Positions 1 to 64,000 of a stretch of 64,000 bases of DNA are shown here, in pieces (the stretch's first letter is position 1; each line of letters begins with the position of its first letter). The DNA comes from Bdellovibrionales bacterium. Its GTDB lineage: Bacteria > Bdellovibrionota > Bdellovibrionia > Bdellovibrionales > UBA1609. The position numbers and the translations under genes were made by a program. Where the stretch lies: assembly GCA_965205645.1 (NCBI GenBank), contig OZ242172.1, positions 896,122-960,121 on the forward strand, read 5' to 3'. The notes under the pieces were generated by a model. That model had not been told where the DNA came from, ran no database searches, and saw only the letters and a program-made list of their open reading frames with translations.

Positions 1-403
1 CAATTCAGTGATATTTGGATGAGCAAAAAACTTAGAATATATATTTAATATCTTATCTTTATATTTTTTCGTAGGAAGCTGATGCACACTATGAAATAAT
101 TGGTTTGTATTAAGTACAGTATTGCTTGAACTACTCATAATAATTTCAAACAGTTCCCATTGTGCAAGAATAATTATATAATGTTTAAACAAACCTTTCC
201 ATGCAATCTCATCACCTTCCCAAAAAAGATTAGTAAGGTTTTCCACTGGATCATTCAGTTCTTCTGGAGAAGGAAAGTAAATTTCTTCTTTTTCCAATTC
301 TTTATACTGGAAGATATGACACAGTTTACGAAAACGATATAAATAAGGAGGCTCTAATAATTTATTTTTAGATAAACTGTTAATTATATGTTCGTTTTTC
401 ATA
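1..403 (-). CDS. DUF2971-family protein (partial; 3' end lies outside the window)
   Basis: My own minus-strand translation from the ATG at 403..401 (RBS AAGGTGA upstream) stays open to the window edge: MKNEHIINSLSKNKLLEPPYLYRFRKLCHIFQYKELEKEEIYFPSPEELNDPVENL... The LYRFR...EIYFPSP.ELNDP.E pattern is the DUF2971 signature. It is absent from the ORF track because there is no stop in the window. Confidence 0.6.
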
Positions 404-562
404 TATTTCACCTTATATCAGTTTAAAAAGTTAAACGATTCAAAGTAACCTTTTTTCATATATATGATTTTTTTTATTGTCAATAATAGAAAAATATACA
501 GAGAATTTTTATTAGATATCACACACTTTTTTCTATCTATCATTAATGATAAGAAGCCCCTA

Positions 563-1030
563 TCAAGAGGCTTCCTTCTTTAATTTCTTTTCAATCAGAT
601 TTTCTATATCTGAAGTCCAAAAGTAAATTGAACCATTATCAAAGCTCATAACTTCCTCGTCTTCCTCAAGGCTGGAAATATACTCATCCTTAGCTATGTC
701 CCAAGATACTTCATCCATTGTTTTGAGAATATCTGCCGTGGAAAGCTCCAGCCAGCCGACTTTTGTCTCTGTTGGGTAACAGCCTTCAATCATATCTTCA
801 AAAGCTTTCGTTTGATTGACTGGTTCAAGGTGTTCCTTAAGAATTTCCTCAACAACCCATTCTGTCCCCCATTCACAGCCGATCCCTTCAAGTAGTCTCA
901 TCAAATCATCCGTTCCGCAATTATCACATTTGCCTGTTGGTGCTTTGATATAACAACAATAACAAAAGGGTATGCTTTCCTGAAAAGCTAAAACTGTAAG
1001 TCTTTTGTAAATTGTTTCTCTTTTAGTCAC
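563..1030 (-). CDS. hypothetical Cys-rich N-terminus / acidic C-terminus protein
   Basis: 155-aa ORF with a GTG start preceded by a strong RBS (AAGGAGG). It has a CYCCY...C..C cluster (possible zinc ribbon) and a very acidic C-terminal half. I recognise no family. Confidence 0.5.
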   Translation of the reverse strand: MTKRETIYKRLTVLAFQESIPFCYCCYIKAPTGKCDNCGTDDLMRLLEGIGCEWGTEWVVEEILKEHLEPVNQTKAFEDMIEGCYPTETKVGWLELSTADILKTMDEVSWDIAKDEYISSLEEDEEVMSFDNGSIYFWTSDIENLIEKKLKKEAS

Positions 1031-1382
1031 GATATACCTCCTTATGGTTAAATTATGTCTAGCTTTCCCTCTTAAAAGCTAAAGAAAAACGACGGAAGCG
1101 CTTTGCAAGAAAATAAATTGGGGGAAACCAGAGCGAAGCGAATGGGGGAGCCGATTTTTTTCTTGAGAACAATTTTTTATTTCCTTTAAAAGTTAAAGAA
1201 GTAAAAAGAAAAAACTGTTCGTCAAAGCAGAGCGACCAGAGTTATTAAAAAAATAATAAAGGGAAAGCGAACCAATAAGAATCTTAGATAACAAAATAAG
1301 AATCTTCATCTTTGAGGTATTTTTTATTATTTCTTGATTCTATATTAAAAAACTATATATTATCTTCAAATAAGGAGGACAT

Positions 1383-1622
1383 ATGCCAAGCAAGAAATCA
1401 GTTCATATATCCCTTAATAAAGGAAGTGGAAGAAAATGGAAAGTCACTCGAAATAGTAAAACTTTATCAACACATAATACTCAAAAGGTAGCAGAAAATA
1501 CTGGAAGAAGTATTGCCAAAAAAGCACATACAGAACTTGTGACTCATGGTATAGATGGGAAAATTTGTTCTAAAGATTCATTTGGAAATGATCCTTCTTC
1601 TATAAAAGATACAGAACACTAA
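1383..1622 (+). CDS. small DUF2188-like protein
   Basis: 79-aa ORF with RBS AAGGAGG 5 nt upstream. The W.V...S....H.T...A....R.IAKK....LV.H..DGKI pattern resembles DUF2188. It lies 4 nt upstream of the next gene. Confidence 0.5.
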   Translation: MPSKKSVHISLNKGSGRKWKVTRNSKTLSTHNTQKVAENTGRSIAKKAHTELVTHGIDGKICSKDSFGNDPSSIKDTEH

Positions 1623-1625
1623 AAT

Positions 1626-3074
1626 ATGAAAATGACAAAATCTACCTCTTCAAAAAATCTTAAGTCTATCCTTAAGAAAGGGGAAAACTATAAGACTGAG
1701 TTCAAGGAAAAAATAGATAGACTTGATAAAGAGATAGTTGCCTTTGCCAACTCTTCTGGCGGGCAAATTTACATTGGTATTACAGATGAAGGTAAAATAA
1801 AAGGAGTAAATATTACAAACAAGCTGAAAAGCCAGATAGAAGATATTGCTAAAAATTGTGATCCAAGAATTCCTATTGCACTCCAAGTAATACAAAAAAA
1901 GAAAATTTTAATAGTAGAAGTGAAAGAGAGTAAGAATAAACCTCATAGATGTTCTTCAGGTTTTTATATTCGCTCTGGAGCTTCTTCTCAGAAACTAAAC
2001 ACAGAGGAAATAAGAGATTTTATGGAAGATGAAGACCTTTTAAATTTTGATAAGGTTCCTTGCAAAGAATTTGATTTTAAAAAAGACTTTGATAAAGAAA
2101 AATTGTTTTCATTCATGGATAGGACAGGAATAAAATATAGCAGAAGAACCTATATTCAACTACTGGAAAAACTCAAAGTTTCAAAAAGACAAAACTCAAA
2201 AGTTATTCTTAATAATGCAGGAGCTTTGTTTTTCTCTAAAGACTTAAGCAGGATTTATTTTCATACAGAGATAGCTTGCGGGGCTTTTAAAGGAAAAGAC
2301 AAAGTTATTGTTCTCGATAGTGCTCGGTTTAATACAGATTTAATTGAAAATGTAGAAGGAGCTATGAGTTTTTTATGGAAAAACTTAAGAGCAAGACATG
2401 AGCTTATTCCCAGAAGCACACGAAGAATAAATGTTTTGGAAATCCCTGCTGATGCTCTAAGAGAAGCTTTAATCAATGCTGTAACTCATAGAAACTACAG
2501 AGTTCGCGGTGTATTTATACAATTGGAAATCTATGATGACAGAGTTGAAATTTCTAATTTTGGAGGACTTCATAGAGAGTTAAAAAAATCAGAATTTGGA
2601 ACAAAAAGTGTTACCAGAAATCCATTGATAGCAGCTCTTATGTTAAGAGCCGGGCATATTGAACAAATGGGAACAGGAATTAAAAAGATGAGAGATTTAG
2701 TTAAAAAAGAGGGGTTACCTCCTATTAAATTCAAATTTACCAATTTCACAACATTAACATTTTATAGACCCCCCTATCCATTAAGTAGTTTTATTGCGCC
2801 GTCTGTAAAAGTATATGAAGCTTATAATAAAATTCTCAGCATAAAAGGGAAGCAATTAGATAGAATATTAAAGATATTAAATGCCATAGAGAATAAAGAT
2901 TTTTCTGCAACTTCTTTTAGTAAAGTGGAAAATGTTAATCCAAGAACAGTAGAAAGAGATATACAATTCTTAAGAGATAAGAAATTTATATTCTTTAAAG
3001 GCCACTCTAAATCTGGAAAATATCAAGTCACTGAAAAATATAAGAAATTAAAAAAATCTATCAAACAAAAATAA
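1626..3074 (+). CDS. AlbA_2 (Schlafen-like divergent AAA) + HATPase_c_4 domain putative DNA-binding/ATP-binding protein
   Basis: The N-terminus (GENYKTEFKE...IVAFANSSGGQIYIGITDEGKIKGV) is the AlbA_2 signature. The middle (EALINAVTHRNY...IYDDRVEISNFGG) matches the RecG-like C-terminal HATPase_c_4 region. The C-terminal tail looks like a winged helix. Confidence 0.75.
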   Translation: MKMTKSTSSKNLKSILKKGENYKTEFKEKIDRLDKEIVAFANSSGGQIYIGITDEGKIKGVNITNKLKSQIEDIAKNCDPRIPIALQVIQKKKILIVEVKESKNKPHRCSSGFYIRSGASSQKLNTEEIRDFMEDEDLLNFDKVPCKEFDFKKDFDKEKLFSFMDRTGIKYSRRTYIQLLEKLKVSKRQNSKVILNNAGALFFSKDLSRIYFHTEIACGAFKGKDKVIVLDSARFNTDLIENVEGAMSFLWKNLRARHELIPRSTRRINVLEIPADALREALINAVTHRNYRVRGVFIQLEIYDDRVEISNFGGLHRELKKSEFGTKSVTRNPLIAALMLRAGHIEQMGTGIKKMRDLVKKEGLPPIKFKFTNFTTLTFYRPPYPLSSFIAPSVKVYEAYNKILSIKGKQLDRILKILNAIENKDFSATSFSKVENVNPRTVERDIQFLRDKKFIFFKGHSKSGKYQVTEKYKKLKKSIKQK

Positions 3075-3076
3075 TT

Positions 3077-3169
3077 GGTCTAAAATGTCGGTCTAAATGT
3101 CGGTCTAAATGTCGGTCTAAAATGTCGGTCTAAATGTCGGTCTAAATGTCGGTCTAAATGTCGGTCTAA
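3077..3169. repeat. 7.5 tandem copies of a 12/13-nt unit GGTCTAAA(A)TGTC
   Basis: Read directly. Units of 13, 12, 12, 13, 12, 12 and 12 nt plus a partial copy start 3 nt after the stop codon of the AlbA_2 gene. Confidence 0.95.
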
Positions 3170-3541
3170 TAGTAACAAAATATCTTAACTTTACATAAAA
3201 AAAGAGTCTCCCTTTTAGGGAGGCATCCTTATAAAAGTTATCCTGTTAAAAAACTAGGGACTAGAAATGAATGTTTTAATGATCACATTTTTTTAATTTG
3301 AAGGAAGTTCCATTTTTGAACATCCAACAACCAATTTCCTCAATACCAACGATAATAAAAATAAGAAAATTTTGTTCATATATAGTATTTACAGAAATAT
3401 TCTTCCAATTTTTGTAATCATGATCTGATGGTTGAGGAACATTTTCTGGATGTGTATGCCACTCACCTAAGTATATTTGAGTTCTACTAGCAGTATAAAG
3501 TAGTTTAGAATAGCATTTATCCTAACTATTTTTTATAAAGA

Positions 3542-4168
3542 TTAATTTTTATAAAATATTTTTTTTGCAGTTTTTCCAGAACCATAACAATATGACGCAT
3601 CAAATGTTCCTCCAATAACCCCAGAAACAACAGGAATACATTTTCCTAAATTTATAATACCTTTTTGTCCAAATTTTGTAACAAGTCTAAATCCTATAGA
3701 ACGATTGATTGCTATTAAAGTTTCTCTACTAATTGAGGAGATTACTTTACCAGTTAATTTTTGACCAATTTTCACTCCTACTTCTTTTAAAATATTCATA
3801 CATGAATCACCTATTAAGCAACAAAAAACAAGAGTTTTTACTTGATCAGATCTAGGATCATATCCTGACACCTTTGCTATTGCAGCAATCATACGCATTT
3901 GAATATAAAAAGACGCTGTTAATCCTGCAGGGATTGCTATAGGTAAAGTAATCAATCCGCCTACAGAAGACACAAATCCAGATGCTGAACTTTTTACTAC
4001 TGCCCATTTGATTAGAGAATCAATAGCTTTTTCTTTATCGTTATTATTTACTTTTAAATAACCTTCCGCTAATTCCTCTATTGTTGGAGTAGCTGGTAAA
4101 CCTTGCAAAGCTTTGTCATATATAGAATCCAGAATCTTAATAATAGTTTGTTCATTTAATTTTTTCAT
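3542..4168 (-). CDS. EcsC-family protein
   Basis: 208 aa. The segment WAVVKSSASGFVSSVGGLITLPIAIPAGLTASFYIQMRMIAAIA..GYDP and the downstream layout are typical of the EcsC family. Confidence 0.65.
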   Translation of the reverse strand: MKKLNEQTIIKILDSIYDKALQGLPATPTIEELAEGYLKVNNNDKEKAIDSLIKWAVVKSSASGFVSSVGGLITLPIAIPAGLTASFYIQMRMIAAIAKVSGYDPRSDQVKTLVFCCLIGDSCMNILKEVGVKIGQKLTGKVISSISRETLIAINRSIGFRLVTKFGQKGIINLGKCIPVVSGVIGGTFDASYCYGSGKTAKKIFYKN

Positions 4169-4440
4169 TAGTTTCAGTTTCCTTTCTATTATAGATTAAT
4201 ATAACTTTTCAGACAGCGCGATGTATTCTGCATTCTTCCCTATTTTAGGGAAATTACTTTTGAGTTCGTCTAAAATTTTTTTATCATAATAATATAATAT
4301 CTTATTTTTAGGAAAATTCCAGTTTAAAATCTGTCACAACTGTTCGGGATAATCAAAAATATAATTTAATTCTTTTTTATTATTTTCTATATGCTGAGTT
4401 ATATAGTTATTGTTTTTCTAAGAATCTTTAGGTTGCTTTA

Positions 4441-5835
4441 TTAGTAAAAGTGGTTATTTGGTTTAAGTTTAGCTTTAGCAATTCCACGATTACGATAAAA
4501 AAAGGCATAATCAGGTTTTAATTCAATAGCTTTACTACAATCATTTATTGCATCTGCATGCTGACCTAAGTGTGATTTAGTAATTCCACGGTTATTATAA
4601 AACAAAGCTTCATTAGGTTTTAATTCAATAGCTTTGCTAAAATCATTTATTGCATCTGCATGCTGACCTAAGTGTGATTTAGCAATTCCACGACTATTAT
4701 AAGCCATGGCATAATCAGGTTTTAATTCAATAGCTTTACTACAATCATTTATTGCATCTGCATGCTGACCTAAGTGTGATTTAGTAATTCCACGGTTATT
4801 ATAAAACAAAGCTTCATTAGGTTTTAATTCAATAGCATTATCGTAATCATCTATAGCATCTGCATGTTGACCTAAGTGTGATTTAGCAACTCCACGACTA
4901 TGATAAGCCATGGCATAATTAGATCTTAATCCAACAGCTTTATTGCAATCATCTATAGCATCTGCATGCTGGCCTAAGGATGATTTAGCAATTCCACGGC
5001 TATTATAAATATTCGCATTATTAGGATCTAAATTAATAGCCTTGTCAAAAACCTTAATAGCTTCTTTGTATTTTCCTTTTTTAATTTCAGTGTTAACTTG
5101 ATGTTCAGCTTCTTTCATTAAAATTTTACCTCTACGAAACTCAATCTGAGCTGATGAATAATTTTCAGGTATAATAATGTTGTGTTTTATAAGAAATTTT
5201 TTGTCAGATGCTTTTCTTGCATTAAGCAATCTCATTCCCACATCTATAATAAACTGAGTCCAATTGTTGTCAGAAGCAACAAGAAAAGGCACATTAGATG
5301 ATGTAATAGGTTCACTAACAAGTGTAATAGTAGTACCCATTATATTATCTTTTCTTTTTTCTGGGTTAATAATATGAGCTCCTTCTTTATCTGCTATATG
5401 ATTTAAAATCATATGAAGTGTTTGGAGTTTTGACTTATGATAAAGAAGAGGTTCATCCAACCACTGGTTAAGACTTACCAAATTACTTTCACCAATTGCT
5501 TTATGCAGTATATCCACTCGATTCAAGTAAAAAGCAGATGTGACCGTGTGGCTATTGGATTCAGTTTTCTTTGTGTTTTCTCGAGGGTTTAAAAAAGATT
5601 GTAACAATATATCTGCACCATCACCATAATAGAGTTCAAATAGAGACTTATTATTCTTTTTTCCTTTTTCAATAAAGGTTGCTGGTGCATTCTTGTCTAA
5701 AAGTAATTTCCTCAATTCTACTGCTACGGTACGATACACTGAATTATCTTCCTCAAAGACATAAGCTTTGATATTTCTTTTTATAATATTAATGGAATCT
5801 TGCACTCCTCTTTTCAGCTCAAACATTTCACTCAT
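4441..5835 (-). CDS. TPR-repeat protein with an unassigned ~230-aa N-terminal domain
   Basis: 464 aa with RBS AGGAG. The C-terminal half has about seven consecutive 34-aa TPR units (NSRGIAKSHLGQHADAI.D..KAIELKP...). The N-terminal half matches no family I recognise. Confidence 0.8.
   Translation of the reverse strand: MSEMFELKRGVQDSINIIKRNIKAYVFEEDNSVYRTVAVELRKLLLDKNAPATFIEKGKKNNKSLFELYYGDGADILLQSFLNPRENTKKTESNSHTVTSAFYLNRVDILHKAIGESNLVSLNQWLDEPLLYHKSKLQTLHMILNHIADKEGAHIINPEKRKDNIMGTTITLVSEPITSSNVPFLVASDNNWTQFIIDVGMRLLNARKASDKKFLIKHNIIIPENYSSAQIEFRRGKILMKEAEHQVNTEIKKGKYKEAIKVFDKAINLDPNNANIYNSRGIAKSSLGQHADAIDDCNKAVGLRSNYAMAYHSRGVAKSHLGQHADAIDDYDNAIELKPNEALFYNNRGITKSHLGQHADAINDCSKAIELKPDYAMAYNSRGIAKSHLGQHADAINDFSKAIELKPNEALFYNNRGITKSHLGQHADAINDCSKAIELKPDYAFFYRNRGIAKAKLKPNNHFY
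4504..4911. repeat. intragenic 204-bp tandem duplication (two TPR pairs) inside the TPR gene
   Basis: The string GGCATAATCAGGTTTTAATTCAATAGCTTTACTACAATCATTTATTGCATCTGCATGCTGACC... starts at both 4504 and 4708 (offset 204 nt). The first ~125 nt of the two copies are identical. Confidence 0.9.
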
Positions 5836-6105
5836 TAATTGCTCCTAATTTTATATATTTCAACTATATATTAAAGGTTCTCACACACCTGCCACATACT
5901 TATTGTTGGATTAAATAACCCAAAAAAATTAAGATCAGGGCATTTTCCGAAAAAAGCAAGTTCTTTAGTTTTTAATAAGTAGTTTTTCAGAAGAAATAAG
6001 GTCATTAAAAAATGTGAAAAGCTGAAAACCTGATATAAAGTTTGGAGTAAAATGGCGGAGTAAAATTTCGATGTAAAGTTTGAGAGAAACAATCCCTACA
6101 TAAAA

Positions 6106-6246
6106 TTTTTGCGTGATATTTGCGTGATTCTCTGGTTACCAGAGGTTATGGACGGTTATTCCCAACATGAAAAGGCAATGTTTTGTTGAGTTTTTAGCTT
6201 ATTTTCCACTCTCGAACACTTTGTCCTCTATCCGCTTAACTCCTAC
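6106..6246. repeat. dispersed degenerate ~130-150-bp intergenic repeat, copy A
   Basis: Shares the ordered motifs TTTTGCGTGATT.TC, AGGTTAT..., GTTAT..., AAAAGG, T-rich block, TTATTTT with the copies at 7081 and 8631. Confidence 0.5.
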
Positions 6247-6356
6247 AAAATATAAAAACATATGAAACTATGGTAGGTATTTAAAATATGCTAACCTCAA
6301 ATATACAAAAGAAATTTAAAAAGCTGAATATTCACTCTATATATTCAGAACCTTGA

Positions 6357-7014
6357 CTCATCCAAAAAAACACTATTATTTATATTGATGGCTTTAATCT
6401 TTATTATAGTTTAAAGAACACTTCTTTTAAATGGTTAAATTTTCGGAAATTATCTGATTCTTATCTAAATCTGGAACAACACCAAATAACAAAAATCAAA
6501 TACTTCACAGCATTAGTAAAAAGAACCTCTAATGATAATTTAAATATCATCAAACAGAATATATATTTGCGTGCTGTTAAGACTCTGCCTGATTTAGAAA
6601 TTATCTTTGGCCAGTTTAAAAAAAGACAAGTAAGAGGAGTTCTTTGTGATTATGAAGATAGAAAGCAATTAAAAAAAGATATTGTTAAAGTTCAAAAATG
6701 GGAAGAGAAAATGTCGGATATTCATATAGCCACTCATGTTGTTGCTGACGCATACCAGAATAAATGCGAATGTGCTGTTTTAATCTCCAATGATGCAGAT
6801 TTAACTCCACCATTATTACATATCAAATAGACTGAAGAAACTTGTGATAGTAATCAGCCCTTATAAAAAGATAAGTGCGGAATTAAAAAGGTCCTCTCAT
6901 TTCTATAAGGCTGTATCTCCTAAAATTTTAGAGCAATGCCAATTTCCAGAGAAGATGAGAGATGCCAAAGGGGAGTTTTTCTGTCCTCCAAAGTGGAAAA
7001 AGGCCGAGTATTAA
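6357..7014 (+). pseudogene. NYN-domain (LabA-like) protein gene, frameshifted and lacking a canonical start
   Basis: Frame 0 reads ...KNTIIYIDGFNLYYSLKNTSFKWLNFRKL...IKYFTALV...IYLRAVKTLPDLEIIFGQFK...EKMSDIHIATHVVADAYQNKCECAVLISNDADLTPPLLHIK*. The protein continues in the +1 frame from 6832: LKKLVIVISPYKKISAELKRSS...CQFPEKMRDAKGEFFCPPKWKKAEY*. No ATG, GTG or TTG lies between the upstream in-frame stop (6354) and 6567. Confidence 0.65.
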
Positions 7015-7080
7015 ATGAAAGAACAACCCGTCTTGTCCCTGTTGTCTCCACCAAACGGGGGACGGGATTTGAACGGGATA

Positions 7081-7262
7081 CTACGGTTAGGAGAGGTTAT
7101 AGACGGTTATCAACGGGGTGCAAAAGTGAATTTTAGTTTAACGATTTAGTTATTTTTGCCTTTTGAACCCCATTTCGTTTCGCCTACTCTCTCCACCATT
7201 TACCTTAATAAGCGCTTAAATAAGGTCCTCAGAGAGAACAATTTTTTTTGCGTGAATTTCCA
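7081..7262. repeat. dispersed degenerate intergenic repeat, copy B
   Basis: AGGTTATAGACGGTTATCAACGGGGTGCAAAAGTGAATTTTAGTTTAACGATTTAGTTATTTTTGCCTTTTGAA aligns with copy C. A TTTTTTTTGCGTGAATTTCC motif follows at 7243. Confidence 0.5.
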
Positions 7263-7270
7263 AAAAGAAT

Positions 7271-7312
7271 AAAAACAACTAAACTGTTTTAAATAAACAG
7301 TTCAGTTGTTTT
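7271..7312 (-). terminator. Rho-independent terminator of the tandem CpxP/Spy-like gene
   Basis: Arms ACAACTAAACTGTTT (7275-7289) and AAACAGTTCAGTTGT (7295-7309) form a ~15-bp stem with one mismatch. On the minus strand the stem is followed by a T run, about 65 nt after the stop. Confidence 0.55.
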
Positions 7313-7376
7313 ATAATGATTTTTCAAATAGCAGAGACTGTTTTTTCTACTGTATCTGCCATTTTAAAAAATTTTA

Positions 7377-7931
7377 TTATTTTTTCTTATTTTTATGTCC
7401 AGAATGTTTCTTATTCTTATGCCCAGAATATTTATGTTTGTATTGTTCAAAACATTTAGAGAGAGCAGCTCTTTGTTCTTCCGTTGTAGCAATTGTTTCT
7501 AAAACGTTTTGCCGAAATGTGGACCATGCAGCTCGTCTGTCTTCTTTATTCATATCATGAGTGGAGGATTTAACATGGTTGCGCATTTCTATCATTTTTG
7601 CTTTTTGTTCGTCAGAAAGTCCCGCTTCTTCCGGACAGAATTTTTTTCTTCTTTCCCCTTTGTGTTTATATTGTTCAAAACATTTAGAGAGAGCAGCTCT
7701 TTGTTCTTCCGTTGTAGCAACTGTTTCTAAAACGTTTTGCTGAAATGTGGACCATGCAGCTTGTCTGTCTTCTTTGCTCATATCATGAGTGGAGGATTTA
7801 ACATGGTTGCGCATTTCTTTCACTTTTGCTTTTTGTTCGTCAGAAAATCCCGCTTCGGGACAGAAATTGGAGCGTGCATATACTGATGCTGTGAAAAAAA
7901 ACAGGCAAATGATGATAACATTTGTTTTCAT
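7377..7931 (-). CDS. secreted CpxP/Spy-like (LTXXQ-type) protein with two tandem domains and a His/Lys-rich tail
   Basis: Signal peptide MKTNVIIICLFFFTASVYA. Two ~77-aa repeats each carry CPEAG(F/L)SDEQKAK...TTEEQRAALSKCFEQYKHK, that is two xxxEQ (LTXXQ-like) motifs per domain. The tail reads YSGHKNKKHSGHKNKKK. RBS AAGGAG. Confidence 0.6.
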   Translation of the reverse strand: MKTNVIIICLFFFTASVYARSNFCPEAGFSDEQKAKVKEMRNHVKSSTHDMSKEDRQAAWSTFQQNVLETVATTEEQRAALSKCFEQYKHKGERRKKFCPEEAGLSDEQKAKMIEMRNHVKSSTHDMNKEDRRAAWSTFRQNVLETIATTEEQRAALSKCFEQYKHKYSGHKNKKHSGHKNKKK

Positions 7932-8121
7932 TTTAATCTCCTTACTTATTTAGATGATTTTATGACTGCAAATTCAGTCAATGGATTTTTATTTCCTTTA
8001 AGAAAAGTATCAACTTCTAAAGAATAAGCAAGATATTTTATATTTTTCTACAATTATTAAAACTATTTTAAGTGAGATTCATTGATTTAAAAATGTTCTA
8101 TAGGTGCAAGATTTATTATCT

Positions 8122-8490
8122 TCATAGTTGAAGTTTACCTTGTCTGCGTTCAAAACATTTAGAGAGAGCAGCTTTTTGTTCTTCCGTTGTAGGGACTGTT
8201 TCTAAAATGTTTTGCTGTAACTCGGACCAAGTATCTTGTCTGTCCTCTCTGCCGATATCACGGAAAGAATTCCTGAAGCTCTGACGTAGTTCTTTCACTT
8301 TTGCTTTTTGTTCATCGGAAAATCCCGCTTCGGGACATAAATCAATGTCTGCTCTATTTCTAGGATGATGGTTTTTTGACCGGTTATTTTCTGTACGGGT
8401 GTCTTCACTGATAGTCGTCTCATCGCAACCATTCGTAAAAATCAATAAGATAGATAAACAAAGTATTTTGTTTTTCCATAAAAACTTCAT
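8122..8490 (-). CDS. CpxP/Spy-like (LTXXQ-type) single-domain paralog, possible lipoprotein
   Basis: 122 aa. The signal peptide ends ...LLIFTNGC. It carries one copy of the same CPEAGFSDEQKAKVKELR...TTEEQKAALSKCFE domain, with DNA-level similarity to 7377..7931. Confidence 0.6.
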   Translation of the reverse strand: MKFLWKNKILCLSILLIFTNGCDETTISEDTRTENNRSKNHHPRNRADIDLCPEAGFSDEQKAKVKELRQSFRNSFRDIGREDRQDTWSELQQNILETVPTTEEQKAALSKCFERRQGKLQL

Positions 8491-8630
8491 TTTTTAATCC
8501 CTTAAATTATTTGTTGTTTAAAATAGCTGTTCATCACAGTGATATGAATCGGATTTGGAAATTGTGATTTATGCGTGTCTTAATTATTTTTATTTCAGCT
8601 GAGTCGATGGAATTTTTCAATGAATAAGTC

Positions 8631-8777
8631 ATTTTATGCGTGATTTTCTAATTGCTATAGGTTATAAAATGTCTTGAGTCGTTATCAAAGGGGTAAAAAA
8701 GGCTGAATTTTATTGAACTTTTTGATTATTTTGGCCTTTTGAAAACTGTCACGGCTGACTTAATTCTCCCTATTACT
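8631..8777. repeat. dispersed degenerate intergenic repeat, copy C
   Basis: TTTTATGCGTGATTTTCT...AGGTTATAAAATGTCTTGAGTCGTTATCAAAGGGGTAAAAAAGGCTGAATTTTATTGAACTTTTTGATTATTTTGGCCTTTTGAAAAC aligns with copies A and B. Confidence 0.5.
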
Positions 8778-8884
8778 ATAATGGTGTGCTTTTGTGAGGA
8801 CAATAGTTGATAGGGTGGGCAGTATTAATGTATGTTAGTTTGGTGATTTTGGGCTTTGTAGAATGGGCAGTAAAAAAGATTCTA

Positions 8885-8958
8885 GCGGGAGTAGCTCAAT
8901 TGGCTAGAGTATCAGCCTTCCAAGCTGAGGGTTGCGGGTTCGAGACCCGTCTCCCGCT
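8885..8958 (+). tRNA. tRNA-Gly (anticodon UCC)
   Basis: Manual cloverleaf: acceptor GCGGGAG/CTCCCGC, anticodon stem TCAGC/GCTGA, loop CTTCCAA, T arm GCGGG-TTCGAGA-CCCGT. CCA is not encoded. Confidence 0.9.
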
Positions 8959-8971
8959 TTGGCTACAAGTA

Positions 8972-9043
8972 GCCCATGTGGCTCAGTGGTAGAGCACACC
9001 CTTGGTAAGGGTGAGGCCGCGGGTTCGATTCCCGCCATGGGCT
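8972..9043 (+). tRNA. tRNA-Thr (anticodon GGU)
   Basis: Acceptor GCCCATG/CATGGGC, anticodon stem CACCC/GGGTG, loop TTGGTAA, T arm GCGGG-TTCGATT-CCCGC. The position just upstream of tuf mirrors the thrT-tufB arrangement. Confidence 0.9.
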
Positions 9044-9105
9044 TTGAGTGGATAAAAAATAAATAAGTGAAAACAAATAAATTTACGCTAATAAGGGAGG
9101 AATAG

Positions 9106-10290
9106 ATGGCAAAAAAGAAGTTTCAGAGAAATAAGGAACATGTCAATGTAGGTACCATTGGTCACGTGGATCATGGAAAAACCACGCTGACAGCAGCAAT
9201 TACTTCTGTGTTATCTAAAAAAGGTGGAGCAGAGGTGATGAAATACGATCAAATTGACAAAGCTCCAGAGGAAAGAGAACGGGGAATCACCATTTCTACA
9301 GCTCATGTGGAGTATGAAACAGACAAACGCCATTATGCGCATGTAGATTGTCCTGGTCATGCGGACTACGTCAAGAACATGATTACAGGTGCCGCTCAAA
9401 TGGATGGCGCGATCTTAGTCGTGTCGGCAGCAGATGGTCCTATGCCTCAAACCCGGGAGCATATTTTGTTAGCCCGTCAGGTGGGTGTGCCAGCGATTGT
9501 GGTGTACATGAATAAATGTGATCAAGTAAATGACCAGGAACTGTTAGAACTGGTGGAAATGGAAATTAGGGAACGTTTAAGTGAGTACAAATTCCCTGGA
9601 GATAAAATTCCTGTTATCAAAGGTTCTGCATTGAAAGCTATGGAAGGGGATGCCGAGGCAGAGAAATCTATTTTGGAATTGATGAATGCAATTGATGAAC
9701 ATATTCCGTCTCCAATTCGGGATAAAGATAAACCTTTTTTGATGCCTATTGAAGATGTGTTTTCCATTTCTGGACGTGGCACGGTGGTGACTGGTCGTAT
9801 TGAAAGAGGTGTGGTGAAAGTTGGTGGAGAAGTAGAGCTTGTCGGTATTCGCGATACAAAGAAAACAGTGGTGACAGGTATAGAGATGTTCAGAAAAGAA
9901 TTGGATCGTGGGGAAGCAGGGGACAATGCGGGTTGCCTTCTTCGTGGTGTGAATAAAGAGGATGTAGAAAGGGGACAGGTGTTAGCTGCACCTGGGACCA
10001 TTAATCCTCATAAAAAGTTTAAATGTACTTGTTATGTATTAACGAAGGATGAAGGAGGTCGACATACGGCATTTTTAAATGGATATCGTCCTCAATTCTA
10101 TTTTCGTACAACGGATGTGACAGGATCTGTTGTTCTTCCGAAAGATAAGGAAATGGTTATGCCTGGAGATGACGTGAGTATGGAAGTGGATCTAATTTCT
10201 CCTATTGCTATGGAGAAAGGGAGTAAGTTTGCTGTTCGCGAAGGAGGACGTACGGTTGGTGCCGGTGTGGTTTCTGACATTATAGAGTAG
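9106..10290 (+). CDS. tuf: elongation factor Tu
   Basis: 394 aa. [18 protein letters not shown] and NKCD GTPase motifs are present and the full length matches EF-Tu. RBS AGGGAGG. Confidence 0.98.
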
Positions 10291-10359
10291 AGCGACTGAA
10301 AGTAATAACAAACTAAATAGATTTTAAGGTATTTTTTAGAAAATTGGTGATAGATATAA

Positions 10360-10432
10360 AGGGCAGTAGCTCTAATGGTAGAGCGGCGGACTCCAAATCC
10401 GTAGGTTGGGGGTTCGAGTCCCTCCTGCCCTG
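10360..10432 (+). tRNA. tRNA-Trp (anticodon CCA)
   Basis: Acceptor AGGGCAG/CTGCCCT, anticodon stem GCGGA/TCCGT, loop CTCCAAA, T loop TTCGAGT. It occupies the canonical position between tuf and secE. Confidence 0.9.
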
Positions 10433-10669
10433 TTGTAAGTGAAGTAGAGGGACTCGAAGCAAGTGAGTGGCTTGCAGTGTTTGCGACTAAAGGGAGCAAG
10501 GAACGCAGGACAGAAAATCGTGGATGATTTTTGAGTGAGCGAGGGGAGCCTACGCAGAGAGGGAGCGTGAGGCGAGCGAACGTAGTAGGCGAAGTCCTTC
10601 CTGCCCTGTTGTGAATGAATGTGAAGAGAGTAAATATTGGCAGTATCGTATAGTAAAACATACATAGAG

Positions 10670-10697
10670 GGACAGGGACTGGAACCTGTCCTGTTTA
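10670..10697 (+). terminator. weak hairpin, possible terminator/attenuator between tRNA-Trp and secE
   Basis: GGACAGG (10670-76) and CCTGTCC (10685-91) form a stem with an 8-nt loop. Only TGTTT follows. Confidence 0.3.
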
Positions 10698-10751
10698 GTT
10701 ATTAATGAGAGTACAAAGTCATACATGTAAAATAAATACTGGAAACAAAAT

Positions 10752-11132
10752 ATGATTAAAGAAGAAAATTTAAAAATTATTATGGTATTTTTTGTAGCCG
10801 CAGCTTTTTTAGCGGCTTTTGTCGCACGAGTGCTATTGGAATCATTCGCAACGTATTTCAGTTGGGTTGCAATGATGTACGGGCAAGAGTGGGTTCGACA
10901 TGGTGTACCGGTCGTTGTTGGCTTAAGTATATTTTTTGGTTTGCAACTAAGAGAACAAGCAAGAATTTGGGCACATGAAGTGATAGTAGAAGTACGAAAA
11001 GTAGTTTGGCCTTCTCAAAAAATAACGGGAGCAATGACAATGATGGTTTGTATTATTTTATTGATATCCGGTTTTGTATTAGGTTTGTTTGATTTGGCTG
11101 GTGCGGCAGTTATTGATTTTATTATTAAGTAA
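10752..11132 (+). CDS. secE: preprotein translocase subunit SecE
   Basis: 126 aa with three hydrophobic segments. The conserved E.RKVVWPS... motif precedes the last TM segment. It sits in its canonical position before nusG. Confidence 0.85.
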   Translation: MIKEENLKIIMVFFVAAAFLAAFVARVLLESFATYFSWVAMMYGQEWVRHGVPVVVGLSIFFGLQLREQARIWAHEVIVEVRKVVWPSQKITGAMTMMVCIILLISGFVLGLFDLAGAAVIDFIIK

Positions 11133-11150
11133 GTAAGTAAAAAAGGGGTA

Positions 11151-11723
11151 GTGGTGAGTTCTGAACCAACGGAAAAATCTAAAGCGAACGAGCAATTTAA
11201 GTGGTATATTATTAAGACGAAGGCTAATTGTGAGTCTAAGGCACGGGAATCTATACAGCGAGTCACCGAAGATCGTGGGTTGCTCTCTCAAGTACAGGAT
11301 ATTTTAGTACCGGAGAAGGAAGTGGTGGATATCGTGCGAGGAAAAAAGACCACTCGATTAAAAAGAATTTATCCTGGCTATATTTTTATTCAAATGGAGT
11401 TAAGTAATCAGTTATGGCATTTGATTAAGAATGCTTCTCATGTTATTAACTTTGTTGGAAAACAAGGTCAGCCAGTAGAAGTTCCGACGCAACAAATTGA
11501 TAATATTACACATCAGATGGAAGAAGAGCAGGCGCATCCTCAATCTCGGGTTTCTTTTACCATGCAAGAAGCGGTGAAAGTGATAGATGGACCTTTTAAA
11601 GGGTTTAACGGTGTCGTGGAGGATGTGAATCAGGAAAAATGTCGAGTAAAAGTGTCGGTTAGTATTTTTGGTCGTCCCACGCCAGTGGAGCTGGATTTCG
11701 CTCAGGTACACCGAGATGAATAG
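11151..11723 (+). CDS. nusG: transcription termination/antitermination factor NusG
   Basis: 190 aa. NGN domain (KWYIIKT...) and C-terminal KOW (VKVIDGPFKGFNGVVEDV...V.VSIFGRPTPVEL). The start is GTG. Confidence 0.95.
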   Translation: MVSSEPTEKSKANEQFKWYIIKTKANCESKARESIQRVTEDRGLLSQVQDILVPEKEVVDIVRGKKTTRLKRIYPGYIFIQMELSNQLWHLIKNASHVINFVGKQGQPVEVPTQQIDNITHQMEEEQAHPQSRVSFTMQEAVKVIDGPFKGFNGVVEDVNQEKCRVKVSVSIFGRPTPVELDFAQVHRDE

Positions 11724-11770
11724 GATTTAGCGACTAAAGTTTCAACCTAGTTTTTAAAAGGAAAGTAAAA

Positions 11771-12226
11771 ATGGCTATTGCTAAAAAAATGGTTGCTAAA
11801 ATTAAGCTTCAAATTCCTGCTGGAAAAGCTAATCCTGCGCCTCCAATAGGTCCGGCATTAGGGCAGCATGGTGTGAACATTATGGATTTTTGCAAACAAT
11901 TTAATGCAAGAACTCAAAAAATGGGGGAAACAATTGTTCCAGTCATTATAGAGGTAGCATCAGATCGTTCTTTTTCTTTTGTGACGAAGACTCCTCCTGT
12001 GTCTATTTTATTAAAGCAGGCTGCGGGGATTAAAAGTGGTTCCAAGATGCCTCAGAAGGATAAAGTGGGAATACTTAGTCGAGAAAAAATTAAAGAGATT
12101 GCACAAGTGAAGTTGCCTGATTTAAATGGCACACGGCTAAATTCGGCGATGACGCAGGTGATTGGCACTTGTCACAGTATGGGTTTGCAAGTGGAAGCAG
12201 AGACAAAAGAGGAAAAAAAGACGTGA
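11771..12226 (+). CDS. rplK: 50S ribosomal protein L11
   Basis: [32 protein letters not shown] is the L11 signature. It carries a short acidic/Lys C-terminal extension. Confidence 0.95.
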
Positions 12227-12921
12227 GTAGTAAAAAATATCAAACGATACAAAAAAAAATAGAAACAGAACGTTTATACTCAATAGATGAGGCTATTCGG
12301 TTCGTGGTGGATCATCCGGCGACTCAATTTGATGAAACAGTGGACGCAGCAATTGGCTTGGGAATGGATGGTAGTTCCAGTGATCATCAGATTCGTGGGT
12401 TTACTGTATTGCCTCATGGGTTAGGTCGTTCACGTCGCGTATTAGTATTTGCCAAAGGGGCTGAGGAGGAAATGGCAAAGGCTGCTGGCGCAGATATTGT
12501 TGGAGCAGAGGATTTATTGGAAAAGATTAAAAAAGGATGGATGGATTTTGATGTGGCCATTGCCGCTCCAGATATGATGCCATTGGTATCAAAAATTGCT
12601 AAAATTTTAGGTCCTAAGGGTTTGATGCCTAATCCGAAAATGGGAACAATGACGAAGAAGGTGGATGTGGCAGTAGAGACGGAAAAGAAGGGAAAAGTGA
12701 CTTTTCGGTCAGATAAAAATGGTATTGTTCATGGATCAGTCGGTCGACGTTCTCAAGGGGCTGAATATCTTAAAAATAATTTTTTGACTTTTTTACAGGC
12801 TGTGGTAAAGGCTAAAACTCCTTCTGGCAAAGGAGTGTATCTGAAAAAAATTACTTTATCTTCTACAATGGGTCCACCCATTGCGACGGATATAAATGAC
12901 AAAGAATTACAAACAGCTTGA
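12223..12921 (+). CDS. rplA: 50S ribosomal protein L1
   Basis: L1-like throughout (VDAAIGLG.D......IRG...LPHG.G...RVLVFA). I moved the start to the GTG at 12223, which overlaps the rplK stop (GTGA). The track start at 12169 would run through the rplK 3' end. Confidence 0.9.
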
Positions 12922-13020
12922 GATAATAGATTGAGCAAGTATATGGAAATAATCCAAGTAATAAAGTAGTGTAAGAAAAATAGTTATGAATAAATTTATA
13001 TCCCAGAGGGAATTGTTACA

Positions 13021-13563
13021 TTGATCACTAAAGCAGATAAAGAAAAACAAGTGCAGGAGCTATCGGATAGCCTTAAAAAAGCTAAAGCGGCTTTTTTGGT
13101 GGGATTCCAGGGGATAAATGTAGAGCAAGTTACGCAGATGAGGAAAGATTTGCAGAAAAATGCAGGAGAGATGAAAGTATTTCGGAATACTTTACTAAAG
13201 CAAGCTTTAGTAAAAGAACCTGAAATTCTGAAGCATTTGACACCAACACTGACAGGAGCTAATGCATTTGTGTTTGCAATGGATGATCCTTGTTCTGTGG
13301 CAAAAACAATTACCAATTACGTCAAACAAACAGAAATTTTAAAAATTAAAACTGGTGTACTGGAAGGTAAAGGTATCTCTGCTTTGGATGTTAAAACTTT
13401 AGGTGCTTTACCGTCTATCAATGTGTTAAAAGCACAGTTATTAGCTGTGTTTTCAGCTCCTCTACGTCGCGTATTGTATGTTTTATCCGCAGCGCCGATT
13501 GGTTTTTTACGTGTGATTCAAATGGTTCAAAAACAAAAACAAGAAATGAAAGATGGAGGCTAA
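13021..13563 (+). CDS. rplJ: 50S ribosomal protein L10
   Basis: 180 aa with a TTG start after RBS AGAGGGA. L10-like N-terminus ([30 protein letters not shown]...LR). Sits in its conserved position. Confidence 0.9.
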
Positions 13564-13565
13564 CT

Positions 13566-13931
13566 ATGACGATAACAAAAGATCAGTTGATTGATCATCT
13601 CTCTAAAATGCCAGTGATGGATTTAGCTGGGTTGGTAAAAGACTTGGAAGATAAATGGGGAGTCAGTGCGGCTCAGCCGGTCGCAGCGGCGGCACCAGCA
13701 GCGGCGGTAGTAGAGGAAAAAACAGAATTTAATGTTATTTTAGCAGGCATTGGATCGAATAAAATTGCAGTGATTAAGGAAGTACGTAGTCTGACTGGTT
13801 TAGGTTTGAAGGAAGCTAAAGAACTCGTAGATAGTGCACCAAAGATGATTAAACAGAAAATTTCCAAGGAAGAGGCGGATAAAATGAAATCAGCTTTAGA
13901 GAAAGCTGGCGCCAAGGTGGAAATAAAATAA
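13566..13931 (+). CDS. rplL: 50S ribosomal protein L7/L12
   Basis: 121 aa with an Ala-rich hinge and a [25 protein letters not shown]-terminal domain. Confidence 0.97.
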
Positions 13932-13989
13932 TTGTCTAAAAAATCTGCTTTGTTTGTAGAGTAGTTATCATAATAGAGGAGAAGGCAAT

Positions 13990-16900
13990 ATGTCCGGTAT
14001 TCCTATAACGGCATCTAATATTCGTTTAAGGAAAAATTTTGGCCGCATGACTGGGGCTGTATCTGTTCCTAATTTAATTGAACTGCAAAAATGTTCTTAT
14101 GAAGATTTTTTACAGAAAGATATGGATCCAGAGCATCGGAAAAACCGCGGCTTGCAAGCCGTCTTTCATTCTGTGTTTCCTATTATGGATTATAAAGGCG
14201 CTGTTCGGATGGAATTCATCAAGTACACTCTACAGCATCCTAATTATGATATTGATGAATGTCGACAACGAAAAATGAGTTATGCAGCTCCATTAAAAAT
14301 TCTATTACGATTAGTGGTGTTTGATATTCAAAAAGGAACAGAAAAGAAAACAATCAAAGATGTCAAAGAACAGGAGGTTTTTTTAGGAGAAATTCCTTTA
14401 ATGACAGCTAGTGGATCTTTTATTATTAACGGTACAGAGAGAGTTATTGTTTCTCAACTGCATCGTTCACCAGGGGTGTTCTTTGATCATGATAGTGGTC
14501 AATCTAATATTAGTGGTAAAATTATTTATTCTGCTCGTGTGATTCCTTATCGGGGTTCATGGTTGGACTTTGAGTTTGATCATAAAGATTTAATCTATGC
14601 ACGTATTGATCGTCGTCGTAAATTTCCCGCCACGATCTTTTTAAAAGCATTGGGATGTTCGGAAGAAGAAATTTTAGATTATTTTTATGACGTATCCCTT
14701 GTTACTGTGCGATCCGGAAAAATTTTTCGCCATATTGATATTGAAAAAATGCAAGGTCAAAGAGCACTAACAGACATAAAGAATAAGGGACATACTTTGG
14801 TAAAAGCGGGATGGAGAATCACTCGCCTGGCTATTAAAAAAGTTTTAGCAGCAGGGATTAAGAAAATTGAATTATCCCCAGAGAATTTAAATGGAGCAGT
14901 GCTTGCTAAACCAGTTTTTGATGCACAAACCGGAGAGATTATTGCAGACACTAATCAACATATGACAGAGGGAGTTTTTCAACAAGCTCGCAAGAAAGGT
15001 CTTTCTGATTTTCAGTTGATTTTCTTTGATGGCTTAGCGGTGGATCCTTATCTGAGTAATACCTTGTTGATAGATAAAGTATTCGATCAACCAGAAGCGT
15101 TGATGGATATTTATAAAAGAATGCGACCCGGTGAACCTCCCACTTTAGAAACAGCACAGATGTTTTTTAAACGTTTATTTTTTGATCCAGAGACGTATGA
15201 TTTAGGGGCAGTGGGACGTTTAAAACTGGCTCATCGATTTCCTCCATCTGTTGAGGCGAATGGGAAAGAACCTAATGTTCTGAACAAGCAAGATGTATTA
15301 AATGTATTTCGTACTTTAATTGATTTGAAAAATGGCAAAGGTCAGGTAGATGATATTGATCATTTAGGTAATCGTCGTGTACGTTCAGTGGGTGAGTTAT
15401 TAGAAAATCAGTATCGAATTGGTTTAGTTAGAATGGAGAGAGTGATTCGTGAACGTATGAGTGTAAAAGACTTAGATACAATGATGCCACATGATTTAGT
15501 TAACGCTAAATCAGTGTCAGCGGTTATTAAGGAATTTTTCGGTTCCAGTCAGCTTTCACAATTTATGGATCAAACAAATCCTTTAGCAGAAATCACACAT
15601 AAACGTCGACTGTCTGCATTAGGTCCGGGTGGATTGACTCGTGATCGAGCTGGGTTTGAAGTGCGGGACGTACATCCTACACATTATGGGCGAATCTGCC
15701 CCATTGAAACACCGGAAGGTCCCAATATTGGATTAATTGCTTCACTAGCCACTTTTGCTCGTATTAATCAATACGGATTTATTGAAACTCCTTATTGTGA
15801 AGTTAAAAAAAATAAAGTGACAGATTCGGTAAAATATATTTCTGCTTTGGAGGAACAACGGCATTGTATTGCTCAGGCAGATTCTCATTTTAATAATATT
15901 CCCAATGGTAGCAATGTAACCGTACGTATGGACGGGGAATACAAAATGGTACGAAAGGAAGAAGTCTCTTTAATGGATGTATCTCCCAGTCAATTAGTCT
16001 CTATTGCCTCTTCGTTGATTCCTTTTCTGGAACATGATGACGCGAATCGAGCCTTAATGGGATCTAATATGCAGCGGCAGGCAGTACCCTTAGTGACAGC
16101 ACGTGCACCTTTGGTGGGCACAGGAGTGGAACAACTGGTCGCCAGGGATTCCGGCACAAGTGTTGTGTGTAAAGCGGAGGGTATTGTGGAGGAAGTGGAT
16201 GCGGGATGTATTGTGGTTCGTTTATTTCAAAAAAGTGGGCGCTTAGGTGCCAGTGTGGATATTTACAACTTAGTAAAATATCAACGAACGAATCAAAATA
16301 CTTGTTTCAATCAACGTCCAATTGTGCAGGTAGGAGATCGTATTCGCAAAGGAGATGTGATTGCAGATGGGCCTTCTACGGATCACGGAGAATTGGCTTT
16401 AGGACAAAACGTATTGGTGGCTTTTACTCCCTGGGCTGGCTACAATTTTGAAGATTCTATATTAATTTCAAAACGTTTAATTAAAGATAATGTGTACACT
16501 TCTATTCATATTGAGGAATTTGAATGTATGGCTCGTGATACTAAGTTAGGTAGTGAAGAGATCACAGCGGATATTGCAAATGTTGGAGAAGAAGCTTTAA
16601 GAAATTTAGATAGCTCAGGTATTATTCATATTGGAGCGAAGGTTAAGCCAGGAGATATTTTGGTTGGTAAAGTAACTCCCAAGGGAGAAACACAAGTATC
16701 TCCAGAGAAAAAACTTTTATTAGCTATTTTTGGAGAGAAGGCAGGAGAAGTGCGTGATACGTCACTTTGTGCACCTTCTGGAGTGTATGGTACGGTAATT
16801 AACACACAAATTTACAGCCGGGATCCCATGGATCAGAATGAAAGATTAAAAATAATTATTAATGAAAAAAAGGAAAAGCTTACAAAAGATTTTGGAATTG

Positions 16901-18138
16901 AAAAAAGTATTATTCAGAATAACACTTTTGATCAAATGAAGGAAATTTTAGTTGGGCAGAAAACCGGAGATGTGTTGTTAAGTGATGATGGTTCTCAGGA
17001 GTTATTGTCAACAGGACATGTCATTACTAGTCAGGATATTGATCGAATTCCTTTTGATTTGCTGGCGTATATTCCTTTGAAGAATGGACAAGTGGGGGAA
17101 CAAATATCTCGCTTGGCAGAACAAGCTAAAAATCGTGTATCTACTGTGGAAATGGTGTTTCGGGATCGTGTGGATCGGTTGTTTAAGGGAGATGAAATGG
17201 CTCCAGGTGTGATTAAAATGGTGAAGGTATATGTAGCAGTGAAGCGTAAATTAAAAGTGGGAGATAAATTTGCTGGTCGACATGGAAATAAAGGGGTGAT
17301 TTCGCATATTTTATCGGAAGAGAGTATGCCGTACTTAATGGATGGCACTCCTGTAGACATGGTGTTGAATCCTTTAGGTGTTCCTTCTCGGATGAATATC
17401 GGTCAAATTTTAGAAACGCATTTAGGGTGGGCGGCTTATGATTTAGGTCGTCAGTTGCAGCAGTATTTAGATGTATTTCAAGCGGATAAAGCGCGACAAA
17501 GTTTATTACATTTTTATAAAGAAGATAAAGTTATTTCTGATAAAATAAAAAAAGCAGATAAGCCGTCATTAAAGAAAATGATTCATGAACTGCGAGATGG
17601 AATATTTATTTCCACACCAGTGTTTGATGGCGCGCGTGAAAAAGATGTGAAAGATTTACTGGTGGAAGCAGGTCTTCCTCGTTCAGGACAGACGGTCTTA
17701 TTTGATGGTCGTACGGGAGAGCCTTTCCATCGTTCAGTCACTGTTGGAATCATGTATATGCTAAAATTGCATCACTTAGTGGAAGAAAAAATTCATGCAC
17801 GTTCTATTGGTCCTTATTCTTTAGTTTCACAGCAGCCCTTGGGTGGTAAAGCACAGTTTGGTGGTCAACGTTTGGGTGAGATGGAAGTATGGGCGATTGA
17901 AGCATACGGTGCAGCTTATTGTTTACAAGAGTTTTTGACAGTTAAGTCAGATGATGTGGTTGGGCGTACACGGATGTATGAAAGTATCGTAAAAGGAGAG
18001 CATGTGTTAGAGCCAGGTATACCGGAATCTTTTAATGTGTTGGTTAAAGAACTTCAAAGTTTGGGTTTAAATATAGAGATGATAGAATCGGAAATGTTAA
18101 CGGAACAGCCAAAGGAACAGCCAAAGGATAATAAATGA
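13990..18138 (+). CDS. rpoB: DNA-directed RNA polymerase subunit beta
   Basis: 1382 aa with canonical rpoB blocks ([16 protein letters not shown], etc.). Confidence 0.99.
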
Positions 18139-21100
18139 GAGACTTGTTGAATTTTTTTGATAAGCCAAAAGATCCCTTAGCATTTAATGGAGTGAAGGTA
18201 TCACTCGCTTCACCAGATAAAATTCGTGATTGGAGTTATGGGGAAGTAAGAAAACCAGAGACGATCAATTACCGAACCTTTAAACCGGAAAGAGAAGGGC
18301 TTTTTTGCGCAAAGATTTTTGGACCGATTAAAGATTACGAATGTGTGTGCGGCAAGTACAAGGGTATGAAGTATCGTGGGGTGATCTGTGAGAAATGTGG
18401 TGTGGAAATCACTAAATCTAAAGTAAGAAGAGAACGTTTGGGACATATTCAGTTAGCAACTCCGGTTGCTCATGTGTGGATGCTGCGGTCACTGCCTAGT
18501 CGGATGGGTGTTTTGCTGGATATGAATCTAAAGGAAGTAGAGAGAGTTTTATACTGTGAATCCTATGCGGTATTGGATCCAAAGGATACGGAACTTAAGA
18601 AAGGACAGTTATTGTCGGAAGTAGAGTACCAAAATGCTCAAGAACAGCATGGTATACGTTTTTCTGCATTAACAGGTGGAGAAGCGATTCGGGATTTATT
18701 AAAAGGTTTAGATTTAGATTATTTATCTCGTAAAATTCGTCGGGAATTAAAAACAACAACTTTAGTCACACTGACAAAAAAACTCACTAAGCGGTTAAGG
18801 GTAGTGGAGACTTTTCTTCATTCGGATAATAAGCCAGAGTGGATGATGATAGAAGCGCTTCCTGTGATTCCTCCAGATTTAAGACCTTTAGTGCCTTTAG
18901 ATGGAGGACGTTTTGCTGCTTCGGATTTGAATGATTTATATCGACGAGTCATTAACCGGAACAATCGTTTGCGCAAATTACAAGAGTTGAGTGCACCAGA
19001 GGTGATTATTCGTAACGAAAAAAGAATGCTTCAAGAAGCAGTGGATTCTTTATTAGATAATGGACGTGGTGGTAAGACATTTACTAGTGCGAATAAACGG
19101 CCTTTACGTTCATTGAGTGATATGTTGAAAGGAAAACAAGGTCGGTTTCGTCAAAACTTACTAGGTAAACGGGTAGATTATTCCGGACGTTCCGTCATTG
19201 TTGTGGGTCCAAAGTTACGTTTGCATCAATGTGGTATTCCTAAAAAAATGGCTTTGGAGTTATTTAAACCGTTTGTGTACAGTAAACTTCAAGAAAGAAA
19301 TTTAGCGATTACTATTAAGCAGGCGAAAAAACTAGTGGATCAGGAGAGTGTAGAAGTATGGGATATTTTATCGGAAGTTGTTAAAGAGCACCCTGTGTTA
19401 CTCAACCGTGCTCCGACATTACACCGTTTGGGTATTCAGGCGTTTGAGCCGGTTCTTCATGAAGGTAAAGCTATTCAGCTACATCCACTCGTGTGTACAG
19501 CGTTTAACGCGGATTTTGATGGCGATCAAATGGCAGTGCATGTGCCTTTGTCGGTAGAGGCACAGGTGGAAGCACGTGTATTAATTATGTCGACAAATAA
19601 TATTTTAAGTCCGGCCAGTGGTAAGCCTATCATTAACCCGACTCAAGATATTGTACTTGGTATTTATTGGATGACACGTATTCGGCCTGGGGCAAAAGGA
19701 ACAGGTAAGGTTTTCGGTAGCGTGCGAGACGTGATTTATGCTTACGAAAATGATTATATAGATTTACAAGCAAAGATTCAATGTCGGATTAAAAATAAGC
19801 GGATGGATATTTCCGTCGGTCGTGTATTGCTCAGTGATGTCATTCCTAAAGAAGTGCCTGTGGAATATTATAATAAATTAATGACTAAAAAAGTTTTAGC
19901 GGATTTAGTTGATAAGACTTTCCGATTATGTGGTGGAAAGAAGACAGTCCTATTAGCAGATGCATTGAAAAATTATGGGTTTAAATATTCTACTTTGGCT
20001 GGCATCTCTATTTGTTTAGATGATTTGGAAATTCCAAAATCTAAGGAATCTCTGTTAAAAGCTGCTCGCATGGAAGTGGAGGAAATTCGTGCGCAATATG
20101 ATGAGGGACTTATTACAGATAGTGAAAGGTATAACAAGGTAGTGGATATTTGGACACACTGTGGGGATCAAGTAGCTACAGAAATGATGAATAATTTGGA
20201 AAAAGAAACTTTTATTTTAAAAGATAAGTCTCAGATTAAATCAGATAGTTTTAATTCTGTTTTTATTATGGCGGATTCAGGGGCACGAGGTTCAGCGGCT
20301 CAAATTCGTCAGTTGGCAGGAATGCGGGGTTTAATGGCTAAACCTTCTCAAGAGATTATTGAAACTCCTATTACAGCTAACTTCCGAGAAGGGTTAACCG
20401 TTTTACAATATTTTATTTCCACACATGGAGCTAGGAAGGGATTAGCGGATACAGCATTAAAGACAGCTAATTCAGGTTATTTAACACGTAAATTGGTGGA
20501 TGTAGCCCAGGATATTGTAGTCACTGAAGTAGACTGTCAAACATCGGAGTATGTAGAGGTAAGTGCACCGATGGATAGTTCTGGTATTGAACAATCTTTA
20601 GGAGATCGTGTTTTAGGTCGCACTGCTTTTGAGGACATTCATCATTCGGAATCGGGACAGTTAATTATTAAAGCTGGGGATGAAATTAATGAAGAGAGAT
20701 TAACTGATTTGGAATCTTTTGGTGTTGAATCCGTTAAAATTCGTTCGGCTTTAACTTGTCGAGCACGTCGAGGAGTTTGTGTTAAATGTTATAGTCGTGA
20801 TTTAGCACGTGGTGGTGCAGTGGCTTTAGGTGAACCGGTGGGAGTGATTGCTGCGCAATCTATTGGTGAGCCGGGGACTCAGTTGACGATGAAAACGTTT
20901 CATACAGGAGGAACGGCGTCGCGTGCAGTAGAGCAATCAGTACATATTGCTCGTCATGATGGTGTGGTGAAATTTGAGCATATTTCTTATGTACAGAACC
21001 GAAATAAAAAATGGACAGTTATTAATCGTGGTGGAGAGTTAGTGATAGCAGATTCATCCGATCGGGAAAGAGAACGGCTGAAAGTTCCTTATGGATCGCA

Positions 21101-29170: not shown

Positions 29171-30157
29171 ATGAAAAACAAATTTCATATGAGAAATAGA
29201 TCTCATATAAGGAAAAAACCAACTTTTAGTCATGACAGTTTTTTTAAACATTTTTATTCTGATCCAAAGCTTGCTCAAGAATTGTTACAGCTTATCTTTT
29301 CAAAAAAGGAGCTCTCTGCTTATGATTTACAACAGTTAAAAATAGAAAAAGACAGCTTTGAAGATAAAAGAGTTGATCTTATTTTTTCTATTCCTTTTAA
29401 GGTTCAGCCTAAAATTAAACTGGAGCTTTTAGTTCTTTTAGAACATAAATCGTTTCATGATAAAAATTTATTTAGCCAGCTTTTAAAATACCAAGTCTTA
29501 GTTCGGGAACACAGCATCCAACAAAGGGGTTATCCTCAGCCTATCATTCCTGTGCTATTTTATCATGGGAAGCAGCCTTTGAAGTGGAGAAGATCTCTTC
29601 AGGAAGAGGATTTTAAGTCCTTGTTTTCTAAGATTCCTGTTGAATCCAGAAAACATATGTTAAACTATGAGTTAAAGATAATAAACACTCAGGATTCAAA
29701 GGTACGAGAAGCTTATAAAGGTCATCAATTAAAAGGTCGTGGTGTTATAAGGCTGTTATCTGAGGTATGGAGTATAAAGAAACCTACTCCATTAAAAGTA
29801 AAGGAAGTGTTTACTGAATTTGAAGACATATTAAAAAAATTAAAAGGCAAGAAAAAAGAAGAGATGAGTTTAAGGATAGTTCAATACTTGATAGATAATA
29901 CAGGGTTAGACTTTAAGACGTGGAAAGAAGCTGAAGAATTAATGATAGAAGAGGGGATTTTAACGAGGGGAGGTGTTATGGACATCAGAGAGTTTATTAA
30001 AGAACAAGGTCGTTGGGAAGGTCGGCAACAGCTTATTTTAAATATGCTGAAAAAGAAGGTAGATATTGCTTTTATTTCAGAGGTAACAGGATTGTCTGAA
30101 AAAGAAATAAAAAAGCTTAAGAATGGTTCTGATTCGAGGATAGCGGGTCGCCGCTAA
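29171..30157 (+). CDS. Rpn/YhgA-like recombination-promoting nuclease (PD-(D/E)XK, Transposase_31 family)
   Basis: HDSFFKHFYSDPKLAQELLQ...RVDLIFSIPF...LLVLLEHKSFHD...LLKY...PIIPVLFYHGK..W matches the Rpn family pattern. The last codons run into a repeat copy. Confidence 0.8.
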   Translation: MKNKFHMRNRSHIRKKPTFSHDSFFKHFYSDPKLAQELLQLIFSKKELSAYDLQQLKIEKDSFEDKRVDLIFSIPFKVQPKIKLELLVLLEHKSFHDKNLFSQLLKYQVLVREHSIQQRGYPQPIIPVLFYHGKQPLKWRRSLQEEDFKSLFSKIPVESRKHMLNYELKIINTQDSKVREAYKGHQLKGRGVIRLLSEVWSIKKPTPLKVKEVFTEFEDILKKLKGKKKEEMSLRIVQYLIDNTGLDFKTWKEAEELMIEEGILTRGGVMDIREFIKEQGRWEGRQQLILNMLKKKVDIAFISEVTGLSEKEIKKLKNGSDSRIAGRR

Positions 30158-30311
30158 TACTTGCTTGGCGAAACATAATTTACAAGATAGTGGCAATAAC
30201 GTAAATGAAGTCGCATCGAAAATGTCTCCCGCGACTCGCGGGCATAATTTACAAGATAGTGACAATAATGTAAATGCAGCCGCGTCGAAGCATCCTCCCG
30301 CGATCCGCGGG
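30140..30311 (+). repeat. GC-rich modular repeat: partial unit + 2 x 69-nt units downstream of the Rpn-like gene
   Basis: 69-nt units start at 30174 and 30243: CATAATTTACAAGATAGTG(G/A)CAATAA(C/T)GTAAATG...CCCGCGA(C/T)(T/C)CGCGGG. The HNLQ reading frame stays open across both although the locus is intergenic. Confidence 0.9.
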
Positions 30312-30403
30312 CTGGACTTAAGGTGTAGAATAGCATGATAAAAGTGTTAATTTATCACTTGTCTAATTTTTTTATTATGCTGTTTCGGTTTTTCGTTTAA
30401 ATT

Positions 30404-31774
30404 ATGAATATGTATCGTTTTTTTATAAGGACCATTACCATTGTTTCCACTTTGGTTTGTATGGGGCTTTGGTTTCAAAATTGCACGAGTGATTCCAGAT
30501 CTTTTTCTTCGGATCTAGGAAGAAGTACGCCTAAGGAATCGGATCCGGAAAAGCAGGCTAGGTGTCGAGATCAAACGGGTGATCTTTGCGAGGAATCATC
30601 TAAGTGTAAGGATATTTGTAAAGATATTTTTTCCGGTAATAGTCATAGGGATGATTGTTATGAGTTGCCGGAAGAGTTAGTGAAAAAATTTGAAAATGTT
30701 ATTGAGGCAGTAGAAGACGGTGAAGTGGAAGATATTGATGAGTTTGCTTTAGAATGTTTGTTAGACATTGAGGAAGATGAGATTGTACGGGTTGTGCGAA
30801 AACTATCTTCTTCTAAAGCGAAGAAGTTTTTTATTGATTTAGTGGAGGAAGATAATTTAGCAGACATTTTTTATGATGAAGACGATGAATTTCAAGTATT
30901 AGGAGCGATTTTGTCTGAGGTGTCTGGTAGCGGTACTGTAGATGAGCAATTGAAGGAGAAGTTAGAGGACGAAAAAAGTGTTTTATGGTTTGTGGCGGAA
31001 ACGGATGGAAAAGCTTGGAAGTGGTTAGATTCTTATGTGGAATATAGATGCGAAGAAAAAAGAGTGAGATGTACGGGCAGTTCAAAAATCGGAGCTTACT
31101 GTCAAGCTGCACCGAGTAGTCCAAGCAAGTTACAAGATTTCTTATTAGATACAGATGATACCATTGAGGAAGATTATGGGTCAGAGGTGGCCAGGTGTGG
31201 AGGATATGATTCTGATGGGTTTAAAAAATATTGTGATATACAAACAAAAGATGCGGATGATACAAGGAATGAATTAACAGAATTTGCTGTCTTATTTGAG
31301 AAAAGATACGGTTGTGATAGTTCTGATTTTAGTGCTCCTGATACAGATAAAGAAGATTTAGAGAAAGAATTTGAGGATTATTGTGGTCTTTCATCGGGCG
31401 GTATGAGCTGTGATAATACAAGCAGTGATCTTATACCAGGTAGTGATTTATTAGGTAATATAAATAGTATTACAACAGATGATAAAAAGAAGAATTTGCT
31501 TAGAGCAGTCAGTGGTGTTGGTGATGTGTATTTTAATTTTACCAGAACAGAAAACTTAGGAAGTGCTTTTCATTTAGGCTATGCCGTTGTTAAGGATTTA
31601 TGTTCAGACATTAGTGGCTGTATCAATAATTATTTTTGTTATATTTTCCGTAATGAAAATATACCGCTTAACAGTGACAATACGAAAAATGTCAGAAAGT
31701 ATATAATGGATGGAATAGACTTTATGGATGGTAGTTTTCCTCCATCTGATGAAGTTTCTGTTTGTCCTCAATAA
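30404..31774 (+). CDS. hypothetical secreted Cys-rich, highly acidic protein
   Basis: 456 aa with an N-terminal hydrophobic signal (…VCMGLWFQNC). It has many Cys and long D/E runs. I recognise no family. Confidence 0.55.
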   Translation: MNMYRFFIRTITIVSTLVCMGLWFQNCTSDSRSFSSDLGRSTPKESDPEKQARCRDQTGDLCEESSKCKDICKDIFSGNSHRDDCYELPEELVKKFENVIEAVEDGEVEDIDEFALECLLDIEEDEIVRVVRKLSSSKAKKFFIDLVEEDNLADIFYDEDDEFQVLGAILSEVSGSGTVDEQLKEKLEDEKSVLWFVAETDGKAWKWLDSYVEYRCEEKRVRCTGSSKIGAYCQAAPSSPSKLQDFLLDTDDTIEEDYGSEVARCGGYDSDGFKKYCDIQTKDADDTRNELTEFAVLFEKRYGCDSSDFSAPDTDKEDLEKEFEDYCGLSSGGMSCDNTSSDLIPGSDLLGNINSITTDDKKKNLLRAVSGVGDVYFNFTRTENLGSAFHLGYAVVKDLCSDISGCINNYFCYIFRNENIPLNSDNTKNVRKYIMDGIDFMDGSFPPSDEVSVCPQ

Positions 31775-31830
31775 ATAGTTTTTCGTAGCTTGTTTATATT
31801 ATTCACACAGTCGTGACAGACATCACTAGG

Positions 31831-31948
31831 TTTCTCTGCTTAAAAATTTTGCTCAAAGCGAGTTCGGCTTTGGTGCAGAGCGGCTGAAAGATCGCTCTGC
31901 GGCAAAACGCATGTTTGAGCTTTTGAGTAAAATTTTTAAGCAGAGAAA
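31831..31948. repeat. nested inverted repeat (long outer arms + inner 8-bp hairpin)
   Basis: The outer arms are TTTCTCTGCTTAAAAATTTTGCTCAAA (31831-57) and TTTGAGC[8-nt bulge]AAAATTTTTAAGCAGAGAAA (31914-48). The inner hairpin pairs GCAGAGCG (31875-82) with CGCTCTGC (31893-900). It lies between convergent genes. Confidence 0.75.
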
Positions 31949-31972
31949 TGTGTATATGATTGGCAAAGTTAT

Positions 31973-32102
31973 AACATGTATGCAGGGAATCGCAACGCCG
32001 GCAGGTTGCCGGTGACATTTATTTGTAAACATGATTTACACAGTTGTAACATTCGTGCAAAAAATCGCGGCGAAATGTCAGTGGCAACTTGCCGCCGCGG
32101 GG
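31973..32102 (+). repeat. two degenerate GC-rich modular repeat units
   Basis: AACATGTATGCAGGGAATCGCAACGCCGGCAGGTTGCCGGTGACA and AAACATGATTTACACAGTTGTAACATTCGTGCAAAAAATCGCGGCGAAATGTCAGTGGCAACTTGCCGCCGCGGGG both follow the box 1/box 2 consensus. Confidence 0.65.
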
Positions 32103-32105
32103 AAA

Positions 32106-33311
32106 TCACTCTTGCTTGGCGGGCAAAGGAGTAGGTGCAATAAACCTTCTATATAAAACTGGGTTGATAACAATACTACTTAGTCCTAAGAAAATCAGAA
32201 TAGAAAACATATTAGAGTCAATGTATTGCTTAGAGTAGGCCAGTTCTGCAATGATTAAATCCAATACTCCTCTTGAGTTAAGAATAATACCAAGTTGTAG
32301 AGCTTGTTTATTACTTAAGTGAATCAGTTTGCCTCCCATCCATGCACCAAAAATTTTACTAGTGAAAGCACAGCCAAGTACAAGCAGTAAAATTGGCCAT
32401 TCATTAAAAGCTTGTAGAGAAAAATGTAGTCCAATGTAAGCAAAGAAAATAGGAGTTAAAAAGTGGCGGGTGATGGAGCTTAAGGTGGCACTCATTGTAT
32501 GAAAAGCATCCGTGCCAATAATATCTCGATTAAGTAATAATCCTCCGAAAAACGCACCGATAATAAAGTGAAAACCAAGAGTTTCACTTAAGGTGGAAAA
32601 ACCTAATACAAACAGCACGCCCAGTCCAAAAATAGCTTCTGTTCCCAGATAGCTAATTAGTTTAGTAAAAAGAGCTTCTGAGGCTTGCGCGCGGGATATC
32701 TCTGACCGAAGAAATTTATTAACCAGCATGATTGCTGTAAAAAACAAGCCCATTTCAATTGTTTTAATAGAAAATATTTTTAAAAATTCAAATCCAGTTC
32801 TCACTTCTTCCATATCAAAGGTGATTCCCATACAAAGCAGCACGATAATATCTATTAAAACAGCGGATCCCATAATGAGGTGTCCGACTTTTGTGTCCAT
32901 GATGCTTAAGTTTTGTAAAAACCCAATCACAATCGGTAAAGCGGTAATGGCAAAGCAAAGTCCAATAACCAAGGCAGGTACGATACCCAGTTGAAGAATA
33001 AAGAGGCTCATAGCAAACCCTGTTGTGAAGGAAACAAGGAAACTGGTGAGTGCGCAGACGAGTGCTTTTCTCCTTAAGACGGAGAAAATATCTTGTAGAT
33101 TCATTTCCAGACCGGCTTCAAATATCAGAAGAAAGACGGCCAGCTCCATAATGCCATTTAATTCCTGACCGGGAGCGACTAATCCGGTCATGCTGATGAG
33201 CAAGCCTCCCAATATTTCACCAAAGATTTCTTGAAAACCCAGTGACTTGAACAGTCGACCAAATAGTCGCGCACAAATAAGGAGTAAAAGTAAACTGGTG
33301 ATTAAACTCAT
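32106..33311 (-). CDS. cation:proton antiporter (CPA2/Kef-type membrane domain)
   Basis: 401 aa and polytopic. The N-terminus LLLLICARLFGRLFKSLGFQEIFGEILGGLLIS is typical of Na+/H+ exchanger family proteins. Confidence 0.8.
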   Translation of the reverse strand: MSLITSLLLLLICARLFGRLFKSLGFQEIFGEILGGLLISMTGLVAPGQELNGIMELAVFLLIFEAGLEMNLQDIFSVLRRKALVCALTSFLVSFTTGFAMSLFILQLGIVPALVIGLCFAITALPIVIGFLQNLSIMDTKVGHLIMGSAVLIDIIVLLCMGITFDMEEVRTGFEFLKIFSIKTIEMGLFFTAIMLVNKFLRSEISRAQASEALFTKLISYLGTEAIFGLGVLFVLGFSTLSETLGFHFIIGAFFGGLLLNRDIIGTDAFHTMSATLSSITRHFLTPIFFAYIGLHFSLQAFNEWPILLLVLGCAFTSKIFGAWMGGKLIHLSNKQALQLGIILNSRGVLDLIIAELAYSKQYIDSNMFSILIFLGLSSIVINPVLYRRFIAPTPLPAKQE

Positions 33312-33349
33312 AAACTCTTTTGGTAGCTATTAACAAATAGGTAAGAAGT

Positions 33350-34195
33350 TTAGTAGAAAAGATCTAGTGACATTAATGTCAACTGATCGTCTGTGTATTG
33401 GGCTATGCGTAAAATCTGCTGGGTTAAATTTCGATAAGCTGAACAATGTTGAATGTTTATATCACATTCTTTTGCTTTTTGTAGACGTTCTTGTTCTAAG
33501 GGATATGCTTTCTGGGCAAAGTTTTTTGTGATCGTGCAATTTTTTTGCATAATATCACTGAGTTTTTTGTTTTGTTTTTTCCAGATAGTCAGAATTGGTC
33601 TTTTTAAGCAGCGTAAAGAGGCTTGAAGTACTTTTTGTAAAGTTTGCAGACTGTCTTTGTGTAGGACTAATCTATTTTGATTATTTAAAGCAGGAAGAAC
33701 ATTTTTCATGGAGGCATAATAACCTGAAAAATACAATGCTGGAAGATAAGTAAATACAAAAAAACTGATGTGTGTGTCTCTTTCTGCTTTGTAGGTAGCA
33801 AGACGGGTATTGTATGGATAATGTCGGCTGTTTTCAATGAGTGTTGCAGTTTTTTGGAAATAAAACATCATAGCGGTATAGTTTTTTATATGGTGTTTTT
33901 CTATCAACAATGGATCGATTGTTTTATTTGTTTTGTAATAAACTCCCATTAAATAAGCGGCATAGATATGTCCGTTACTGGCCGCTTTACCCATCCAGTG
34001 TGCACCAGTTTTTAAGTCTCCTAAACAAAATTTTGCTCGTCCAAGATGGTGCATATAGGACACATTGTCTGGTTCTATTTCTAAAGATTCTTGATAGATT
34101 TTTGATTGATCTAAATCTTTTTCTGGGGAACATCTGATGGCACCGGTTGCGTAAAAAGGGATCAAACAAATAAAATATCCAAATAATTTATACAT
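33350..34195 (-). CDS. secreted Sel1-like/TPR-like repeat protein
   Basis: I set the start at the ATG at 34195 (MYKLFGYFICLIPFYATGA signal peptide, RBS AGAGGA). The longer track ORF would read through the tRNA-Arg gene. Sel1-like GHIYAAYLMGVYY and AKFCLGDLKTGAHWMGKAA segments are present. Confidence 0.6.
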   Translation of the reverse strand: MYKLFGYFICLIPFYATGAIRCSPEKDLDQSKIYQESLEIEPDNVSYMHHLGRAKFCLGDLKTGAHWMGKAASNGHIYAAYLMGVYYKTNKTIDPLLIEKHHIKNYTAMMFYFQKTATLIENSRHYPYNTRLATYKAERDTHISFFVFTYLPALYFSGYYASMKNVLPALNNQNRLVLHKDSLQTLQKVLQASLRCLKRPILTIWKKQNKKLSDIMQKNCTITKNFAQKAYPLEQERLQKAKECDINIQHCSAYRNLTQQILRIAQYTDDQLTLMSLDLFY

Positions 34196-34232
34196 AGTTA
34201 TCCTCTTTTTTAAATATTTTATCGTTTCATGC

Positions 34233-34309
34233 TGGCGGTCACGGTAGGAATCGAACCCACGGCCTACAGTTCCGGAAACTGTCGCTCTATCCAACTGAGC
34301 TACGTGACC
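34233..34309 (-). tRNA. tRNA-Arg (anticodon CCG), CCA encoded
   Basis: The reverse complement reads GGTCACG TA GCTC AGTTGGATA GAGC G ACAGT TTCCGGA ACTGT AGGCC GTGGG TTCGATT CCTAC CGTGACC G CCA. Confidence 0.9.
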
Positions 34310-34585
34310 TCCGCTTTAATTCTGTCCGCTTTGGATTGTTTTAAAACTTCACTCACTTTGGGCCGAATAAAAGCTTTTCTTCTGTGTTGATTTTACTTGC
34401 ATAGCATGCGTTATTTATGTTGTCTATCTCTTCTGTATTTCTTTTGTGTATTTATGAGCCAAAAGTTGAATATTTTTTTACTGGTTGTTTAGATAAGAGT
34501 CAGTAGGGCATTTCTCTTAAGTGGTGTATTAGAGTGTTTGATATTTCCCTATTTCTATTTTTTTTTAAAATTTCAGGTTATAGGC

Positions 34586-34615
34586 TTGACTGAATAAAAA
34601 CTCATAAAGTAAGTT
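34586..34615 (+). promoter_or_regulatory. candidate promoter of the S10 operon
   Basis: TTGACT (34586-91), an 18-nt spacer, then TAAGTT (34610-15), about 80 nt upstream of rpsJ. Confidence 0.3.
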
Positions 34616-34692
34616 CAAGTGCGCACTACATTTGAGATCACTCTAGGACTAACAAGGAGAGGGGCCATTTTAGAGCAGGCAGGTTATCGTCA

Positions 34693-35028
34693 ATGGAAAT
34701 GGAAGGACAGAAAATACGCATTCGTCTTACTGGGTTTGATCACAAGCTATTGGATCAATCTGCTCGTGGCATTGTGGATACTGCCAAAAGGACTGGTGCG
34801 AACGTAGCCGGCCCTATTCCCTTACCGGTCAAAATCAATCGTTATACTGTTTTACGCTCTCCTCATGTGAATAAAAAATCTCGGGAACAGTTTGAAATTC
34901 GTTGTTATAAGCGATTATTAGAAATTTCAGAACCAACGTCTCAGACGATCAATCAGTTGATGAAATTAGATTTACCAGCTGGTGTGGACGTTATTATTTT
35001 TACAGGAAGTTCCAATGAAAAAAAATAA
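34693..35028 (+). CDS. rpsJ: 30S ribosomal protein S10
   Basis: [18 protein letters not shown]...[17 protein letters not shown] identifies S10. It heads the S10 operon. Confidence 0.95.
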
Positions 35029-35836
35029 ATCAGAAAATAAATCGGTTGCTCCAGTGAAAACAGAGCATCCGGTGACTAAAAAAATAAATGAACAACCGGA
35101 GCCTCAAAAGACGTTTAAAGAGACAAAGTCTAAAGAAGTTTCGTCAACGGCAGAGTCTTCAAAGCAGACGGTTCCAGCTCATTTGAAGTTATCAGGTTTA
35201 TATGCATTTAAATTGGGTATGTCTGCTATTTATGATGACAAAGGTATTTTTGTTCCAATTACTGTTTTACAGTTTCGTCCCTGGCTAGTTTCTCAGGTGA
35301 AAACAATGGATAAAGATGGTTATTGTAGTGTTCAATTAGCTTGTGGTCCTCAGAAGAATAAGAGGTGTTCAAAATCACTGATCACTCATTTATTAGCTGC
35401 GGGTTTTAAAGAAGGTGCCGCTTATGTACGGGAGATTCGTCAAAAATTATCTGATGATATAAAAATTGGTCAGTCTGTATCCATTCATTCATTGCAAAAA
35501 GGGGATGTCGTGACTTTAAGTGGTGTGTCTAAGGGTTGCGGTTTTGCAGGTGTGGTTAAAAGGTGGGGTTTTAAAGGAGGACCGGCTTCTCATGGAGCAA
35601 AAAAACATAGAACTACCGGTTCAATAGGTAATCGAACGGAACCAGGTCGTGTCATGCCTGGCAAGAAAATGCCTGGGCACAAAGGTGCGCGTCGGGTCAG
35701 CTTACGTAATGTAAAAGTAGTGAACGTAGTGGAAGATCAGCAATTAGTGATTATAAAAGGAGCTGTGCCTGGGGCGCGAAACTCTTTGGTGTATTTACAT
35801 AAAACCGGAATTGCCAGGAGTGTAACCAGTCAATGA
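35015..35836 (+). CDS. rplC: 50S ribosomal protein L3 (possible ~57-aa N-terminal extension)
   Basis: The L3 core starts at ...[26 protein letters not shown]. The ATG at 35015 overlaps the rpsJ end and gives a K/E/S/T-rich extension. The TTG at 35183 (MKLSGLYAF...) is an alternative start. Confidence 0.85.
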
Positions 35837-36678
35837 TTAATGCAACAATTTGTAATTGGAAAAAAGAGACGGTGGGAAATGTAAATTTACCATCGGAGTG
35901 GTTTGAACAGGAATTAAATATGCATTTGGTGAATGAAGTCGTTCGTTCACAACGAGCGGCACGTCGTTCAGGTACGCACAAAGCAAAAACACGTGGAGAA
36001 GTCAGTGGTGGTGGTAAAAAACCGTTTCGCCAAAAAGGTACGGGGAATGCCCGTCAAGGATCTATTCGATCTCCATTGAATGTAGCAGGTGGTAAAACAT
36101 TTGGCCCTCGTCCTAGAAAGTATGCTTATGCATTACCAGCTAAAATGCGCCAAAAGGGATTAAAGCAAGCTTTATCTTATCTGTGGAAACAAAATAAAAT
36201 TTTTATTATGGAAAACATGCAATCATCCAGTGGAAAAACAAAAGAGTTGGCTCTTCAGTTAAAAAATTTAGGACTGCAGAAGGCTTTGTTAGTAGATGTC
36301 GAAGGAAATGCTTTATTTAAGCGGGCATGTGCCAACTTATCATCCTTTCAGTTTCTACCGGCTAAAGCTTTAAATGTATACGATGTATTAAGGTATCAAT
36401 ACTTAGTAATCAGTAAAGAAAGCATTGTGTTTTTTAAGGATAAGCAAGTGAATAAAAAGAAAGAATCACAAATAGTATCCGATGGCGAAAAAAATGAAAA
36501 AGTAGCACCAATGAAGAATCAAATTGCTAAGCCTTCATCGGCGCAAGATACTGATTCAACATTCAGTCAGCAAATGAGTCATCAAAAGGGGTTAAAAAAT
36601 CCAGTAAGTCATAGTAAAAAATCTTCTCTGACTCAGGAGCGTGGTGATGTTAAGAAGTCACTGCGAACAAAGTCATGA
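35833..36678 (+). CDS. rplD: 50S ribosomal protein L4 with ~75-aa C-terminal extension
   Basis: The L4 core (SGGGKKPFRQKGTGNARQGSIRSP) is followed by a Lys/Ser-rich tail from about residue 205. Total length is 281 aa. Confidence 0.92.
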   Translation: MINATICNWKKETVGNVNLPSEWFEQELNMHLVNEVVRSQRAARRSGTHKAKTRGEVSGGGKKPFRQKGTGNARQGSIRSPLNVAGGKTFGPRPRKYAYALPAKMRQKGLKQALSYLWKQNKIFIMENMQSSSGKTKELALQLKNLGLQKALLVDVEGNALFKRACANLSSFQFLPAKALNVYDVLRYQYLVISKESIVFFKDKQVNKKKESQIVSDGEKNEKVAPMKNQIAKPSSAQDTDSTFSQQMSHQKGLKNPVSHSKKSSLTQERGDVKKSLRTKS

Positions 36679-36953
36679 GTCAACTGATTAAACGTCCTTT
36701 ACTGACGGAGAAAAATAATATTTTAGCTGGTAAGAATGTATATGTGTTTGAGGTGGCGCTGGAGGCAGATAAACGGATAATTAAAGAACATGTAGAAAAA
36801 TATTTTGATGTAAAAGTACGTTCTATCCGAACGGCGATTTGTCGAGGAAGAGCACGTCGTGTTCAACGGAATGTGAGTCGGGTCAAGTATTGGAAAAAGG
36901 CAATTGTACGTTTGGTCGATGGAGAAAAAATCGATTTATTTGAAGGAAATTAA
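36675..36953 (+). CDS. rplW: 50S ribosomal protein L23
   Basis: 92 aa, L23-like (IKRPLLTEK...VFEV...A.K..IK..VEK.F.VKV). Conserved position. Confidence 0.93.
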   Translation: MSQLIKRPLLTEKNNILAGKNVYVFEVALEADKRIIKEHVEKYFDVKVRSIRTAICRGRARRVQRNVSRVKYWKKAIVRLVDGEKIDLFEGN

Positions 36954-36967
36954 TAAGGATATAAAAT

Positions 36968-37807
36968 ATGGGTATAAAAGTTTATAAACCGTATACTCCT
37001 GCCAATCGGAAACGATCGGTATCGGATTTTAAAGAGATTACGAAAAAGAATCCAGAAAAATCTCTATCTAAAGCTTTACGTTCTGGATCTGCTGGACGCA
37101 ATAATCGTGGTCGTATTACCATTCGATCGCGTGGTGCCGGTCATAAGCGTCGTTATCGCCTGATTGATTTTAAAAGACAGAAAGCAGATATTCCAGCTCG
37201 GGTAGCCGCTATTGAATATGATCCCAATCGGACCTGTCGTATTGCATTGATTAATTATCGGGATGGCACTCGCTCTTATATTTTAGCACCCGATGGATTA
37301 AAGTTAGATCAAGATGTGTTGTCTAGTCATACAGCGGATATTCAGCCAGGTAATAGTTTACCTTTATCCTGTATCCCTACAGGAACGGTGATTCATAACA
37401 TTGAATTATCTCCTGGGCGGGGAGGACAGTTAGCGCGTAGTGCAGGTGTGGGTGCTGTATTGGCTGCTAAGGAGACGATGTATTGTCAGATTAAAATGCC
37501 TTCCGGGGAAATGCGTCGGGTTTTGTCTGCATGCCGAGCTTCCATTGGACAATTAGGAAATATGGATAATGAAAATATTCGGTGGGGAAAAGCAGGGCGT
37601 ACGCGGTGGAAGGGATGGCGACCAAAGGTACGTGGTATGGCTATGAATCCTATTGATCATCCAATGGGTGGTGGTGAAGGAGTTGGTAAAGGGAATCATC
37701 CGATGACTCCTTGGGGAAAACCTTGTAAGGGATATCGCACAAGAAATAATAAGAGAACACAAAAAATGATTATTCGTCGTCGTTATGACAAAGGGGCTAA
37801 TGCCTAA
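36968..37807 (+). CDS. rplB: 50S ribosomal protein L2
   Basis: 279 aa. GRNN.GRIT.R.RGGGHKR and MNP.DHP.GGGEG motifs. Confidence 0.98.
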
Positions 37808-37828
37808 TTTTATATATAGGAGTGAATA

Positions 37829-38110
37829 ATGGGGAGATCCGTTAAAAAAGGTCCGTTTATAGATTACCATTTGATGGAAAAAATCGATAGAGCTAGGCAA
37901 AGTGGTGATAAGAAAATTATTAAGACATGGTCTCGACGTTCAATGATTACTCCTGATGCTGTCGGTTTGACTTTTGCTGTTCATAATGGCAAAAAATTTA
38001 TTCCGGTTTTTGTATCAGAGAGTATGATTGGGCATAAGTTGGGTGAGTTTGCGCCTACACGATATTTTAGTAGTCATATTAAAGGTAAAAAGGCGGCTGA
38101 CAAAAAATAA
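37829..38110 (+). CDS. rpsS: 30S ribosomal protein S19
   Basis: [15 protein letters not shown]...[10 protein letters not shown]...[12 protein letters not shown]. Confidence 0.97.
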
Positions 38111-38162
38111 TTAATTGGTTTTTCCAAATAGGTGACATTATGTTTTATACAGGTGAAAAATA

Positions 38163-38495
38163 ATGGAATTAAAAGCTTCTTTGAAATATACACGAATGGG
38201 TGCACAGCGGGCACGTCTAGTGGCAGACTTAGTACGTGGCCAAAATGTCAATTATGCAGTAAGTTTATTGTCGTTTTCAAAAAAGAAAGCGGCGGGTTTA
38301 GTTAAAAAGCTTATTCAGTCAGCGGCGGCACGGGCAGTAGCTGGCAAAGTGGTGGATGTGGATAATTTATATGTTCAGACTATTTATGTGAATCAGGCTC
38401 CACATATTAAACGTTTTCGTCCAGCCGCGCGTGGACAGTCTGCTCGCCGAAATAAAAAACAAAGTCATATTCATATTGTGTTGAAGGAAAGGTAA
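38163..38495 (+). CDS. rplV: 50S ribosomal protein L22
   Basis: 110 aa. A.LKYTRMGAQRARLVADLVRGQNV..A...L.FS.KKAA. Confidence 0.95.
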   Translation: MELKASLKYTRMGAQRARLVADLVRGQNVNYAVSLLSFSKKKAAGLVKKLIQSAAARAVAGKVVDVDNLYVQTIYVNQAPHIKRFRPAARGQSARRNKKQSHIHIVLKER

Positions 38496-38501
38496 GTAAT
38501 C

Positions 38502-39164
38502 ATGGGTCAAAAGGTTAATCCAATTGGTTTTAGAGTAGGTATAATCCGTAATTGGGATTCCAGATGGTATGCATCTAAGAGAAAATTTGCAGGTAATATT
38601 TATGAGGATTATCAGTTACGTAGCTACGTGAAAAACAAGCTAAAAAATTCAGGAATTTCTAAAATAGAGATTGAAAGAAAAGGGGAGCAAATTAAGTTAG
38701 TCATTTTTACTGCACGTCCGGGTTTTGTCATTGGAAAAAAAGGAGTCGGTGTAGATGCTTTGGAGGAAGATATTCAGAAGCGCACAAAAAGTAAATTATC
38801 TGTGAGCATTCAAGAGATTAGAAAGTTAGATTTAGATAGTCAGTTAGTTGCTGAGAACATTGCTTTACAACTTCAAAAGAGAGTTTCTTGGAGAAGGGCT
38901 TTAAAAAAAGCTATTCAAGCAGCTATTCGTCAAGGAGTGCGTGGAGTGAAAATTCGTGTATCCGGTCGTTTAGATGGAGCAGATATTGCTCGTTCTGAAT
39001 GGTATAATGAAAAAAGTATCCCTTTGCATACTTTAAGAGCAAATATTGATTATGGTTTCGCAGAAGCATTAACTACTTATGGTTTAATTGGTGTAAAAGT
39101 TTGGATGTATTACGGAGATGTGCATTCTAGGAAAAATATATCGGTGGTAGAGACAAGTGCTTAG
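38502..39164 (+). CDS. rpsC: 30S ribosomal protein S3
   Basis: [23 protein letters not shown]... with the KH domain. Confidence 0.97.
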
Positions 39165-39561
39165 TCCAAAAAAGATAAAATGGAGAAAAGTGCATAGAGG
39201 AAGATTGCGTGGTCTTGCTAAGAGAGGCTCGCATTTATCTTTTGGGGATTTTGGTTTAATGAGTATGACAGCGGGTCGTTTAACCGATCGGCAGATTGAA
39301 TCCAGTCGTATCGCTATCTCTCGTTCTATTAAGCGTGGAGGTAAAGTATGGATTCGTGTATTTCCAGATAATCCTATTTCCAAGAAGCCAATTGGGATAC
39401 GGATGGGTTCTGGTAAGGGAGCTTTAGAATATTGGATAGCAAAAGTTAAACCTGGGCGGATATTATTTGAAGTGGAAGGTGTGAGTGCAGAACAGGCACG
39501 TGCCGCTTTTCGTTTAGCAAGTTATAAGCTGCCTTTTAAGACTAAGTTTTTGTCTAGATAG
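39157..39561 (+). CDS. rplP: 50S ribosomal protein L16
   Basis: [28 protein letters not shown]. The GTG start overlaps the rpsC end. Confidence 0.96.
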
Positions 39562-39663
39562 TGTAAAAAAAAACAATAAGTTAGAGATAATAAAATTTTT
39601 GTGAAGTTAGTGAATAATAAGCGTAGTGGGAATATATAAGAGCAGGGATAAAACAAGGGTACG

Positions 39664-40230
39664 TTGATGAAATATGCAGAGATAAAAAATTTAGAAATAC
39701 GAGAACTTTACAAACGTTTAGTGCAGACTCGGCGGGCTTTGTTTGCAGCGAGGATGAAGCATAAAATGAAACGTCTTTCTAATGTCATGGAATTGAGGTA
39801 TTTGCGACGGGATATTGCTCGTTTGCAATTTGCTTTATCCTTAAAGCCGTTTGTTCATGTGCCTTCTAAAAAAGAAGCAGTGGTGGAAAGTGCTACTGTA
39901 CATGAAAAAGTAAAAACAGTGCAAAAATCACTGCCGGTTGTAGAAAAAAAACAAGATACAAAAAAGGCGGATAAAGATACTGTCGATTTAAAACATAAAG
40001 TTCGTGTGGTCCACAAAAAAAGTCAGCAAAGTAGCCGTATGGATTCCAAATTAGATCCTCAAAGTAAAAATATTTCTACTCGTTCAACTCAAATGAAGCC
40101 TCGCTTAAGAAGTTCATCACCTATGAAGAAAAAAGTTGCTTCTAGTGCGCCAGTTCAGCAAGGTGGGTTAGCGAAACGTTTTGGTCGTTTATTTCAATGG
40201 GGTAAAAAAGATTCTAAAAAAGGTAAATAG
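39664..40230 (+). CDS. rpmC: 50S ribosomal protein L29 with ~120-aa Lys-rich C-terminal extension
   Basis: The first ~65 aa are L29-like (EIKNLEIRELYKRLVQTRRALFAARMKHKMKRLSNVMELRYLRRDIARL). A basic low-complexity tail follows. The start is the TTG at 39664 or the ATG at 39667. A 100-nt gap separates it from rplP. Confidence 0.85.
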   Translation: MMKYAEIKNLEIRELYKRLVQTRRALFAARMKHKMKRLSNVMELRYLRRDIARLQFALSLKPFVHVPSKKEAVVESATVHEKVKTVQKSLPVVEKKQDTKKADKDTVDLKHKVRVVHKKSQQSSRMDSKLDPQSKNISTRSTQMKPRLRSSSPMKKKVASSAPVQQGGLAKRFGRLFQWGKKDSKKGK

Positions 40231-40232
40231 TC

Positions 40233-40619
40233 ATGGTAGAAAAAGAACAAATTAAGCAGAGTAAACCGTCGGTTACATCCGAAGAAAAAGGTACGGTAAA
40301 CAGTACAAATAAAGGTATTACTGATACAGAATCAGTTGCACTCACCCCCAGCCGGGGAAGACTGAATATTGTAAAAGGTCGTGTTGTTTCTGATAAAGCG
40401 AATAAAACTATTTCTGTATTAATTTATCGTTTAATGAAGCACCCTAAGTATAAAAAATATATTCGTCGGGAGTCAGTTTTTAGAGCACATGACGAACATA
40501 ATAAGGCTAAGGCAGGAGATATTGTTTCTATTTATGAAACTCGTCCACGAAGTAAGACGAAAAGATGGAAGTTGTTGAATATTGAAGACAATGGTGATCG
40601 TCGTTTGGACACTAAGTAG
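40233..40619 (+). CDS. rpsQ: 30S ribosomal protein S17 with ~45-aa N-terminal extension
   Basis: The S17 core is ...[61 protein letters not shown]. Confidence 0.9.
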
Positions 40620-40635
40620 TGAAATGGGAGTTGTG

Positions 40636-41004
40636 ATGATTCAGATGCAATCTCGCTTAAATGTAGCGGATAATTCAGGAGCACGTGAAGTACAATGTAT
40701 TAAAGTGCTTGGTGGTACTCGTCGGCGAGTTGCGGGTGTCGGGGATATCATAGTCGTATCTGTTAAATCTGCTTTACCTCGCTCTAAAGTCAAAAAAGGA
40801 GAGAAAGCGCGGGCAGTGATTGTTCGTACAACACATAAGATACAGCGTTCAGATGGAACTTCTATTCGTTTTGATGAAAACTCAGCTGTTCTGGTTAATA
40901 ATAATAAAGAACCAATAGGGACTCGGATTTTTGGTCCTGTCGCTAGAGAGTTAAGAGCTAAGAATTTTATTAAAATTATTTCTATGGCACCGGAGGTGTT
41001 ATGA
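40636..41004 (+). CDS. rplN: 50S ribosomal protein L14
   Basis: [27 protein letters not shown]... I chose the ATG at 40636 (RBS GGGAG 6 nt upstream) rather than the track start at 40582. Confidence 0.96.
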
Positions 41005-41540
41005 AATCTCTTAAGGTACATTACACAGATCAACGTGCGTCTTTACAACGTTCTTTATCATTGAAGAATATCATGGAAGCCCCACGTTTAGAAAAGGTAG
41101 TATTAAGTGTTTGTGTTTCTCAGGCAGTTACAAATCCAAAAATTCTTAAATCAGTTCAGCAAGATTTAACTAAAATATCCGGTCAAAAAGCAGTGATCAC
41201 TAAAGCAAGAAAAGCTGTTTCTAATTTTAAAATAAAAAAAGGCATTCCGCTAGGTGCATGTGTTACGTTAAGGCGAGAAAAAATGTGGTCTTTTTTAGAA
41301 CGACTGATTCATTTTGCACTCCCCAGAGTGAGAGATTTTAGAGGACTATCTCCTAAGAGTTTTGATGGGCATGGCAATTACAATATGGGAATCAAAGAGC
41401 AGATTATTTTTCCAGAAATTGATTATGATAAGGTAGATGCGATTCGTGGGATGAATATTTCTATTTGTATGCGTTCTAACAGTGACAATGATGCGCGTGT
41501 TTTGTTAAAGCAATTGGGTTTTCCCTTTAGAGAACGTTAA
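41001..41540 (+). CDS. rplE: 50S ribosomal protein L5
   Basis: 179 aa. ...[14 protein letters not shown]......Q.A.ITKA.K..SNFK...G.P.G..VTLR...MW.FL.RL...ALPR.RDFRG. The start overlaps the rplN stop (ATGA). Confidence 0.96.
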
Positions 41541-41559
41541 GTACAGGGAGGGGTTTATT

Positions 41560-41949
41560 ATGGATATAATTAGTCAGTTTTGTACTCGGATTAGAAATGC
41601 TGCACGCGTGCAGCATCAGAAAGTAGATATACCGAGTTCTCGCATTCAAGTGAGTTTAGCGGAAGAGCTTAAACGAGCGGGTTATATTCGCAATTACAAG
41701 GTAGTAGATGATGGTCGGCAGGGTATGATCCGGATTTATTTAAAATATAGTGAACAAGAACAATCTGTGATTACGCAGATTGAAAGGTTAAGTCGTCCTT
41801 CTTGTCGACATTATGTAAAAGCGGATCAAATTCCAGATGTGCTTTCTGGTAAAGGATTAGTTATTTTAAGTACCAATCAAGGTGTGTTAAGTGGAAAAGA
41901 GGCTCGTAAAAGAGGTGTTGGTGGCGAGCTCTTGTGTCGGGTATGGTAA
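41560..41949 (+). CDS. rpsH: 30S ribosomal protein S8
   Basis: 129 aa. D.I....TRIRNA......V..PSS.....L...L...GYI..Y. Confidence 0.95.
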   Translation: MDIISQFCTRIRNAARVQHQKVDIPSSRIQVSLAEELKRAGYIRNYKVVDDGRQGMIRIYLKYSEQEQSVITQIERLSRPSCRHYVKADQIPDVLSGKGLVILSTNQGVLSGKEARKRGVGGELLCRVW

Positions 41950-41994
41950 CCAATAGATCAATGTGTAGGATTAAAATGAAGGGATTAAAGTGAT

Positions 41995-42543
41995 ATGTCA
42001 CGGATAGGAAAATTACCAATTATATTAGCGGCTGGTGTAAAAGTGGAAGTAGGTGCTGGAGGTGAAGTGTGTGTTAGTGAGGGTCATCGTGTCTTAAAGA
42101 TTCAAGTACAACCGGTTATTGATGTGCTTGTAGCAGATGGCAAAGTGATTTTAACGAGGAAAAATAATGAACCACAAACCCGTGCCTGGCATGGTCTATA
42201 TCGTAAATTGATTGATAATGCAGTAGTGGGGCTTTCTTCTGGATGGAAGAAGACTTTGATTATGAAGGGAGTGGGTTATAAGGCGAGTGTGTCTGGCAGA
42301 TGTTTAGAATTACATCTAGGGTATTCCAGTCCGGTAAAGATGGAAATTCCGGAGGATTTAGCAGTGCAGGTGGAAAAAAATAATCTTATGATATCCGGTA
42401 TCGATCGAGCGGCAGTGGGGCAGTTTTGCGCTCAAGTGAGAGAATTGAGAAAGCCGGAGCCTTATTTGGGTAAGGGAATTCGTTACAGCGACGAAGTGAT
42501 TCGTCGTAAAGCAGGTAAATCAGGAGGAGAAAAATCTAAATGA
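41995..42543 (+). CDS. rplF: 50S ribosomal protein L6
   Basis: MSRIGKLPI..P.GV.V... and the C-terminal EPYKGKGIRY-like PEPYLGKGIRYSDE. Confidence 0.96.
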   Translation: MSRIGKLPIILAAGVKVEVGAGGEVCVSEGHRVLKIQVQPVIDVLVADGKVILTRKNNEPQTRAWHGLYRKLIDNAVVGLSSGWKKTLIMKGVGYKASVSGRCLELHLGYSSPVKMEIPEDLAVQVEKNNLMISGIDRAAVGQFCAQVRELRKPEPYLGKGIRYSDEVIRRKAGKSGGEKSK

Positions 42544-42917
42544 TTCGTATATGTATTCATAAAAGAATGCCTTTAAAGTTGAAAAAGAGATTAAGGAATA
42601 AAGCGCGTATTAGAAAAAAAGTGATGGGCACTGAAGAGCGGCCGCGTCTTGTGGTATTTCGTTCTCATCGACATATCTATGCACAATTGGTAAATGATAT
42701 TTCGGGTGAAGTGATTGCTCATGCTAGTACTTTGGGTGTATCAATAAAGGAGCGTACAGGAAAAATTCAATTGTCTGGTTTGGTTGGACAGCAGATGGCG
42801 CAACGTGCGATAGAAAAAAATATTAAACAAGTGGTATTTGATCGAGGTGGTTTTATTTATCATGGTCGTGTGGAAGCTGTTGCAACAGCTGCTCGTCAGG
42901 GTGGCTTAGTTTTTTAA
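42540..42917 (+). CDS. rplR: 50S ribosomal protein L18
   Basis: R.R.KVMGTEERPRLVVFRSHRHIYAQLVND...V.A.AST and a C-terminal FDRGGFIYHGRVEA.A.AAR.GGL.F. RBS AGGAGGA precedes 42540. The ATG at 42567 is an alternative start. Confidence 0.93.
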   Translation: MIRICIHKRMPLKLKKRLRNKARIRKKVMGTEERPRLVVFRSHRHIYAQLVNDISGEVIAHASTLGVSIKERTGKIQLSGLVGQQMAQRAIEKNIKQVVFDRGGFIYHGRVEAVATAARQGGLVF

Positions 42918-42932
42918 AAGAAAGAGTTTAGT

Positions 42933-43475
42933 TTGGCAAATATTAATGATCAGGATTTTTTAGAGCGAGTGGTAACAATCAATCGTGTTACAAAAGTAGT
43001 AAAAGGAGGTAGACGTTTTTCTTTCTCTGCTTTGGTGGTAGCCGGAGATGGACAAGGTCAGGTGGGTACAGGGACTGGAAAAGCCAATGAAGTACCAGCG
43101 TCTATCGGCAAAGCGACTCGGATGGCCAGAAAATCTCTTATACAAGTGCCGTTAAAACAAGGGCGTACGATTCCACATGAGGTGATTGGTCGGTTTGGTG
43201 CTTCCACTGTGATATTGAAACCGGCATCCAGTGGGACAGGTGTCATTGCTGGTGGCCCTGTGCGAGCGGTTTTAGAGTGTGTAGGAATAAAAGATATATT
43301 AACTAAGCGGTTGGGGAGTCGGAATCCTCATAATGTAGTTAATGCAGCTTTAAATGGTTTGGAGCAACTCATGTTATTACATAAATTAACTGGTGAAAAG
43401 GATAAACTAGTAGATAAAAATCAAATCAATAAAGGAAAAGCGGATGAAGACAGTACAGACAAAGAAAATAAATAA
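42933..43475 (+). CDS. rpsE: 30S ribosomal protein S5
   Basis: [34 protein letters not shown].. with a TTG start and a ~25-aa acidic/Lys C-terminal tail. Confidence 0.95.
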
Positions 43476-43662
43476 CACTTCCGTATTAAAAATTGTTTTA
43501 AAAAGAAGTTTGATTGGTTGGACACAATCACAAAAGTCAGCGGCACATGCTTTAGGTTTAAAACGAGTGGGGCAAGTTGTGCATTTGGATTCTGTGACAC
43601 CGGTACATTTAGGGCAAATAAGGAAAATCCAGCATTTGATTTCTGTAGAGAATAAAGAGTAA
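43444..43662 (+). CDS. rpmD: 50S ribosomal protein L30
   Basis: [55 protein letters not shown] is L30-like. It overlaps the rpsE end. Confidence 0.85.
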
Positions 43663-43707
43663 ATTGTTTATGAGTCGGAAAATTTTTTATTTAATAGAAG
43701 GTGAAAA

Positions 43708-44220
43708 ATGAGTCTTTTAAGTCAGTTGCATTCACATCCTTTGGCTTATCGTAAAAAGCAGCGGTGGGGTCGAGGACGTTCCAGTGGTAAAGGAGGTACT
43801 TCTACCAAAGGGCATAAGGGGCAGCGAGCACGATCAGGTTGTAGCATACCTAATAGTTTTGAAGGAGGACAGATGTCTCTCGTTCGTCGTCTACCAAAGT
43901 TTGGTTTTTCTAATCGGCGGTTTAAGCAGGTATATGAAGTTTGGAATGTATCGGATTTGAATCGCTTTTGTCGATCGGGCGAAAAACCAGAGGTTAATTT
44001 GGATATTTTACGTGCAGCTCGTCGACATAGTAACTCGGTAAATAAGGTACAAGATACCCAGGGAACAAAAACAACTTATCCGAAAAAAAATGTAAAAATT
44101 AAAGTGATTGGATTAGGTAGTTTAGAAGGTGCTTTATTAGTGAAAGTGCATCATGTGAGTCGCGGTGCTCGTAAAGTTATTGAATCTGCCGGCGGTACCG
44201 TAGAAGAAATAAAAACTTAA
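43708..44220 (+). CDS. rplO: 50S ribosomal protein L15
   Basis: GRGRSSGKGGTSTKGHKGQRARSG....FEGGQMSLVRRLPK.GF is the L15 signature. It is 170 aa with an internal insertion relative to the usual ~145. Confidence 0.93.
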   Translation: MSLLSQLHSHPLAYRKKQRWGRGRSSGKGGTSTKGHKGQRARSGCSIPNSFEGGQMSLVRRLPKFGFSNRRFKQVYEVWNVSDLNRFCRSGEKPEVNLDILRAARRHSNSVNKVQDTQGTKTTYPKKNVKIKVIGLGSLEGALLVKVHHVSRGARKVIESAGGTVEEIKT

Positions 44221-44235
44221 TTGAGAAATACTCAT

Positions 44236-44447
44236 CGTATGTGATTAGGGACTTAAAGGCATATAGTAGCAGTGAGCAACGGGAAGTAAGAGCATCATTG
44301 AGAGACTAGTAACCGTATGTGATTAGGGACTTAAAGCATATCGTAGCAGTGAGCAACGGGAAGTAAGAGCATCATTGAGAGACTAGTAACCGTATGTGAT
44401 TAGGAACTTAAAGCATATCGTAGCAGTGAGCAACGGGAAGTAAAAGT
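44236..44447 (+). repeat. 2.7 tandem copies of a 77/78-nt unit forming the rplO-secY spacer
   Basis: Units start at 44236, 44314 and 44391: CGTATGTGATTAGG(G/A)ACTTAAAG(G)CATAT(A/C)GTAGCAGTGAGCAACGGGAAGTAA(G/A)AG... The third copy ends at the secY ATG and carries its RBS (GGGAAG). Confidence 0.95.
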
Positions 44448-45761
44448 ATGGCACAGAATTTTTCATTTCCAAAAGATTTACGCAAAAAAATATTATTTAC
44501 CTTAGCTGTGTTGATTATTTATCGGGTGGGAGTGCAGGTGCCAACTCCTGGGGTAGATCGTGGTGCACTGATGGATTTTTTTGCTAATCAGGGTGGTGGC
44601 GTATTAAATATGCTAAATACTTTTACAGGTGGTGCACTAGAACGATTTAGTATTTTTGCATTAGGTATTTTACCTTATATTACAGCGTCTATTATTTTTC
44701 AATTACTTCAAACAGGGGTACCTTATCTAGAGCAGTTGAAAAAAGAAGGGGAAGCTGGCCGAAGAAAGATTAACCAATACACTCGTTATTCCACTGTGTT
44801 GTTTTCTATTGTGCAAGGTTATGGCATTGCAAAGATGTTACTTTTGCAATCACCGGCGGATGGTCGTTCACTAGTTACTTCTCCGATGGTTGGCTTTATG
44901 TCGTTTGAATTGTTTACAATTATTACTTTAACAGCGGGTGCTTGTTTAATTATGTGGTTGGGTGAACAAATCAATGAGCGGGGAATTGGTAATGGAGCAT
45001 CCTTAATTATTTTTGCCGGTATTGCTGCAGGGATTCCGTCTGGTATGATGAGTTTATTTAAGATGACCGGACGTGGACAAATCACAGGTGGTTTATTAAT
45101 CGGTCTCGTTTTATTTATGATATTAATTGTGGGAGTGATTATCTTTATTGAAGTTGGTCAAAGAAGAATTCCTATTCAATATTCACAACGATCGATGGGT
45201 AAACAGCCTTCTGCACAGAGCTCACATTTACCTCTCAAGCTAAATTTTTCTGGTGTCATCCCACCTATTTTTGCATCTAGTTTATTATTATTTCCTACAA
45301 CATTAGCTCAGTATGTGAATCAACCTTGGGCACAGAAATTAAGAGATATGTTAACGCCGCAGAGTTCACTATTTAATATTTTATTTGTTGCGATGATTGT
45401 ATTCTTTTGCTTTTTTTATACAGAAGCGGTATTTAATCCAACAGAAGTATCAGACAATTTAAAAAAATATGGTGGCTTTATTCCAGGTATTCGAGCCGGC
45501 CGGAGTACGGCGGATTATATCAAACGAGTGTTGGATCGTCTGACAGTTGGAGGCGCTATCTATTTAAGTGTGATTTGTATTATTCCAACTTTGTTAATTG
45601 ATAAAATGAACACACCATTTTATTTTGGTGGGACCAGTTTATTAATTTTAGTTGGGGTATCTTTAGATACAGCACAACAAATTCAATCGCACTTGCTAAC
45701 TGCTAAATATGAAGGGTTTGTTAAGGGTGTACGAGTAAAAAGTCGACGTGTGCAATACTAA
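44448..45761 (+). CDS. secY: preprotein translocase subunit SecY
   Basis: 437 aa with 10 TM segments. SIFALGI.PYITASII.QLL and GE.I.E.GIGNG.SLIIF.GI motifs. Confidence 0.98.
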   Translation: MAQNFSFPKDLRKKILFTLAVLIIYRVGVQVPTPGVDRGALMDFFANQGGGVLNMLNTFTGGALERFSIFALGILPYITASIIFQLLQTGVPYLEQLKKEGEAGRRKINQYTRYSTVLFSIVQGYGIAKMLLLQSPADGRSLVTSPMVGFMSFELFTIITLTAGACLIMWLGEQINERGIGNGASLIIFAGIAAGIPSGMMSLFKMTGRGQITGGLLIGLVLFMILIVGVIIFIEVGQRRIPIQYSQRSMGKQPSAQSSHLPLKLNFSGVIPPIFASSLLLFPTTLAQYVNQPWAQKLRDMLTPQSSLFNILFVAMIVFFCFFYTEAVFNPTEVSDNLKKYGGFIPGIRAGRSTADYIKRVLDRLTVGGAIYLSVICIIPTLLIDKMNTPFYFGGTSLLILVGVSLDTAQQIQSHLLTAKYEGFVKGVRVKSRRVQY

Positions 45762-46095
45762 AACCTCAATCAATCTTACATTTCATTTATCTGACATTGA
45801 TTTTTAATAAAGTATTTGTTTACTGATTAAAGTTTGTATCTACAGTATATATTCTTTACATTTTTTATTTAAATTTTACTAGTATTATTGAATAGTTATA
45901 TGTATTCATCGATAAATATAACGCACTTAAGAATAGATCTTAAAAACGACACTTATAAAGGTATATAACTATCATAATTATGTGAAATAGATTTATTTTT
46001 TGATTGACAGTATCCGATGCGCATCCACATGATTAAAATGAAGAATGCGCATCTAGTGTATTCTTTTACAAAAACACAAATACGAGGAGGTTCAG

Positions 46096-46305
46096 ATGAA
46101 ATTTCTAATTCCAATTCTTTTATTGGGTCTTTCCGGCTATGTGATGGCTGATGAACATGTACAAAAAGAAGAAGTAGCACCTGCAGTAGAAGCAGCAGCA
46201 GAAGGAGAACCAGGAACACCTGTAGTAGGAGAAGTCGTTGCACCTGCAGTAGAAGAAGTAGCACCTGCAGTAGAAGAAGAAGTTAAGGAAGAAGAATCTA
46301 AGTAA
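46096..46305 (+). CDS. small secreted acidic repeat protein
   Basis: 69 aa with RBS GAGGAGG. Signal peptide MKFLIPILLLGLSGYVMA. The mature part is built of VAPAVEE-like repeats. A clean terminator follows. Confidence 0.65.
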   Translation: MKFLIPILLLGLSGYVMADEHVQKEEVAPAVEAAAEGEPGTPVVGEVVAPAVEEVAPAVEEEVKEEESK

Positions 46306-46327
46306 TTTAGATAGTTTTAATTTATTT

Positions 46328-46367
46328 AAAGAGCCAGTAGAGACACTCTCACCTGGCTCTTTTTTTT
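46328..46367 (+). terminator. Rho-independent terminator
   Basis: AAAGAGCCAG (46328-37) and CTGGCTCT (46353-60) form a stem followed by T7. Confidence 0.8.
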
Positions 46368-46478
46368 AGTAAGATAACCATTCAGTGATTTTAAGAGAAT
46401 TAAAATCCCTGTGTATAAAAATTATATGATTCATTAATTATACCAACCAAATTGGTATAACTGTAACCTATTTTAATT

Positions 46479-47120
46479 TTACTTCTTGAATAAGTTCAGG
46501 CAACTCCTCCAGAAAGATGTTGAAGGAGGCTCTGGCGGAGTAAAAAATTCTACTAATTCAGCAAACGGAATTTCTTTTTCTTTAGTAAGGTTTATCAGTT
46601 GCCTAGTAAGTTCTATATTCTTATGAGCGCCTTCATGTTTAGGATCTAAAGCAAGCACCTTTTCGTAGTCTTCTAAGGCAGCAAAATATTCCTGATTCAG
46701 TTTAGCACGAGCATTTCCTCGGTTAAGCAAAGCATTAATAGATTGTGGATTTAATTGAAGAGCCATATCAAAATCTTTCTTAGCTTTTTCATAATCTTTT
46801 TTTTTCGCCCAAACAGCCCCTCGATTGGTGAGAGCTGCTTCATATTGTGGATTTAGTGTAATAGCAGTGTTGAAATCTACTAAGGCTTCTTCGTAGTTGT
46901 TCAAATAAATTCTAGTTATACCTCTTGCGTTATAAGCTTCTTCAAAGTTCGGATTTAATTCAATGGCTTTACTAAATTGAGTTTCAGCTTCCTGCCGGAA
47001 CCCTGACTGAACGAGCTTCATTCCTCTATCATAAAAATTCAGTAATTGATTATTTCCAAAGGATTGCATTGGAATCAAAGTAAAAAAATGAAGCATTAGT
47101 AAAATAACTATTCGTCTCAT
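46479..47120 (-). CDS. secreted TPR-repeat protein
   Basis: 213 aa with a signal peptide and about five TPR units (A...F.KAIELNPNF.EAYN.RG...). Confidence 0.8.
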   Translation of the reverse strand: MRRIVILLMLHFFTLIPMQSFGNNQLLNFYDRGMKLVQSGFRQEAETQFSKAIELNPNFEEAYNARGITRIYLNNYEEALVDFNTAITLNPQYEAALTNRGAVWAKKKDYEKAKKDFDMALQLNPQSINALLNRGNARAKLNQEYFAALEDYEKVLALDPKHEGAHKNIELTRQLINLTKEKEIPFAELVEFFTPPEPPSTSFWRSCLNLFKK

Positions 47121-47305
47121 AAATATATCTTTCTAACTAACAAGTAACTGACTGATCACATACTAACCACTCTGTAGTAAAACGTGAAACTTTGATTCAA
47201 ATTTAAATTGAAAGATCTTATTTTAACAGCTGAAAATAACTGGATTGTAAAAAATACAATTTTCAAACAAGAAGAATTTACTGATTTATTATTTGTATCA
47301 TTAAG

Positions 47306-48340
47306 TTATATTTTTGTTAGAAGATTTTTGATCCATTCACTCAAAGAGTTAATAAGCTCTTTATGTTGAGCTACTTTTTTATTTAACCAGAAAGGCAGTT
47401 TAGATTCTTCTCCCTTTAAACTTATATGATACACTTTTTTATTTTGATTTAACAAAGACAATAAATAATCGTCACTAGTAGAAATTTGATCCACCAATCC
47501 TAGTTCCTTTGCTTTTTCTCCTAACCAGAAATCTCCAGTTGCTGTTTTAGACAGGTCTACATTTGGACGATGTTTAGCGATATAATTTTTGAAGGATTCG
47601 TGGATATCTTCCAATTGACTACGTAGTTTTTCTCTTTTTTCTTCTGTTGCTTTTCCAAATAAGGTCAGTGTTCTTTTATGTTTGCCAGCTGAAATTTCTT
47701 CAAAGTCTACGTCTTGTTTTTGCAGGAAGCGATAAAAATTAGGCATTTGTGCCAGTACACCGATGGAACCAATGACAGCAAATGGCGCCGCTAAAATTTT
47801 ATTTGCAGTACAAGCCATCAAATAGCCGCCACTGCCGGCTACTTCATCTACACACACAGTGAGTAATAGATCATGACTTCTTAATCTTTGCAGCTGGCTG
47901 GCACCTAGCCCATGATTAGGTACCAGTCCTCCGTGGTTATTTAAGCGCAAGACCACTTCGTCTGTTTTAGGATTAGCTGATTTAATTAAGATAGATATTT
48001 CCTCTCGTAATCGTTTAACTTGGGAGGCTTGTACATCTCCCTTAAAGTCCAGAATATAAACTACACCCGATATTGTTGTTTTCTCTGTTTGTTTTTTTTG
48101 TTTTTTTAAAGATTTAATTTCTTTTTTGAGATCTTTTGCTGACCGGGTATATGAGTGCATGGTGAGTTTGTATTGTTGGAGTTTTTCTCCAAAGTCTTCT
48201 ATTTCCAGTTTTTCTTTTTTCTTTTGTTTTTTATATTCGGCTGCTGCGGATCCTATGATGGAAAAGAAAACTCCCAGTAAGATAAGTAGAAAAATGATTT
48301 TGCTGCTAAACAAAGTAATTTCATAGAAAAATTCAGACAT
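47306..48340 (-). CDS. sohB: S49-family serine peptidase (SohB-like)
   Basis: N-terminal TM segment, VYILDFKGDVQASQV..LREEI, and GGYLMACTANKILAAPFAVIGSIGV. Size and layout resemble SohB. Confidence 0.8.
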   Translation of the reverse strand: MSEFFYEITLFSSKIIFLLILLGVFFSIIGSAAAEYKKQKKKEKLEIEDFGEKLQQYKLTMHSYTRSAKDLKKEIKSLKKQKKQTEKTTISGVVYILDFKGDVQASQVKRLREEISILIKSANPKTDEVVLRLNNHGGLVPNHGLGASQLQRLRSHDLLLTVCVDEVAGSGGYLMACTANKILAAPFAVIGSIGVLAQMPNFYRFLQKQDVDFEEISAGKHKRTLTLFGKATEEKREKLRSQLEDIHESFKNYIAKHRPNVDLSKTATGDFWLGEKAKELGLVDQISTSDDYLLSLLNQNKKVYHISLKGEESKLPFWLNKKVAQHKELINSLSEWIKNLLTKI

Positions 48341-48398
48341 TTATTGCTCCCATGAGATATATTCTTGTTATTAATAAGAAGGAATATAATATAAAAAT

Positions 48399-49394
48399 AT
48401 GTCACTTGTCATACATAGAGAATATTTATCGCTTAATTATGATCCGGAAGAGATTCCTGTGGCATTTTTAGTGTTACATTATACGGCAGCCAGTTTATCT
48501 GGAACGTTGCGAATCTTTCAAAATCCTCGTTCTCGCGCCTCTTGTCATTTAATTTTAGATATGGATGGTTCTGTGTATGAATTAGTTCCTTGTTTGGATG
48601 GAAAGTGTTTAAAAGCCTGGCATGCCGGGGAAAGCTATTGGCCCGTGTCGACAGTTGATGTGCATAATTTGCAAGGTAGCGACAATAACGTGAAAGAATC
48701 TGCGGCAAAAATGTCCTCTATGACCCGCGGGGCACAGAAATCTGCGCAGACGCTTACTGGTAAACATGATGTGCAAGGCAGTGACATAGGTGCAGGGAAT
48801 CGCGGCGGCGGTGAGTCGCCGCAGACGCTTACTGGTAAACATGGTGTGCAAGGCAGTGACATGGGTGCAGGGAATCGCGGCGGCGGCGAGTCGCCGCAGA
48901 CGCTTACTGGTAAACATGGTGTGCAAGGCAGTGACATGGGTGCAGGGAATCGCGGCGAAGTATCCCCCCCGATTCGGGGGTTTAATGGGTTTTCTATTGG
49001 TATTGAGTTAGTTAACAGGAACGGCAATTTATTTCCTTATACAAAGGCGCAATATCGTTCTTTGGCTTTAATATGTAAGAGGCTACAGCGCTATTATAAA
49101 GCTCTATGTAACCCTGAGCGTGTTTTAGGGCACGAGCATATTGCGGGGTATAGGGGCAAGGTGGATCCGGGGCATTGTTTTGATTGGTCTTTATTTTTTA
49201 AAATGAGCTATGGATCATCAGATATTTTAAATAGAGAGCCAATTTTATCTAGTGAAGCTTGTAGCCGATTTTCGGAGTTATCTTCTCGGTTTTTGAGCTT
49301 AGGAGGTTGTCGGGACAAAGATTGGGTGCTATTAAATCGTCAGATGGAGCAGGCAGCTCAGTTAGAGCAGGCTTCTGCTCATTCACATCGTTGA
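48399..49394 (+). CDS. ampD: AmpD-like N-acetylmuramoyl-L-alanine amidase (Amidase_2) carrying a 106-codon in-frame repeat insertion
   Basis: LVLHYTA, HLILDMDG.VYELV, AWHAGESYW [insert] FNGFSIGIELVN...Y....Y..L......L......VLGHEHIA..RGKVDPG..FDW. Confidence 0.85.
   Translation: MSLVIHREYLSLNYDPEEIPVAFLVLHYTAASLSGTLRIFQNPRSRASCHLILDMDGSVYELVPCLDGKCLKAWHAGESYWPVSTVDVHNLQGSDNNVKESAAKMSSMTRGAQKSAQTLTGKHDVQGSDIGAGNRGGGESPQTLTGKHGVQGSDMGAGNRGGGESPQTLTGKHGVQGSDMGAGNRGEVSPPIRGFNGFSIGIELVNRNGNLFPYTKAQYRSLALICKRLQRYYKALCNPERVLGHEHIAGYRGKVDPGHCFDWSLFFKMSYGSSDILNREPILSSEACSRFSELSSRFLSLGGCRDKDWVLLNRQMEQAAQLEQASAHSHR
48663..48980 (+). repeat. GC-rich modular repeat array inside the ampD-like gene
   Basis: One 69-nt-type unit (CATAATTTGCAAGGTAGCGACAATAACGTG...GACCCGCGGGG) is followed by 75-nt units starting at 48747, 48822 and 48897. 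The array ends GGAATCGCGGCGAAGTATCCCCCCCGATTCGGGGG. The total is 318 nt, or 106 codons. Confidence 0.95.
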
Positions 49395-49465
49395 CTTTTG
49401 TTGACATTTTTTAAAAAGGCTTCAGTTTTAGGAAAATACGAAGATTTTAGAAAAAAGGAAGAACT

Positions 49466-51403
49466 ATGGAAAAAATTATAGGAATTGATTTAGGGACAAC
49501 TAATTCTGTTGTTGCTGTGATTGAGGGTGGTCGACCAAAGGTAATTCAAAATGCAGAAGGTAATAGAACAACTCCTTCTGTCGTTGGGTGGAACAAGAAT
49601 GGGGAGCGTATGGTGGGTCAAATGGCAAAAGGTCAGGCAGCTATTCGTCCTTTACATACGGTGTACTCTTCTAAGCGGTTTATTGGTAAAAAATATTCTG
49701 AAATAAAAGAGTTAGCAAAGAATGTGCTCTACAATTTAGTGGACGGAAAAACTGGGAGTTGCTGTTTTAAGGTGGGTGATAAGGTGTATTCTTGTGAGGA
49801 AATAGCAAGTTTTGTTTTGGCTAAGTTGAAAAAAGATGCGGAAGATTATTTGGGGCAAAAAGTTAACAAAGCTGTGATTACAGTTCCTGCTTATTTTAAC
49901 GATGCACAAAGACAAGCGACTAAGGATGCTGGAAACATTGCCGGTTTGGAAGTAAAGAGGGTGATTAATGAGCCAACGGCAGCGGCTTTATTTTACGGCA
50001 TGGACAAGAAAAAAAATAAGAATATTGCCGTATACGATTTTGGTGGTGGCACGTTTGATATTTCAATTTTGGAAGTGACGGAGGGGTTGACTGAAGTCAA
50101 ATCCACAAATGGAGACACTTATTTAGGCGGTGACGATTTTGACATAGTTATTATGAACTGGATGATTGAAAATTTTAAGAAAACTTCTGGGATTGACTTA
50201 AAAAACGATAAGATGGCGATTCAAAGATTAAGAGAGCATGCGGAAAAAGCTAAAATTGATCTTAGTTCTACACATGAAACACATATTAATTTACCTTTTA
50301 TTACAGCGGATGCAAGTGGTCCTAAGCACTTGGATATGACTCTCACTCGTGTGCAGTTTGAGAAACTAATAGATGAGTTGATACAACGATCTATTACACC
50401 CTGTAAAAAAGCTTTAGAGGACAGTAAGTTCAGTGTCAGTGATATTGATGAAATAATTTTAGTTGGTGGTTCTACTCGTATTCCTGCTGTGCAGAGGGCG
50501 GTACAGGAATTTTTTGGTAAAGAGTGTAATAAAACAGTTAACCCAGATGAAGTAGTGGCTTTAGGTGCGGCTGTACAGGCCGGTGTGTTTACAGAAGAGA
50601 TAAAGGATGTATTGCTTTTAGATGTTACTCCTTTGTCTTTAGGTATTGAGACGCTGGGTGGGGTGATGACTCGTCTGATTGAACGTAACACAACGATTCC
50701 CACTGAAAAATCAGAAACATTTTCTACAGCGGAAGATAATCAACCAGGGGTTAGTATTCATGTCTTGCAAGGGGAAAGAGAGATGGCAGCAGATAATAAA
50801 ACCATTGGTCGGTTTGAGCTGCAGGATATTCCACCTGCTCCGCGTGGCGTGCCGAAAATTGAAGTTAAGTTTCAAATCAGCGCGGATGGCATTATTGATG
50901 TATCAGCAACGAACAAAGATACAAACCGTCAACAAAAAATACGGATTGAAAAACCCGGGTTAAATGAAAAAGAAATTAATAAACTGGTTAAAGAAGCTGA
51001 GCAATATTCACAAACGGATAAACAGAAAAGAGAAAAAATTACTTGTCGGAATAATTTAGATAGTTTGATTTACCGGGTAGAAAAATTGATCAAAGACAAT
51101 CAAAAACAGTTGCCGACGGATCTGCAAAAAAAAGCAGAAGAACAAATGAAAACTGCTCGTGCTTGTCTAAAAAATGAGTCAGCCAGTATAGAGATTTTTA
51201 AAGAAGAAACAAAAAAGTTAGAGGATATTTATCGTCAAATTGGTGCAGCGGTTTATGAAGCATCTAAAAAAGCAGAACCTCCTGCAGCGGGTGCTGACGG
51301 TACTGATGGTGCTGACAGTAAAACGGCTGATACTGGATCGGACAAAAAAAATAACAAGGACGATAAAGAAGTTATTGATGCTGATTTTAAAGATGTGAAC
51401 TAA
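49466..51403 (+). CDS. dnaK: molecular chaperone DnaK (Hsp70)
   Basis: 645 aa. [24 protein letters not shown] and other Hsp70 blocks. Confidence 0.98.
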
Positions 51404-51837
51404 TTGGATTCGGGTAGAAAGTTTAGCGGATTCATTACTTGTTTTTCATGGAGTAGTTCAAAGTGTAGGTGAGGGCCAGAAGAACGACCGGTACTACCTA
51501 CTGCACCAATTGCTTGTGCTTTTTGAACTGCTTGTCCTGTCTTAACATCAATGCGATGTAGGTGAGCATATAGACTAGACCATGAATGATCATGTTCAAT
51601 GAGTACCATGTTGCCATAACCTGAAAAACCTTTTCCGGTATATACTACTTTACCTTTTGCGACACTAAGCACTGGTGCTCCGGTATTTTTTGGAAAATCC
51701 ACTCCTGCATGATAGATAGAAAATAACCGAGAGGTTGTGTACGGTTTTTTAATTGGCCAGGTGAACTCTGGCTGAGGTATATGTGCGCAAGATGCGACAG
51801 TTAGTATTATTAAGAGGGGTAAGAAAATCCGGTGCAT
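51400..51837 (-). CDS. M23-family (LytM-type) metallopeptidase lipoprotein
   Basis: Lipobox TVASC, HAGVDF, and [21 protein letters not shown]...[15 protein letters not shown]. Confidence 0.88.
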
Positions 51838-53048
51838 AACTCTTTTACCTGTTGAGCAATATTTTTTAAATGTTTTTCATTATCTGGCTTTTCCAAAGCT
51901 TGATGAATCCATTGGGCAATATATTTCATTTCTGCTGTTCCCATTCCTCGTGTAGTCACTGCTGGAGTTCCTATGCGAATGCCGCTGGTGACAAAAGGTG
52001 ATTTTGTTTCACCCGGCACTGTATTTTTATTAACTGTGATTCCAGCTTGTTCTAAAACGCGTTCTGCTTTTTTTCCTGTGATATTTTTATTAGAAAGATC
52101 AATTAAAATCAAATGATTATCCGTGCCACCAGTGACTAAAGAAAATTCATAATTGATCAAATGTTTAGCTAATATTTTTGCATTAGAAACAACAGTTTGC
52201 GCATATTTTTTAAAGGAATCTTGTAAAGCTTCTTGAAAGGCAATCGCTTTTCCAGCAATGGTATGCATTAAAGGTCCACCTTGTATGCCAGGGAAGATGG
52301 ACGAGTTTAATTTTTTACTGTTTTTCATAGGACAAAGGATAAGCCCTCCTCTCGGGCCTCTTAGTGTTTTATGGGTAGTGGAAGTGACAAAATCTGCATA
52401 GGGAATGGGGGAGGAGTGTACGTTTCCGGCGACTAGTCCGGCAAAGTGTGCCATATCTACGATGAGAGTTGCTCCCACTTGGTCTGCAATTTGTCGGAAG
52501 TTTTTAAAATCAAGTGTTCGTGGGTAAGCACTGTACCCTGCAATGAGTAGGCGGGGTTTTTGCTTTTTAGCTTGTTGTTCAATGTGGTTATAATCCAACC
52601 AACCGGTTTTTGGATCTGTTTGATAAGAAGTGGATCGAAATATAAAACCGCTAAAATTAACAATGGATCCATGTGTTAAATGTCCACCACAAGATAGATC
52701 CATTCCCATAATGGTATCACCAGGTTTGGCTGCGGCAAAGTATACTGCCATATTCGCTTGTGATCCGGAGTGTGGTTGAACATTTGCATATTCTGCTGAA
52801 AATAATTTTTGTGCACGGGCAATAGCTAATGTTTCACAAATATCTACAAATTTGCAGCCACCGTAATATCTTTTACCTGGATAACCTTCCGCATATTTGT
52901 TCGTTAGTATGGAACCCTGTGCTTGTAGAACAGCAGTAGAGGTGTAATTTTCAGAAGCGATTAACTCTAAACCATTTTTTTGCCGTGCTTTTTCTTGTTC
53001 AATCGCTTGAAAAATTTTCGGGTCAATGTGTTGCAAACCAGTTTTCAT
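51810..53048 (-). CDS. glyA: serine hydroxymethyltransferase
   Basis: [18 protein letters not shown], and [12 protein letters not shown] (PLP lysine). I chose the ATG at 53048, directly after the rpiB stop, over the GTG at 53060. Confidence 0.96.
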
Positions 53049-53536
53049 GTGTTCTTCCACCGATCTATTTGCTGTACTCTTTTCAAATGTCGTCCTTTTT
53101 TAAAAGGGGTGCAAATAAAAGTTTGTAAAATTTGATGGGCCATTTTACGAGAAATTAACCGCGCTCCTAGGCATAATACATTTGCGTTATTGTGTTCTCT
53201 GGCCAATTGCGTACTTTCTACATTCCACACTGCTGCTGCTCGGATGCCACTAAAGCGATTAGCTGCCATCGCCATTCCTTGTCCACTACCACAAATAAGG
53301 ACTCCTTTACCTCCATCTTTTTTTATTTTCCGGCAGAGTGTCTGTGCAAGCTGTGGATAATTGCTTTTTCGTTCATTGTGCACTCCCAAATCTTCCCAAC
53401 ATTGCTCCGGATTTTTCTTTATTAAAAAATTTTTTAGCAAAAAACCTGCATGATCATTTGCAATAAAAATTTTTCTCCCTTCAAGGGGGGAGTGATTTCG
53501 CCGCGATTCTATTGCATCTATTTCACTGTTTTGCAT
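53045..53536 (-). CDS. rpiB: ribose-5-phosphate isomerase B with repeat-derived 20-aa N-terminal extension
   Basis: The RpiB core is [14 protein letters not shown]...[22 protein letters not shown]...[16 protein letters not shown]. The only canonical in-frame start (ATG 53536) lies inside a copy of the GC-rich repeat. Confidence 0.88.
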
Positions 53537-53545
53537 ATTATGTTT
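53475..53545 (-). repeat. single terminal-type unit of the GC-rich modular repeat overlapping the rpiB 5' end
   Basis: The minus strand reads AAACATAATATGCAAAACAGTGAAATAGATGCAATAGAATCGCGGCGAAATCACTCCCCCCTTGAAGGGAG, that is box 1 + box 2 + hairpin. Confidence 0.85.
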
Positions 53546-53816
53546 ATTCAGCCAGTATTTTTACGAGAAGGCAAAATAGAAATCATTCATTTAATGTTAT
53601 TTTCTATGTTTCATGTATATGATTATTATTGTTTAGTTGTCTGTATAGTTATAAATAATATTTTCTTTTTCATAAAATTCTACAATTTTTAATATTTTAA
53701 CATATAAAATTTATTATTTCTCTCATTTTTTAGGCATTATTCTTTATTTTAGTTTTTTATAAACCGAAATGTAAACTAAAGTAGCTAGTGAAAAGTCTTT
53801 AAGGGAGCCTAAAGGT

Positions 53817-54587
53817 ATGAAAACAAGAAAATGGTTACTGATATACACATCACTGCTACTGCTAGTGCTAATGAACTGTCAGGTGTTTAAAGCAAATAGA
53901 AAGCCGCAATCTGCAGGTTTTAGAGGGTATTGCCCCAATTGTTTAGTAAAAAGTATTGGTAAAGATGTAAAACAACTGCAAAAAATAATACAAAAAAGTA
54001 ATCTAAAATTAGTTGATCATCAGCCTGTTCAAACTCCTCCTATCGATCGTTCTAGTAACAGTTCTCATACATGGTCATGCTCGTTTGCCTGCGAATGGTT
54101 TAAAAATGGATCAAGAGATGGATACATTATAACAAAACACGGTAGCTCCACAAAAGAGGTAGTGCTGGCAGCACAAAATAAATGCCGGACAGACACTGAT
54201 TATAAAGGGGTTCTTATTGACAATCTAGTATGGGGCAGCTACGAGCGTTTTATTCCTCTTCAAATCAGCATTCGTAGTTCTTGTTCCAAAAATTCTACCT
54301 CCTCTCAGCCCCAGCGTTTCTCTTGTATAGCTTATTCCGCAGAGGTTGTTCCTGTACATGTCGCAAATCATTACCATGATGGCTGGCTTTGGAATAATTA
54401 TACAGTTCCTGTTATTAGGAATAAAATTTTTAAGAATCTTGAAGTGTCTTCTGGACCGACTATGAAGGAAGCCTTTAGTCAATTGATGAGTAACAAACAG
54501 TATCGCACTTTGATTGTATCCAGCAGTGTACACTATACAGAAATTGTTCCTGTGAAATCTCCAGAAGAAGTTTGCGTCCAGAATTAA
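53817..54587 (+). CDS. lipoprotein sharing only the long-form leader module of the VPNFA-IHK family (P4, chimeric)
   Basis: The first ~70 aa are homologous to P2, P3 and P6: LMNCQVFKANRKPQSAGFRGYCPNCLVKSIGKDVKQLQKIIQKSN. The remaining ~185 aa are an unrelated Cys-containing domain. Confidence 0.75.
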   Translation: MKTRKWLLIYTSLLLLVLMNCQVFKANRKPQSAGFRGYCPNCLVKSIGKDVKQLQKIIQKSNLKLVDHQPVQTPPIDRSSNSSHTWSCSFACEWFKNGSRDGYIITKHGSSTKEVVLAAQNKCRTDTDYKGVLIDNLVWGSYERFIPLQISIRSSCSKNSTSSQPQRFSCIAYSAEVVPVHVANHYHDGWLWNNYTVPVIRNKIFKNLEVSSGPTMKEAFSQLMSNKQYRTLIVSSSVHYTEIVPVKSPEEVCVQN

Positions 54588-54683
54588 GAAATGAAGATCC
54601 TATAGGTTATCTATATATTACAGCGCTAAATGTTTCATCTGCATAATGCATTGGTAACAAATATTTTTTCTTCTGATTATTAC

Positions 54684-56042
54684 TTAACAAGAATCTTTTT
54701 TACGAAAAGATAACATTTTTCCTTTTGGAAGGGAGATTAGTTCACCGTTTTGCATAGCCCATTGCCCGCTCAGTAATACAGCTTCTGGCCAGCCGGTTAC
54801 TTTTTGGTTTTCAAATGGAGACCAGCCACATTTGGAAGCTAGCCATTTTTGTGTAATAGTTTGTGTTTTTTTCATATCCACAAAAGTTAAATTAGCTTTA
54901 AAATGTTTTTTAATTAAGCCTTGTCTTTGAATGCCATAATAGCGGTGAGGGTTGACGGCAAGTAATTCAGTGAGTTTTTTTAAACTAAGTTGCTTTTTGT
55001 GCACGTGATTTAACATCAGCGGTAACATTGTTTGTGTGCCAGGCATTCCAGCTGGTGATAGGGGATAAGCTTGTTTTTTTTCCTCCAGGCTGTGCGGAGC
55101 ATGGTCAGAACCGATCATGGTAACAACTCCTTCCCGGACAGCTTGCCATAGTGCTTGCTGGTGCCTTTTGTCTCGTATGGGAGGATTCATTTGCGCTAAG
55201 CTGCCTAGTCGTTCATAGCATTCAGGAGCTGTGAGAGTTAAGTGTTGTGGAGTGACTTCCACTGTAGCAGTTGTCTGGTGTTGTTTTAAAAGTGACATTT
55301 CTTCTTCCGTGGTGACGTGTAGAATATGTACGCGTCGTTGACACTCTTTGGCCAGCCGGATAATTTTTTTGGTAGCAATCAAAGCGCTGTCGACGTCTCT
55401 CCATACTGGATGCTTTTGCACAGTGACGTTGGGGTCAGATAGTATGAGTTTTTTTCTTTGGTTCAGTCGCTCTTGATCTTCACTATGTATGGCCACTGGC
55501 CCGGATGTATTTTGTAAAGCTTGTAAAATATCTGATTCTTTATCTAATAATAAGGAGCCAGTGGATTTTCCCATAAAAATTTTTACTCCGCAGCAGCCTG
55601 TTTGTTTTTCTAACTCGGATAACTGAGAAAGATTAGAAGAAGAGGATCCCATAAAAAACGCAAAATCACACCAGGAATTATTTTCTGCTCTTTGTATTTT
55701 ATCTTTAAAAGTTTCTTTGCTTAGAGTAGGGGGAATGGTGTTAGGCATTTCTAAAAAAGCGCTAATTCCTCCTAAGAGGGCCGCACGACTACCTGATTCG
55801 ATCGTTTCTTTATGCTCCATCCCCGGCTCACGAAAATGTACTTGAGTGTCAATCAAGCCGGGTAAAACCACCAGCCCGGATGCTTTAAAGGTAGAATGTG
55901 CACTAGCTGCTTTTAAGGATCCAATGGCAGTAATTTGCTCACCTAAGATTCCAATATCTACCTGTTCTTCTACTAATTCCCAGGGATTTTTTGGATGAGA
56001 TAATAGCGCCCAAGCATCTTTAATTAGTAAATCAAATTTCAT
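54684..56042 (-). CDS. pyrC: dihydroorotase
   Basis: LPGLIDTQVHFREPG, MPNT.PP, and the SDHAPH-like GSDHAPHS. I set the start at the ATG at 56042 (MKFDLLIKDAW...) rather than 56129. Confidence 0.88.
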   Translation of the reverse strand: MKFDLLIKDAWALLSHPKNPWELVEEQVDIGILGEQITAIGSLKAASAHSTFKASGLVVLPGLIDTQVHFREPGMEHKETIESGSRAALLGGISAFLEMPNTIPPTLSKETFKDKIQRAENNSWCDFAFFMGSSSSNLSQLSELEKQTGCCGVKIFMGKSTGSLLLDKESDILQALQNTSGPVAIHSEDQERLNQRKKLILSDPNVTVQKHPVWRDVDSALIATKKIIRLAKECQRRVHILHVTTEEEMSLLKQHQTTATVEVTPQHLTLTAPECYERLGSLAQMNPPIRDKRHQQALWQAVREGVVTMIGSDHAPHSLEEKKQAYPLSPAGMPGTQTMLPLMLNHVHKKQLSLKKLTELLAVNPHRYYGIQRQGLIKKHFKANLTFVDMKKTQTITQKWLASKCGWSPFENQKVTGWPEAVLLSGQWAMQNGELISLPKGKMLSFRKKDSC

Positions 56043-56251
56043 AGAAGATCTCGGTTTTATCACATATTGGACGCTTTTTGTCCCTATTGCATAAAATACC
56101 GTCAGGCATTGTGTTCTACTATGAAACACTTTTATATCTATATCAAAGGATAAAAAATAAAATTCTAGTGATATTCATTATTTATAAATAAATTACCACC
56201 ATTTTGCATAAGTAAAGAGTAGGTGAAGGTAAATAAACAGGAGGTAAGAAA

Positions 56252-56965
56252 ATGAATAAAACAATTTGTCCTATTTGTGGGTCAAAAGTAAAGGCGGCTG
56301 GTCGCACTGTATTTTGTCAGTGTGGTTGGCACAAATCTTTTAACCATGCAAATGGTTTACGGATACAAAAAGGGATTACCACACACTTAATAATAGCTGG
56401 GTTTGTGTTAATGGGCTCTGTTGTACATTTAAGTGAATGGGGATCTTCTTCTCTATCCATCGTGTCTTTAAAAGCACGTCAATGGACAGGCTTACTTACT
56501 AAGCAAGCTTATGCAGATTTAAAAAACACTTGCATGAACTTGAAAAAATATGATTGTGTTGAAAGTGCTCATCAGTCATACTTCCGTTCTTCCAACGATT
56601 TATCTGCTTTGCACGCTCTAGGAGAGTTGCAATACCGTAGAGGTTCATTGGATGAAGCGAAAGAAACTTACACACTGTATTTTACAAAAAAAGGTAAAGA
56701 AGTGAAAGCTGCTTACAACTACGCTCAGATTTTAGAAAAATCTGGAAATACTCAACAGGCTTTGGGTTATTACAAATACGCTTTAAAAGCTAGCCCAGAA
56801 GTAGCACAAGTGAGTGTTATGCGTGCTTACATCAACTTGCTTATTAAAAATGGCCAACACGCCAAAGCAAAAGCAGAGCTTAGTAAATTTCAATCTATGG
56901 TTAAGAAATCTACTTCTTTAGTACAGAACAAATTTCAAAACTGGAAAAAACAAGTTAGATCTTAA
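56252..56965 (+). CDS. zinc-ribbon / single-TM / TPR-like domain protein
   Basis: RBS AGGAGG. The N-terminus reads CPICG....14....CQCGW, followed by a TM segment (LIIAGFVLMGSVV) and TPR-like helices. Confidence 0.7.
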   Translation: MNKTICPICGSKVKAAGRTVFCQCGWHKSFNHANGLRIQKGITTHLIIAGFVLMGSVVHLSEWGSSSLSIVSLKARQWTGLLTKQAYADLKNTCMNLKKYDCVESAHQSYFRSSNDLSALHALGELQYRRGSLDEAKETYTLYFTKKGKEVKAAYNYAQILEKSGNTQQALGYYKYALKASPEVAQVSVMRAYINLLIKNGQHAKAKAELSKFQSMVKKSTSLVQNKFQNWKKQVRS

Positions 56966-56990
56966 TTAATAAGTATAACTTAATATCATT

Positions 56991-57022
56991 AAAAGCCGGA
57001 TTTTTTATCCGGCTTTTTTTTT
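56991..57022 (+). terminator. Rho-independent terminator
   Basis: GCCGGA (56995-57000) and TCCGGC (57008-13) form a hairpin followed by T9. Confidence 0.85.
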
Positions 57023-57365
57023 ACCCCCAAAGGGGCCGCCCCCAGAGGGGGTGACTTCGCCGCGATTCCGCTGCTTCCATGTGACAACTTTGCATATCAT
57101 GTTTACCAATAATGTCTCCGGCGACCCGCCGCCCCCAGAGGGGGTGACTTCGCCGCGATTCCGCTGCTTCCATGTGACAACTTTGCATATCATGTTTACC
57201 AATAATGTCTCCGGCGACCCGCCGCCCCCAGAGGGGGTGACTTCGCCGCGATTCCGCTGCTTCCATGTGACAACTTTGCAAATTATGTTTACAAGTGTCT
57301 CCGGCGACCCGCCGCCCCCACGATTCCGTTGCACGCATGTCACTATCTTACAAATTATGTTTAAC
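57023..57365 (-). repeat. intergenic array of the GC-rich modular repeat: 3 x 93-nt units + one terminal unit (reverse orientation)
   Basis: A 93-nt periodicity was verified at 57044, 57137 and 57230. On the minus strand each unit reads AAACAT(G/A)AT(A/T)TGCAAAGTTGTCACATGGAAGCAGCGGAATCGCGGCGAAGTCACCCCCTCTGGGGGCGGCGGGTCGCCGGAGAC... Confidence 0.95.
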
Positions 57366-57429
57366 TAAGTATTTCTACATAAAATGGTCATACTTATTTA
57401 GTGGATTACAAATATATGAAATATATTTT

Positions 57430-58206
57430 TTATTCTGAATCGGATTCTGTATTTTTATAAATGATGGCTGCTACACCTTTTACTGCATCTGTTACAGTGT
57501 AACAGATGGAACCAATCATCGTTGCCATAGAAAACAGTATATTTCCATGTAGCCTACCTAACTTGGTGACTAATTTATTGATTTTTCTATTTCTTTCTAT
57601 AGAGTCCTCTGGCCAATCATCTCTAATATGCTTTCTAACCTGTTCAAACTGATAAGAAAAATGTGCCGAGGAAACTGCTGAGCTTGCTCCCACAACAGCT
57701 GCGGTTGCGCCTTTGTTCGTAGGGTAAGATGTATGTTCATTATCAGTCATTGCATGACGACTGCCTGCACCTAAGGCACACACTGCAAATCCACCTGCTA
57801 CGTATTTCCACGCAGATTTATGAATATGGGATTTATCATTATTATTGAGGACAATATTATTTTTAGCCACCTGCCTAAGCTGGTTTAAATATTGATCGGG
57901 GCAGGAAGGAAGATCCAATTGCCTTGCTATAGAAGATATTTCTTGATCAAATTCATTTGTTGGATGGCTGGTTTTTGTGTTGCTTAGTTTAGCAAAATTC
58001 GGCACTAGATCCGGGTGGTTTATTAAGTCTATGTGACAAACTGGTGTTCCTTTTTTATCTAATACAATAGCTGAACGTACGGGAATCCGTGTTTTATCTG
58101 CTGAATATTGTAATATTTCGTTATTTGCTTGATAGTTTCTCCATCCTGGTAGCACTAGCAGTAATGATAGTAAGTAAATAATCAAAGATAATTTTTTTAT
58201 TTTCAT
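57430..58206 (-). CDS. VPNFA-IHK paralog family member P5, short form
   Basis: 258 aa. LPGWRNYQ, VRSAIVLDKKGTPVCHIDLINHPDLVPNFAK, DLPSC..YLNQL..VAKNNIVLN...SHIHKSA, FAVCALGAG, and the tail SICYTVTD. Confidence 0.8.
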   Translation of the reverse strand: MKIKKLSLIIYLLSLLLVLPGWRNYQANNEILQYSADKTRIPVRSAIVLDKKGTPVCHIDLINHPDLVPNFAKLSNTKTSHPTNEFDQEISSIARQLDLPSCPDQYLNQLRQVAKNNIVLNNNDKSHIHKSAWKYVAGGFAVCALGAGSRHAMTDNEHTSYPTNKGATAAVVGASSAVSSAHFSYQFEQVRKHIRDDWPEDSIERNRKINKLVTKLGRLHGNILFSMATMIGSICYTVTDAVKGVAAIIYKNTESDSE

Positions 58207-58594
58207 TTTTATTCCCTTTAAAAAAGTAAGATTATTTATCTTAGTAGATAGTGCAGTACATACTATATTTTCCTAAGAGAAATAAAAATCATATTTTAAT
58301 AGATAAATTGCAGAAATATGTATAAAAAATATACTCAATGAAAAATTTTCACTCTTGATTAAAATCTATATAACAAGCTGAATAGCTATTTTTATCTACT
58401 ACAATAGCTGGTTGCATTTAAATAGGTTGATTATTTTACTGAATGAAAATCATCTAAGGCTTTATAGAGTAAATCATCTGTTACAGATTCATACACAGCT
58501 ATAGTTATTTTTATTCCTATATAGAAAATGTGCCGATTTTTAATGTTGCACTAATATTTTGATAAATTTTTTATAGCATATTTATAATAACTAT

Positions 58595-59539
58595 TTAATT
58601 TATCGGTGTGGGTTGGCTAGGTGAATCATTTAACTGTTGTGTTTCATTGAGTTCCTGTATTACTTCTTTTATGATTGGAATTATTTGATATACATCATAG
58701 AGGACTAAGCCTATTTCCGTTCCAATATAACAAAATGCACCAATCTTGACTGCTTTTTTTGCCATTTGGCGATCTATCTTGTCAGCACCGGGCAGTCGTT
58801 TTGTTAAAGTGTCAGTGACAGAAAAACGACTGGATTGAAAAGTATGGTACATGTTACGTATTTTATCTTTCACTTTCTCTGGTATTTTTTTTATTACATA
58901 TCCACCGACTACTCCACCAATAATAGCTGTGTCCATTATGTTATCATCAGTTGTATTTTCGGTTGCACGAATGGCATAGGCGCTACTGGCACCTATAAAG
59001 CAAGCAGCAGCACCGGCTGCGAGATTTTTTTTTAACTTTACTTTGTGGATATATGATTCATTACCATTAATTACTACATTTTTTTTTGCTACTTTTTTAA
59101 GCTGACTTAAATATTTACCAGTGCAAGGAGGTAGATCAGATTCATTTGCTACAGAAGCGGGTCTTCTTTGTGATCGAATGATTTTTTGATAGACCATTTT
59201 TTGTGTAATTGGTTTCGCAAAATTCGGTACCAGATCAGGGTGTTCCATAAAATCTACGCGGCAAATTACATCTCCATTTTTATCTAGTACTACTGCCGAT
59301 CGCGCTTCAATAGGTGTTTTAACAGGCGGATGGTTATTTGGATTACTTTTCTGTATCGTATTTTTTAATTCTTTTAAGTCTTCGTCTAGGCGTCCCACTA
59401 AACAGGTTGAGCAATACCCTCCAAAGCCTGCTGACTGTGGCTTTCGCTGTATTTTTTGTGCAGAAAACATCTGACAGCTTATTAGTACAGGCAATAGCAA
59501 TAATAGATATGTAAGGCACAATAATCTTTTTATTTTCAT
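58595..59539 (-). CDS. VPNFA-IHK paralog family member P6, long form (lipoprotein)
   Basis: 314 aa. Lipobox LISC, leader KPQSAGFGGYCSTCLVGRLDEDLKELKNTIQKSNP, the core, AIIGGVVGGYVI, and the tail GAFCYIGTEI followed by an extra C-terminal segment. Confidence 0.8.
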   Translation of the reverse strand: MKIKRLLCLTYLLLLLPVLISCQMFSAQKIQRKPQSAGFGGYCSTCLVGRLDEDLKELKNTIQKSNPNNHPPVKTPIEARSAVVLDKNGDVICRVDFMEHPDLVPNFAKPITQKMVYQKIIRSQRRPASVANESDLPPCTGKYLSQLKKVAKKNVVINGNESYIHKVKLKKNLAAGAAACFIGASSAYAIRATENTTDDNIMDTAIIGGVVGGYVIKKIPEKVKDKIRNMYHTFQSSRFSVTDTLTKRLPGADKIDRQMAKKAVKIGAFCYIGTEIGLVLYDVYQIIPIIKEVIQELNETQQLNDSPSQPTPIN

Positions 59540-60027
59540 ATTTTTTCTTTTTAGCCTTTTAAAAAGGTTATTTAATTAATTATTTCGGTTTTTACGAATG
59601 TAGAGTTAAAAAATATAATATATATATAAAAATCAAAGTACAATGTGCTCTTAATCTATAAAATTCGACTGCTTTTTAAACAAAAAGGAGTTGGTAATAG
59701 TAAAGATAGATATATCATCAAAAATGTTTTTATTTCTATGTTCTAATTTCTTAAAATTTTATCGTTTTACTTAACTACTTTTTAATATTTAATTAGATTT
59801 TGTTTTTAAAGAACTTAATCTTAGAAAATAAAAATAGTATTTATTTTACTAAAGTTCAATTAAAGGCTTTTGGAACAAACCGGATTAGTGAATAGGGAAA
59901 ATAATAGTGATTGATTATATATATTTTTATAGCATATCAGAAAAAGTTGACTCAGTGCAGTGGTTTATTTATATAGCATTCATATTAAGTTTATCCAACA
60001 GTATAGATACTTTGTGTAAGCGCTTAT

Positions 60028-60717
60028 TTGCCAAGTATGATTTGTAGGATCATAGTAATGATGTGGATGCAACTGAGAATAATTAATTTATTGCTGTGTT
60101 TGGTAGTAGGGCATGTGGCAGTCGCTCGGATAATGACTAGTCAATTACCTCAAGATTTTACACCACGGGCAATTATTATGACTGATGATGTATTATTATC
60201 AGAAGTTCAGAAATATGAACAAGTTTTTAATAATGAATATGTTTTACAAGATAAGGACATTCGTGAAATAGAATCACTCATATTTAATTCACAGGATTTA
60301 CAAATTAGTGACATAGATATGGAGAAATGGCAGCAACAGCGCTCCATTTGGAGGCAGCAGATGTTATCTTCTTTAGAAAGACCATCTTATGTTCATTTAA
60401 CGCATTGGCTGCAGCATTTGCGGTATCCTATAATTAATTGTTTATTAGCTGCTTCTGCAGCAATGACACCACGGGTGTTTCTTAATGAAGAACACAGCTC
60501 GTATGTTAGAATACTTGCTTGGTTAGTAGTGTTTGATGTGCTTATTCGCCCTCGTGTGAAAATAATAAAGCAATTAAAAAATGGGGAAATGAATTTAGAT
60601 GATTCAATACTTAGTAATAAAAATACTTTTAAAAGTATGTCGTCAATATTAGCGGGTACTTGTTTTATAACTATGGAAGGATTAATTTTAATATTTGTAG
60701 AGTCGGATCAAACATAA
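60028..60717 (+). CDS. hypothetical membrane protein, possible very divergent relative of the paralog family
   Basis: 229-aa ORF with a TTG start; an internal ATG is possible. It has an N-terminal hydrophobic segment. CLLAASAAM and the C-terminal LAGTCFITMEGLILIFVE resemble AACALGASG and AATCYFITDVGRVLYIEY of P7. Confidence 0.4.
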   Translation: MPSMICRIIVMMWMQLRIINLLLCLVVGHVAVARIMTSQLPQDFTPRAIIMTDDVLLSEVQKYEQVFNNEYVLQDKDIREIESLIFNSQDLQISDIDMEKWQQQRSIWRQQMLSSLERPSYVHLTHWLQHLRYPIINCLLAASAAMTPRVFLNEEHSSYVRILAWLVVFDVLIRPRVKIIKQLKNGEMNLDDSILSNKNTFKSMSSILAGTCFITMEGLILIFVESDQT

Positions 60718-60865
60718 TGTTTAAAAAAATAGTCACTGATTAGTTATTATTTTACAAAATGTTCAAATGACATCTACTTGGGGTTTCTTATTAAAATCTA
60801 AGTAAGTGAGTTATTTATTTTTTCGAAGTGATGATCATTAAGTTAGATTAAAAAATCTACTTTAG

Positions 60866-61690
60866 TTACCATGAATTGTATTCAATATAGAGAACTCTAC
60901 CTACATCTGTTATAAAATAACAAGTAGCTGCTGAAGCTACTGCTGTCCAACTTGATAAATGTTTACGTAAGTTAGCTAATTTCGTCATTATTTCTTTTTT
61001 TTCAGAACTGGAAATAGCACTATTGTTGAGATCTTTTATTAGGTCTTTAATAAGCGCATGTATGCCTATTGATATTCCAATACCTCCTCCTATGGGCATA
61101 GTTGCAGCCATGCCTCCTGGTGTCAGAAGAGGAAGTTCAGTTATAGGAGCAGGAGGAGGTAGGGGATACGTTTTACCATTTTGATCTGTTATAAAATTTT
61201 CTCTTTTATAAGGTTCCGGCCAGAGATAATTTTGAATGTAATAACCACTTGCACCTAAAGCGCAAGCCGCCAAGCCAATCACTACATTTTTTTTCAAATT
61301 TGTTTTATAAATATGCGATAAATCATCATTCACAATAATATTATCTGTTGCTATTTTTTTTAGCTGATTTAAATATTTATTTGTACAAGAGGGTAGATCT
61401 AATTCCTCCGTTATGGGGATCGATTCTCTTTGTAGTTGATTTGTTTGATCGTCTATTTTTCTTGTACTAAGCTGTGCAAAATTTGGCACTAAATCCGGAT
61501 ATTCTGCTAAATCTATGCGACAAGCATGTTTCCCTTTTTCATCTAATACAATCGCAGAATTTACTGGAATAGTAGCTTCCGTAGATGAATATTGGTACGC
61601 TTTACTACTTGCTTGGTAATTTCGCCAGCCAGGGAGAATCAACAATAATGATAATAAATAAATGATTTGTGATAATTGTCGTGTTTGCAT
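60866..61690 (-). CDS. VPNFA-IHK paralog family member P7, short form
   Basis: 274 aa. LPGWRNYQ, VNSAIVLDEKGKHACRIDLAEYPDLVPNFAQ, DLPSC..YLNQLKKIA, LAACALGASG, a Pro-rich then Gly-rich (PIGGGIGISIG) variable part, and the tail ATCYFITDVG. Confidence 0.8.
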   Translation of the reverse strand: MQTRQLSQIIYLLSLLLILPGWRNYQASSKAYQYSSTEATIPVNSAIVLDEKGKHACRIDLAEYPDLVPNFAQLSTRKIDDQTNQLQRESIPITEELDLPSCTNKYLNQLKKIATDNIIVNDDLSHIYKTNLKKNVVIGLAACALGASGYYIQNYLWPEPYKRENFITDQNGKTYPLPPPAPITELPLLTPGGMAATMPIGGGIGISIGIHALIKDLIKDLNNSAISSSEKKEIMTKLANLRKHLSSWTAVASAATCYFITDVGRVLYIEYNSW

Positions 61691-61885
61691 TTTTAACTTC
61701 TAGTATTTTAATTTGATATTTTTATAATTAAAATTATAAGAAAATACAAAGAAATGACACTAAAAAATTTTTAGTGTAATTATTTCAATATTAGTTAATG
61801 AGTGAATTAATTTTATAAGATTTTTAGGATATTGAGTTTTTAGAATATTTTATAAATTATGAATTTATTATCTAAATGTGACTTT

Positions 61886-63169
61886 TTATTTGCCATTCAG
61901 CTCTTTTTCTATGACAGACCAAACTTGCTCTAGTTCCTGATTGCTGATGCAATAAGGAGGCAAAATGTATATAATATTTCCTATAGGTCTTAAAAAAACG
62001 CCTCTTTTCAATGCTTTAGCAGTAAAAGTTTCAGCAAATTGTGAAGTATATCCTTGATTTTTTGTGGCTGAGTTAGTACGAAATTCTAGAGCGGCAATCG
62101 TGCCACAGACACGTGCGTCTTTGCAGTTTTTATGATCTTTCAACTGCTTAATTTTTTTCTGATGAAAAGTGTTAATTCTTTTCCATTCTTTCTTTAGGTT
62201 TCTTTTTTTCATTGTTTGAATATTAGCCGTGGCAGCTGCACAAGATATCGGGTTACCTGTAAAACTATGTCCATGAAAGAAAAGATGCTGTTTCTTTTTA
62301 GAAAGAAAACTATTATAGATTTCTGGACTGGCAACAGTTAGAGCTAATGGTAAAAATCCTCCGGTTAATCCTTTGGATAGGCACAAAAGATCTGGTGTGA
62401 CGCCTAACTTTTGAAAGGCAAAATAATCGCCTGTGCGACCAAAACCTGTCATGACTTCATCAAAAATGAGATAGAGGCCATATTTTTTTGTTAAATAACA
62501 AATTTCCCGTACCACTTCCTCTGGCCACATAATCATACCTCCCACTCCCTGTACTAAAGGTTCTATGATCACTCCAGCCGCTCGGTGGTGATATTGTTTT
62601 AATTTTTTTTCAAAATCAGCCAGATACGCAGAAGGAGGATCACTAGATCGAATGCCTTGCTTTGCTCGCACGACTGGAAAAAGTAACTTTTGATAAGGAG
62701 CTGTAAATAGGCTTTGTCCACTGACACTCATGGCGCCCACCGTGTCTCCATGATAAGAATGTGTGAAAGAAATAAAAATATTTCTTTCGGCTTTTTTTTT
62801 CTGTTTCTGTTTCCAACTTTGTACGGCCATTTTTAAGGCGGATTCCACTGCTGTAGAACCATCATCAGAAAAGAATAAATAGGGTAAATCAGATGGCAAC
62901 AAAGAGCTTAATTCCTTTGCTAAGGATTCAGCAGGTGAATGAGAAAAATTGGCAAATAATATTTGATCCATTTGCTGGGCTTGCTTTCGAACGGCTTGCA
63001 CAATAGCTGGCTCGCAGTGCCCGAGAGTGATAACCCACCAAGACGAAATAGCGTCAATGACAGAGGATTTGTTTTTTAGATAAATGCGGCTGCCACGAGC
63101 AGACACCGCTTGTGGTAAAGTGGAAATATTTTTCATTTGTGTAAAAGGACGCCAGATGTGTGTTTTCAT
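61886..63169 (-). CDS. bioA: adenosylmethionine-8-amino-7-oxononanoate aminotransferase
   Basis: IWRPFTQM...DAISSWWVITLGH..P.I..A, DEVMTGFGRTG, and class-III aminotransferase layout. 427 aa. Confidence 0.85.
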   Translation of the reverse strand: MKTHIWRPFTQMKNISTLPQAVSARGSRIYLKNKSSVIDAISSWWVITLGHCEPAIVQAVRKQAQQMDQILFANFSHSPAESLAKELSSLLPSDLPYLFFSDDGSTAVESALKMAVQSWKQKQKKKAERNIFISFTHSYHGDTVGAMSVSGQSLFTAPYQKLLFPVVRAKQGIRSSDPPSAYLADFEKKLKQYHHRAAGVIIEPLVQGVGGMIMWPEEVVREICYLTKKYGLYLIFDEVMTGFGRTGDYFAFQKLGVTPDLLCLSKGLTGGFLPLALTVASPEIYNSFLSKKKQHLFFHGHSFTGNPISCAAATANIQTMKKRNLKKEWKRINTFHQKKIKQLKDHKNCKDARVCGTIAALEFRTNSATKNQGYTSQFAETFTAKALKRGVFLRPIGNIIYILPPYCISNQELEQVWSVIEKELNGK

Positions 63170-63345
63170 TGATTAAGTTCATATAATAAAATAGATATGA
63201 AGACAAAATAAGAAGTTGATTTTTAAAAAATAATACTTTTAGTTTTCATGTACATAAAAAATTAGCTAAATAGATTTTTTTATTGACTTAAGTCATTAAT
63301 AAAATGTGTATGAATGTAAAATAAGCACAAACTTTTAGGATCAAA

Positions 63346-64000
63346 ATGCCTGGTTTAAAAAATAATAATTTTAGTATAAACGCTTCTCGTGGATCCAAAG
63401 CTAATTTTCATCGAAAATTAAATATTGGCATTAATGGTTTTGGCCGGATCGGCCGGCAGGTTTTGCGCATGAATAAAGACTTAAATATCGTGGTTGTTAA
63501 TAGCCCAGCAAATGTGCACACCGCTGCACATCTTTTTAAATATGATAGTGTTCACGGAGTATACCCTGGTAAAGTATCAGTAGATAAAAAGAGTATTAAT
63601 TTTAATCATGAAAAAATACATTATATATCTTATGCGCAGCCTCAGGATATTCCATGGAGTCAATGGGATGTGGATGTGGTGTTGGAATGTTCAGGACTGT
63701 TTACACAAAAAAAAGACTTAGAAGGGCACTTTAAAGGTGGAGCTAAACGAGTTGTGCTGGCTTATCCTGCAGCAGCAGCAGATGTGACTATCATTCAGGG
63801 TGTGAATCACCAGCAGTTTCAAAAAAAACATCGGATGATTAGTTTAGGTTCCTGTACAACTAATTGCTTGGCACCAATGGTTAAAGTGTTAAAGGATCAT
63901 TTTCACATAGAGGAACTATTCTTTACGACAACACATGCTTATACTTTAGATCAAAAATTACTGGATTCGACACATAAGAAAGATTTACGAAGAGCGCGCG
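63346..64000 (+). CDS. gap: glyceraldehyde-3-phosphate dehydrogenase family protein (partial; 3' end lies outside the window)
   Basis: INGFGRIGR and the catalytic SCTTNCLAP are present. A ~24-aa N-terminal extension precedes the Rossmann motif. The frame stays open to the window end. Confidence 0.85.
   Translation, partial: MPGLKNNNFSINASRGSKANFHRKLNIGINGFGRIGRQVLRMNKDLNIVVVNSPANVHTAAHLFKYDSVHGVYPGKVSVDKKSINFNHEKIHYISYAQPQDIPWSQWDVDVVLECSGLFTQKKDLEGHFKGGAKRVVLAYPAAAADVTIIQGVNHQQFQKKHRMISLGSCTTNCLAPMVKVLKDHFHIEELFFTTTHAYTLDQKLLDSTHKKDLRRAR

Follow-up and report, generated by a model that had tools for sequence, protein, structure and literature searches.

An in-frame array of a dispersed, hairpin-bearing repeat in an AmpD-like amidase gene, probably filtered by selection and not adapted as a peptide

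The gene for an AmpD-like amidase in the 64-kb stretch of DNA analysed here (the window) carries, at the tip of a surface β-hairpin, an in-frame array of short GC-rich repeats that recurs at other genic and intergenic loci. We consider it likely that this array is a lineage-specific, dispersed and modular selfish repeat, RPE-like/MIRU-like, which is filtered by selection and not adapted as a peptide. In the course of events that we propose, one copy would have landed on the hairpin tip, and the array would then have gained and lost steps of 75 nt (25 codons), presumably via slippage or unequal recombination. The insert would be transcribed and translated together with the gene, giving a hydrophilic, disordered peptide rich in Gly, Ser, Asp and Asn, and the amidase, whose core is under purifying selection, would retain its activity. 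Genic copies would persist only where they are inserted sense and in a single frame, because no other frame is both stop-free and hydrophilic.

The AmpD-like host gene and the insertion site

The array is hosted by the following gene:

48399..49394, + strand: AmpD-like N-acetylmuramoyl-L-alanine amidase gene, an intact open reading frame of 331 aa

The earlier note had proposed an in-frame invasion of this gene by a repeat element, and this is borne out: the frame is intact, and the match of the protein to Pfam Amidase_2 (PF01510; 5.9e-24) is split into two stretches. The residues expected of an AmpD with the Amidase_2 fold are all present, namely the zinc ligands His, His and Asp (H27, H245 and D256), the catalytic Glu (E203) and the Lys (K254), and these five residues are invariant among 61 homologues. 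Against the NCBIfam AmpD equivalog NF008758, the protein scores 73 bits and an insert-free ortholog (P0003) 95 bits, both under the cut-off of 143 bits, and 'AmpD-like' is thus the safe name. The top Foldseek match of the modelled protein is C. freundii AmpD (2Y28/2Y2B), with a TM-score of 0.72–0.74; in AmpD, the 'activation' regions have been named r1–r4 (PMC5036320). A terminator scan of the gene found no terminator-like site.

The insertion site is the tip of a β-hairpin between the AWHAGxSxW strand and the FNxFSIGIE strand. These two motifs had been described as adjacent in typical AmpD, which does not strictly hold, since a native β-hairpin of 8–16 residues lies between them in 57 of the 61 homologues. 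Orthologs have QAEGREWRR at what is here the left junction and no repeat-like sequence there, and the native second β-strand (..EWRRF) of the window amidase has been replaced by element sequence. Modelling with and without the insert had been suggested earlier as a check: in the AlphaFold model of the window amidase the core has pLDDT values above 90 and residues 89–183 have values below 50, and the model of the insert-free ortholog has a confident β-hairpin where the insert sits. The insert is thus predicted to be a disordered surface-loop excursion from a zinc-amidase core that stays folded. The same AmpD loop contains different GC-rich repeats in two other lineages, and a GSD motif occurs in the insert that a distant relative carries in this loop; the AmpD β-hairpin may have been struck independently in at least three lineages.

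Anatomy of the array

The insert is about 320 nt long, with a GC content of 0.58–0.62 against 0.37 for the window, and is built from one 69-nt unit, joined by a linker to 2.8 copies of a 75-nt unit, and closes with a C/G hairpin:

48645..48662, + strand: left junction, coding PVSTVD-V, which takes the place of the first strand or turn of the native hairpin
48663..48731, + strand: 69-nt unit, with the core CATAATTTGCAAGGTAGCGACA followed by a decayed CCCGCG..CGCGGG hairpin; peptide HNLQGSDNNVKESAAKMSSMTRG
48732..48764, + strand: linker of 33 nt, GCACAGAAATCTGCG and then CAGACGCTTACTGGTAAA (the 3' box of a 75-type unit); peptide AQKSAQTLTGK
48765..48914, + strand: two full 75-nt units, counted from the core (Tandem Repeats Finder period 75; nhmmer E = 1e-24)
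48915..48980, + strand: terminal unit, a shortened third 75-nt unit, with core, GGAATCGCGGCG, AAGTAT and terminal hairpin; peptide HGVQGSDMGAGNRGEVSPPIRG

The composition given earlier, one 69-nt unit and three 75-nt units, is right for the 69-nt unit, but the 75-nt units are two full ones and a shortened third that carries the terminal module. Nor does the 69-nt unit directly precede them, as the linker stands between it and the first 75-nt core; the core-to-core spacing across this linker is 102 nt, a multiple of 3. Of the boundaries previously set at 48663 and 48980, the left one probably lies some 11 nt further upstream, near 48652, because TTGAT..CAT is common to ampD and to the array in xth, described below. 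The repeat alignment pairs 48652–48731 with 24550–24629 in xth, and the left junction is probably a degenerate linker or left end of the element (..CAGTTGATGTG running into CAT, compared with ..CATTTGATAAA running into CAT in xth).

The 69-nt unit matches the 69-type profile with an nhmmer E-value of 1.9e-20 and corresponds to the xth units at 24561–24767, read in the same frame (HNLQGSDNNV...). In the 69-nt unit of the ampD gene of a sister strain, the hairpin is better preserved (CTGCG ACC CGCGG). Each 75-nt unit is made up of the core CATGGTGTGCAAGGCAGTGACA, the box GGAATCGCGGC, a GC hairpin (GGCGGCGA-G-TCGCCGC) and the box AGACGCTTACTGGTAAA, with stems at about 48808–48822 and 48883–48897, and each full unit encodes the peptide HGVQGSDMGAGNRGGGESPQTLTGK. 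Tandem Repeats Finder reports 2.8 copies at 48745–48957 (97% matches, score 405), and the units are 96–100% identical to each other, which points to recent local amplification. The terminal hairpin, CCCCCG-ATT-CGGGGG at 48966–48980, pairs 48966–48971 with 48975–48980 and is the only structure (6 bp) in the DNA fold of the terminal unit, whose peptide directly abuts F195 of the amidase.

A dispersed repeat family

The repeats belong to a family found at about eight loci in the window, both genic and intergenic, and matches to the core pattern CATNNTNTGCAARGNAGTGAC number 15 against an expectation of 0.01 for the window. A family unit comprises the core box CAT-NNT-NTG-CAA-GGN-AGT-GAC-A, the box GGAATCGCGGCG and a short GC hairpin; unit lengths are 69, 72, 75 and 93 nt, and arrays end in a C5-7/G5-7 hairpin. 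Apart from ampD, the loci in the window are:

24253..24296, + strand: lone degenerate unit upstream of xth, between divergent genes (nhmmer E = 1e-4)
24561..24830, + strand: array in xth (exodeoxyribonuclease III, 24408..25436), three 69-nt units and a terminal unit in the same frame
28925..29046, + strand: degenerate intergenic copy with both hairpin types
30120..30311, + strand: end of a YhgA-like (Transposase_31) gene, made up of its C-terminal tail and stop codon, then two intergenic 69-nt units
31955..32097, + strand: two AT-decayed units of the 72/75 type in a convergent intergenic region, adjoining a nested 120-nt element
53478..53545, − strand: single terminal-type unit at the start of rpiB (53045..53536, − strand), providing the ATG and the first ~22 residues of RpiB
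57035..57363, − strand: intergenic array, one 72-nt unit and 93-nt units

The match of the xth product to TIGR00633 (263 bits) is, like that of the amidase, split into two stretches, and the Pfam LacAB_rpiB match starts at residue 23 of RpiB. At the 57-kb locus, the 93-nt unit equals 72 nt plus a 21-nt terminal-type hairpin, and the first unit of the array has an in-frame TAA. The nested element at 31831–31949 is distinct from the repeat family and has perfect terminal inverted repeats of 20 nt.

That one element is read in the same frame in xth and in the amidase, as had been stated from the first reading of the sequence, is confirmed, and further in-frame hosts can be added to these two and to the start of rpiB. 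Within this 1.556-Mb genome they are a PilM-like protein, gamma-glutamyltranspeptidase (ggt, at four separate sites) and an ATP-grasp-like protein, the ggt and ATP-grasp-like loci having been picked up by a search with the frame-1 peptide; in the sister strain they are murF (two sites) and an uncharacterised 471-aa protein (L084 869..2284). Element copies are thus present in at least 7 genes besides ampD, plus 5 intergenic loci. The same terminal module closes the arrays in xth, rpiB, the 57-kb locus, ggt, murF and the 471-aa protein. A match in a DUF7507 surface protein (P0125), which came up when the insert peptide was used in a full HMMER scan, was rejected as a false positive.

The host is most closely related to MAGs that carry the label Bdellovibrionales in NCBI. 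The exact core-to-GGAATCGCGGCG pattern had no matches in the GTDB species genomes, a collection that does not include the source genome, and the strict pattern had none in the JGI metagenomes. A looser pattern gave nine matches in the latter, all of them attributed to chance, on GC-rich contigs that lack the core. An Rfam search returned no family match at E ≤ 1. We call the element 'mobile' on the basis of its distribution. Unlike a MITE, it shows neither terminal inverted repeats nor target-site duplications at 11 junctions, and no cognate transposase was found: the scan of 28 window ORFs with Pfam detected no Y1 (RAYT) transposase domain, the sole transposase-like ORF in the window being the YhgA-like one.

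Conservation of the hairpin and variation between strains

What is conserved in the family is a feature of the nucleic acid. Across 19 units, all six pairs of the hairpin have compensatory double changes, the observed value being reached in none of 500 shuffles, and 98.2% of cells in the stem are paired. This structure is local: single and terminal units fold to a 5–7 bp hairpin only (z −1.6 to +1.0), and the RNA fold of the whole ampD array is no better than that of shuffled sequences (z = 0.06). A comparison of codon positions among copies had been proposed earlier to see whether the translated frame is constrained. The variants of the 75-nt unit have 2 synonymous and 6 non-synonymous changes, third positions being neither in excess nor the most variable; the core is thus conserved at the nucleotide level, and it is the nucleic-acid hairpin that is kept.

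The sister strain is 96–97% identical, and its contigs are labelled with only 4–5x coverage, so that some of the strain differences given here may be sequencing errors. Its ampD array has 5.8 units of 75 nt where the window has 2.8, and the amidase ORF is uninterrupted in both strains despite these unequal lengths. The 57-kb locus consists of 72 + 93x3 in the window and 72x2.6 in the sister strain, and an extra unit upstream of rpiB distinguishes the strains compared. Between the two strains, the amidase flanks differ by 8 synonymous and 4 non-synonymous changes (dN/dS 0.13, purifying selection), whereas the insert has 0 synonymous and 7 non-synonymous changes (dN 0.094), a contrast with a Fisher p of 0.013. 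On our best reading, the insert peptide would have no conserved function, the boxes and the hairpin being what is conserved, at the level of nucleic acid.

Reading frame and orientation

All 11 genic sites are in the sense orientation, with the CAT of the core in codon phase 0, in a small census that drew on 64 kb from this genome and ~56 kb from its sister strain. Three to four of the other five frames are also stop-free. Frame 1 is hydrophilic (GRAVY about −1), whereas the other open frames range from less hydrophilic to hydrophobic, at −0.54 to +1.2, those of the 69- and 75-nt units specifically being at +0.2 to +1.2. The earlier suggestion that the element is either adapted, or filtered by selection, to be tolerated as a peptide is thus favoured in its second half, by the single hydrophilic frame, the uniformly sense genic copies and the TAA in intergenic DNA, and not supported in its first, given the replacement pattern of the ampD insert, third codon positions that are not the most variable and a conserved feature that lies in the nucleic acid. 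Core-to-core spacings are nevertheless all multiples of 3, intergenic arrays included; the spacing outside genes is a hint of adaptation, the one sign of it that remains. Units that are multiples of 3 outside genes too, and genic copies that are all sense despite open antisense frames, make up a pattern more regular than passive filtering by itself would clearly lead one to expect.

Two other accounts of orientation were considered and set aside. A link to replication was rejected, as GC skew is positive throughout the window, yet the minus strand carries the copies at 53 kb and 57 kb. The idea that intergenic copies point the same way as the genes beside them was dropped, most of these sites being divergent or convergent and thus uninformative.

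Alternative explanations

The single frame at all genic sites, the recurrence of HxLQ[GS][SR]D in unrelated hosts, with GSD in the AmpD-loop insert of the distant relative, and unit lengths that are multiples of 3 even outside genes would all suit a functional module, selected on several enzymes as a disordered linker or tether, as an interaction or localisation motif around H-x-L-Q-G-S-D, or as a spacer tunable by copy number. We regard such a module as improbable, since near-identical strains differ in the ampD insert by replacement changes exclusively and the core shows no third-position excess. The downstream half, moreover, is read in two frames among copies (GAGNRGGGESP and GAAESRRRRVGGD), intergenic copies occur, one of them with a stop, and the insert combines very low model confidence with a two-fold gap in copy number between strains. 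The proposal that ampD has become a pseudogene, decaying as the genome shrinks, and that the array marks a gene that is no longer important draws on the small (1.56 Mb), AT-rich and repeat-laden genome and on the swap of the native second β-strand for element sequence. It is nonetheless very improbable, given a reading frame that is intact in two strains, constrained flanks, catalytic and zinc residues that are all invariant and a core that is confidently folded in the model; genes for peptidoglycan metabolism (murD, murF, mraY, PBP and an M23 peptidase) also occur nearby in the lineage.

Removal of the insert before the enzyme matures, through an intein, a self-splicing intron or translational bypass, would yield a wild-type-like enzyme. 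Nothing direct speaks for it, although GC-rich hairpins could in principle form RNA structure, and we find it hardly credible: Rfam and the fold of the array give no sign of such an RNA, intein junction residues are absent (the insert starts PVSTVDVH after W and ends PPIRG before F), no folded domain of Hint size is present, length changes in 25-codon steps between strains and identical units lie in intergenic DNA. The near-identity of the 75-nt units would also be expected if the array were a local duplication of native ampD sequence by intragenic slippage, with no dispersed element involved. The probability of this is close to nil, being already contradicted by dispersal, as the core, boxes and terminal hairpin occur at other window loci and in other genes, and orthologs have no such sequence.

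Comparison with known repeats

A filtered selfish repeat has close parallels in the Rickettsia palindromic elements (RPE). Both are small repeats of a reduced, AT-rich genome that occur between genes as well as in frame within many conserved enzymes unrelated to one another; both use a single frame and place a hydrophilic peptide at the protein surface (here by prediction) of hosts whose genes are under selection. The product of an RPE-containing gmk is translated and active, and its insert is regarded as neutral or mildly deleterious (Ogata et al. 2000, 2002; PMC2229807, PMC10969869). The architecture, however, differs. RPE is a single unit of 105–146 bp with terminal inverted repeats of ~12 bp and a long end-to-end stem-loop (PMC2229807), whereas the present family consists of direct repeats of 69–93 nt with a local hairpin of 5–7 bp and no end-to-end pairing, forms tandem arrays that vary in copy number from one close strain to another and is much more GC-rich than its genome. 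It is set apart from RPE on these grounds and on its host, a lineage labelled 'Bdellovibrionales' in NCBI and not Rickettsiales, rather than on sequence comparison with RPE-1..10.

Mycobacterial interspersed repetitive units (MIRU-VNTRs) have units of 40–100 bp at tens of loci, often in tandem and with strain-variable copy number (Supply et al. 1997; PMC3184786). They share with the present repeat dispersed tandem units, GC-rich internal inverted repeats and open reading frames, and they are transcribed together with adjacent genes and extend into the ends of these, which may be compared with the start of rpiB and the tail of the YhgA-like gene. MIRUs, on the other hand, lie between operon genes of a GC-rich genome, whereas most copies found here fall within coding domains. 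The host is unrelated to Mycobacterium, and the repeats are not related in sequence. REP/BIME elements (repetitive extragenic palindromes) likewise have a short, GC-rich, imperfect palindrome kept as a hairpin and arrays with conserved linker boxes. REPs, however, are extragenic, 21–65 nt long, often alternate in orientation and are mobilised by RAYT, whereas the units here are direct within an array, occupy at least 11 intragenic sites and have no RAYT among the scanned ORFs. Housekeeping proteins of Plasmodium falciparum carry hydrophilic, disordered, repeat-derived insertions in surface loops, in an AT-rich genome, which expand and contract through slippage; those insertions are AT-rich (Asn/Lys) and do not derive from a dispersed DNA element with a hairpin, whereas the repeats here are GC-rich.

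Significance

It is possible, though we think it rather unlikely, that the family is a previously undescribed class of 'codon-phased' hairpin minisatellite, copied or maintained by an active, strand-aware process or having a real role at the RNA or protein level. Units that are multiples of 3, genic copies that are sense and in one frame and compensatory change in the hairpin would together imply an active, strand-aware mechanism, for which an Rpn/YhgA-type nuclease or transcription- or translation-coupled insertion would be candidates. If this were true, the loops of housekeeping enzymes would be systematically remodelled across a whole uncultured small-genome lineage.

Under the preferred reading of a dispersed selfish repeat filtered by selection, the finding bears on a phenomenon, in-frame selfish repeats in conserved enzymes, that has since 2000 been largely a Rickettsia/Wolbachia curiosity. 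The present family is an independent case in an unrelated, uncultured, small-genome lineage and has a different architecture, of tandem, copy-variable units with a covarying hairpin; the phenomenon is thus convergent. For annotation it serves as a warning, as such inserts split domain matches and depress family scores. With close strains that have three versus six units in one loop, and several enzymes with one to four inserts, it also provides a cleaner natural experiment, in which the tolerance of loops, the way disordered regions arise and the movement of non-autonomous repeats can be put to the test.

An AmpD-like amidase carrying a repeat array

The intact 331-aa ORF at 48399..49394 (+) is matched in two pieces by Pfam Amidase_2, with a GC-rich segment between them. 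The best PDB matches of the modelled protein are Citrobacter freundii AmpD crystal structures (TM 0.72-0.74), and the zinc-binding and catalytic residues H27, E203, H245, K254 and D256 are invariant in a 61-sequence alignment. The window protein and an insert-free ortholog alike score below the cut-off of the NCBIfam AmpD equivalog, and 'AmpD-like' is therefore the proper naming level. The closest relatives lie on Bdellovibrionales MAG chromosomes of 1.3-2.3 Mb.

The repeat insert recognized in the earlier note is real and far beyond chance. Its GC content is 0.58-0.62 against 0.37 across the window, Tandem Repeats Finder reports a 75-nt period at 48745-48957 (2.8 copies, 97% identity), the 69-nt unit at 48663-48731 shares its family with the 69-nt units (3.3 copies) of the exodeoxyribonuclease III gene xth (24408..25436; TIGR00633, 263 bits, match split by the insert), and the core pattern CATNNTNTGCAARGNAGTGAC has 15 matches in the window versus 0.01 expected. 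The 69-nt unit and the 75-nt period described earlier both stand, but the array holds two full 75-nt units and a truncated third with a terminal hairpin rather than three units; a 33-nt linker, absent from that description, follows the 69-nt unit, and the left edge is probably near 48652 and not at 48663.

The two amidase motifs flanking the insert had been taken to be adjacent in typical AmpD, whereas in homologues a beta-hairpin of 8-16 residues separates them. Insert-free orthologs (216-222 aa) have QAEGREWRR, or similar, in place of the window protein's 112 residues. Modelling with and without the insert had been proposed earlier. AlphaFold2, run on the 61-sequence alignment, places a core with pLDDT above 90 on either side of the insert and gives residues 89-183 a pLDDT below 50, and the insert-free ortholog P0003 (mean pLDDT 93.5) shows a confident two-stranded beta-hairpin (E80-83, E86-89) exactly at the insert site. 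On these models, the array would thus sit in place of the tip of a surface hairpin and of part of its second strand.

The loop is permissive to repeats in other lineages too. A relative with about 40% AmpD identity, from another lineage (L002 6216-6400; P0027/P0121), carries in the same loop a different 75-nt repeat, whose core is GGAAGTGACATCAAT and whose hairpin is CCCTGCGCGCGAGGG; its translation again includes ..GSD.. (..QSVGGSDIN..), and a single 5-residue repeat sets P0121 apart from P0027. A third lineage (L083 5247-5303; P0014) has 21-nt GGGGCTTTGCCCC hairpin repeats there.

Element anatomy

Alignment of units at all loci defines a conserved core, CAT-NNT-NTG-CAA-GGN-AGT-GAC-A, followed by a box, GGAATCGCGGC(G), and then by one of two continuations. 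The internal one is a short GC hairpin, e.g. GGCGGCGA-G-TCGCCGC, then AGACNCTT..GGTAAA, leading into the next core; the terminal module is AAGT.., C5-7, a loop and G5-7. In the 69-nt type the second half is swapped for ..AACGT..GCAAAAGTGTCC and a CCCGCG-ACT-CGCGGG hairpin, and the 93-nt type extends the 72-nt one by a 21-nt hairpin of the terminal type. Inspection of the junctions revealed neither terminal inverted repeats nor a visible target-site duplication.

A hairpin of 5-7 bp is the only fold of single units, and the array as a whole shows no structure beyond that of shuffled sequence (z = 0.06). The internal hairpin is kept by compensatory substitutions: both sides have changed in 6/6 stem pairs, 98.2% of cells are paired versus 77% in shuffles, the observed covariation was reached by none of 500 shuffles, and slid registers collapse. 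The peptide over the hairpin, on the other hand, varies freely (GGGESP, GAAGLAG, RRRQVGG, GADARAG), and in some copies a 1-nt indel puts the downstream half in another frame (GAAESRRRRVGGD) before phase is restored. Constraint acts on the nucleic acid, not on the protein.

Genomic distribution

The DNA survey took in the whole 64-kb window plus some 56 kb from a sister strain.

Copies of the element in the window
24253 (+): degenerate copy upstream of xth
24561-24830 (+): array inside xth
28925-29046 (+): intergenic degenerate copy
~30120-30311 (+): end of a YhgA-like Transposase_31 gene (C-terminal tail and stop codon), with two intergenic units after it
31955-32097 (+): intergenic AT-decayed copy
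48652-48980 (+): array inside ampD
53478-53545 (-): RpiB ATG and first ~22 residues (Pfam domain from residue 23)
57035-57363 (-): intergenic array

In rpiB (53045..53536, -) the annotated start codon is element-derived, and no canonical start codon lies between element and domain. The YhgA/Rpn-like putative transposase (PF04754; 29171..30157, +), the one gene in the window seen to resemble a transposase, has a tail (..NGSDSRIAGRR*) and stop made of element sequence, and the two units directly after it are of 69 nt. Several copies adjoin members of a family of paralogous putative lipoproteins (22407-24121, 27945-28742, 53817-54587, 57430-59539, 60866-61690), which share the N-terminus MKIK..L..CQM..K.QSAG..YCSNCLV and have no Pfam match.

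A full HMMER scan of the insert peptide against 1.84 billion representative proteins gave three further hosts, probably from the same genome as the window: a PilM-like protein (five 69-type units), a gamma-glutamyltranspeptidase interrupted at four separate sites, and an ATP-grasp/TTL-like protein. On the sister-strain contigs, murF has two further sites and a 471-aa protein has one. This murF is called as two overlapping ORFs (L084 5479..6270 and 6209..7468), each with an element insert; the split reflects either a frameshift or an assembly error at low (5x) coverage. Pattern scans of GTDB species genomes and JGI metagenomes returned zero true copies, and judged by these collections the family is confined to this lineage.

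Reading frame and orientation

The same element frame in ampD and xth, pointed out in the earlier note, extends to all 11 genic sites, which are all in sense orientation and have the CAT of the core at codon phase 0. The 69-nt unit is open in frame 1 only of the sense strand and in all three antisense frames; the 75-nt unit is open in sense frames 1 and 2 and in two antisense frames. Five of the sites (both in murF and those in xth, rpiB and the 471-aa protein) come from an unbiased DNA search, and with about 1/4 open options each, the chance that all five are sense and in phase 0 is ~(1/4)^5, or ~0.001. Frame 1 is the sole hydrophilic frame (GRAVY -0.94 and -1.01; 3 hydrophobic residues in 23-25), whereas the other open frames of the two units have GRAVY -0.54 to +1.20 and 8-11 hydrophobic residues and are often Cys-rich. 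Furthermore, one intergenic unit contains an in-frame TAA. This usage is as predicted by a selective filter on peptide tolerability. A residual oddity under the filter is that core-to-core spacings are all multiples of three, even in intergenic arrays (69, 72, 93).

Strain variation and selection

Sister-strain locus L001, taken from an ENA metagenome assembly, runs collinear with the window at 96-97% identity.

Differences between the window and the sister strain
ampD array: 2.8 copies of the 75-nt unit in the window, 5.8 in the sister strain
57-kb locus: 72 + 93x3 in the window, 72x2.6 in the sister strain
Upstream of rpiB: a single unit in the window, an extra degenerate unit and ~190 nt in the sister strain

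Between the strains, the amidase-coding flanks show 8 synonymous against 4 non-synonymous substitutions (dN/dS 0.13), and the 102 orthologous nt of the insert show 0 against 7; dN in the insert (0.094) exceeds the flank value twelve-fold (Fisher p = 0.013). Coverage of the sister-strain contigs is given as 4-5x, a caveat on these differences, but the low flank dN/dS suggests that most are real. Distinct variants among the 75-nt units comprise 2 synonymous and 6 non-synonymous changes. Constraint thus falls on the enzyme and not on the peptide. The suggested comparison of codon positions gave no sign of constraint on the translated frame either, since ten core codons in 19 units have entropy sums of 6.41, 4.43 and 4.28 by position, with no third-position excess. 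Of the earlier proposal that the peptide is adapted or filtered, the data favour the filter; the substitutions in the insert lend adaptation no support. A selected function of the repeat peptide is likewise unlikely in view of this substitution pattern, the alternative frames and the predicted disorder.

Removal of the insert as an intein or intron, which the earlier note had set against a tolerated peptide, finds no support: Rfam gave no match, junction residues and structured RNA are both lacking, and the insert changes length in 25-codon steps. That ampD is a pseudogene is contradicted by an ORF intact in two strains, by the flank dN/dS and by the retained catalytic residues, and the dispersal of the element contradicts an origin through local slippage alone.

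Other repeats and unusual genes

Between rplO and secY, the intergenic space (44236-44443; L001 5690-6052) is taken up by tandem 77-nt units of another family, 2.7 copies in the window versus 4.8 in the sister strain. A further element of ~120 nt, unrelated to the first and with perfect 20-nt terminal inverted repeats (TTTCTCTGCTTAAAAATTTT ... AAAATTTTTAAGCAGAGAAA), lies at 31831-31949, nested between two cores of the main repeat; its homologues in the sister strain lie in frame inside murF (L084 6530-6650) and ggt (L084 10375-10500), where they would read as ..LKSSDMRFA..KAELVL... An iteron-like 12-nt unit, GGTCTAAATGTC (x7.6, 3077-3169), directly follows a Schlafen/AlbA_2-HATPase_c_4 gene (1626..3074). 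There are also 102-nt repeats (4372-5167) inside a TPR protein gene (4441..5835, -) and 1.9 copies of a 228-nt repeat (7431-7856) in ORF 7377..7931 (-). Ribosomal proteins L3 (284 aa, 34982..35836), L4 (281 aa, 35833..36678) and L29 (188 aa, 39664..40230) far exceed their usual length, with Lys/Ser-rich N- or C-terminal extensions unrelated to the repeat element.

Relation to known repeat families

The covarying GC hairpin recalls REP/BIME sequences, which are extragenic and dependent on RAYT transposases; a Pfam scan of 28 window ORFs found no Y1 transposase. Tandem, copy-number-variable GC-hairpin units overlapping gene ends are also a property of mycobacterial MIRUs, but MIRUs are intergenic (PMC3184786), whereas the element here also lies within enzyme genes. 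Rickettsia palindromic elements (RPEs) are selfish repeats found in frame in many conserved enzymes, and the gmk product containing one is translated and active (PMC2229807, PMC10969869). Fused in frame in conserved enzymes, our element appears to behave functionally like an RPE, yet it lacks the end-to-end palindrome and terminal inverted repeats that define RPEs and MITEs structurally. Given this RPE-like behaviour, the MIRU- and REP-like traits and the departure from each definition, the element can be filed as a new family that adds an architectural variant to a known phenomenon, that of repeat elements tolerated in frame in protein genes.

What the first reader, a model, noticed from the sequence alone, without database searches (positions are those of the whole stretch)
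53475..53545. The rpiB start codon and first 20 codons are supplied by a repeat unit
The RpiB core begins at ...[11 protein letters not shown]. No ATG, GTG or TTG exists in frame between there and the ATG at 53536. That ATG lies in box 1 of a complete terminal-type element: AAACATAATATGCAAAACAGTGAAA...GAATCGCGGCGAAATCACTCCCCCCTTGAAGGG. In other copies the same position reads TTG (CATAATTTGCAA). The element can therefore provide translation starts, and its CATAAT may provide a -10-like hexamer. This would make it a potential gene-expression module as well as a passenger.
Basis: partly seen in the sequence, partly recalled or inferred. Interest (0 to 1): 0.62.

Follow-up and report, generated by a model that had tools for sequence, protein, structure and literature searches.

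The report
Repeat element donates rpiB start codon
The only ordinary start codon of this bacterium's sole ribose-5-phosphate isomerase gene lies inside an old copy of a genome-wide selfish repeat, so the enzyme probably begins with a floppy 21-residue tail borrowed from that repeat; this is a plausible but unproven single case of a kind already known from other bacteria.

Summary
Window 53546-53475 (minus strand) is a significant copy (nhmmer E 6e-14) of the "terminal-type" unit of a dispersed repeat. The family has about 150 units in 86 arrays in this 1.56-Mb, 36%-GC genome, and 44 arrays lie sense and in one frame inside long ORFs.

- **Start codon.** The ATG at 53536 is in box 1. It is the only in-frame ATG/GTG/TTG between the upstream TAA (53563-53561) and the RpiB core (K22-I23-F-I-A-N-D-H-A-G).
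- **The gene looks live.** The core is intact, with dN/dS 0.11 against its closest relative. It is the only R5P isomerase (no rpiA) and overlaps glyA by ATGA.
- **Relatives.** None of 14 same-genus genomes, nor a syntenic sponge-metagenome contig, has the element at rpiB.
- **Best reading (about 0.6).** Translation starts at the element's ATG and gives a disordered 21-residue tail (AF2 pLDDT below 50).
- **Main rival (about 0.2).** An ATT start at 53470, served by the element's hairpin arm GGGAG as a strong Shine-Dalgarno 4 nt upstream.
- **CATAAT as a -10.** This is unsupported. For rpiB it also conflicts with use of the ATG that directly follows it.
- **General claim.** Three other 5'-terminal copies (murJ, an EF-G-type gene, trhO-like) all have ordinary starts downstream, so it rests on rpiB alone.

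No read data could be used. This is a new member of a known kind (Neisseria REP2, Borrelia IR, MIRU).

The parts
53045..53536 (-). rpiB as read from the element-borne ATG (163 aa). Residues 1-21 are the repeat-derived tail; residues 22-163 are the RpiB core.
   Evidence: ORF list. Pfam PF02502 1.7e-45, residues 23-157. NCBIfam NF004051 154 bits, above its 135-bit cut-off. AF2 core pLDDT above 90.
53475..53546 (-). One terminal-type unit of the dispersed repeat: box 1 TAAACATAATATGCAAAACAGTGAAA, box 2 GAATCGCGGCGAAAT, then the C-run/G-run hairpin.
   Evidence: nhmmer 52-66 bits, E 6e-14 to 4e-18. Repeat families D13 and I9. 53/70 identical to the consensus, and 13 of 17 differences are GC->AT.
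53534..53536 (-). ATG in box 1. It is the only canonical in-frame start and the proposed rpiB initiation codon.
   Evidence: list of starts. (ATG in 6/127 copies, TTG in 67). SD duplex only -3.6 kcal/mol, which is ordinary here because about 45% of unambiguous starts are weaker than -4.
53537..53542 (-).
   Evidence: Not called by the promoter scan. It directly abuts the ATG, so a transcript started from it would lack that ATG.
53475..53492 (-). Terminal hairpin CTCCC-CCCTTGAA-GGGAG. Its 3' arm GGGAG (53479-53475) resembles a Shine-Dalgarno site.
   Evidence: Terminator-like call with 5 pairs and an 8-nt loop. It is the only element kept in the centroid fold. Duplex with the 16S tail GAUCACCUCCUUUCU is -12.4 kcal/mol.
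53468..53470 (-). ATT (I23), the rival non-canonical start, 4 nt downstream of GGGAG.
   Evidence: Sequence. In the SD spacing profile, a motif start at -8 is seen 22 times against a peak of 55. Energies.
53561..53563 (-). In-frame TAA that closes the frame 8 codons upstream of the ATG.
53547..53816 (.). AT-rich spacer between rpiB (-) and the divergent 256-aa gene (+). Its distal part aligns with the sponge-metagenome relative and holds a promoter-like site, TTTACA-18-TAAAAT (53775-53746, minus).
   Evidence: Alignment A1. Promoter scan found 3 sites against 2.7 expected, so this is a weak call. No Rfam family matched.
53045..53048 (-). ATGA overlap of the rpiB stop (TGA) with the glyA start (ATG), an arrangement typical of translational coupling.
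   Evidence: Sequence. The same 4-nt overlap is present in L101.

Best explanation
An old copy of a lineage-specific, RPE-like coding repeat sits at the 5' end of rpiB in the same sense and frame in which the family is tolerated inside other genes. The gene's own start and short leader were lost or displaced. Translation now most likely begins at the ATG of the element's box 1, a T-to-A variant of the usual TTG. That adds a 21-residue disordered tail ([21 protein letters not shown]) in front of strand beta-1 of an otherwise normal RpiB. Transcription would come from the AT-rich spacer upstream, not from the element.

Shown: the anatomy, family membership, the absence of another canonical start, the integrity and selective constraint of the core, absence of the element at rpiB in relatives, and predicted disorder of the tail.

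Inferred: that the ATG is the codon actually used, and the order of events (in-frame insertion into the leader or at the start, then takeover by the element codon).
For: - The ATG is the only canonical in-frame start.
- The element is a significant family member, read in family frame f0.
- 44 of 86 arrays lie sense in long ORFs against 5 antisense, so in-frame translation of this family is the rule.
- ATG occurs in 6/127 copies, but in 2 of the 4 copies at ORF 5' ends with no upstream start (p = 0.011).
- The T-to-A change is the copy's only A/T swap among 17 differences, 13 of which are GC->AT decay.
- A start without a Shine-Dalgarno is normal here. Only 41% of 251 unambiguous starts reach -5 kcal/mol.
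- The ATG lies in an unpaired A-rich stretch.
- rpiB must be expressed. There is no PF06026 rpiA and only one RpiB match in the genome. Core dN/dS is 0.11. All 41 genomes searched (own plus 40 relatives) have rpiB. The gene overlaps glyA by ATGA.
- N-terminal leaders of 1-19 aa, unconserved, are common in the clade.
- AF2 gives pLDDT 44-49 for residues 1-20 and above 90 for the core.
- The public gene call for this genome is the same 163-aa protein (P0001). That is annotation only.
Against: - There are no transcript, ribosome or peptide data.
- No Shine-Dalgarno precedes the ATG (-3.6 kcal/mol), whereas a very strong one precedes the ATT at 53470.
- G006, of the same genus, has an rpiB with no canonical start. 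There a CTG lies 4 nt after AAAGGAG, so weak non-canonical initiation seems tolerated for this gene.
- The open frame through the element is not evidence of translation, because frame f0 is open in nearly all copies.
- The ATG-enrichment test is post hoc, on 4 cases.
- No closer relative exists in the searched collections to test conservation of the tail.
Confidence: 0.6

Rival explanations
1. The element lies in the 5' untranslated leader, and rpiB starts at the non-canonical ATT (53470-53468, I23). The ribosome-binding site would be the G-rich 3' arm of the element's hairpin (GAAGGGAG), 4 nt upstream. On this reading the element donates a Shine-Dalgarno, not a start codon, and the protein begins (M)FIANDHAG.
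For: - The duplex of CCCCCCTTGAAGGGAGAA with the 16S tail is -12.4 kcal/mol. Only 17% of 251 unambiguous starts reach even -8 kcal/mol.
- The 4-nt spacing is within the observed range.
- At genome position 761524 the same hairpin arm, extended to GGGAGGAGG, sits 7 nt before the ATG of ybeY. In the trhO-like gene the G-run precedes a GTG at the domain start.
- G006 rpiB has no canonical start and shows AAAGGAG-N4-CTG.
- Intergenic sense copies 34-70 nt upstream of genes exist, so a 5'-UTR location is normal for the family.
- AF2 places beta-1 at residues 23-27, so a start at I23 keeps the fold.
Against: - ATT is a very poor initiator in studied bacteria (own knowledge: well under a few percent of ATG in E. 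coli).
- The SD-like word is a built-in feature of every terminal unit, so its presence is not evidence of use.
- It is sequestered in the 3' arm of the one hairpin kept in the centroid fold.
- The spacing is shorter than the genome's optimum.
- An in-frame ATG in an unpaired context lies 66 nt upstream and would be translated through it anyway.
Confidence: 0.22
2. rpiB has lost its start through the insertion and is no longer translated, or only at trace level. It would be a recent pseudogene whose core has not yet decayed.
For: - There is no canonical start at the family-typical position.
- The genome is small (1.56 Mb) and estimated 92% complete.
- The hairpin followed by A5T5 was flagged as terminator-like directly in front of the core.
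Against: - The core has no stops or frameshifts, and all 24 invariant family columns are kept.
- dN/dS is 0.11.
- It is the sole R5P isomerase in the genome.
- It is ATGA-coupled to glyA.
- The copy is old (24% diverged from the consensus, GC 41% against 56%), yet the core stayed intact over that time.
- The 'terminator' has 5 pairs, an 8-nt loop and an A-tract before the T-tract, so it is weak.
Confidence: 0.06
3. The element acts as a promoter module. Box-1 CATAAT would be the -10 for rpiB-glyA, with the transcript starting inside the element. This would combine with the ATT-start rival.
For: - CATAAT matches TATAAT at 5/6 positions and keeps A2 and T6.
- Sigma-70 promoters carried on small repeats are known: Correia, QMITE1 and QMITE2.
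Against: - No -35 partner reaches 4/6 at 16-18 nt, so the site is not called.
- In multi-unit arrays the region 17 nt upstream of CATAAT is GC-rich linker with no TTGACA-like word.
- Most copies lie inside genes in sense orientation, where a promoter has no evident role.
- The 270-nt AT-rich spacer upstream already contains better promoter-like sites, partly conserved in L101.
Confidence: 0.05

Closest known systems
Neisseria REP2 repeats and the similar Borrelia plasmid IR sequences (Parkhill 2000; Morelle 2003; Dunn 1994, as reviewed in PMC3184786)
   Same: A dispersed small repeat is fused to open reading frames so that the gene's initiation codon lies inside the repeat.
   Different: - REP2 and the Borrelia IRs carry promoter, RBS and ATG as a package at their 3' end and sit upstream of genes as a rule.
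- Here no promoter or RBS is detectable in front of the ATG.
- The ATG is in the 5' part of the unit, so 60 nt of repeat are translated.
- Most copies are intragenic, and only one gene depends on it.
Rickettsia palindromic elements (RPE; Ogata et al. 2000, as reviewed in PMC10969869 and PMC1779305)
   Same: A short hairpin-bearing repeat sits both between genes and in frame inside unrelated housekeeping genes, where it is tolerated as extra peptide.
   Different: - The host lineage differs: an uncultured lineage labelled Bdellovibrionales.
- The element has modular 69-93-nt units that form tandem arrays, not 100-150-bp single palindromes.
- The reviews read here do not describe an RPE supplying a start codon.
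- Sequence relatedness to RPEs was not tested.
Mycobacterial interspersed repetitive units (MIRU; Supply et al. 1997).
   Same: A repeat at gene boundaries preserves expression of the downstream gene by bringing translation signals with it.
   Different: - MIRUs sit in stop/start junctions inside operons, with overlapping stop and start codons.
- The rpiB copy is at the head of an operon, next to a divergent gene, and adds a 21-aa tail.
Correia elements (Neisseria) and QMITE1/QMITE2 (Coxiella): repeats carrying sigma-70 promoters (PMC10969869, PMC5896051)
   Same: QMITE2 provides the -10 of the sRNA CbsR16.
   Different: - No promoter-like geometry is found here.
- The Coxiella paper notes that no QMITE affects the 5' end of a gene of known function. 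The rpiB case is such a 5'-end case.

Membership tests
The genome's own modular in-frame repeat family (unnamed; box 1 / box 2 / hairpin) | Significant match to a profile built from the other copies | tested here: met
   nhmmer with the 2nd-iteration HMM (151 units): 52 bits, E 6e-14, positions 2-71 of 74, no gaps.
The genome's own modular in-frame repeat family (unnamed; box 1 / box 2 / hairpin) | Box 1 CATRAT-NTG-CAA...GTGAMA, box 2 GAATCGCGGCGAA, and a terminal C-run/G-run hairpin, in that order | tested here: met
   The copy reads CATAAT-ATG-CAAAACAGTGAAA ... GAATCGCGGCGAAAT ... CTCCCCCCTTGAAGGGAG.
The genome's own modular in-frame repeat family (unnamed; box 1 / box 2 / hairpin) | Read in frame f0 (H-N-L/M/V-Q-x-S-D ... 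E-S-R-R-x-H-S-P-L-G-G) when inside a gene | tested here: met
   The rpiB tail (K)[22 protein letters not shown] is in the same frame as RDMRAAESRRSHSPLGGG at 699131 and as the murJ and trhO-like copies.
RpiB (ribose-5-phosphate isomerase B, PF02502 / NF004051) | Profile match above the curated cut-off, with family-invariant residues kept | tested here: met
   PF02502 154.8 bits (cut-off 24.7). NF004051 154.2 bits (cut-off 135). TIGR01120 135.2 bits, just under its 138.65 cut-off. D28, H29, C82 and R153 are among the invariant columns and are present.
Neisseria REP2 / Borrelia IR type 'promoter + RBS + ATG' repeats | Promoter inside the repeat | tested here: not met
   No promoter-like site overlaps 53475-53546.
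Neisseria REP2 / Borrelia IR type 'promoter + RBS + ATG' repeats | Ribosome-binding site inside the repeat, upstream of its ATG | tested here: not met
   The upstream 18 nt ACTGGCTGAATAAACATA pair with the 16S tail at only -3.6 kcal/mol.
Neisseria REP2 / Borrelia IR type 'promoter + RBS + ATG' repeats | Copies sit immediately upstream of genes as a rule, with the repeat ATG fused to the ORF | tested here: not met
   44 of 86 arrays are internal to long ORFs. Only 4 units head a long ORF, and only rpiB lacks another start.
Rickettsia palindromic elements | Frequent in-frame, sense insertion in unrelated housekeeping genes | tested here: met
   44 sense against 5 antisense arrays in ORFs of at least 120 codons. 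Hosts include ExoIII, an AmpD-like amidase, MurJ, an EF-G-type GTPase and YbeY.
Rickettsia palindromic elements | Sequence homology to RPE-1..10 and occurrence in Rickettsiales | not tested
   No RPE sequences were compared. The host is a lineage labelled Bdellovibrionales in public records. Among 15 genus genomes, box 1 is found only in this one.
MIRU-type junction repeats | Located at stop/start junctions within operons, with overlapping stop and start codons | tested here: not met
   Upstream of the element is a 270-nt spacer and a divergent gene. The in-frame TAA lies 24 nt upstream of the ATG and ends no gene.

The most novel reading that the evidence does not exclude
The family may be more than a tolerated passenger and could be pre-adapted as a portable 5' module. 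Its box-1 codon is start-capable (TTG/GTG/ATG) in 87 of 127 copies. The rare ATG form is enriched in copies that head genes (rpiB, murJ). The G-rich hairpin arm doubles as a Shine-Dalgarno for whatever lies downstream (ybeY, the trhO-like gene, possibly rpiB). On this reading an insertion at or near a gene's 5' end can replace the gene's own initiation signals in two alternative ways. That would explain how such an element survives at the 5' ends of essential genes, and selection would have tuned individual copies (TTG->ATG).
Probability: 0.2. Interest if true: 0.55.

Novelty: new member of a known kind. Interest (0 to 1): 0.33.

Why it matters
If the ATG is used, an essential central-metabolism enzyme owes its initiation codon and first 21 residues to selfish DNA. 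That is a clean natural example of start-codon turnover by repeat insertion and of de novo N-terminal sequence from a mobile repeat. It also shows that an RPE-like family can be tolerated at gene 5' ends as well as in surface loops.

In practice it is a caution for annotation. Automatic callers take the ATG, but an ATT start with an element-derived ribosome-binding site cannot be excluded.

The wider significance is limited. Only one gene depends on the element, the principle is already known from Neisseria REP2, Borrelia IRs and MIRUs, and the organism is uncultured, so experiments must use heterologous systems.

Tried and rejected
- **Read-level evidence.** No transcription start, coverage or empty-site reads could be examined.
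- **A decayed orthologous copy in the closest relative.** I asked whether the 18-aa leader of L101 (80% aa identity, syntenic) is a decayed copy of the element. nhmmer gives no hit there even at E 100. A local alignment scores no better than 10% of shuffles. A shared 12-mer, AATAATGTAAAT, with another unit is not significant. This idea is rejected as unproven.
- **Independent replication in the genus.** I tried to replicate the ATG-at-5'-ends enrichment in the 14 other genus genomes. Box 1 is absent from all of them, so replication is not possible.
- **Open frame as evidence of translation.** Rejected, because frame f0 is open in almost all copies. Only about two consensus codons are one decay-type mutation away from a stop.
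- **Known RNA family in the leader.** A riboswitch in front of glyA, for example, was considered. Rfam gave no match at E <= 1.
- **Hairpin as an intrinsic terminator.** It has 5 pairs, an 8-nt loop and an A5 tract before the T5 tract, and the overall fold z-score is 0.1. This is judged unlikely.
- **Other near-cognate codons.** ATA at I6 and I9, CTT at L18 and the upstream CTG at 53551 have no SD-like support (-0.3 to -3.9 kcal/mol).

Full report
**What is there**

On the minus strand, an ORF runs from the ATG at 53536 to the TGA at 53047-53045. It encodes 163 aa, [32 protein letters not shown].... Pfam LacAB_rpiB matches residues 23-157 from profile position 1 (1.7e-45). NCBIfam ribose-5-phosphate isomerase B models begin at residue 22, and NF004051 scores 154 bits against a 135-bit cut-off. 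The recognisable enzyme therefore starts at K22-I23.

In the stop-to-stop frame, the upstream TAA is at 53563-53561. The only ATG/GTG/TTG before the core is the ATG at 53536. The next one is a TTG after the DHAG motif.

**The 5' end is a repeat unit**

The genome is one contig of 1,555,701 bases at 35.7% GC, and the window is C1:896122-960121. I built a profile from four terminal-type units in the window and iterated it once on the genome. It finds 151 units in 86 arrays. The rpiB copy (genome 949667-949598, window 53546-53477) aligns without gaps at 52 bits, E 6e-14.

The copy has box 1 (TAAACATAATATGCAAAACAGTGAAA), box 2 (GAATCGCGGCGAAAT) and the terminal hairpin CTCCC-CCCTTGAA-GGGAG, which runs to 53475. 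The element thus supplies codons 1-20 and the first two bases of codon 21 (AGA).

The copy is 53/70 identical to the family consensus. Thirteen of its 17 differences are GC->AT, and its GC content is 41% against 56% for the consensus. It is an old, decayed copy, not a fresh insertion.

**How the family behaves**

- Of 86 arrays, 44 lie in the sense orientation inside stop-to-stop ORFs of at least 120 codons. Five lie antisense and 37 lie outside long ORFs.
- One frame (f0, reading H-N-L-Q-x-S-D...) is open in almost every unit.
- Hosts include exonuclease III and an AmpD-like amidase in this window, and MurJ, an EF-G-type GTPase, a UPF0176/rhodanese (TrhO-like) protein and YbeY elsewhere.
- This agrees with earlier notes of this scan that describe the family as RPE-like.
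- The rpiB tail is read in f0. Its second half ([11 protein letters not shown]) matches the peptide variant seen in other genes, for example RDMRAAESRRSHSPLGGG.

**Is the element ATG special?**

Among 127 box-1 copies the codon at this position is TTG 67, TTA 22, GTG 14, TGG 8 and ATG 6. A reversed-sequence control gave 4 box-1 hits.

Four units head a long ORF (at least 100 codons downstream) with no canonical start upstream of them: murJ (ATG), rpiB (ATG), the EF-G-type gene (TTG) and the trhO-like gene (TTG). Two ATG among these four, against four among the other 123, gives p = 0.011. This is suggestive, but it is post hoc and based on four cases.

The T->A change that makes the rpiB ATG is that copy's only A/T swap.

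The other three genes have ordinary starts just downstream of the element, at the point where their Pfam domains or family-typical N-termini begin. Only rpiB depends on the element codon.

**Does rpiB need to be expressed?**

- The genome has no PF06026 (rpiA) match, while the control genomes do. It has a single RpiB match.
- All 41 genomes searched (this one plus 40 relatives) carry rpiB.
- Against the closest relative (P0002 on L101, a sponge-metagenome contig with the same DHOase-hyp-rpiB-glyA neighbourhood, 81% core identity), the core has dN 0.116, dS 1.02 and dN/dS 0.11. The leaders share only 2 of 18 aligned residues.
- The rpiB stop overlaps the glyA ATG (ATGA), as it does in L101.
- A dead gene is therefore unlikely.

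**Relatives lack the element at rpiB**

In 14 same-genus genomes the gene starts 3-12 codons before [10 protein letters not shown], with unrelated K/N-rich leaders. The family profile hits none of those loci.

L101 carries a family unit at its contig end (10547-10598, E 8e-10) but none at rpiB. Its TTG-initiated 18-aa leader is not significantly similar to the element.

Box 1 occurs in none of the other 14 genus genomes. The family is therefore specific to this species-level lineage and its sponge-metagenome relative.

Annotated leaders of up to 19 aa occur in homologues, so a 21-aa tail is within what the fold tolerates. AlphaFold2 on a 48-sequence alignment gives pLDDT 44-49 with no secondary structure for residues 1-20. 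It gives pLDDT above 90 for the core, with beta-1 at residues 23-27.

**The rival start**

The 16S tail is GAUCACCUCCUUUCU, and Shine-Dalgarno words peak 9-13 nt before starts. Usage is moderate. Of 251 unambiguous starts, 41% reach -5 kcal/mol (background 22%) and about 45% are weaker than -4.

The element ATG has -3.6 kcal/mol, which is ordinary for this genome. It lies in an unpaired A-rich stretch.

The ATT at 53470 (I23) is preceded at 4 nt by GAAGGGAG, the hairpin's 3' arm. That gives -12.4 kcal/mol; only 17% of the 251 unambiguous starts reach even -8.

Points in favour of the ATT:
- The same arm appears to serve as the ribosome-binding site of ybeY, as GGGAGGAGG-N7-ATG.
- G006 of the same genus has an rpiB with no canonical start, with AAAGGAG-N4-CTG.

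Points against the ATT:
- The word is present in every terminal unit, so its presence is not evidence of use.
- It is paired in the one hairpin that survives in the centroid fold.
- ATT is a very weak initiator (own knowledge).

I put the ATG at about 0.6, the ATT at about 0.2, and the remainder on a dead gene or other arrangements.

**The -10 idea**

CATAAT (53542-53537) finds no acceptable -35, and the scan does not call it. Better promoter-like sites lie in the AT-rich spacer, in a stretch that aligns with L101, although the number of sites is no higher than in shuffles.

Because the ATG follows CATAAT directly, a transcript started from that hexamer would lack the ATG.

No Rfam family matches the leader.

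**Comparison with what is known**

- Repeats that bring an initiation codon to genes are described for Neisseria REP2 and Borrelia IR sequences (promoter + RBS + ATG; PMC3184786). They are also known for MIRUs, which I cite from my own knowledge and earlier notes of this scan rather than from a passage read here.
- Promoters on Correia and QMITE elements are described in PMC10969869 and PMC5896051.
- RPEs are the classic in-frame passengers.
- The rpiB case works like a REP2-type start donation but fails REP2's defining features: there is no promoter and no RBS, and most copies are intragenic.
- It is best seen as a single case in which a gene has adopted a codon from an RPE-like coding repeat.

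**Limits**

- No closer relative is available.
- The statistics rest on few cases.
- Gene boundaries elsewhere in the genome come from my own ORF heuristics, not a trained gene caller.

Noticed in passing
L009 (G006:C1:859439-862855), about 40 nt upstream of the rpiB core: The rpiB of a same-genus genome has no ATG/GTG/TTG between the upstream TGA and [10 protein letters not shown]. The likely start is a CTG 4 nt after AAAGGAG. This is a second rpiB in the genus with an unusual start, and it has no repeat element.
   Followed up: partly
G000:C1:761352-761570 (outside the window): The terminal hairpin arm of a two-unit array, extended to GGGAGGAGG, lies 7 nt before the ATG of ybeY and looks like its Shine-Dalgarno. 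The same ybeY also carries family units in frame further in.
   Followed up: partly
window 53045-53048: The rpiB stop and glyA start overlap as ATGA, and the same overlap is conserved in the sponge-metagenome relative L101. The ORF lister's GTG at 53060 for glyA is probably 4 codons too long.
   Followed up: partly
L101:10547-10598: The sponge-metagenome contig (SRR1576521 assembly) that holds the closest rpiB ends in a terminal-type unit of the same repeat family. The family is therefore shared with that relative, although box 1 is absent from the 14 other genus genomes.
   Followed up: partly
G000:C1:759413-759760 (outside the window): In front of murJ, the last unit of a three-unit array carries the rare ATG variant. 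The flank GGGGGTGCGGTT occurs both before and after that unit, as if the unit had been duplicated together with the first bases of murJ.
   Followed up: no
L003 (G005:C1), about 40-85 nt upstream of rpiB: A different short tandem repeat, CCATGATACAGGGAA(A/C)CC x2, lies just upstream of the rpiB start in another genus member. It is not a hit to this family's profile.
   Followed up: no
window 53740-53860 versus L101:5640-5780: The half of the rpiB spacer nearest the divergent gene aligns well with L101 (the two-sequence alignment of the whole region averages 77% column identity). The conserved block CTTTAGTTTA.A..TCGGTTTATAA.AAAC overlaps the best promoter-like site. The half next to rpiB does not align.
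   Followed up: partly
window 56985-57035: The four-unit intergenic array at 57030-57363 (minus) is followed by a clean terminator-like hairpin, AAAAAAAAAGCCGGATAAAAAATCCGGCTTTT.
   Followed up: no

Follow-up and report, generated by a model that had tools for sequence, protein, structure and literature searches.

The window, a stretch of 64,000 nucleotides from a Bdellovibrionales bacterium, carries at positions 57430-61690 three minus-strand members of one protein family, delimited by the list of open reading frames and recognized as paralogs by BLASTP: a short form of 258 aa (P7; 57430-58206), a long form of 314 aa (P6; 58595-59539) and another short form of 274 aa (P5; 60866-61690). The original prediction had placed three such genes within exactly these limits, and its order of short form, opposite-strand reading frame, long form and short form is correct; along the window numbering it reads P7, P6, plus-strand gene, P5. 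It had also read P6 and P5 as successive genes, but transcription runs from P6 to P7, and P5 lies upstream of P6, past the opposite-strand gene. Its description of AT-rich spacers of ~390 to 1300 bp holds for composition (GC 0.14-0.23 vs 0.34-0.37 in the genes); however, the P6-P5 interval (59540-60865) is not a spacer, since a gene at 60028-60717 lies inside it, flanked by 488 bp and 148 bp. P5 is convergent with this gene and located downstream of bioA. Just downstream of P7, a GC-rich unit of 93 bp is repeated in tandem 3.1 times (57035-57320), with a bidirectional terminator-like hairpin beyond it (56991-57017); the array would belong to the 3' region of P7, ahead of the hairpin.

The plus-strand gene (60028-60717) encodes 229 aa when read from a TTG codon; translation likely starts at a Met codon within 60058-60067. 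This is a real gene, with a syntenic ortholog in the related contig L005 (34% identity, E 3e-34) and a dN/dS of ~0.5. Its exact protein was absent from the protein collection searched, hence the gene is apparently unannotated. The N-terminus of its product resembles a signal, the protein has three hydrophobic segments, and two of its cysteines are conserved. Profile comparisons (hhalign probability 54%, E 1.2e-4; 10.0 and 17.6 bits with the C-terminal HMM of the family vs a shuffle maximum of 4.9) make a distant relationship to the C-terminal module of the family probable.

Every copy in the family has the same domain of ~95 aa; the C-terminal half behind it is variable and contains hydrophobic helices rich in Gly/Ala. 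Four cysteines are invariant across all copies. AlphaFold2, run with 32 sequences, predicts the core as a beta/alpha domain (pLDDT ~90) and the C-terminal half as helical. In P6, the core domain (~aa 75-170) contains C93 and C139, and is probably extracytoplasmic and closed by a disulfide between these two residues; the invariant C180 and C270 each lie inside one of the hydrophobic helices (~173-190, 200-217 and 263-280), which precede a C-terminal tail unique to this protein. The hydrophobic segments stand 70-90 residues apart, and we infer that the C-terminal half inserts into or lies against the membrane, where it may oligomerise. The hydrophobicity of the helices is no more than moderate, however (Kyte-Doolittle peaks 1.3-2.0), and they could instead form a soluble, disulfide-stapled bundle.

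The long and short forms differ in their N-termini. Long forms begin with the lipoprotein signal L-x-[S/G]-C-Q and then have a CxxC module of ~45 aa (~aa 30-66 in P6, with C43xxC46). Taking a positively charged n-region, a hydrophobic h-region and [LVI][ASTVI][GAS]C as the definition of a lipobox, we found LIS-C22 in P6 (followed by Q), LMG-C21 in the long form at 23309-24121 and LVS-C21 in that at 27945-28742. The pattern is also present in 15 of the 17 long-clade proteins from elsewhere, namely those that also bear the RKPQ..CxxC N-module; the other two have the off-pattern LPGC and SSGC. Pfam profile PF08139 (LPAM_1) gave a weak match in one family member. The anchored lipoprotein that had been proposed for the long form is thus borne out as far as sequence can tell: with a canonical lipobox at Cys21/22, the long forms are predicted to be lipid-anchored. 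The CxxC N-module also heads unrelated proteins; one of these, a lipoprotein encoded in the window at 53817-54587 (plus strand), shares with the long forms only the lipobox and N-module (aa 1-74), and its Cys-rich C-terminal domain is unlike theirs. No lipobox cysteine was found in short forms, in which P[GS]W[RK] stands where long forms have [SG]C-Q. In the short form P0030, residues 6-9 read LISC, but this is too near the N-terminus for a lipobox role. P7 and P5 both have a signal peptide ending in LPGWR; P7 continues into the core domain and C-terminal hydrophobic module (cysteines at residues 57, 102, 143 and 235), and P5 has a variable linker with a Pro-rich insertion. A neighbor-joining tree separates long and short forms into two old subfamilies, and every relative sampled has both.

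By a six-frame HMM scan, the window has exactly six intact copies, of which three are long and three short; these are all paralogs by BLASTP (E 1e-25 to 1e-58). Apart from P7, P6 and P5, they comprise, on the minus strand, a long form of 270 aa (23309-24121) and a short form of 239 aa (22407-23126) beside rpoC, the P2 and P1 of the original prediction, and a solitary long form of 265 aa (27945-28742) adjoining an Rpn/Transposase_31-type gene (29171-30157). Genes for Rpn-type recombination-promoting nucleases adjoin two long copies. Moreover, both long/short spacers hold remnants of family genes. In the 182-bp rpoC pair spacer (23127-23308), tblastn and HMM searches detected a relic of the lipobox and N-module. 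The 388-bp P6-P7 spacer carries on the minus strand (58355-58529) decayed fragments, one core-like ('AIVVDKNSYSACYIDF') and one resembling a C-terminal motif ('IFYIGIKITIAVYES'), both broken by stop codons. This relic scored 17.5 bits with the family HMM vs a maximum of 4.8 in 300 shuffles, and was also recovered as a copy of DNA repeat D4 (58362-58410) and by tblastn; P6 and P7 are hence not strict neighbours.

The original prediction drew from the long-then-short order at two loci a functional two-gene unit, for instance an anchored lipoprotein and its partner; on this model, the two might form a heteromer, and the unit would have been duplicated to two loci. The same-strand order is indeed seen at both, with the relic between P6 and P7, but three long and three short copies would yield these two adjacencies by chance with a probability of ~0.1 (our own calculation), so the recurrence alone is not significant. 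The coexistence of both old subfamilies in every relative sampled would suit such a unit, as would the P6-P7 gap, in which no terminator-like site was predicted and read-through co-transcription is therefore possible. Within both pairs, the genes have separate ribosome-binding sites. A duplicated unit would be expected to pair P6 with the rpoC long gene and P7 with the rpoC short gene, but neither pairing appears in the core-domain tree. The upstream regions of the two forms differ as well. The motif CCGAAATA lies 49 nt upstream of the P6 start codon (59581-59588, minus strand), and this CCGA motif precedes 11 of 12 long genes and 3 of 4 genes with the N-module, but none of the eight short genes (background 18/182).

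Related strains weigh further against a two-gene unit. These comparisons draw on metagenome contigs whose names carry the labels 2x to 4x, which we read as coverage, and since the contigs contain obvious frameshifts, some of the strain differences could be assembly errors or chimeras. At the rpoC locus, the sister strain L001 (~95% DNA identity) has the long gene but no short gene. The long-then-short arrangement beside rpoC recurs in L021, a fairly distant relative from a sponge metagenome, though the long gene is frameshifted there and has an internal deletion. Across loci in related contigs, 8 of 12 long genes are solitary, with no short gene downstream; the short forms P5 in the window and P0038 in L023 are likewise solitary. 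L004 has one extra short copy and shows the order short-long-short. Between bioA and the TPR gene, gene content differs from relative to relative, with the plus-strand gene alone in one and one long gene alone in another (L005 and L007). The conserved adjacency expected in related genomes is therefore largely lacking, and we consider the functional pair very unlikely. Some selective value of the adjacency is nonetheless possible, because the rpoC order is kept in a fairly distant relative.

The variability suggested in the original prediction is, by contrast, evident: besides the loss at rpoC in L001 and the extra copy in L004, the L004 allele of P7 is a mosaic, with 100% identity through the signal peptide and ~70% thereafter, and a sharp breakpoint at window position ~58142, across which dS changes from 0 to 1.19. 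Similarly, in the 3' half of the rpoC short gene, patches reach 93% DNA identity with the adjoining long gene, and the C-terminal amino acid identity of this pair is 56% vs 15-30% in other pairs, pointing to gene conversion. Such mosaicism between copies and strains, with the differing copy number, the hypervariable C-terminal half, the neighbouring Rpn-type nuclease genes and the poly-C/poly-T tracts upstream of several long paralogs (C8T10, C9T9 and C10T8), might indicate a dedicated antigenic or phase-variation system, in which alternative surface antigens are switched by inter-copy recombination or promoter slippage, on the model of Mycoplasma Vlp/Vsp or the outer-membrane multigene families of Anaplasma and Ehrlichia. 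No switching device was found, however. The total length of the tracts is constant at 18, and therefore they differ by substitution rather than slippage. Each of the six copies is full-length and has a start and ribosome-binding site of its own, an arrangement unlike a single expression site with silent cassettes; the coding regions lack tandem repeats, and the only inverted repeats are weak and AT-rich, none convincingly placed around a promoter. In addition, dN/dS is below 1 throughout, and the strain data come from the 2x to 4x contigs. Hence, we regard a dedicated switching system as unlikely.

Decay itself offers another reading, in which the genes are dispensable leftovers of duplicated DNA in a reducing genome, turning into pseudogenes with no specific role. 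The spacer relics, the frameshifted long copy in L021, family fragments in L002, presence/absence differences between strains and the relaxed dN/dS of some orthologs (0.5-0.7, within a family range of 0.2-0.7 vs 0.19 for the neighbouring TPR gene) all fit it. Yet the six window copies are intact and keep the invariant cysteines and motif positions, the core domain has a dN/dS of 0.2-0.4, indicating purifying selection, and the family with both subfamilies persists among relatives whose copies of a conserved neighbouring protein diverge by 17-34%. We therefore give this explanation very little credence.

The family has a restricted distribution. Searches found 9 family proteins among 5.8 billion clusters and 68 cluster representatives among 1.84 billion, but no members in a scan of GTDB genomes or of JGI metagenomes; in 12 Bdellovibrionales MAG loci, the surroundings of the TPR gene lacked them as well, out to 10 kb. 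Pfam, NCBIfam, PADLOC, a PDB sequence search and Foldseek returned no match to the family. The nearest public relatives of the host are 'Bdellovibrionales' MAG chromosomes of 1.4-2.3 Mb. The family thus appears confined to one narrow, small-genome clade labelled Bdellovibrionales, known from a sponge metagenome and other metagenome assemblies.

Taken together, our results favour, with reasonable though not full confidence, a lineage-specific, fast-evolving family of Sec-exported envelope proteins, whose cluster has been shaped by duplication, recombination and decay rather than as an obligate operon. We propose that handling of the N-terminus is all that distinguishes its two old subfamilies. 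In long forms, the lipobox cysteine would be the site of a lipid anchor, and the CxxC N-module would be portable and come with a conserved upstream element; short forms would have a non-lipidated signal ending in LPG|WR, either cut by signal peptidase I or retained as an anchor. The arrangement of short form, opposite-strand gene, long form, relic and short form probably arose in the variable interval from bioA to the TPR gene, where copies were duplicated in local tandem, recombined or underwent gene conversion, and decayed. Most likely, the proteins act at the cell envelope or host interface, and their diversity would come from recombination between copies and between strains. A bolder proposal, which we find distinctly unlikely, is a hitherto unrecognised modular surface-protein system of small-genome, probably animal-associated Bdellovibrionales-type bacteria: a portable 5' cassette (CCGA promoter element, lipoprotein signal and CxxC N-module) would be recombined onto different passenger domains, and the Cys-stapled domain with its membrane-hairpin module, in a lipid-anchored long and a free-N-terminus short version, would assemble at the host interface into hetero-oligomers of variable composition. 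The opposite-strand gene would then be a third, highly diverged class of this module. If the proteins do belong to the envelope or host interface, they would be candidates for how a little-studied lineage deals with its hosts, and the lipoprotein 5' cassette would mark a whole regulon of exported proteins. For annotation, the analysis adds an apparently unannotated gene (60028-60717), decayed paralog fragments in supposed spacers and two clearly defined subfamilies.

Several known systems resemble the preferred picture of a recombining envelope family. Chlamydial Inc proteins, which have a bilobed hydrophobic domain and a type III secretion signal, are likewise lineage-specific, fast-evolving and encoded by clustered paralogs in small genomes, with paired hydrophobic segments (host association being putative in our case). 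Our family differs in its Sec-type or lipoprotein signals and likely disulfides, in the 70-90 residues that separate its hydrophobic segments instead of a single bilobed block, and in lacking homology to Inc. Glycine-zipper lipoproteins (SlyB/PCP, the Rickettsia 17-kDa antigen and YiaD; PF05433/PF13488 and NF053611) share the N-terminal lipobox and Gly/Ala/Ser-rich hydrophobic helices, represented here by AGAAACFIGASSAYA, IIGGVVGGYVI and MPIGGGIGISIGI. We tried and rejected an identity with the 2TM glycine-zipper lipoproteins: NF053611 (YiaD_Gzip_OmpA) gave two matches of 13.8 and 12.7 bits (E 0.035 and 0.077), far below its cut-off of 175, and none of the 32 members matched the Pfam glycine-zipper families at E <= 0.1. 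Moreover, the order is reversed in our proteins, with the soluble domain first and the helices last, conserved cysteines lie within the helices, and there is no OmpA-like domain. Surface and envelope multigene families are known from small-genome, host-associated bacteria, such as Borrelia Mlp/Erp/Bdr, Ehrlichia/Anaplasma OMP-1/P28/Msp2 and Mycoplasma Vlp/Vsp. Unlike them, our family has a small Cys-stapled domain with C-terminal Gly/Ala-rich helices and a putative surface exposure, resembles them in neither sequence nor fold, and lacks expression sites with silent cassettes, coding tandem repeats and slippage-prone promoter tracts. As in those families, there are lineage-restricted tandem paralogs with AT-rich spacers, a variable mature region behind a conserved export signal, a lipobox in some members, inter-copy recombination or gene conversion, and copy-number differences between strains. 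The locus is not a new kind of system; duplication and recombination within a surface-protein family is a familiar pattern.

The three minus-strand family genes located between bioA and the TPR gene, P7 (57430-58206; 258 aa ORF, short form), P6 (58595-59539; 314 aa ORF, long form) and P5 (60866-61690; 274 aa ORF, short form), match exactly the outer limits of the original prediction. Their paralogy was confirmed by an all-versus-all BLASTP comparison of the window ORFs (E values from 1e-25 to 1e-58), which also connected them with three other copies, i.e., a short and a long gene beside rpoC (22407-23126, 239 aa, and 23309-24121, 270 aa, respectively) and a solitary long gene (27945-28742, 265 aa). 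A six-frame scan with the family HMM found exactly six intact copies in the window, and only the first ~74 residues of 53817-54587 in common with the family. The spacers are indeed AT-rich (14-23% GC versus 34-37% in the genes), but the one described as a 1300-bp spacer contains a plus-strand gene (60028-60717, between P5 and P6). Moreover, the order in which P6 is followed by P5 does not hold, since transcription order puts P7, not P5, after P6. P6 and P7 are kept apart by a decayed family fragment in their 388-bp spacer; no terminator-like site was predicted between them, and read-through is therefore possible.

Alignments of 6, 12 and 32 members were the basis for defining the plan common to the family. 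Long forms open with the sequence pattern of a canonical lipoprotein signal (e.g., MKIKRLLCLTYLLLLLPVLIS-C22-Q), followed by a conserved N-module of ~45 residues (RKPQSAG..YCxxCL...D.D...L...IQ). The signal of the short forms closely resembles that of the long forms but ends in LPGWR, with Trp at the position of the lipobox Cys, and the N-module is missing. Both forms possess a core of ~95 residues (VRSAIVLDKxGxPVCxVDLxxHPDLVPNFA ... LPPCxxKYLxxLKxVAxNN), which terminates in an S-x-IHK motif, and a C-terminal half with a charged helix and two or three hydrophobic segments rich in Gly/Ala/Ser. Residues C93, C139, C180 and C270 (P6 numbering) are invariant or nearly so among the 32 aligned members; we infer two putative disulfides and, hence, an extracytoplasmic location. 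The AlphaFold2 model based on 32 sequences predicts several beta strands and one helix in the core (pLDDT ~90), and long helices, at lower confidence, in the C-terminal half; a first model, based on 12 sequences, was discarded as too poor (pLDDT 52). In a neighbor-joining tree of the core, the short-form (PGWR) clade is separate from the long-form clade, and the orthologs of the rpoC short gene cluster together across species. Therefore, the two forms are old subfamilies and not recent truncations.

The recurrence of a long gene followed by a short one at two loci had been proposed to reflect a functional two-gene unit, a proposal for which the comparative data give no support. In this genome, the long-to-short order is found beside rpoC, a long gene stands alone at 27945, and P5, the opposite-strand gene, P6, the relic and P7 lie between bioA and the TPR gene. 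A sister strain with ~95% DNA identity carries a single long gene after rpoC and a second long gene alone (L001), as well as two more solitary long genes on the same contig (L025), and another strain (L004) exhibits the order short, P6, short. Among contigs from the sponge relative, one has the long-to-short order beside rpoC, with the long gene frameshifted and internally deleted (L021), the second has a long gene adjoining an N-module gene and only the opposite-strand gene between the TPR gene and bioA (L005), and the third has a solitary short gene (L023). Contigs from a more distant metagenome (L007, L008) contain solitary long genes, one of them between bioA and the TPR gene. Collectively, no short gene lies downstream of 8 of the 12 long genes, and the long-to-short order occurs at two loci only, neither of which is stable. 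With three copies of each form, the calculated chance of the window's two long-to-short adjacencies is ~0.1. We also considered the single family gene beside rpoC in L001 as a clean long/short fusion; its sliding identity is ~73% to both forms in the 3' half, and a simple hybrid was not demonstrated.

Long and short genes also differ in their upstream sequences. In 10 of the 12 long genes, a CCGA(A/T/C) motif precedes the start codon by 39-68 nt (59581-59588 for P6); it lies at -15 in an eleventh and at -53 to -69 in three of the four N-module genes, and it was found upstream of none of the eight short genes, nor of the opposite-strand gene. The background is 18 of 182 AT-rich windows, and the gene counts come from sequences related by descent and are not an independent-sample statistic. 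The motif is kept where the flanking sequence has diverged. This suggests that promoter, signal peptide and N-module travel together as a 5' cassette, with long and short genes being driven separately. The motif resembles the sigma-28 -10 element GCCGATAA, a reading set aside as a lead only, as no TAAA is present at the expected 15-nt spacing. Additionally, a ~100-nt conserved element (TTAATTAAATCAAATATTTACC - C/T tract - ATGTTTCTTCTTTTAAAATCCGAATAC...) was observed upstream of several long paralogs (window 28790-28830 and 24170-24210; also in L001 and L025). Its poly-C/poly-T tracts differ among copies (C8T10, C9T9, C10T8), and their constant total of 18 speaks against phase variation by homopolymer slippage; no inverted repeats of the invertible-promoter type were found. 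The lipobox and RKPQSAG..YCxxC N-module also head unrelated passenger domains (window 53817-54587; L005 4920-5669; L002 3229-4092; L023 570-1562), and together they may form a lineage-specific lipoprotein leader that is portable.

The fragment in the P6-P7 spacer is a decayed copy, the translation of which scores 17.5 bits with the family HMM (300 shuffles reached at most 4.8), with the core motif reading 'AIVVDKNSYSACYIDF' between stop codons. A relic of lipobox and N-module was likewise found in the spacer of the rpoC long-short pair (9.6 bits versus a shuffle maximum of 5.2). In the 3' half of this pair, DNA patches are up to 93% identical and the proteins 56% identical, compared with 15-30% there in other paralog pairs, apparently as a result of gene conversion. 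In strain comparisons, which rest on contigs whose names carry labels of 2x to 4x (taken as coverage), L004 is identical to the window across P6, the spacer and the P7 signal peptide, and identity falls abruptly to ~70% at ~58142; the dS of its P7 is 0 before this breakpoint and 1.19 after it. Therefore, a divergent P7 allele seems to have recombined in. In this strain, an additional short gene lies upstream of P6. L003 (~98% identical to the window) was rejected as an evolutionary comparison because split genes on this 4x-labelled contig look like errors, with obvious frameshifts even in bioA, and its apparent pseudogenes were left out. Comparisons of alleles give dN/dS values of 0.2-0.6 and those of distant orthologs 0.5-0.7, versus 0.19 in the neighbouring TPR gene; the family proteins are constrained but evolve fast. 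The best interpretation of the cluster is a birth-and-death array in which copies duplicate, undergo gene conversion, are replaced by other alleles and decay, all within a variable genomic interval.

Two further observations concern gene content. An Rpn/Transposase_31-type gene (recombination-promoting nuclease family; 29171-30157) and the solitary long paralog are arranged head-to-head, and the sister strain has a second Rpn-type copy (L025 5616-6602; 90% identical in DNA) in the same arrangement with a different long paralog; hence, a module of long paralog plus Rpn gene seems to have been duplicated. In more distant Bdellovibrionales MAGs (L014 10700-13720; L018 10700-15190), the interval between the TPR gene and bioA contains very different genes, among them those for PRPP synthetase, a pentapeptide-repeat protein, a SecG-like protein that carries a long 'KDTKQP' repeat, and a methyltransferase and its partner, and the interval would therefore be a general hotspot for variable content.

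The plus-strand gene 60028-60717 has an ortholog in the sponge relative (228 aa, 34% identity, E 3e-34) at the same site between the TPR gene and bioA, and its dN/dS is ~0.5; because of this, we regard it as a real gene. A homology search with it returned only that ortholog and a sister-strain fragment; the protein collection lacks the window's own protein, which is thus apparently unannotated. The N-terminus of the product resembles a signal, three segments are hydrophobic and two Cys are conserved, and its motifs P-S-YVHL..W...C and GTCFI.MEG mirror S-x-IHK...C.LG and CY.GTE of the family. Profile-profile comparison with the family gave 54% probability (E 1.2e-4, 123 columns), and the family C-terminal HMM scored 10.0 bits for the gene and 17.6 for its ortholog, compared with at most 4.9 for 4000 shuffles. 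It is probably a distant family relative with the C-terminal module in common. The sponge relative has no other gene in this interval, so the three family genes may have been added around it later.

Nine proteins were retrieved from 5.8 billion protein clusters by a word-indexed search, three from the source genome (1,555,701 bp) and the others from ENA metagenome assemblies, and one relative comes from a sponge metagenome. When 1.84 billion cluster representatives were searched exhaustively with a profile, 68 proteins were found, ~30 of them full-length; many match the N-module only, fused there to other domains (~25 representatives). Scanning GTDB genomes and JGI metagenomes with the family pattern revealed no member. 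The neighbouring zinc-ribbon/TPR gene (56252-56965) shows 51-59% identity to relatives in closed chromosomes of 1.4-2.3 Mb titled 'MAG: Bdellovibrionales bacterium', which also have the M23-SHMT-RpiB-DHOase-TPR gene order in common with the window. No family member lies within 10 kb of the TPR gene in those chromosomes, and the family would therefore be confined to a narrow clade within this small-genome lineage.

Arrays of tandem 69-93-bp units are found at several places in the window (24561-24789, 30174-30312, 48745-48957, 57035-57320) and in L002 (9191-9493). One array lies within an Amidase_2 ORF (48399-49394) and another directly downstream of P7. The 24561 and 30174 arrays have a near-identical 69-bp unit in common, the 57035 array holds a similar CATGATATGCAAAGTTGTCACA stretch, and the 48745 array looks related by eye; translated similar repeats occur upstream of family genes in other relatives, as N-terminal extensions of the family proteins P0031 and P0039. 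Further tandem repeats are an intergenic one between the ribosomal-protein block and secY (44448-45761), which by eye looks unrelated to these arrays (44236-44443; 2.7 copies of 77 bp, 97% matches), and long in-gene repeats at 4474-5009 (units 102/204 bp) and 7431-7856 (unit 228 bp) in the minus-strand ORFs 4441-5835 and 7377-7931, which probably encode repeat-domain proteins. The GC-rich repeat at 24561-24789 (69 bp or 23 codons, 3.3 copies, 'HNLQSSDNNVSEATAKVSPATRG') lies in frame within an exonuclease III-type (Exo_endo_phos) ORF (24408-25436), between the conserved N- and C-terminal blocks, and the site has other copy numbers or sequences in the sister strain and the sponge relative. This in-frame repeat recalls the Rickettsia palindromic elements, which integrate into genes without shifting the frame.

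Only sub-threshold noise was obtained from Pfam, NCBIfam and PADLOC with the window proteins, and from Pfam with all 32 aligned members; a PDB sequence profile search returned nothing, Foldseek found no PDB match for either AlphaFold model (best E 0.6-0.95), and nothing specific turned up in the literature on small-genome Bdellovibrionales symbionts of sponges. We conclude that the genes belong to a family of putative exported envelope proteins that is uncharacterised and restricted to its lineage, with predicted lipid-anchored (long) and non-lipidated (short) subfamilies, for which we infer a function at the envelope or host interface. The family is new, but its kind is familiar. Its sole, weak resemblance to a known family lies in the Gly-rich helices, which score 13-14 bits with the YiaD glycine-zipper lipoprotein model, below the cut-off of 175, and this likeness is one of composition, not of membership.
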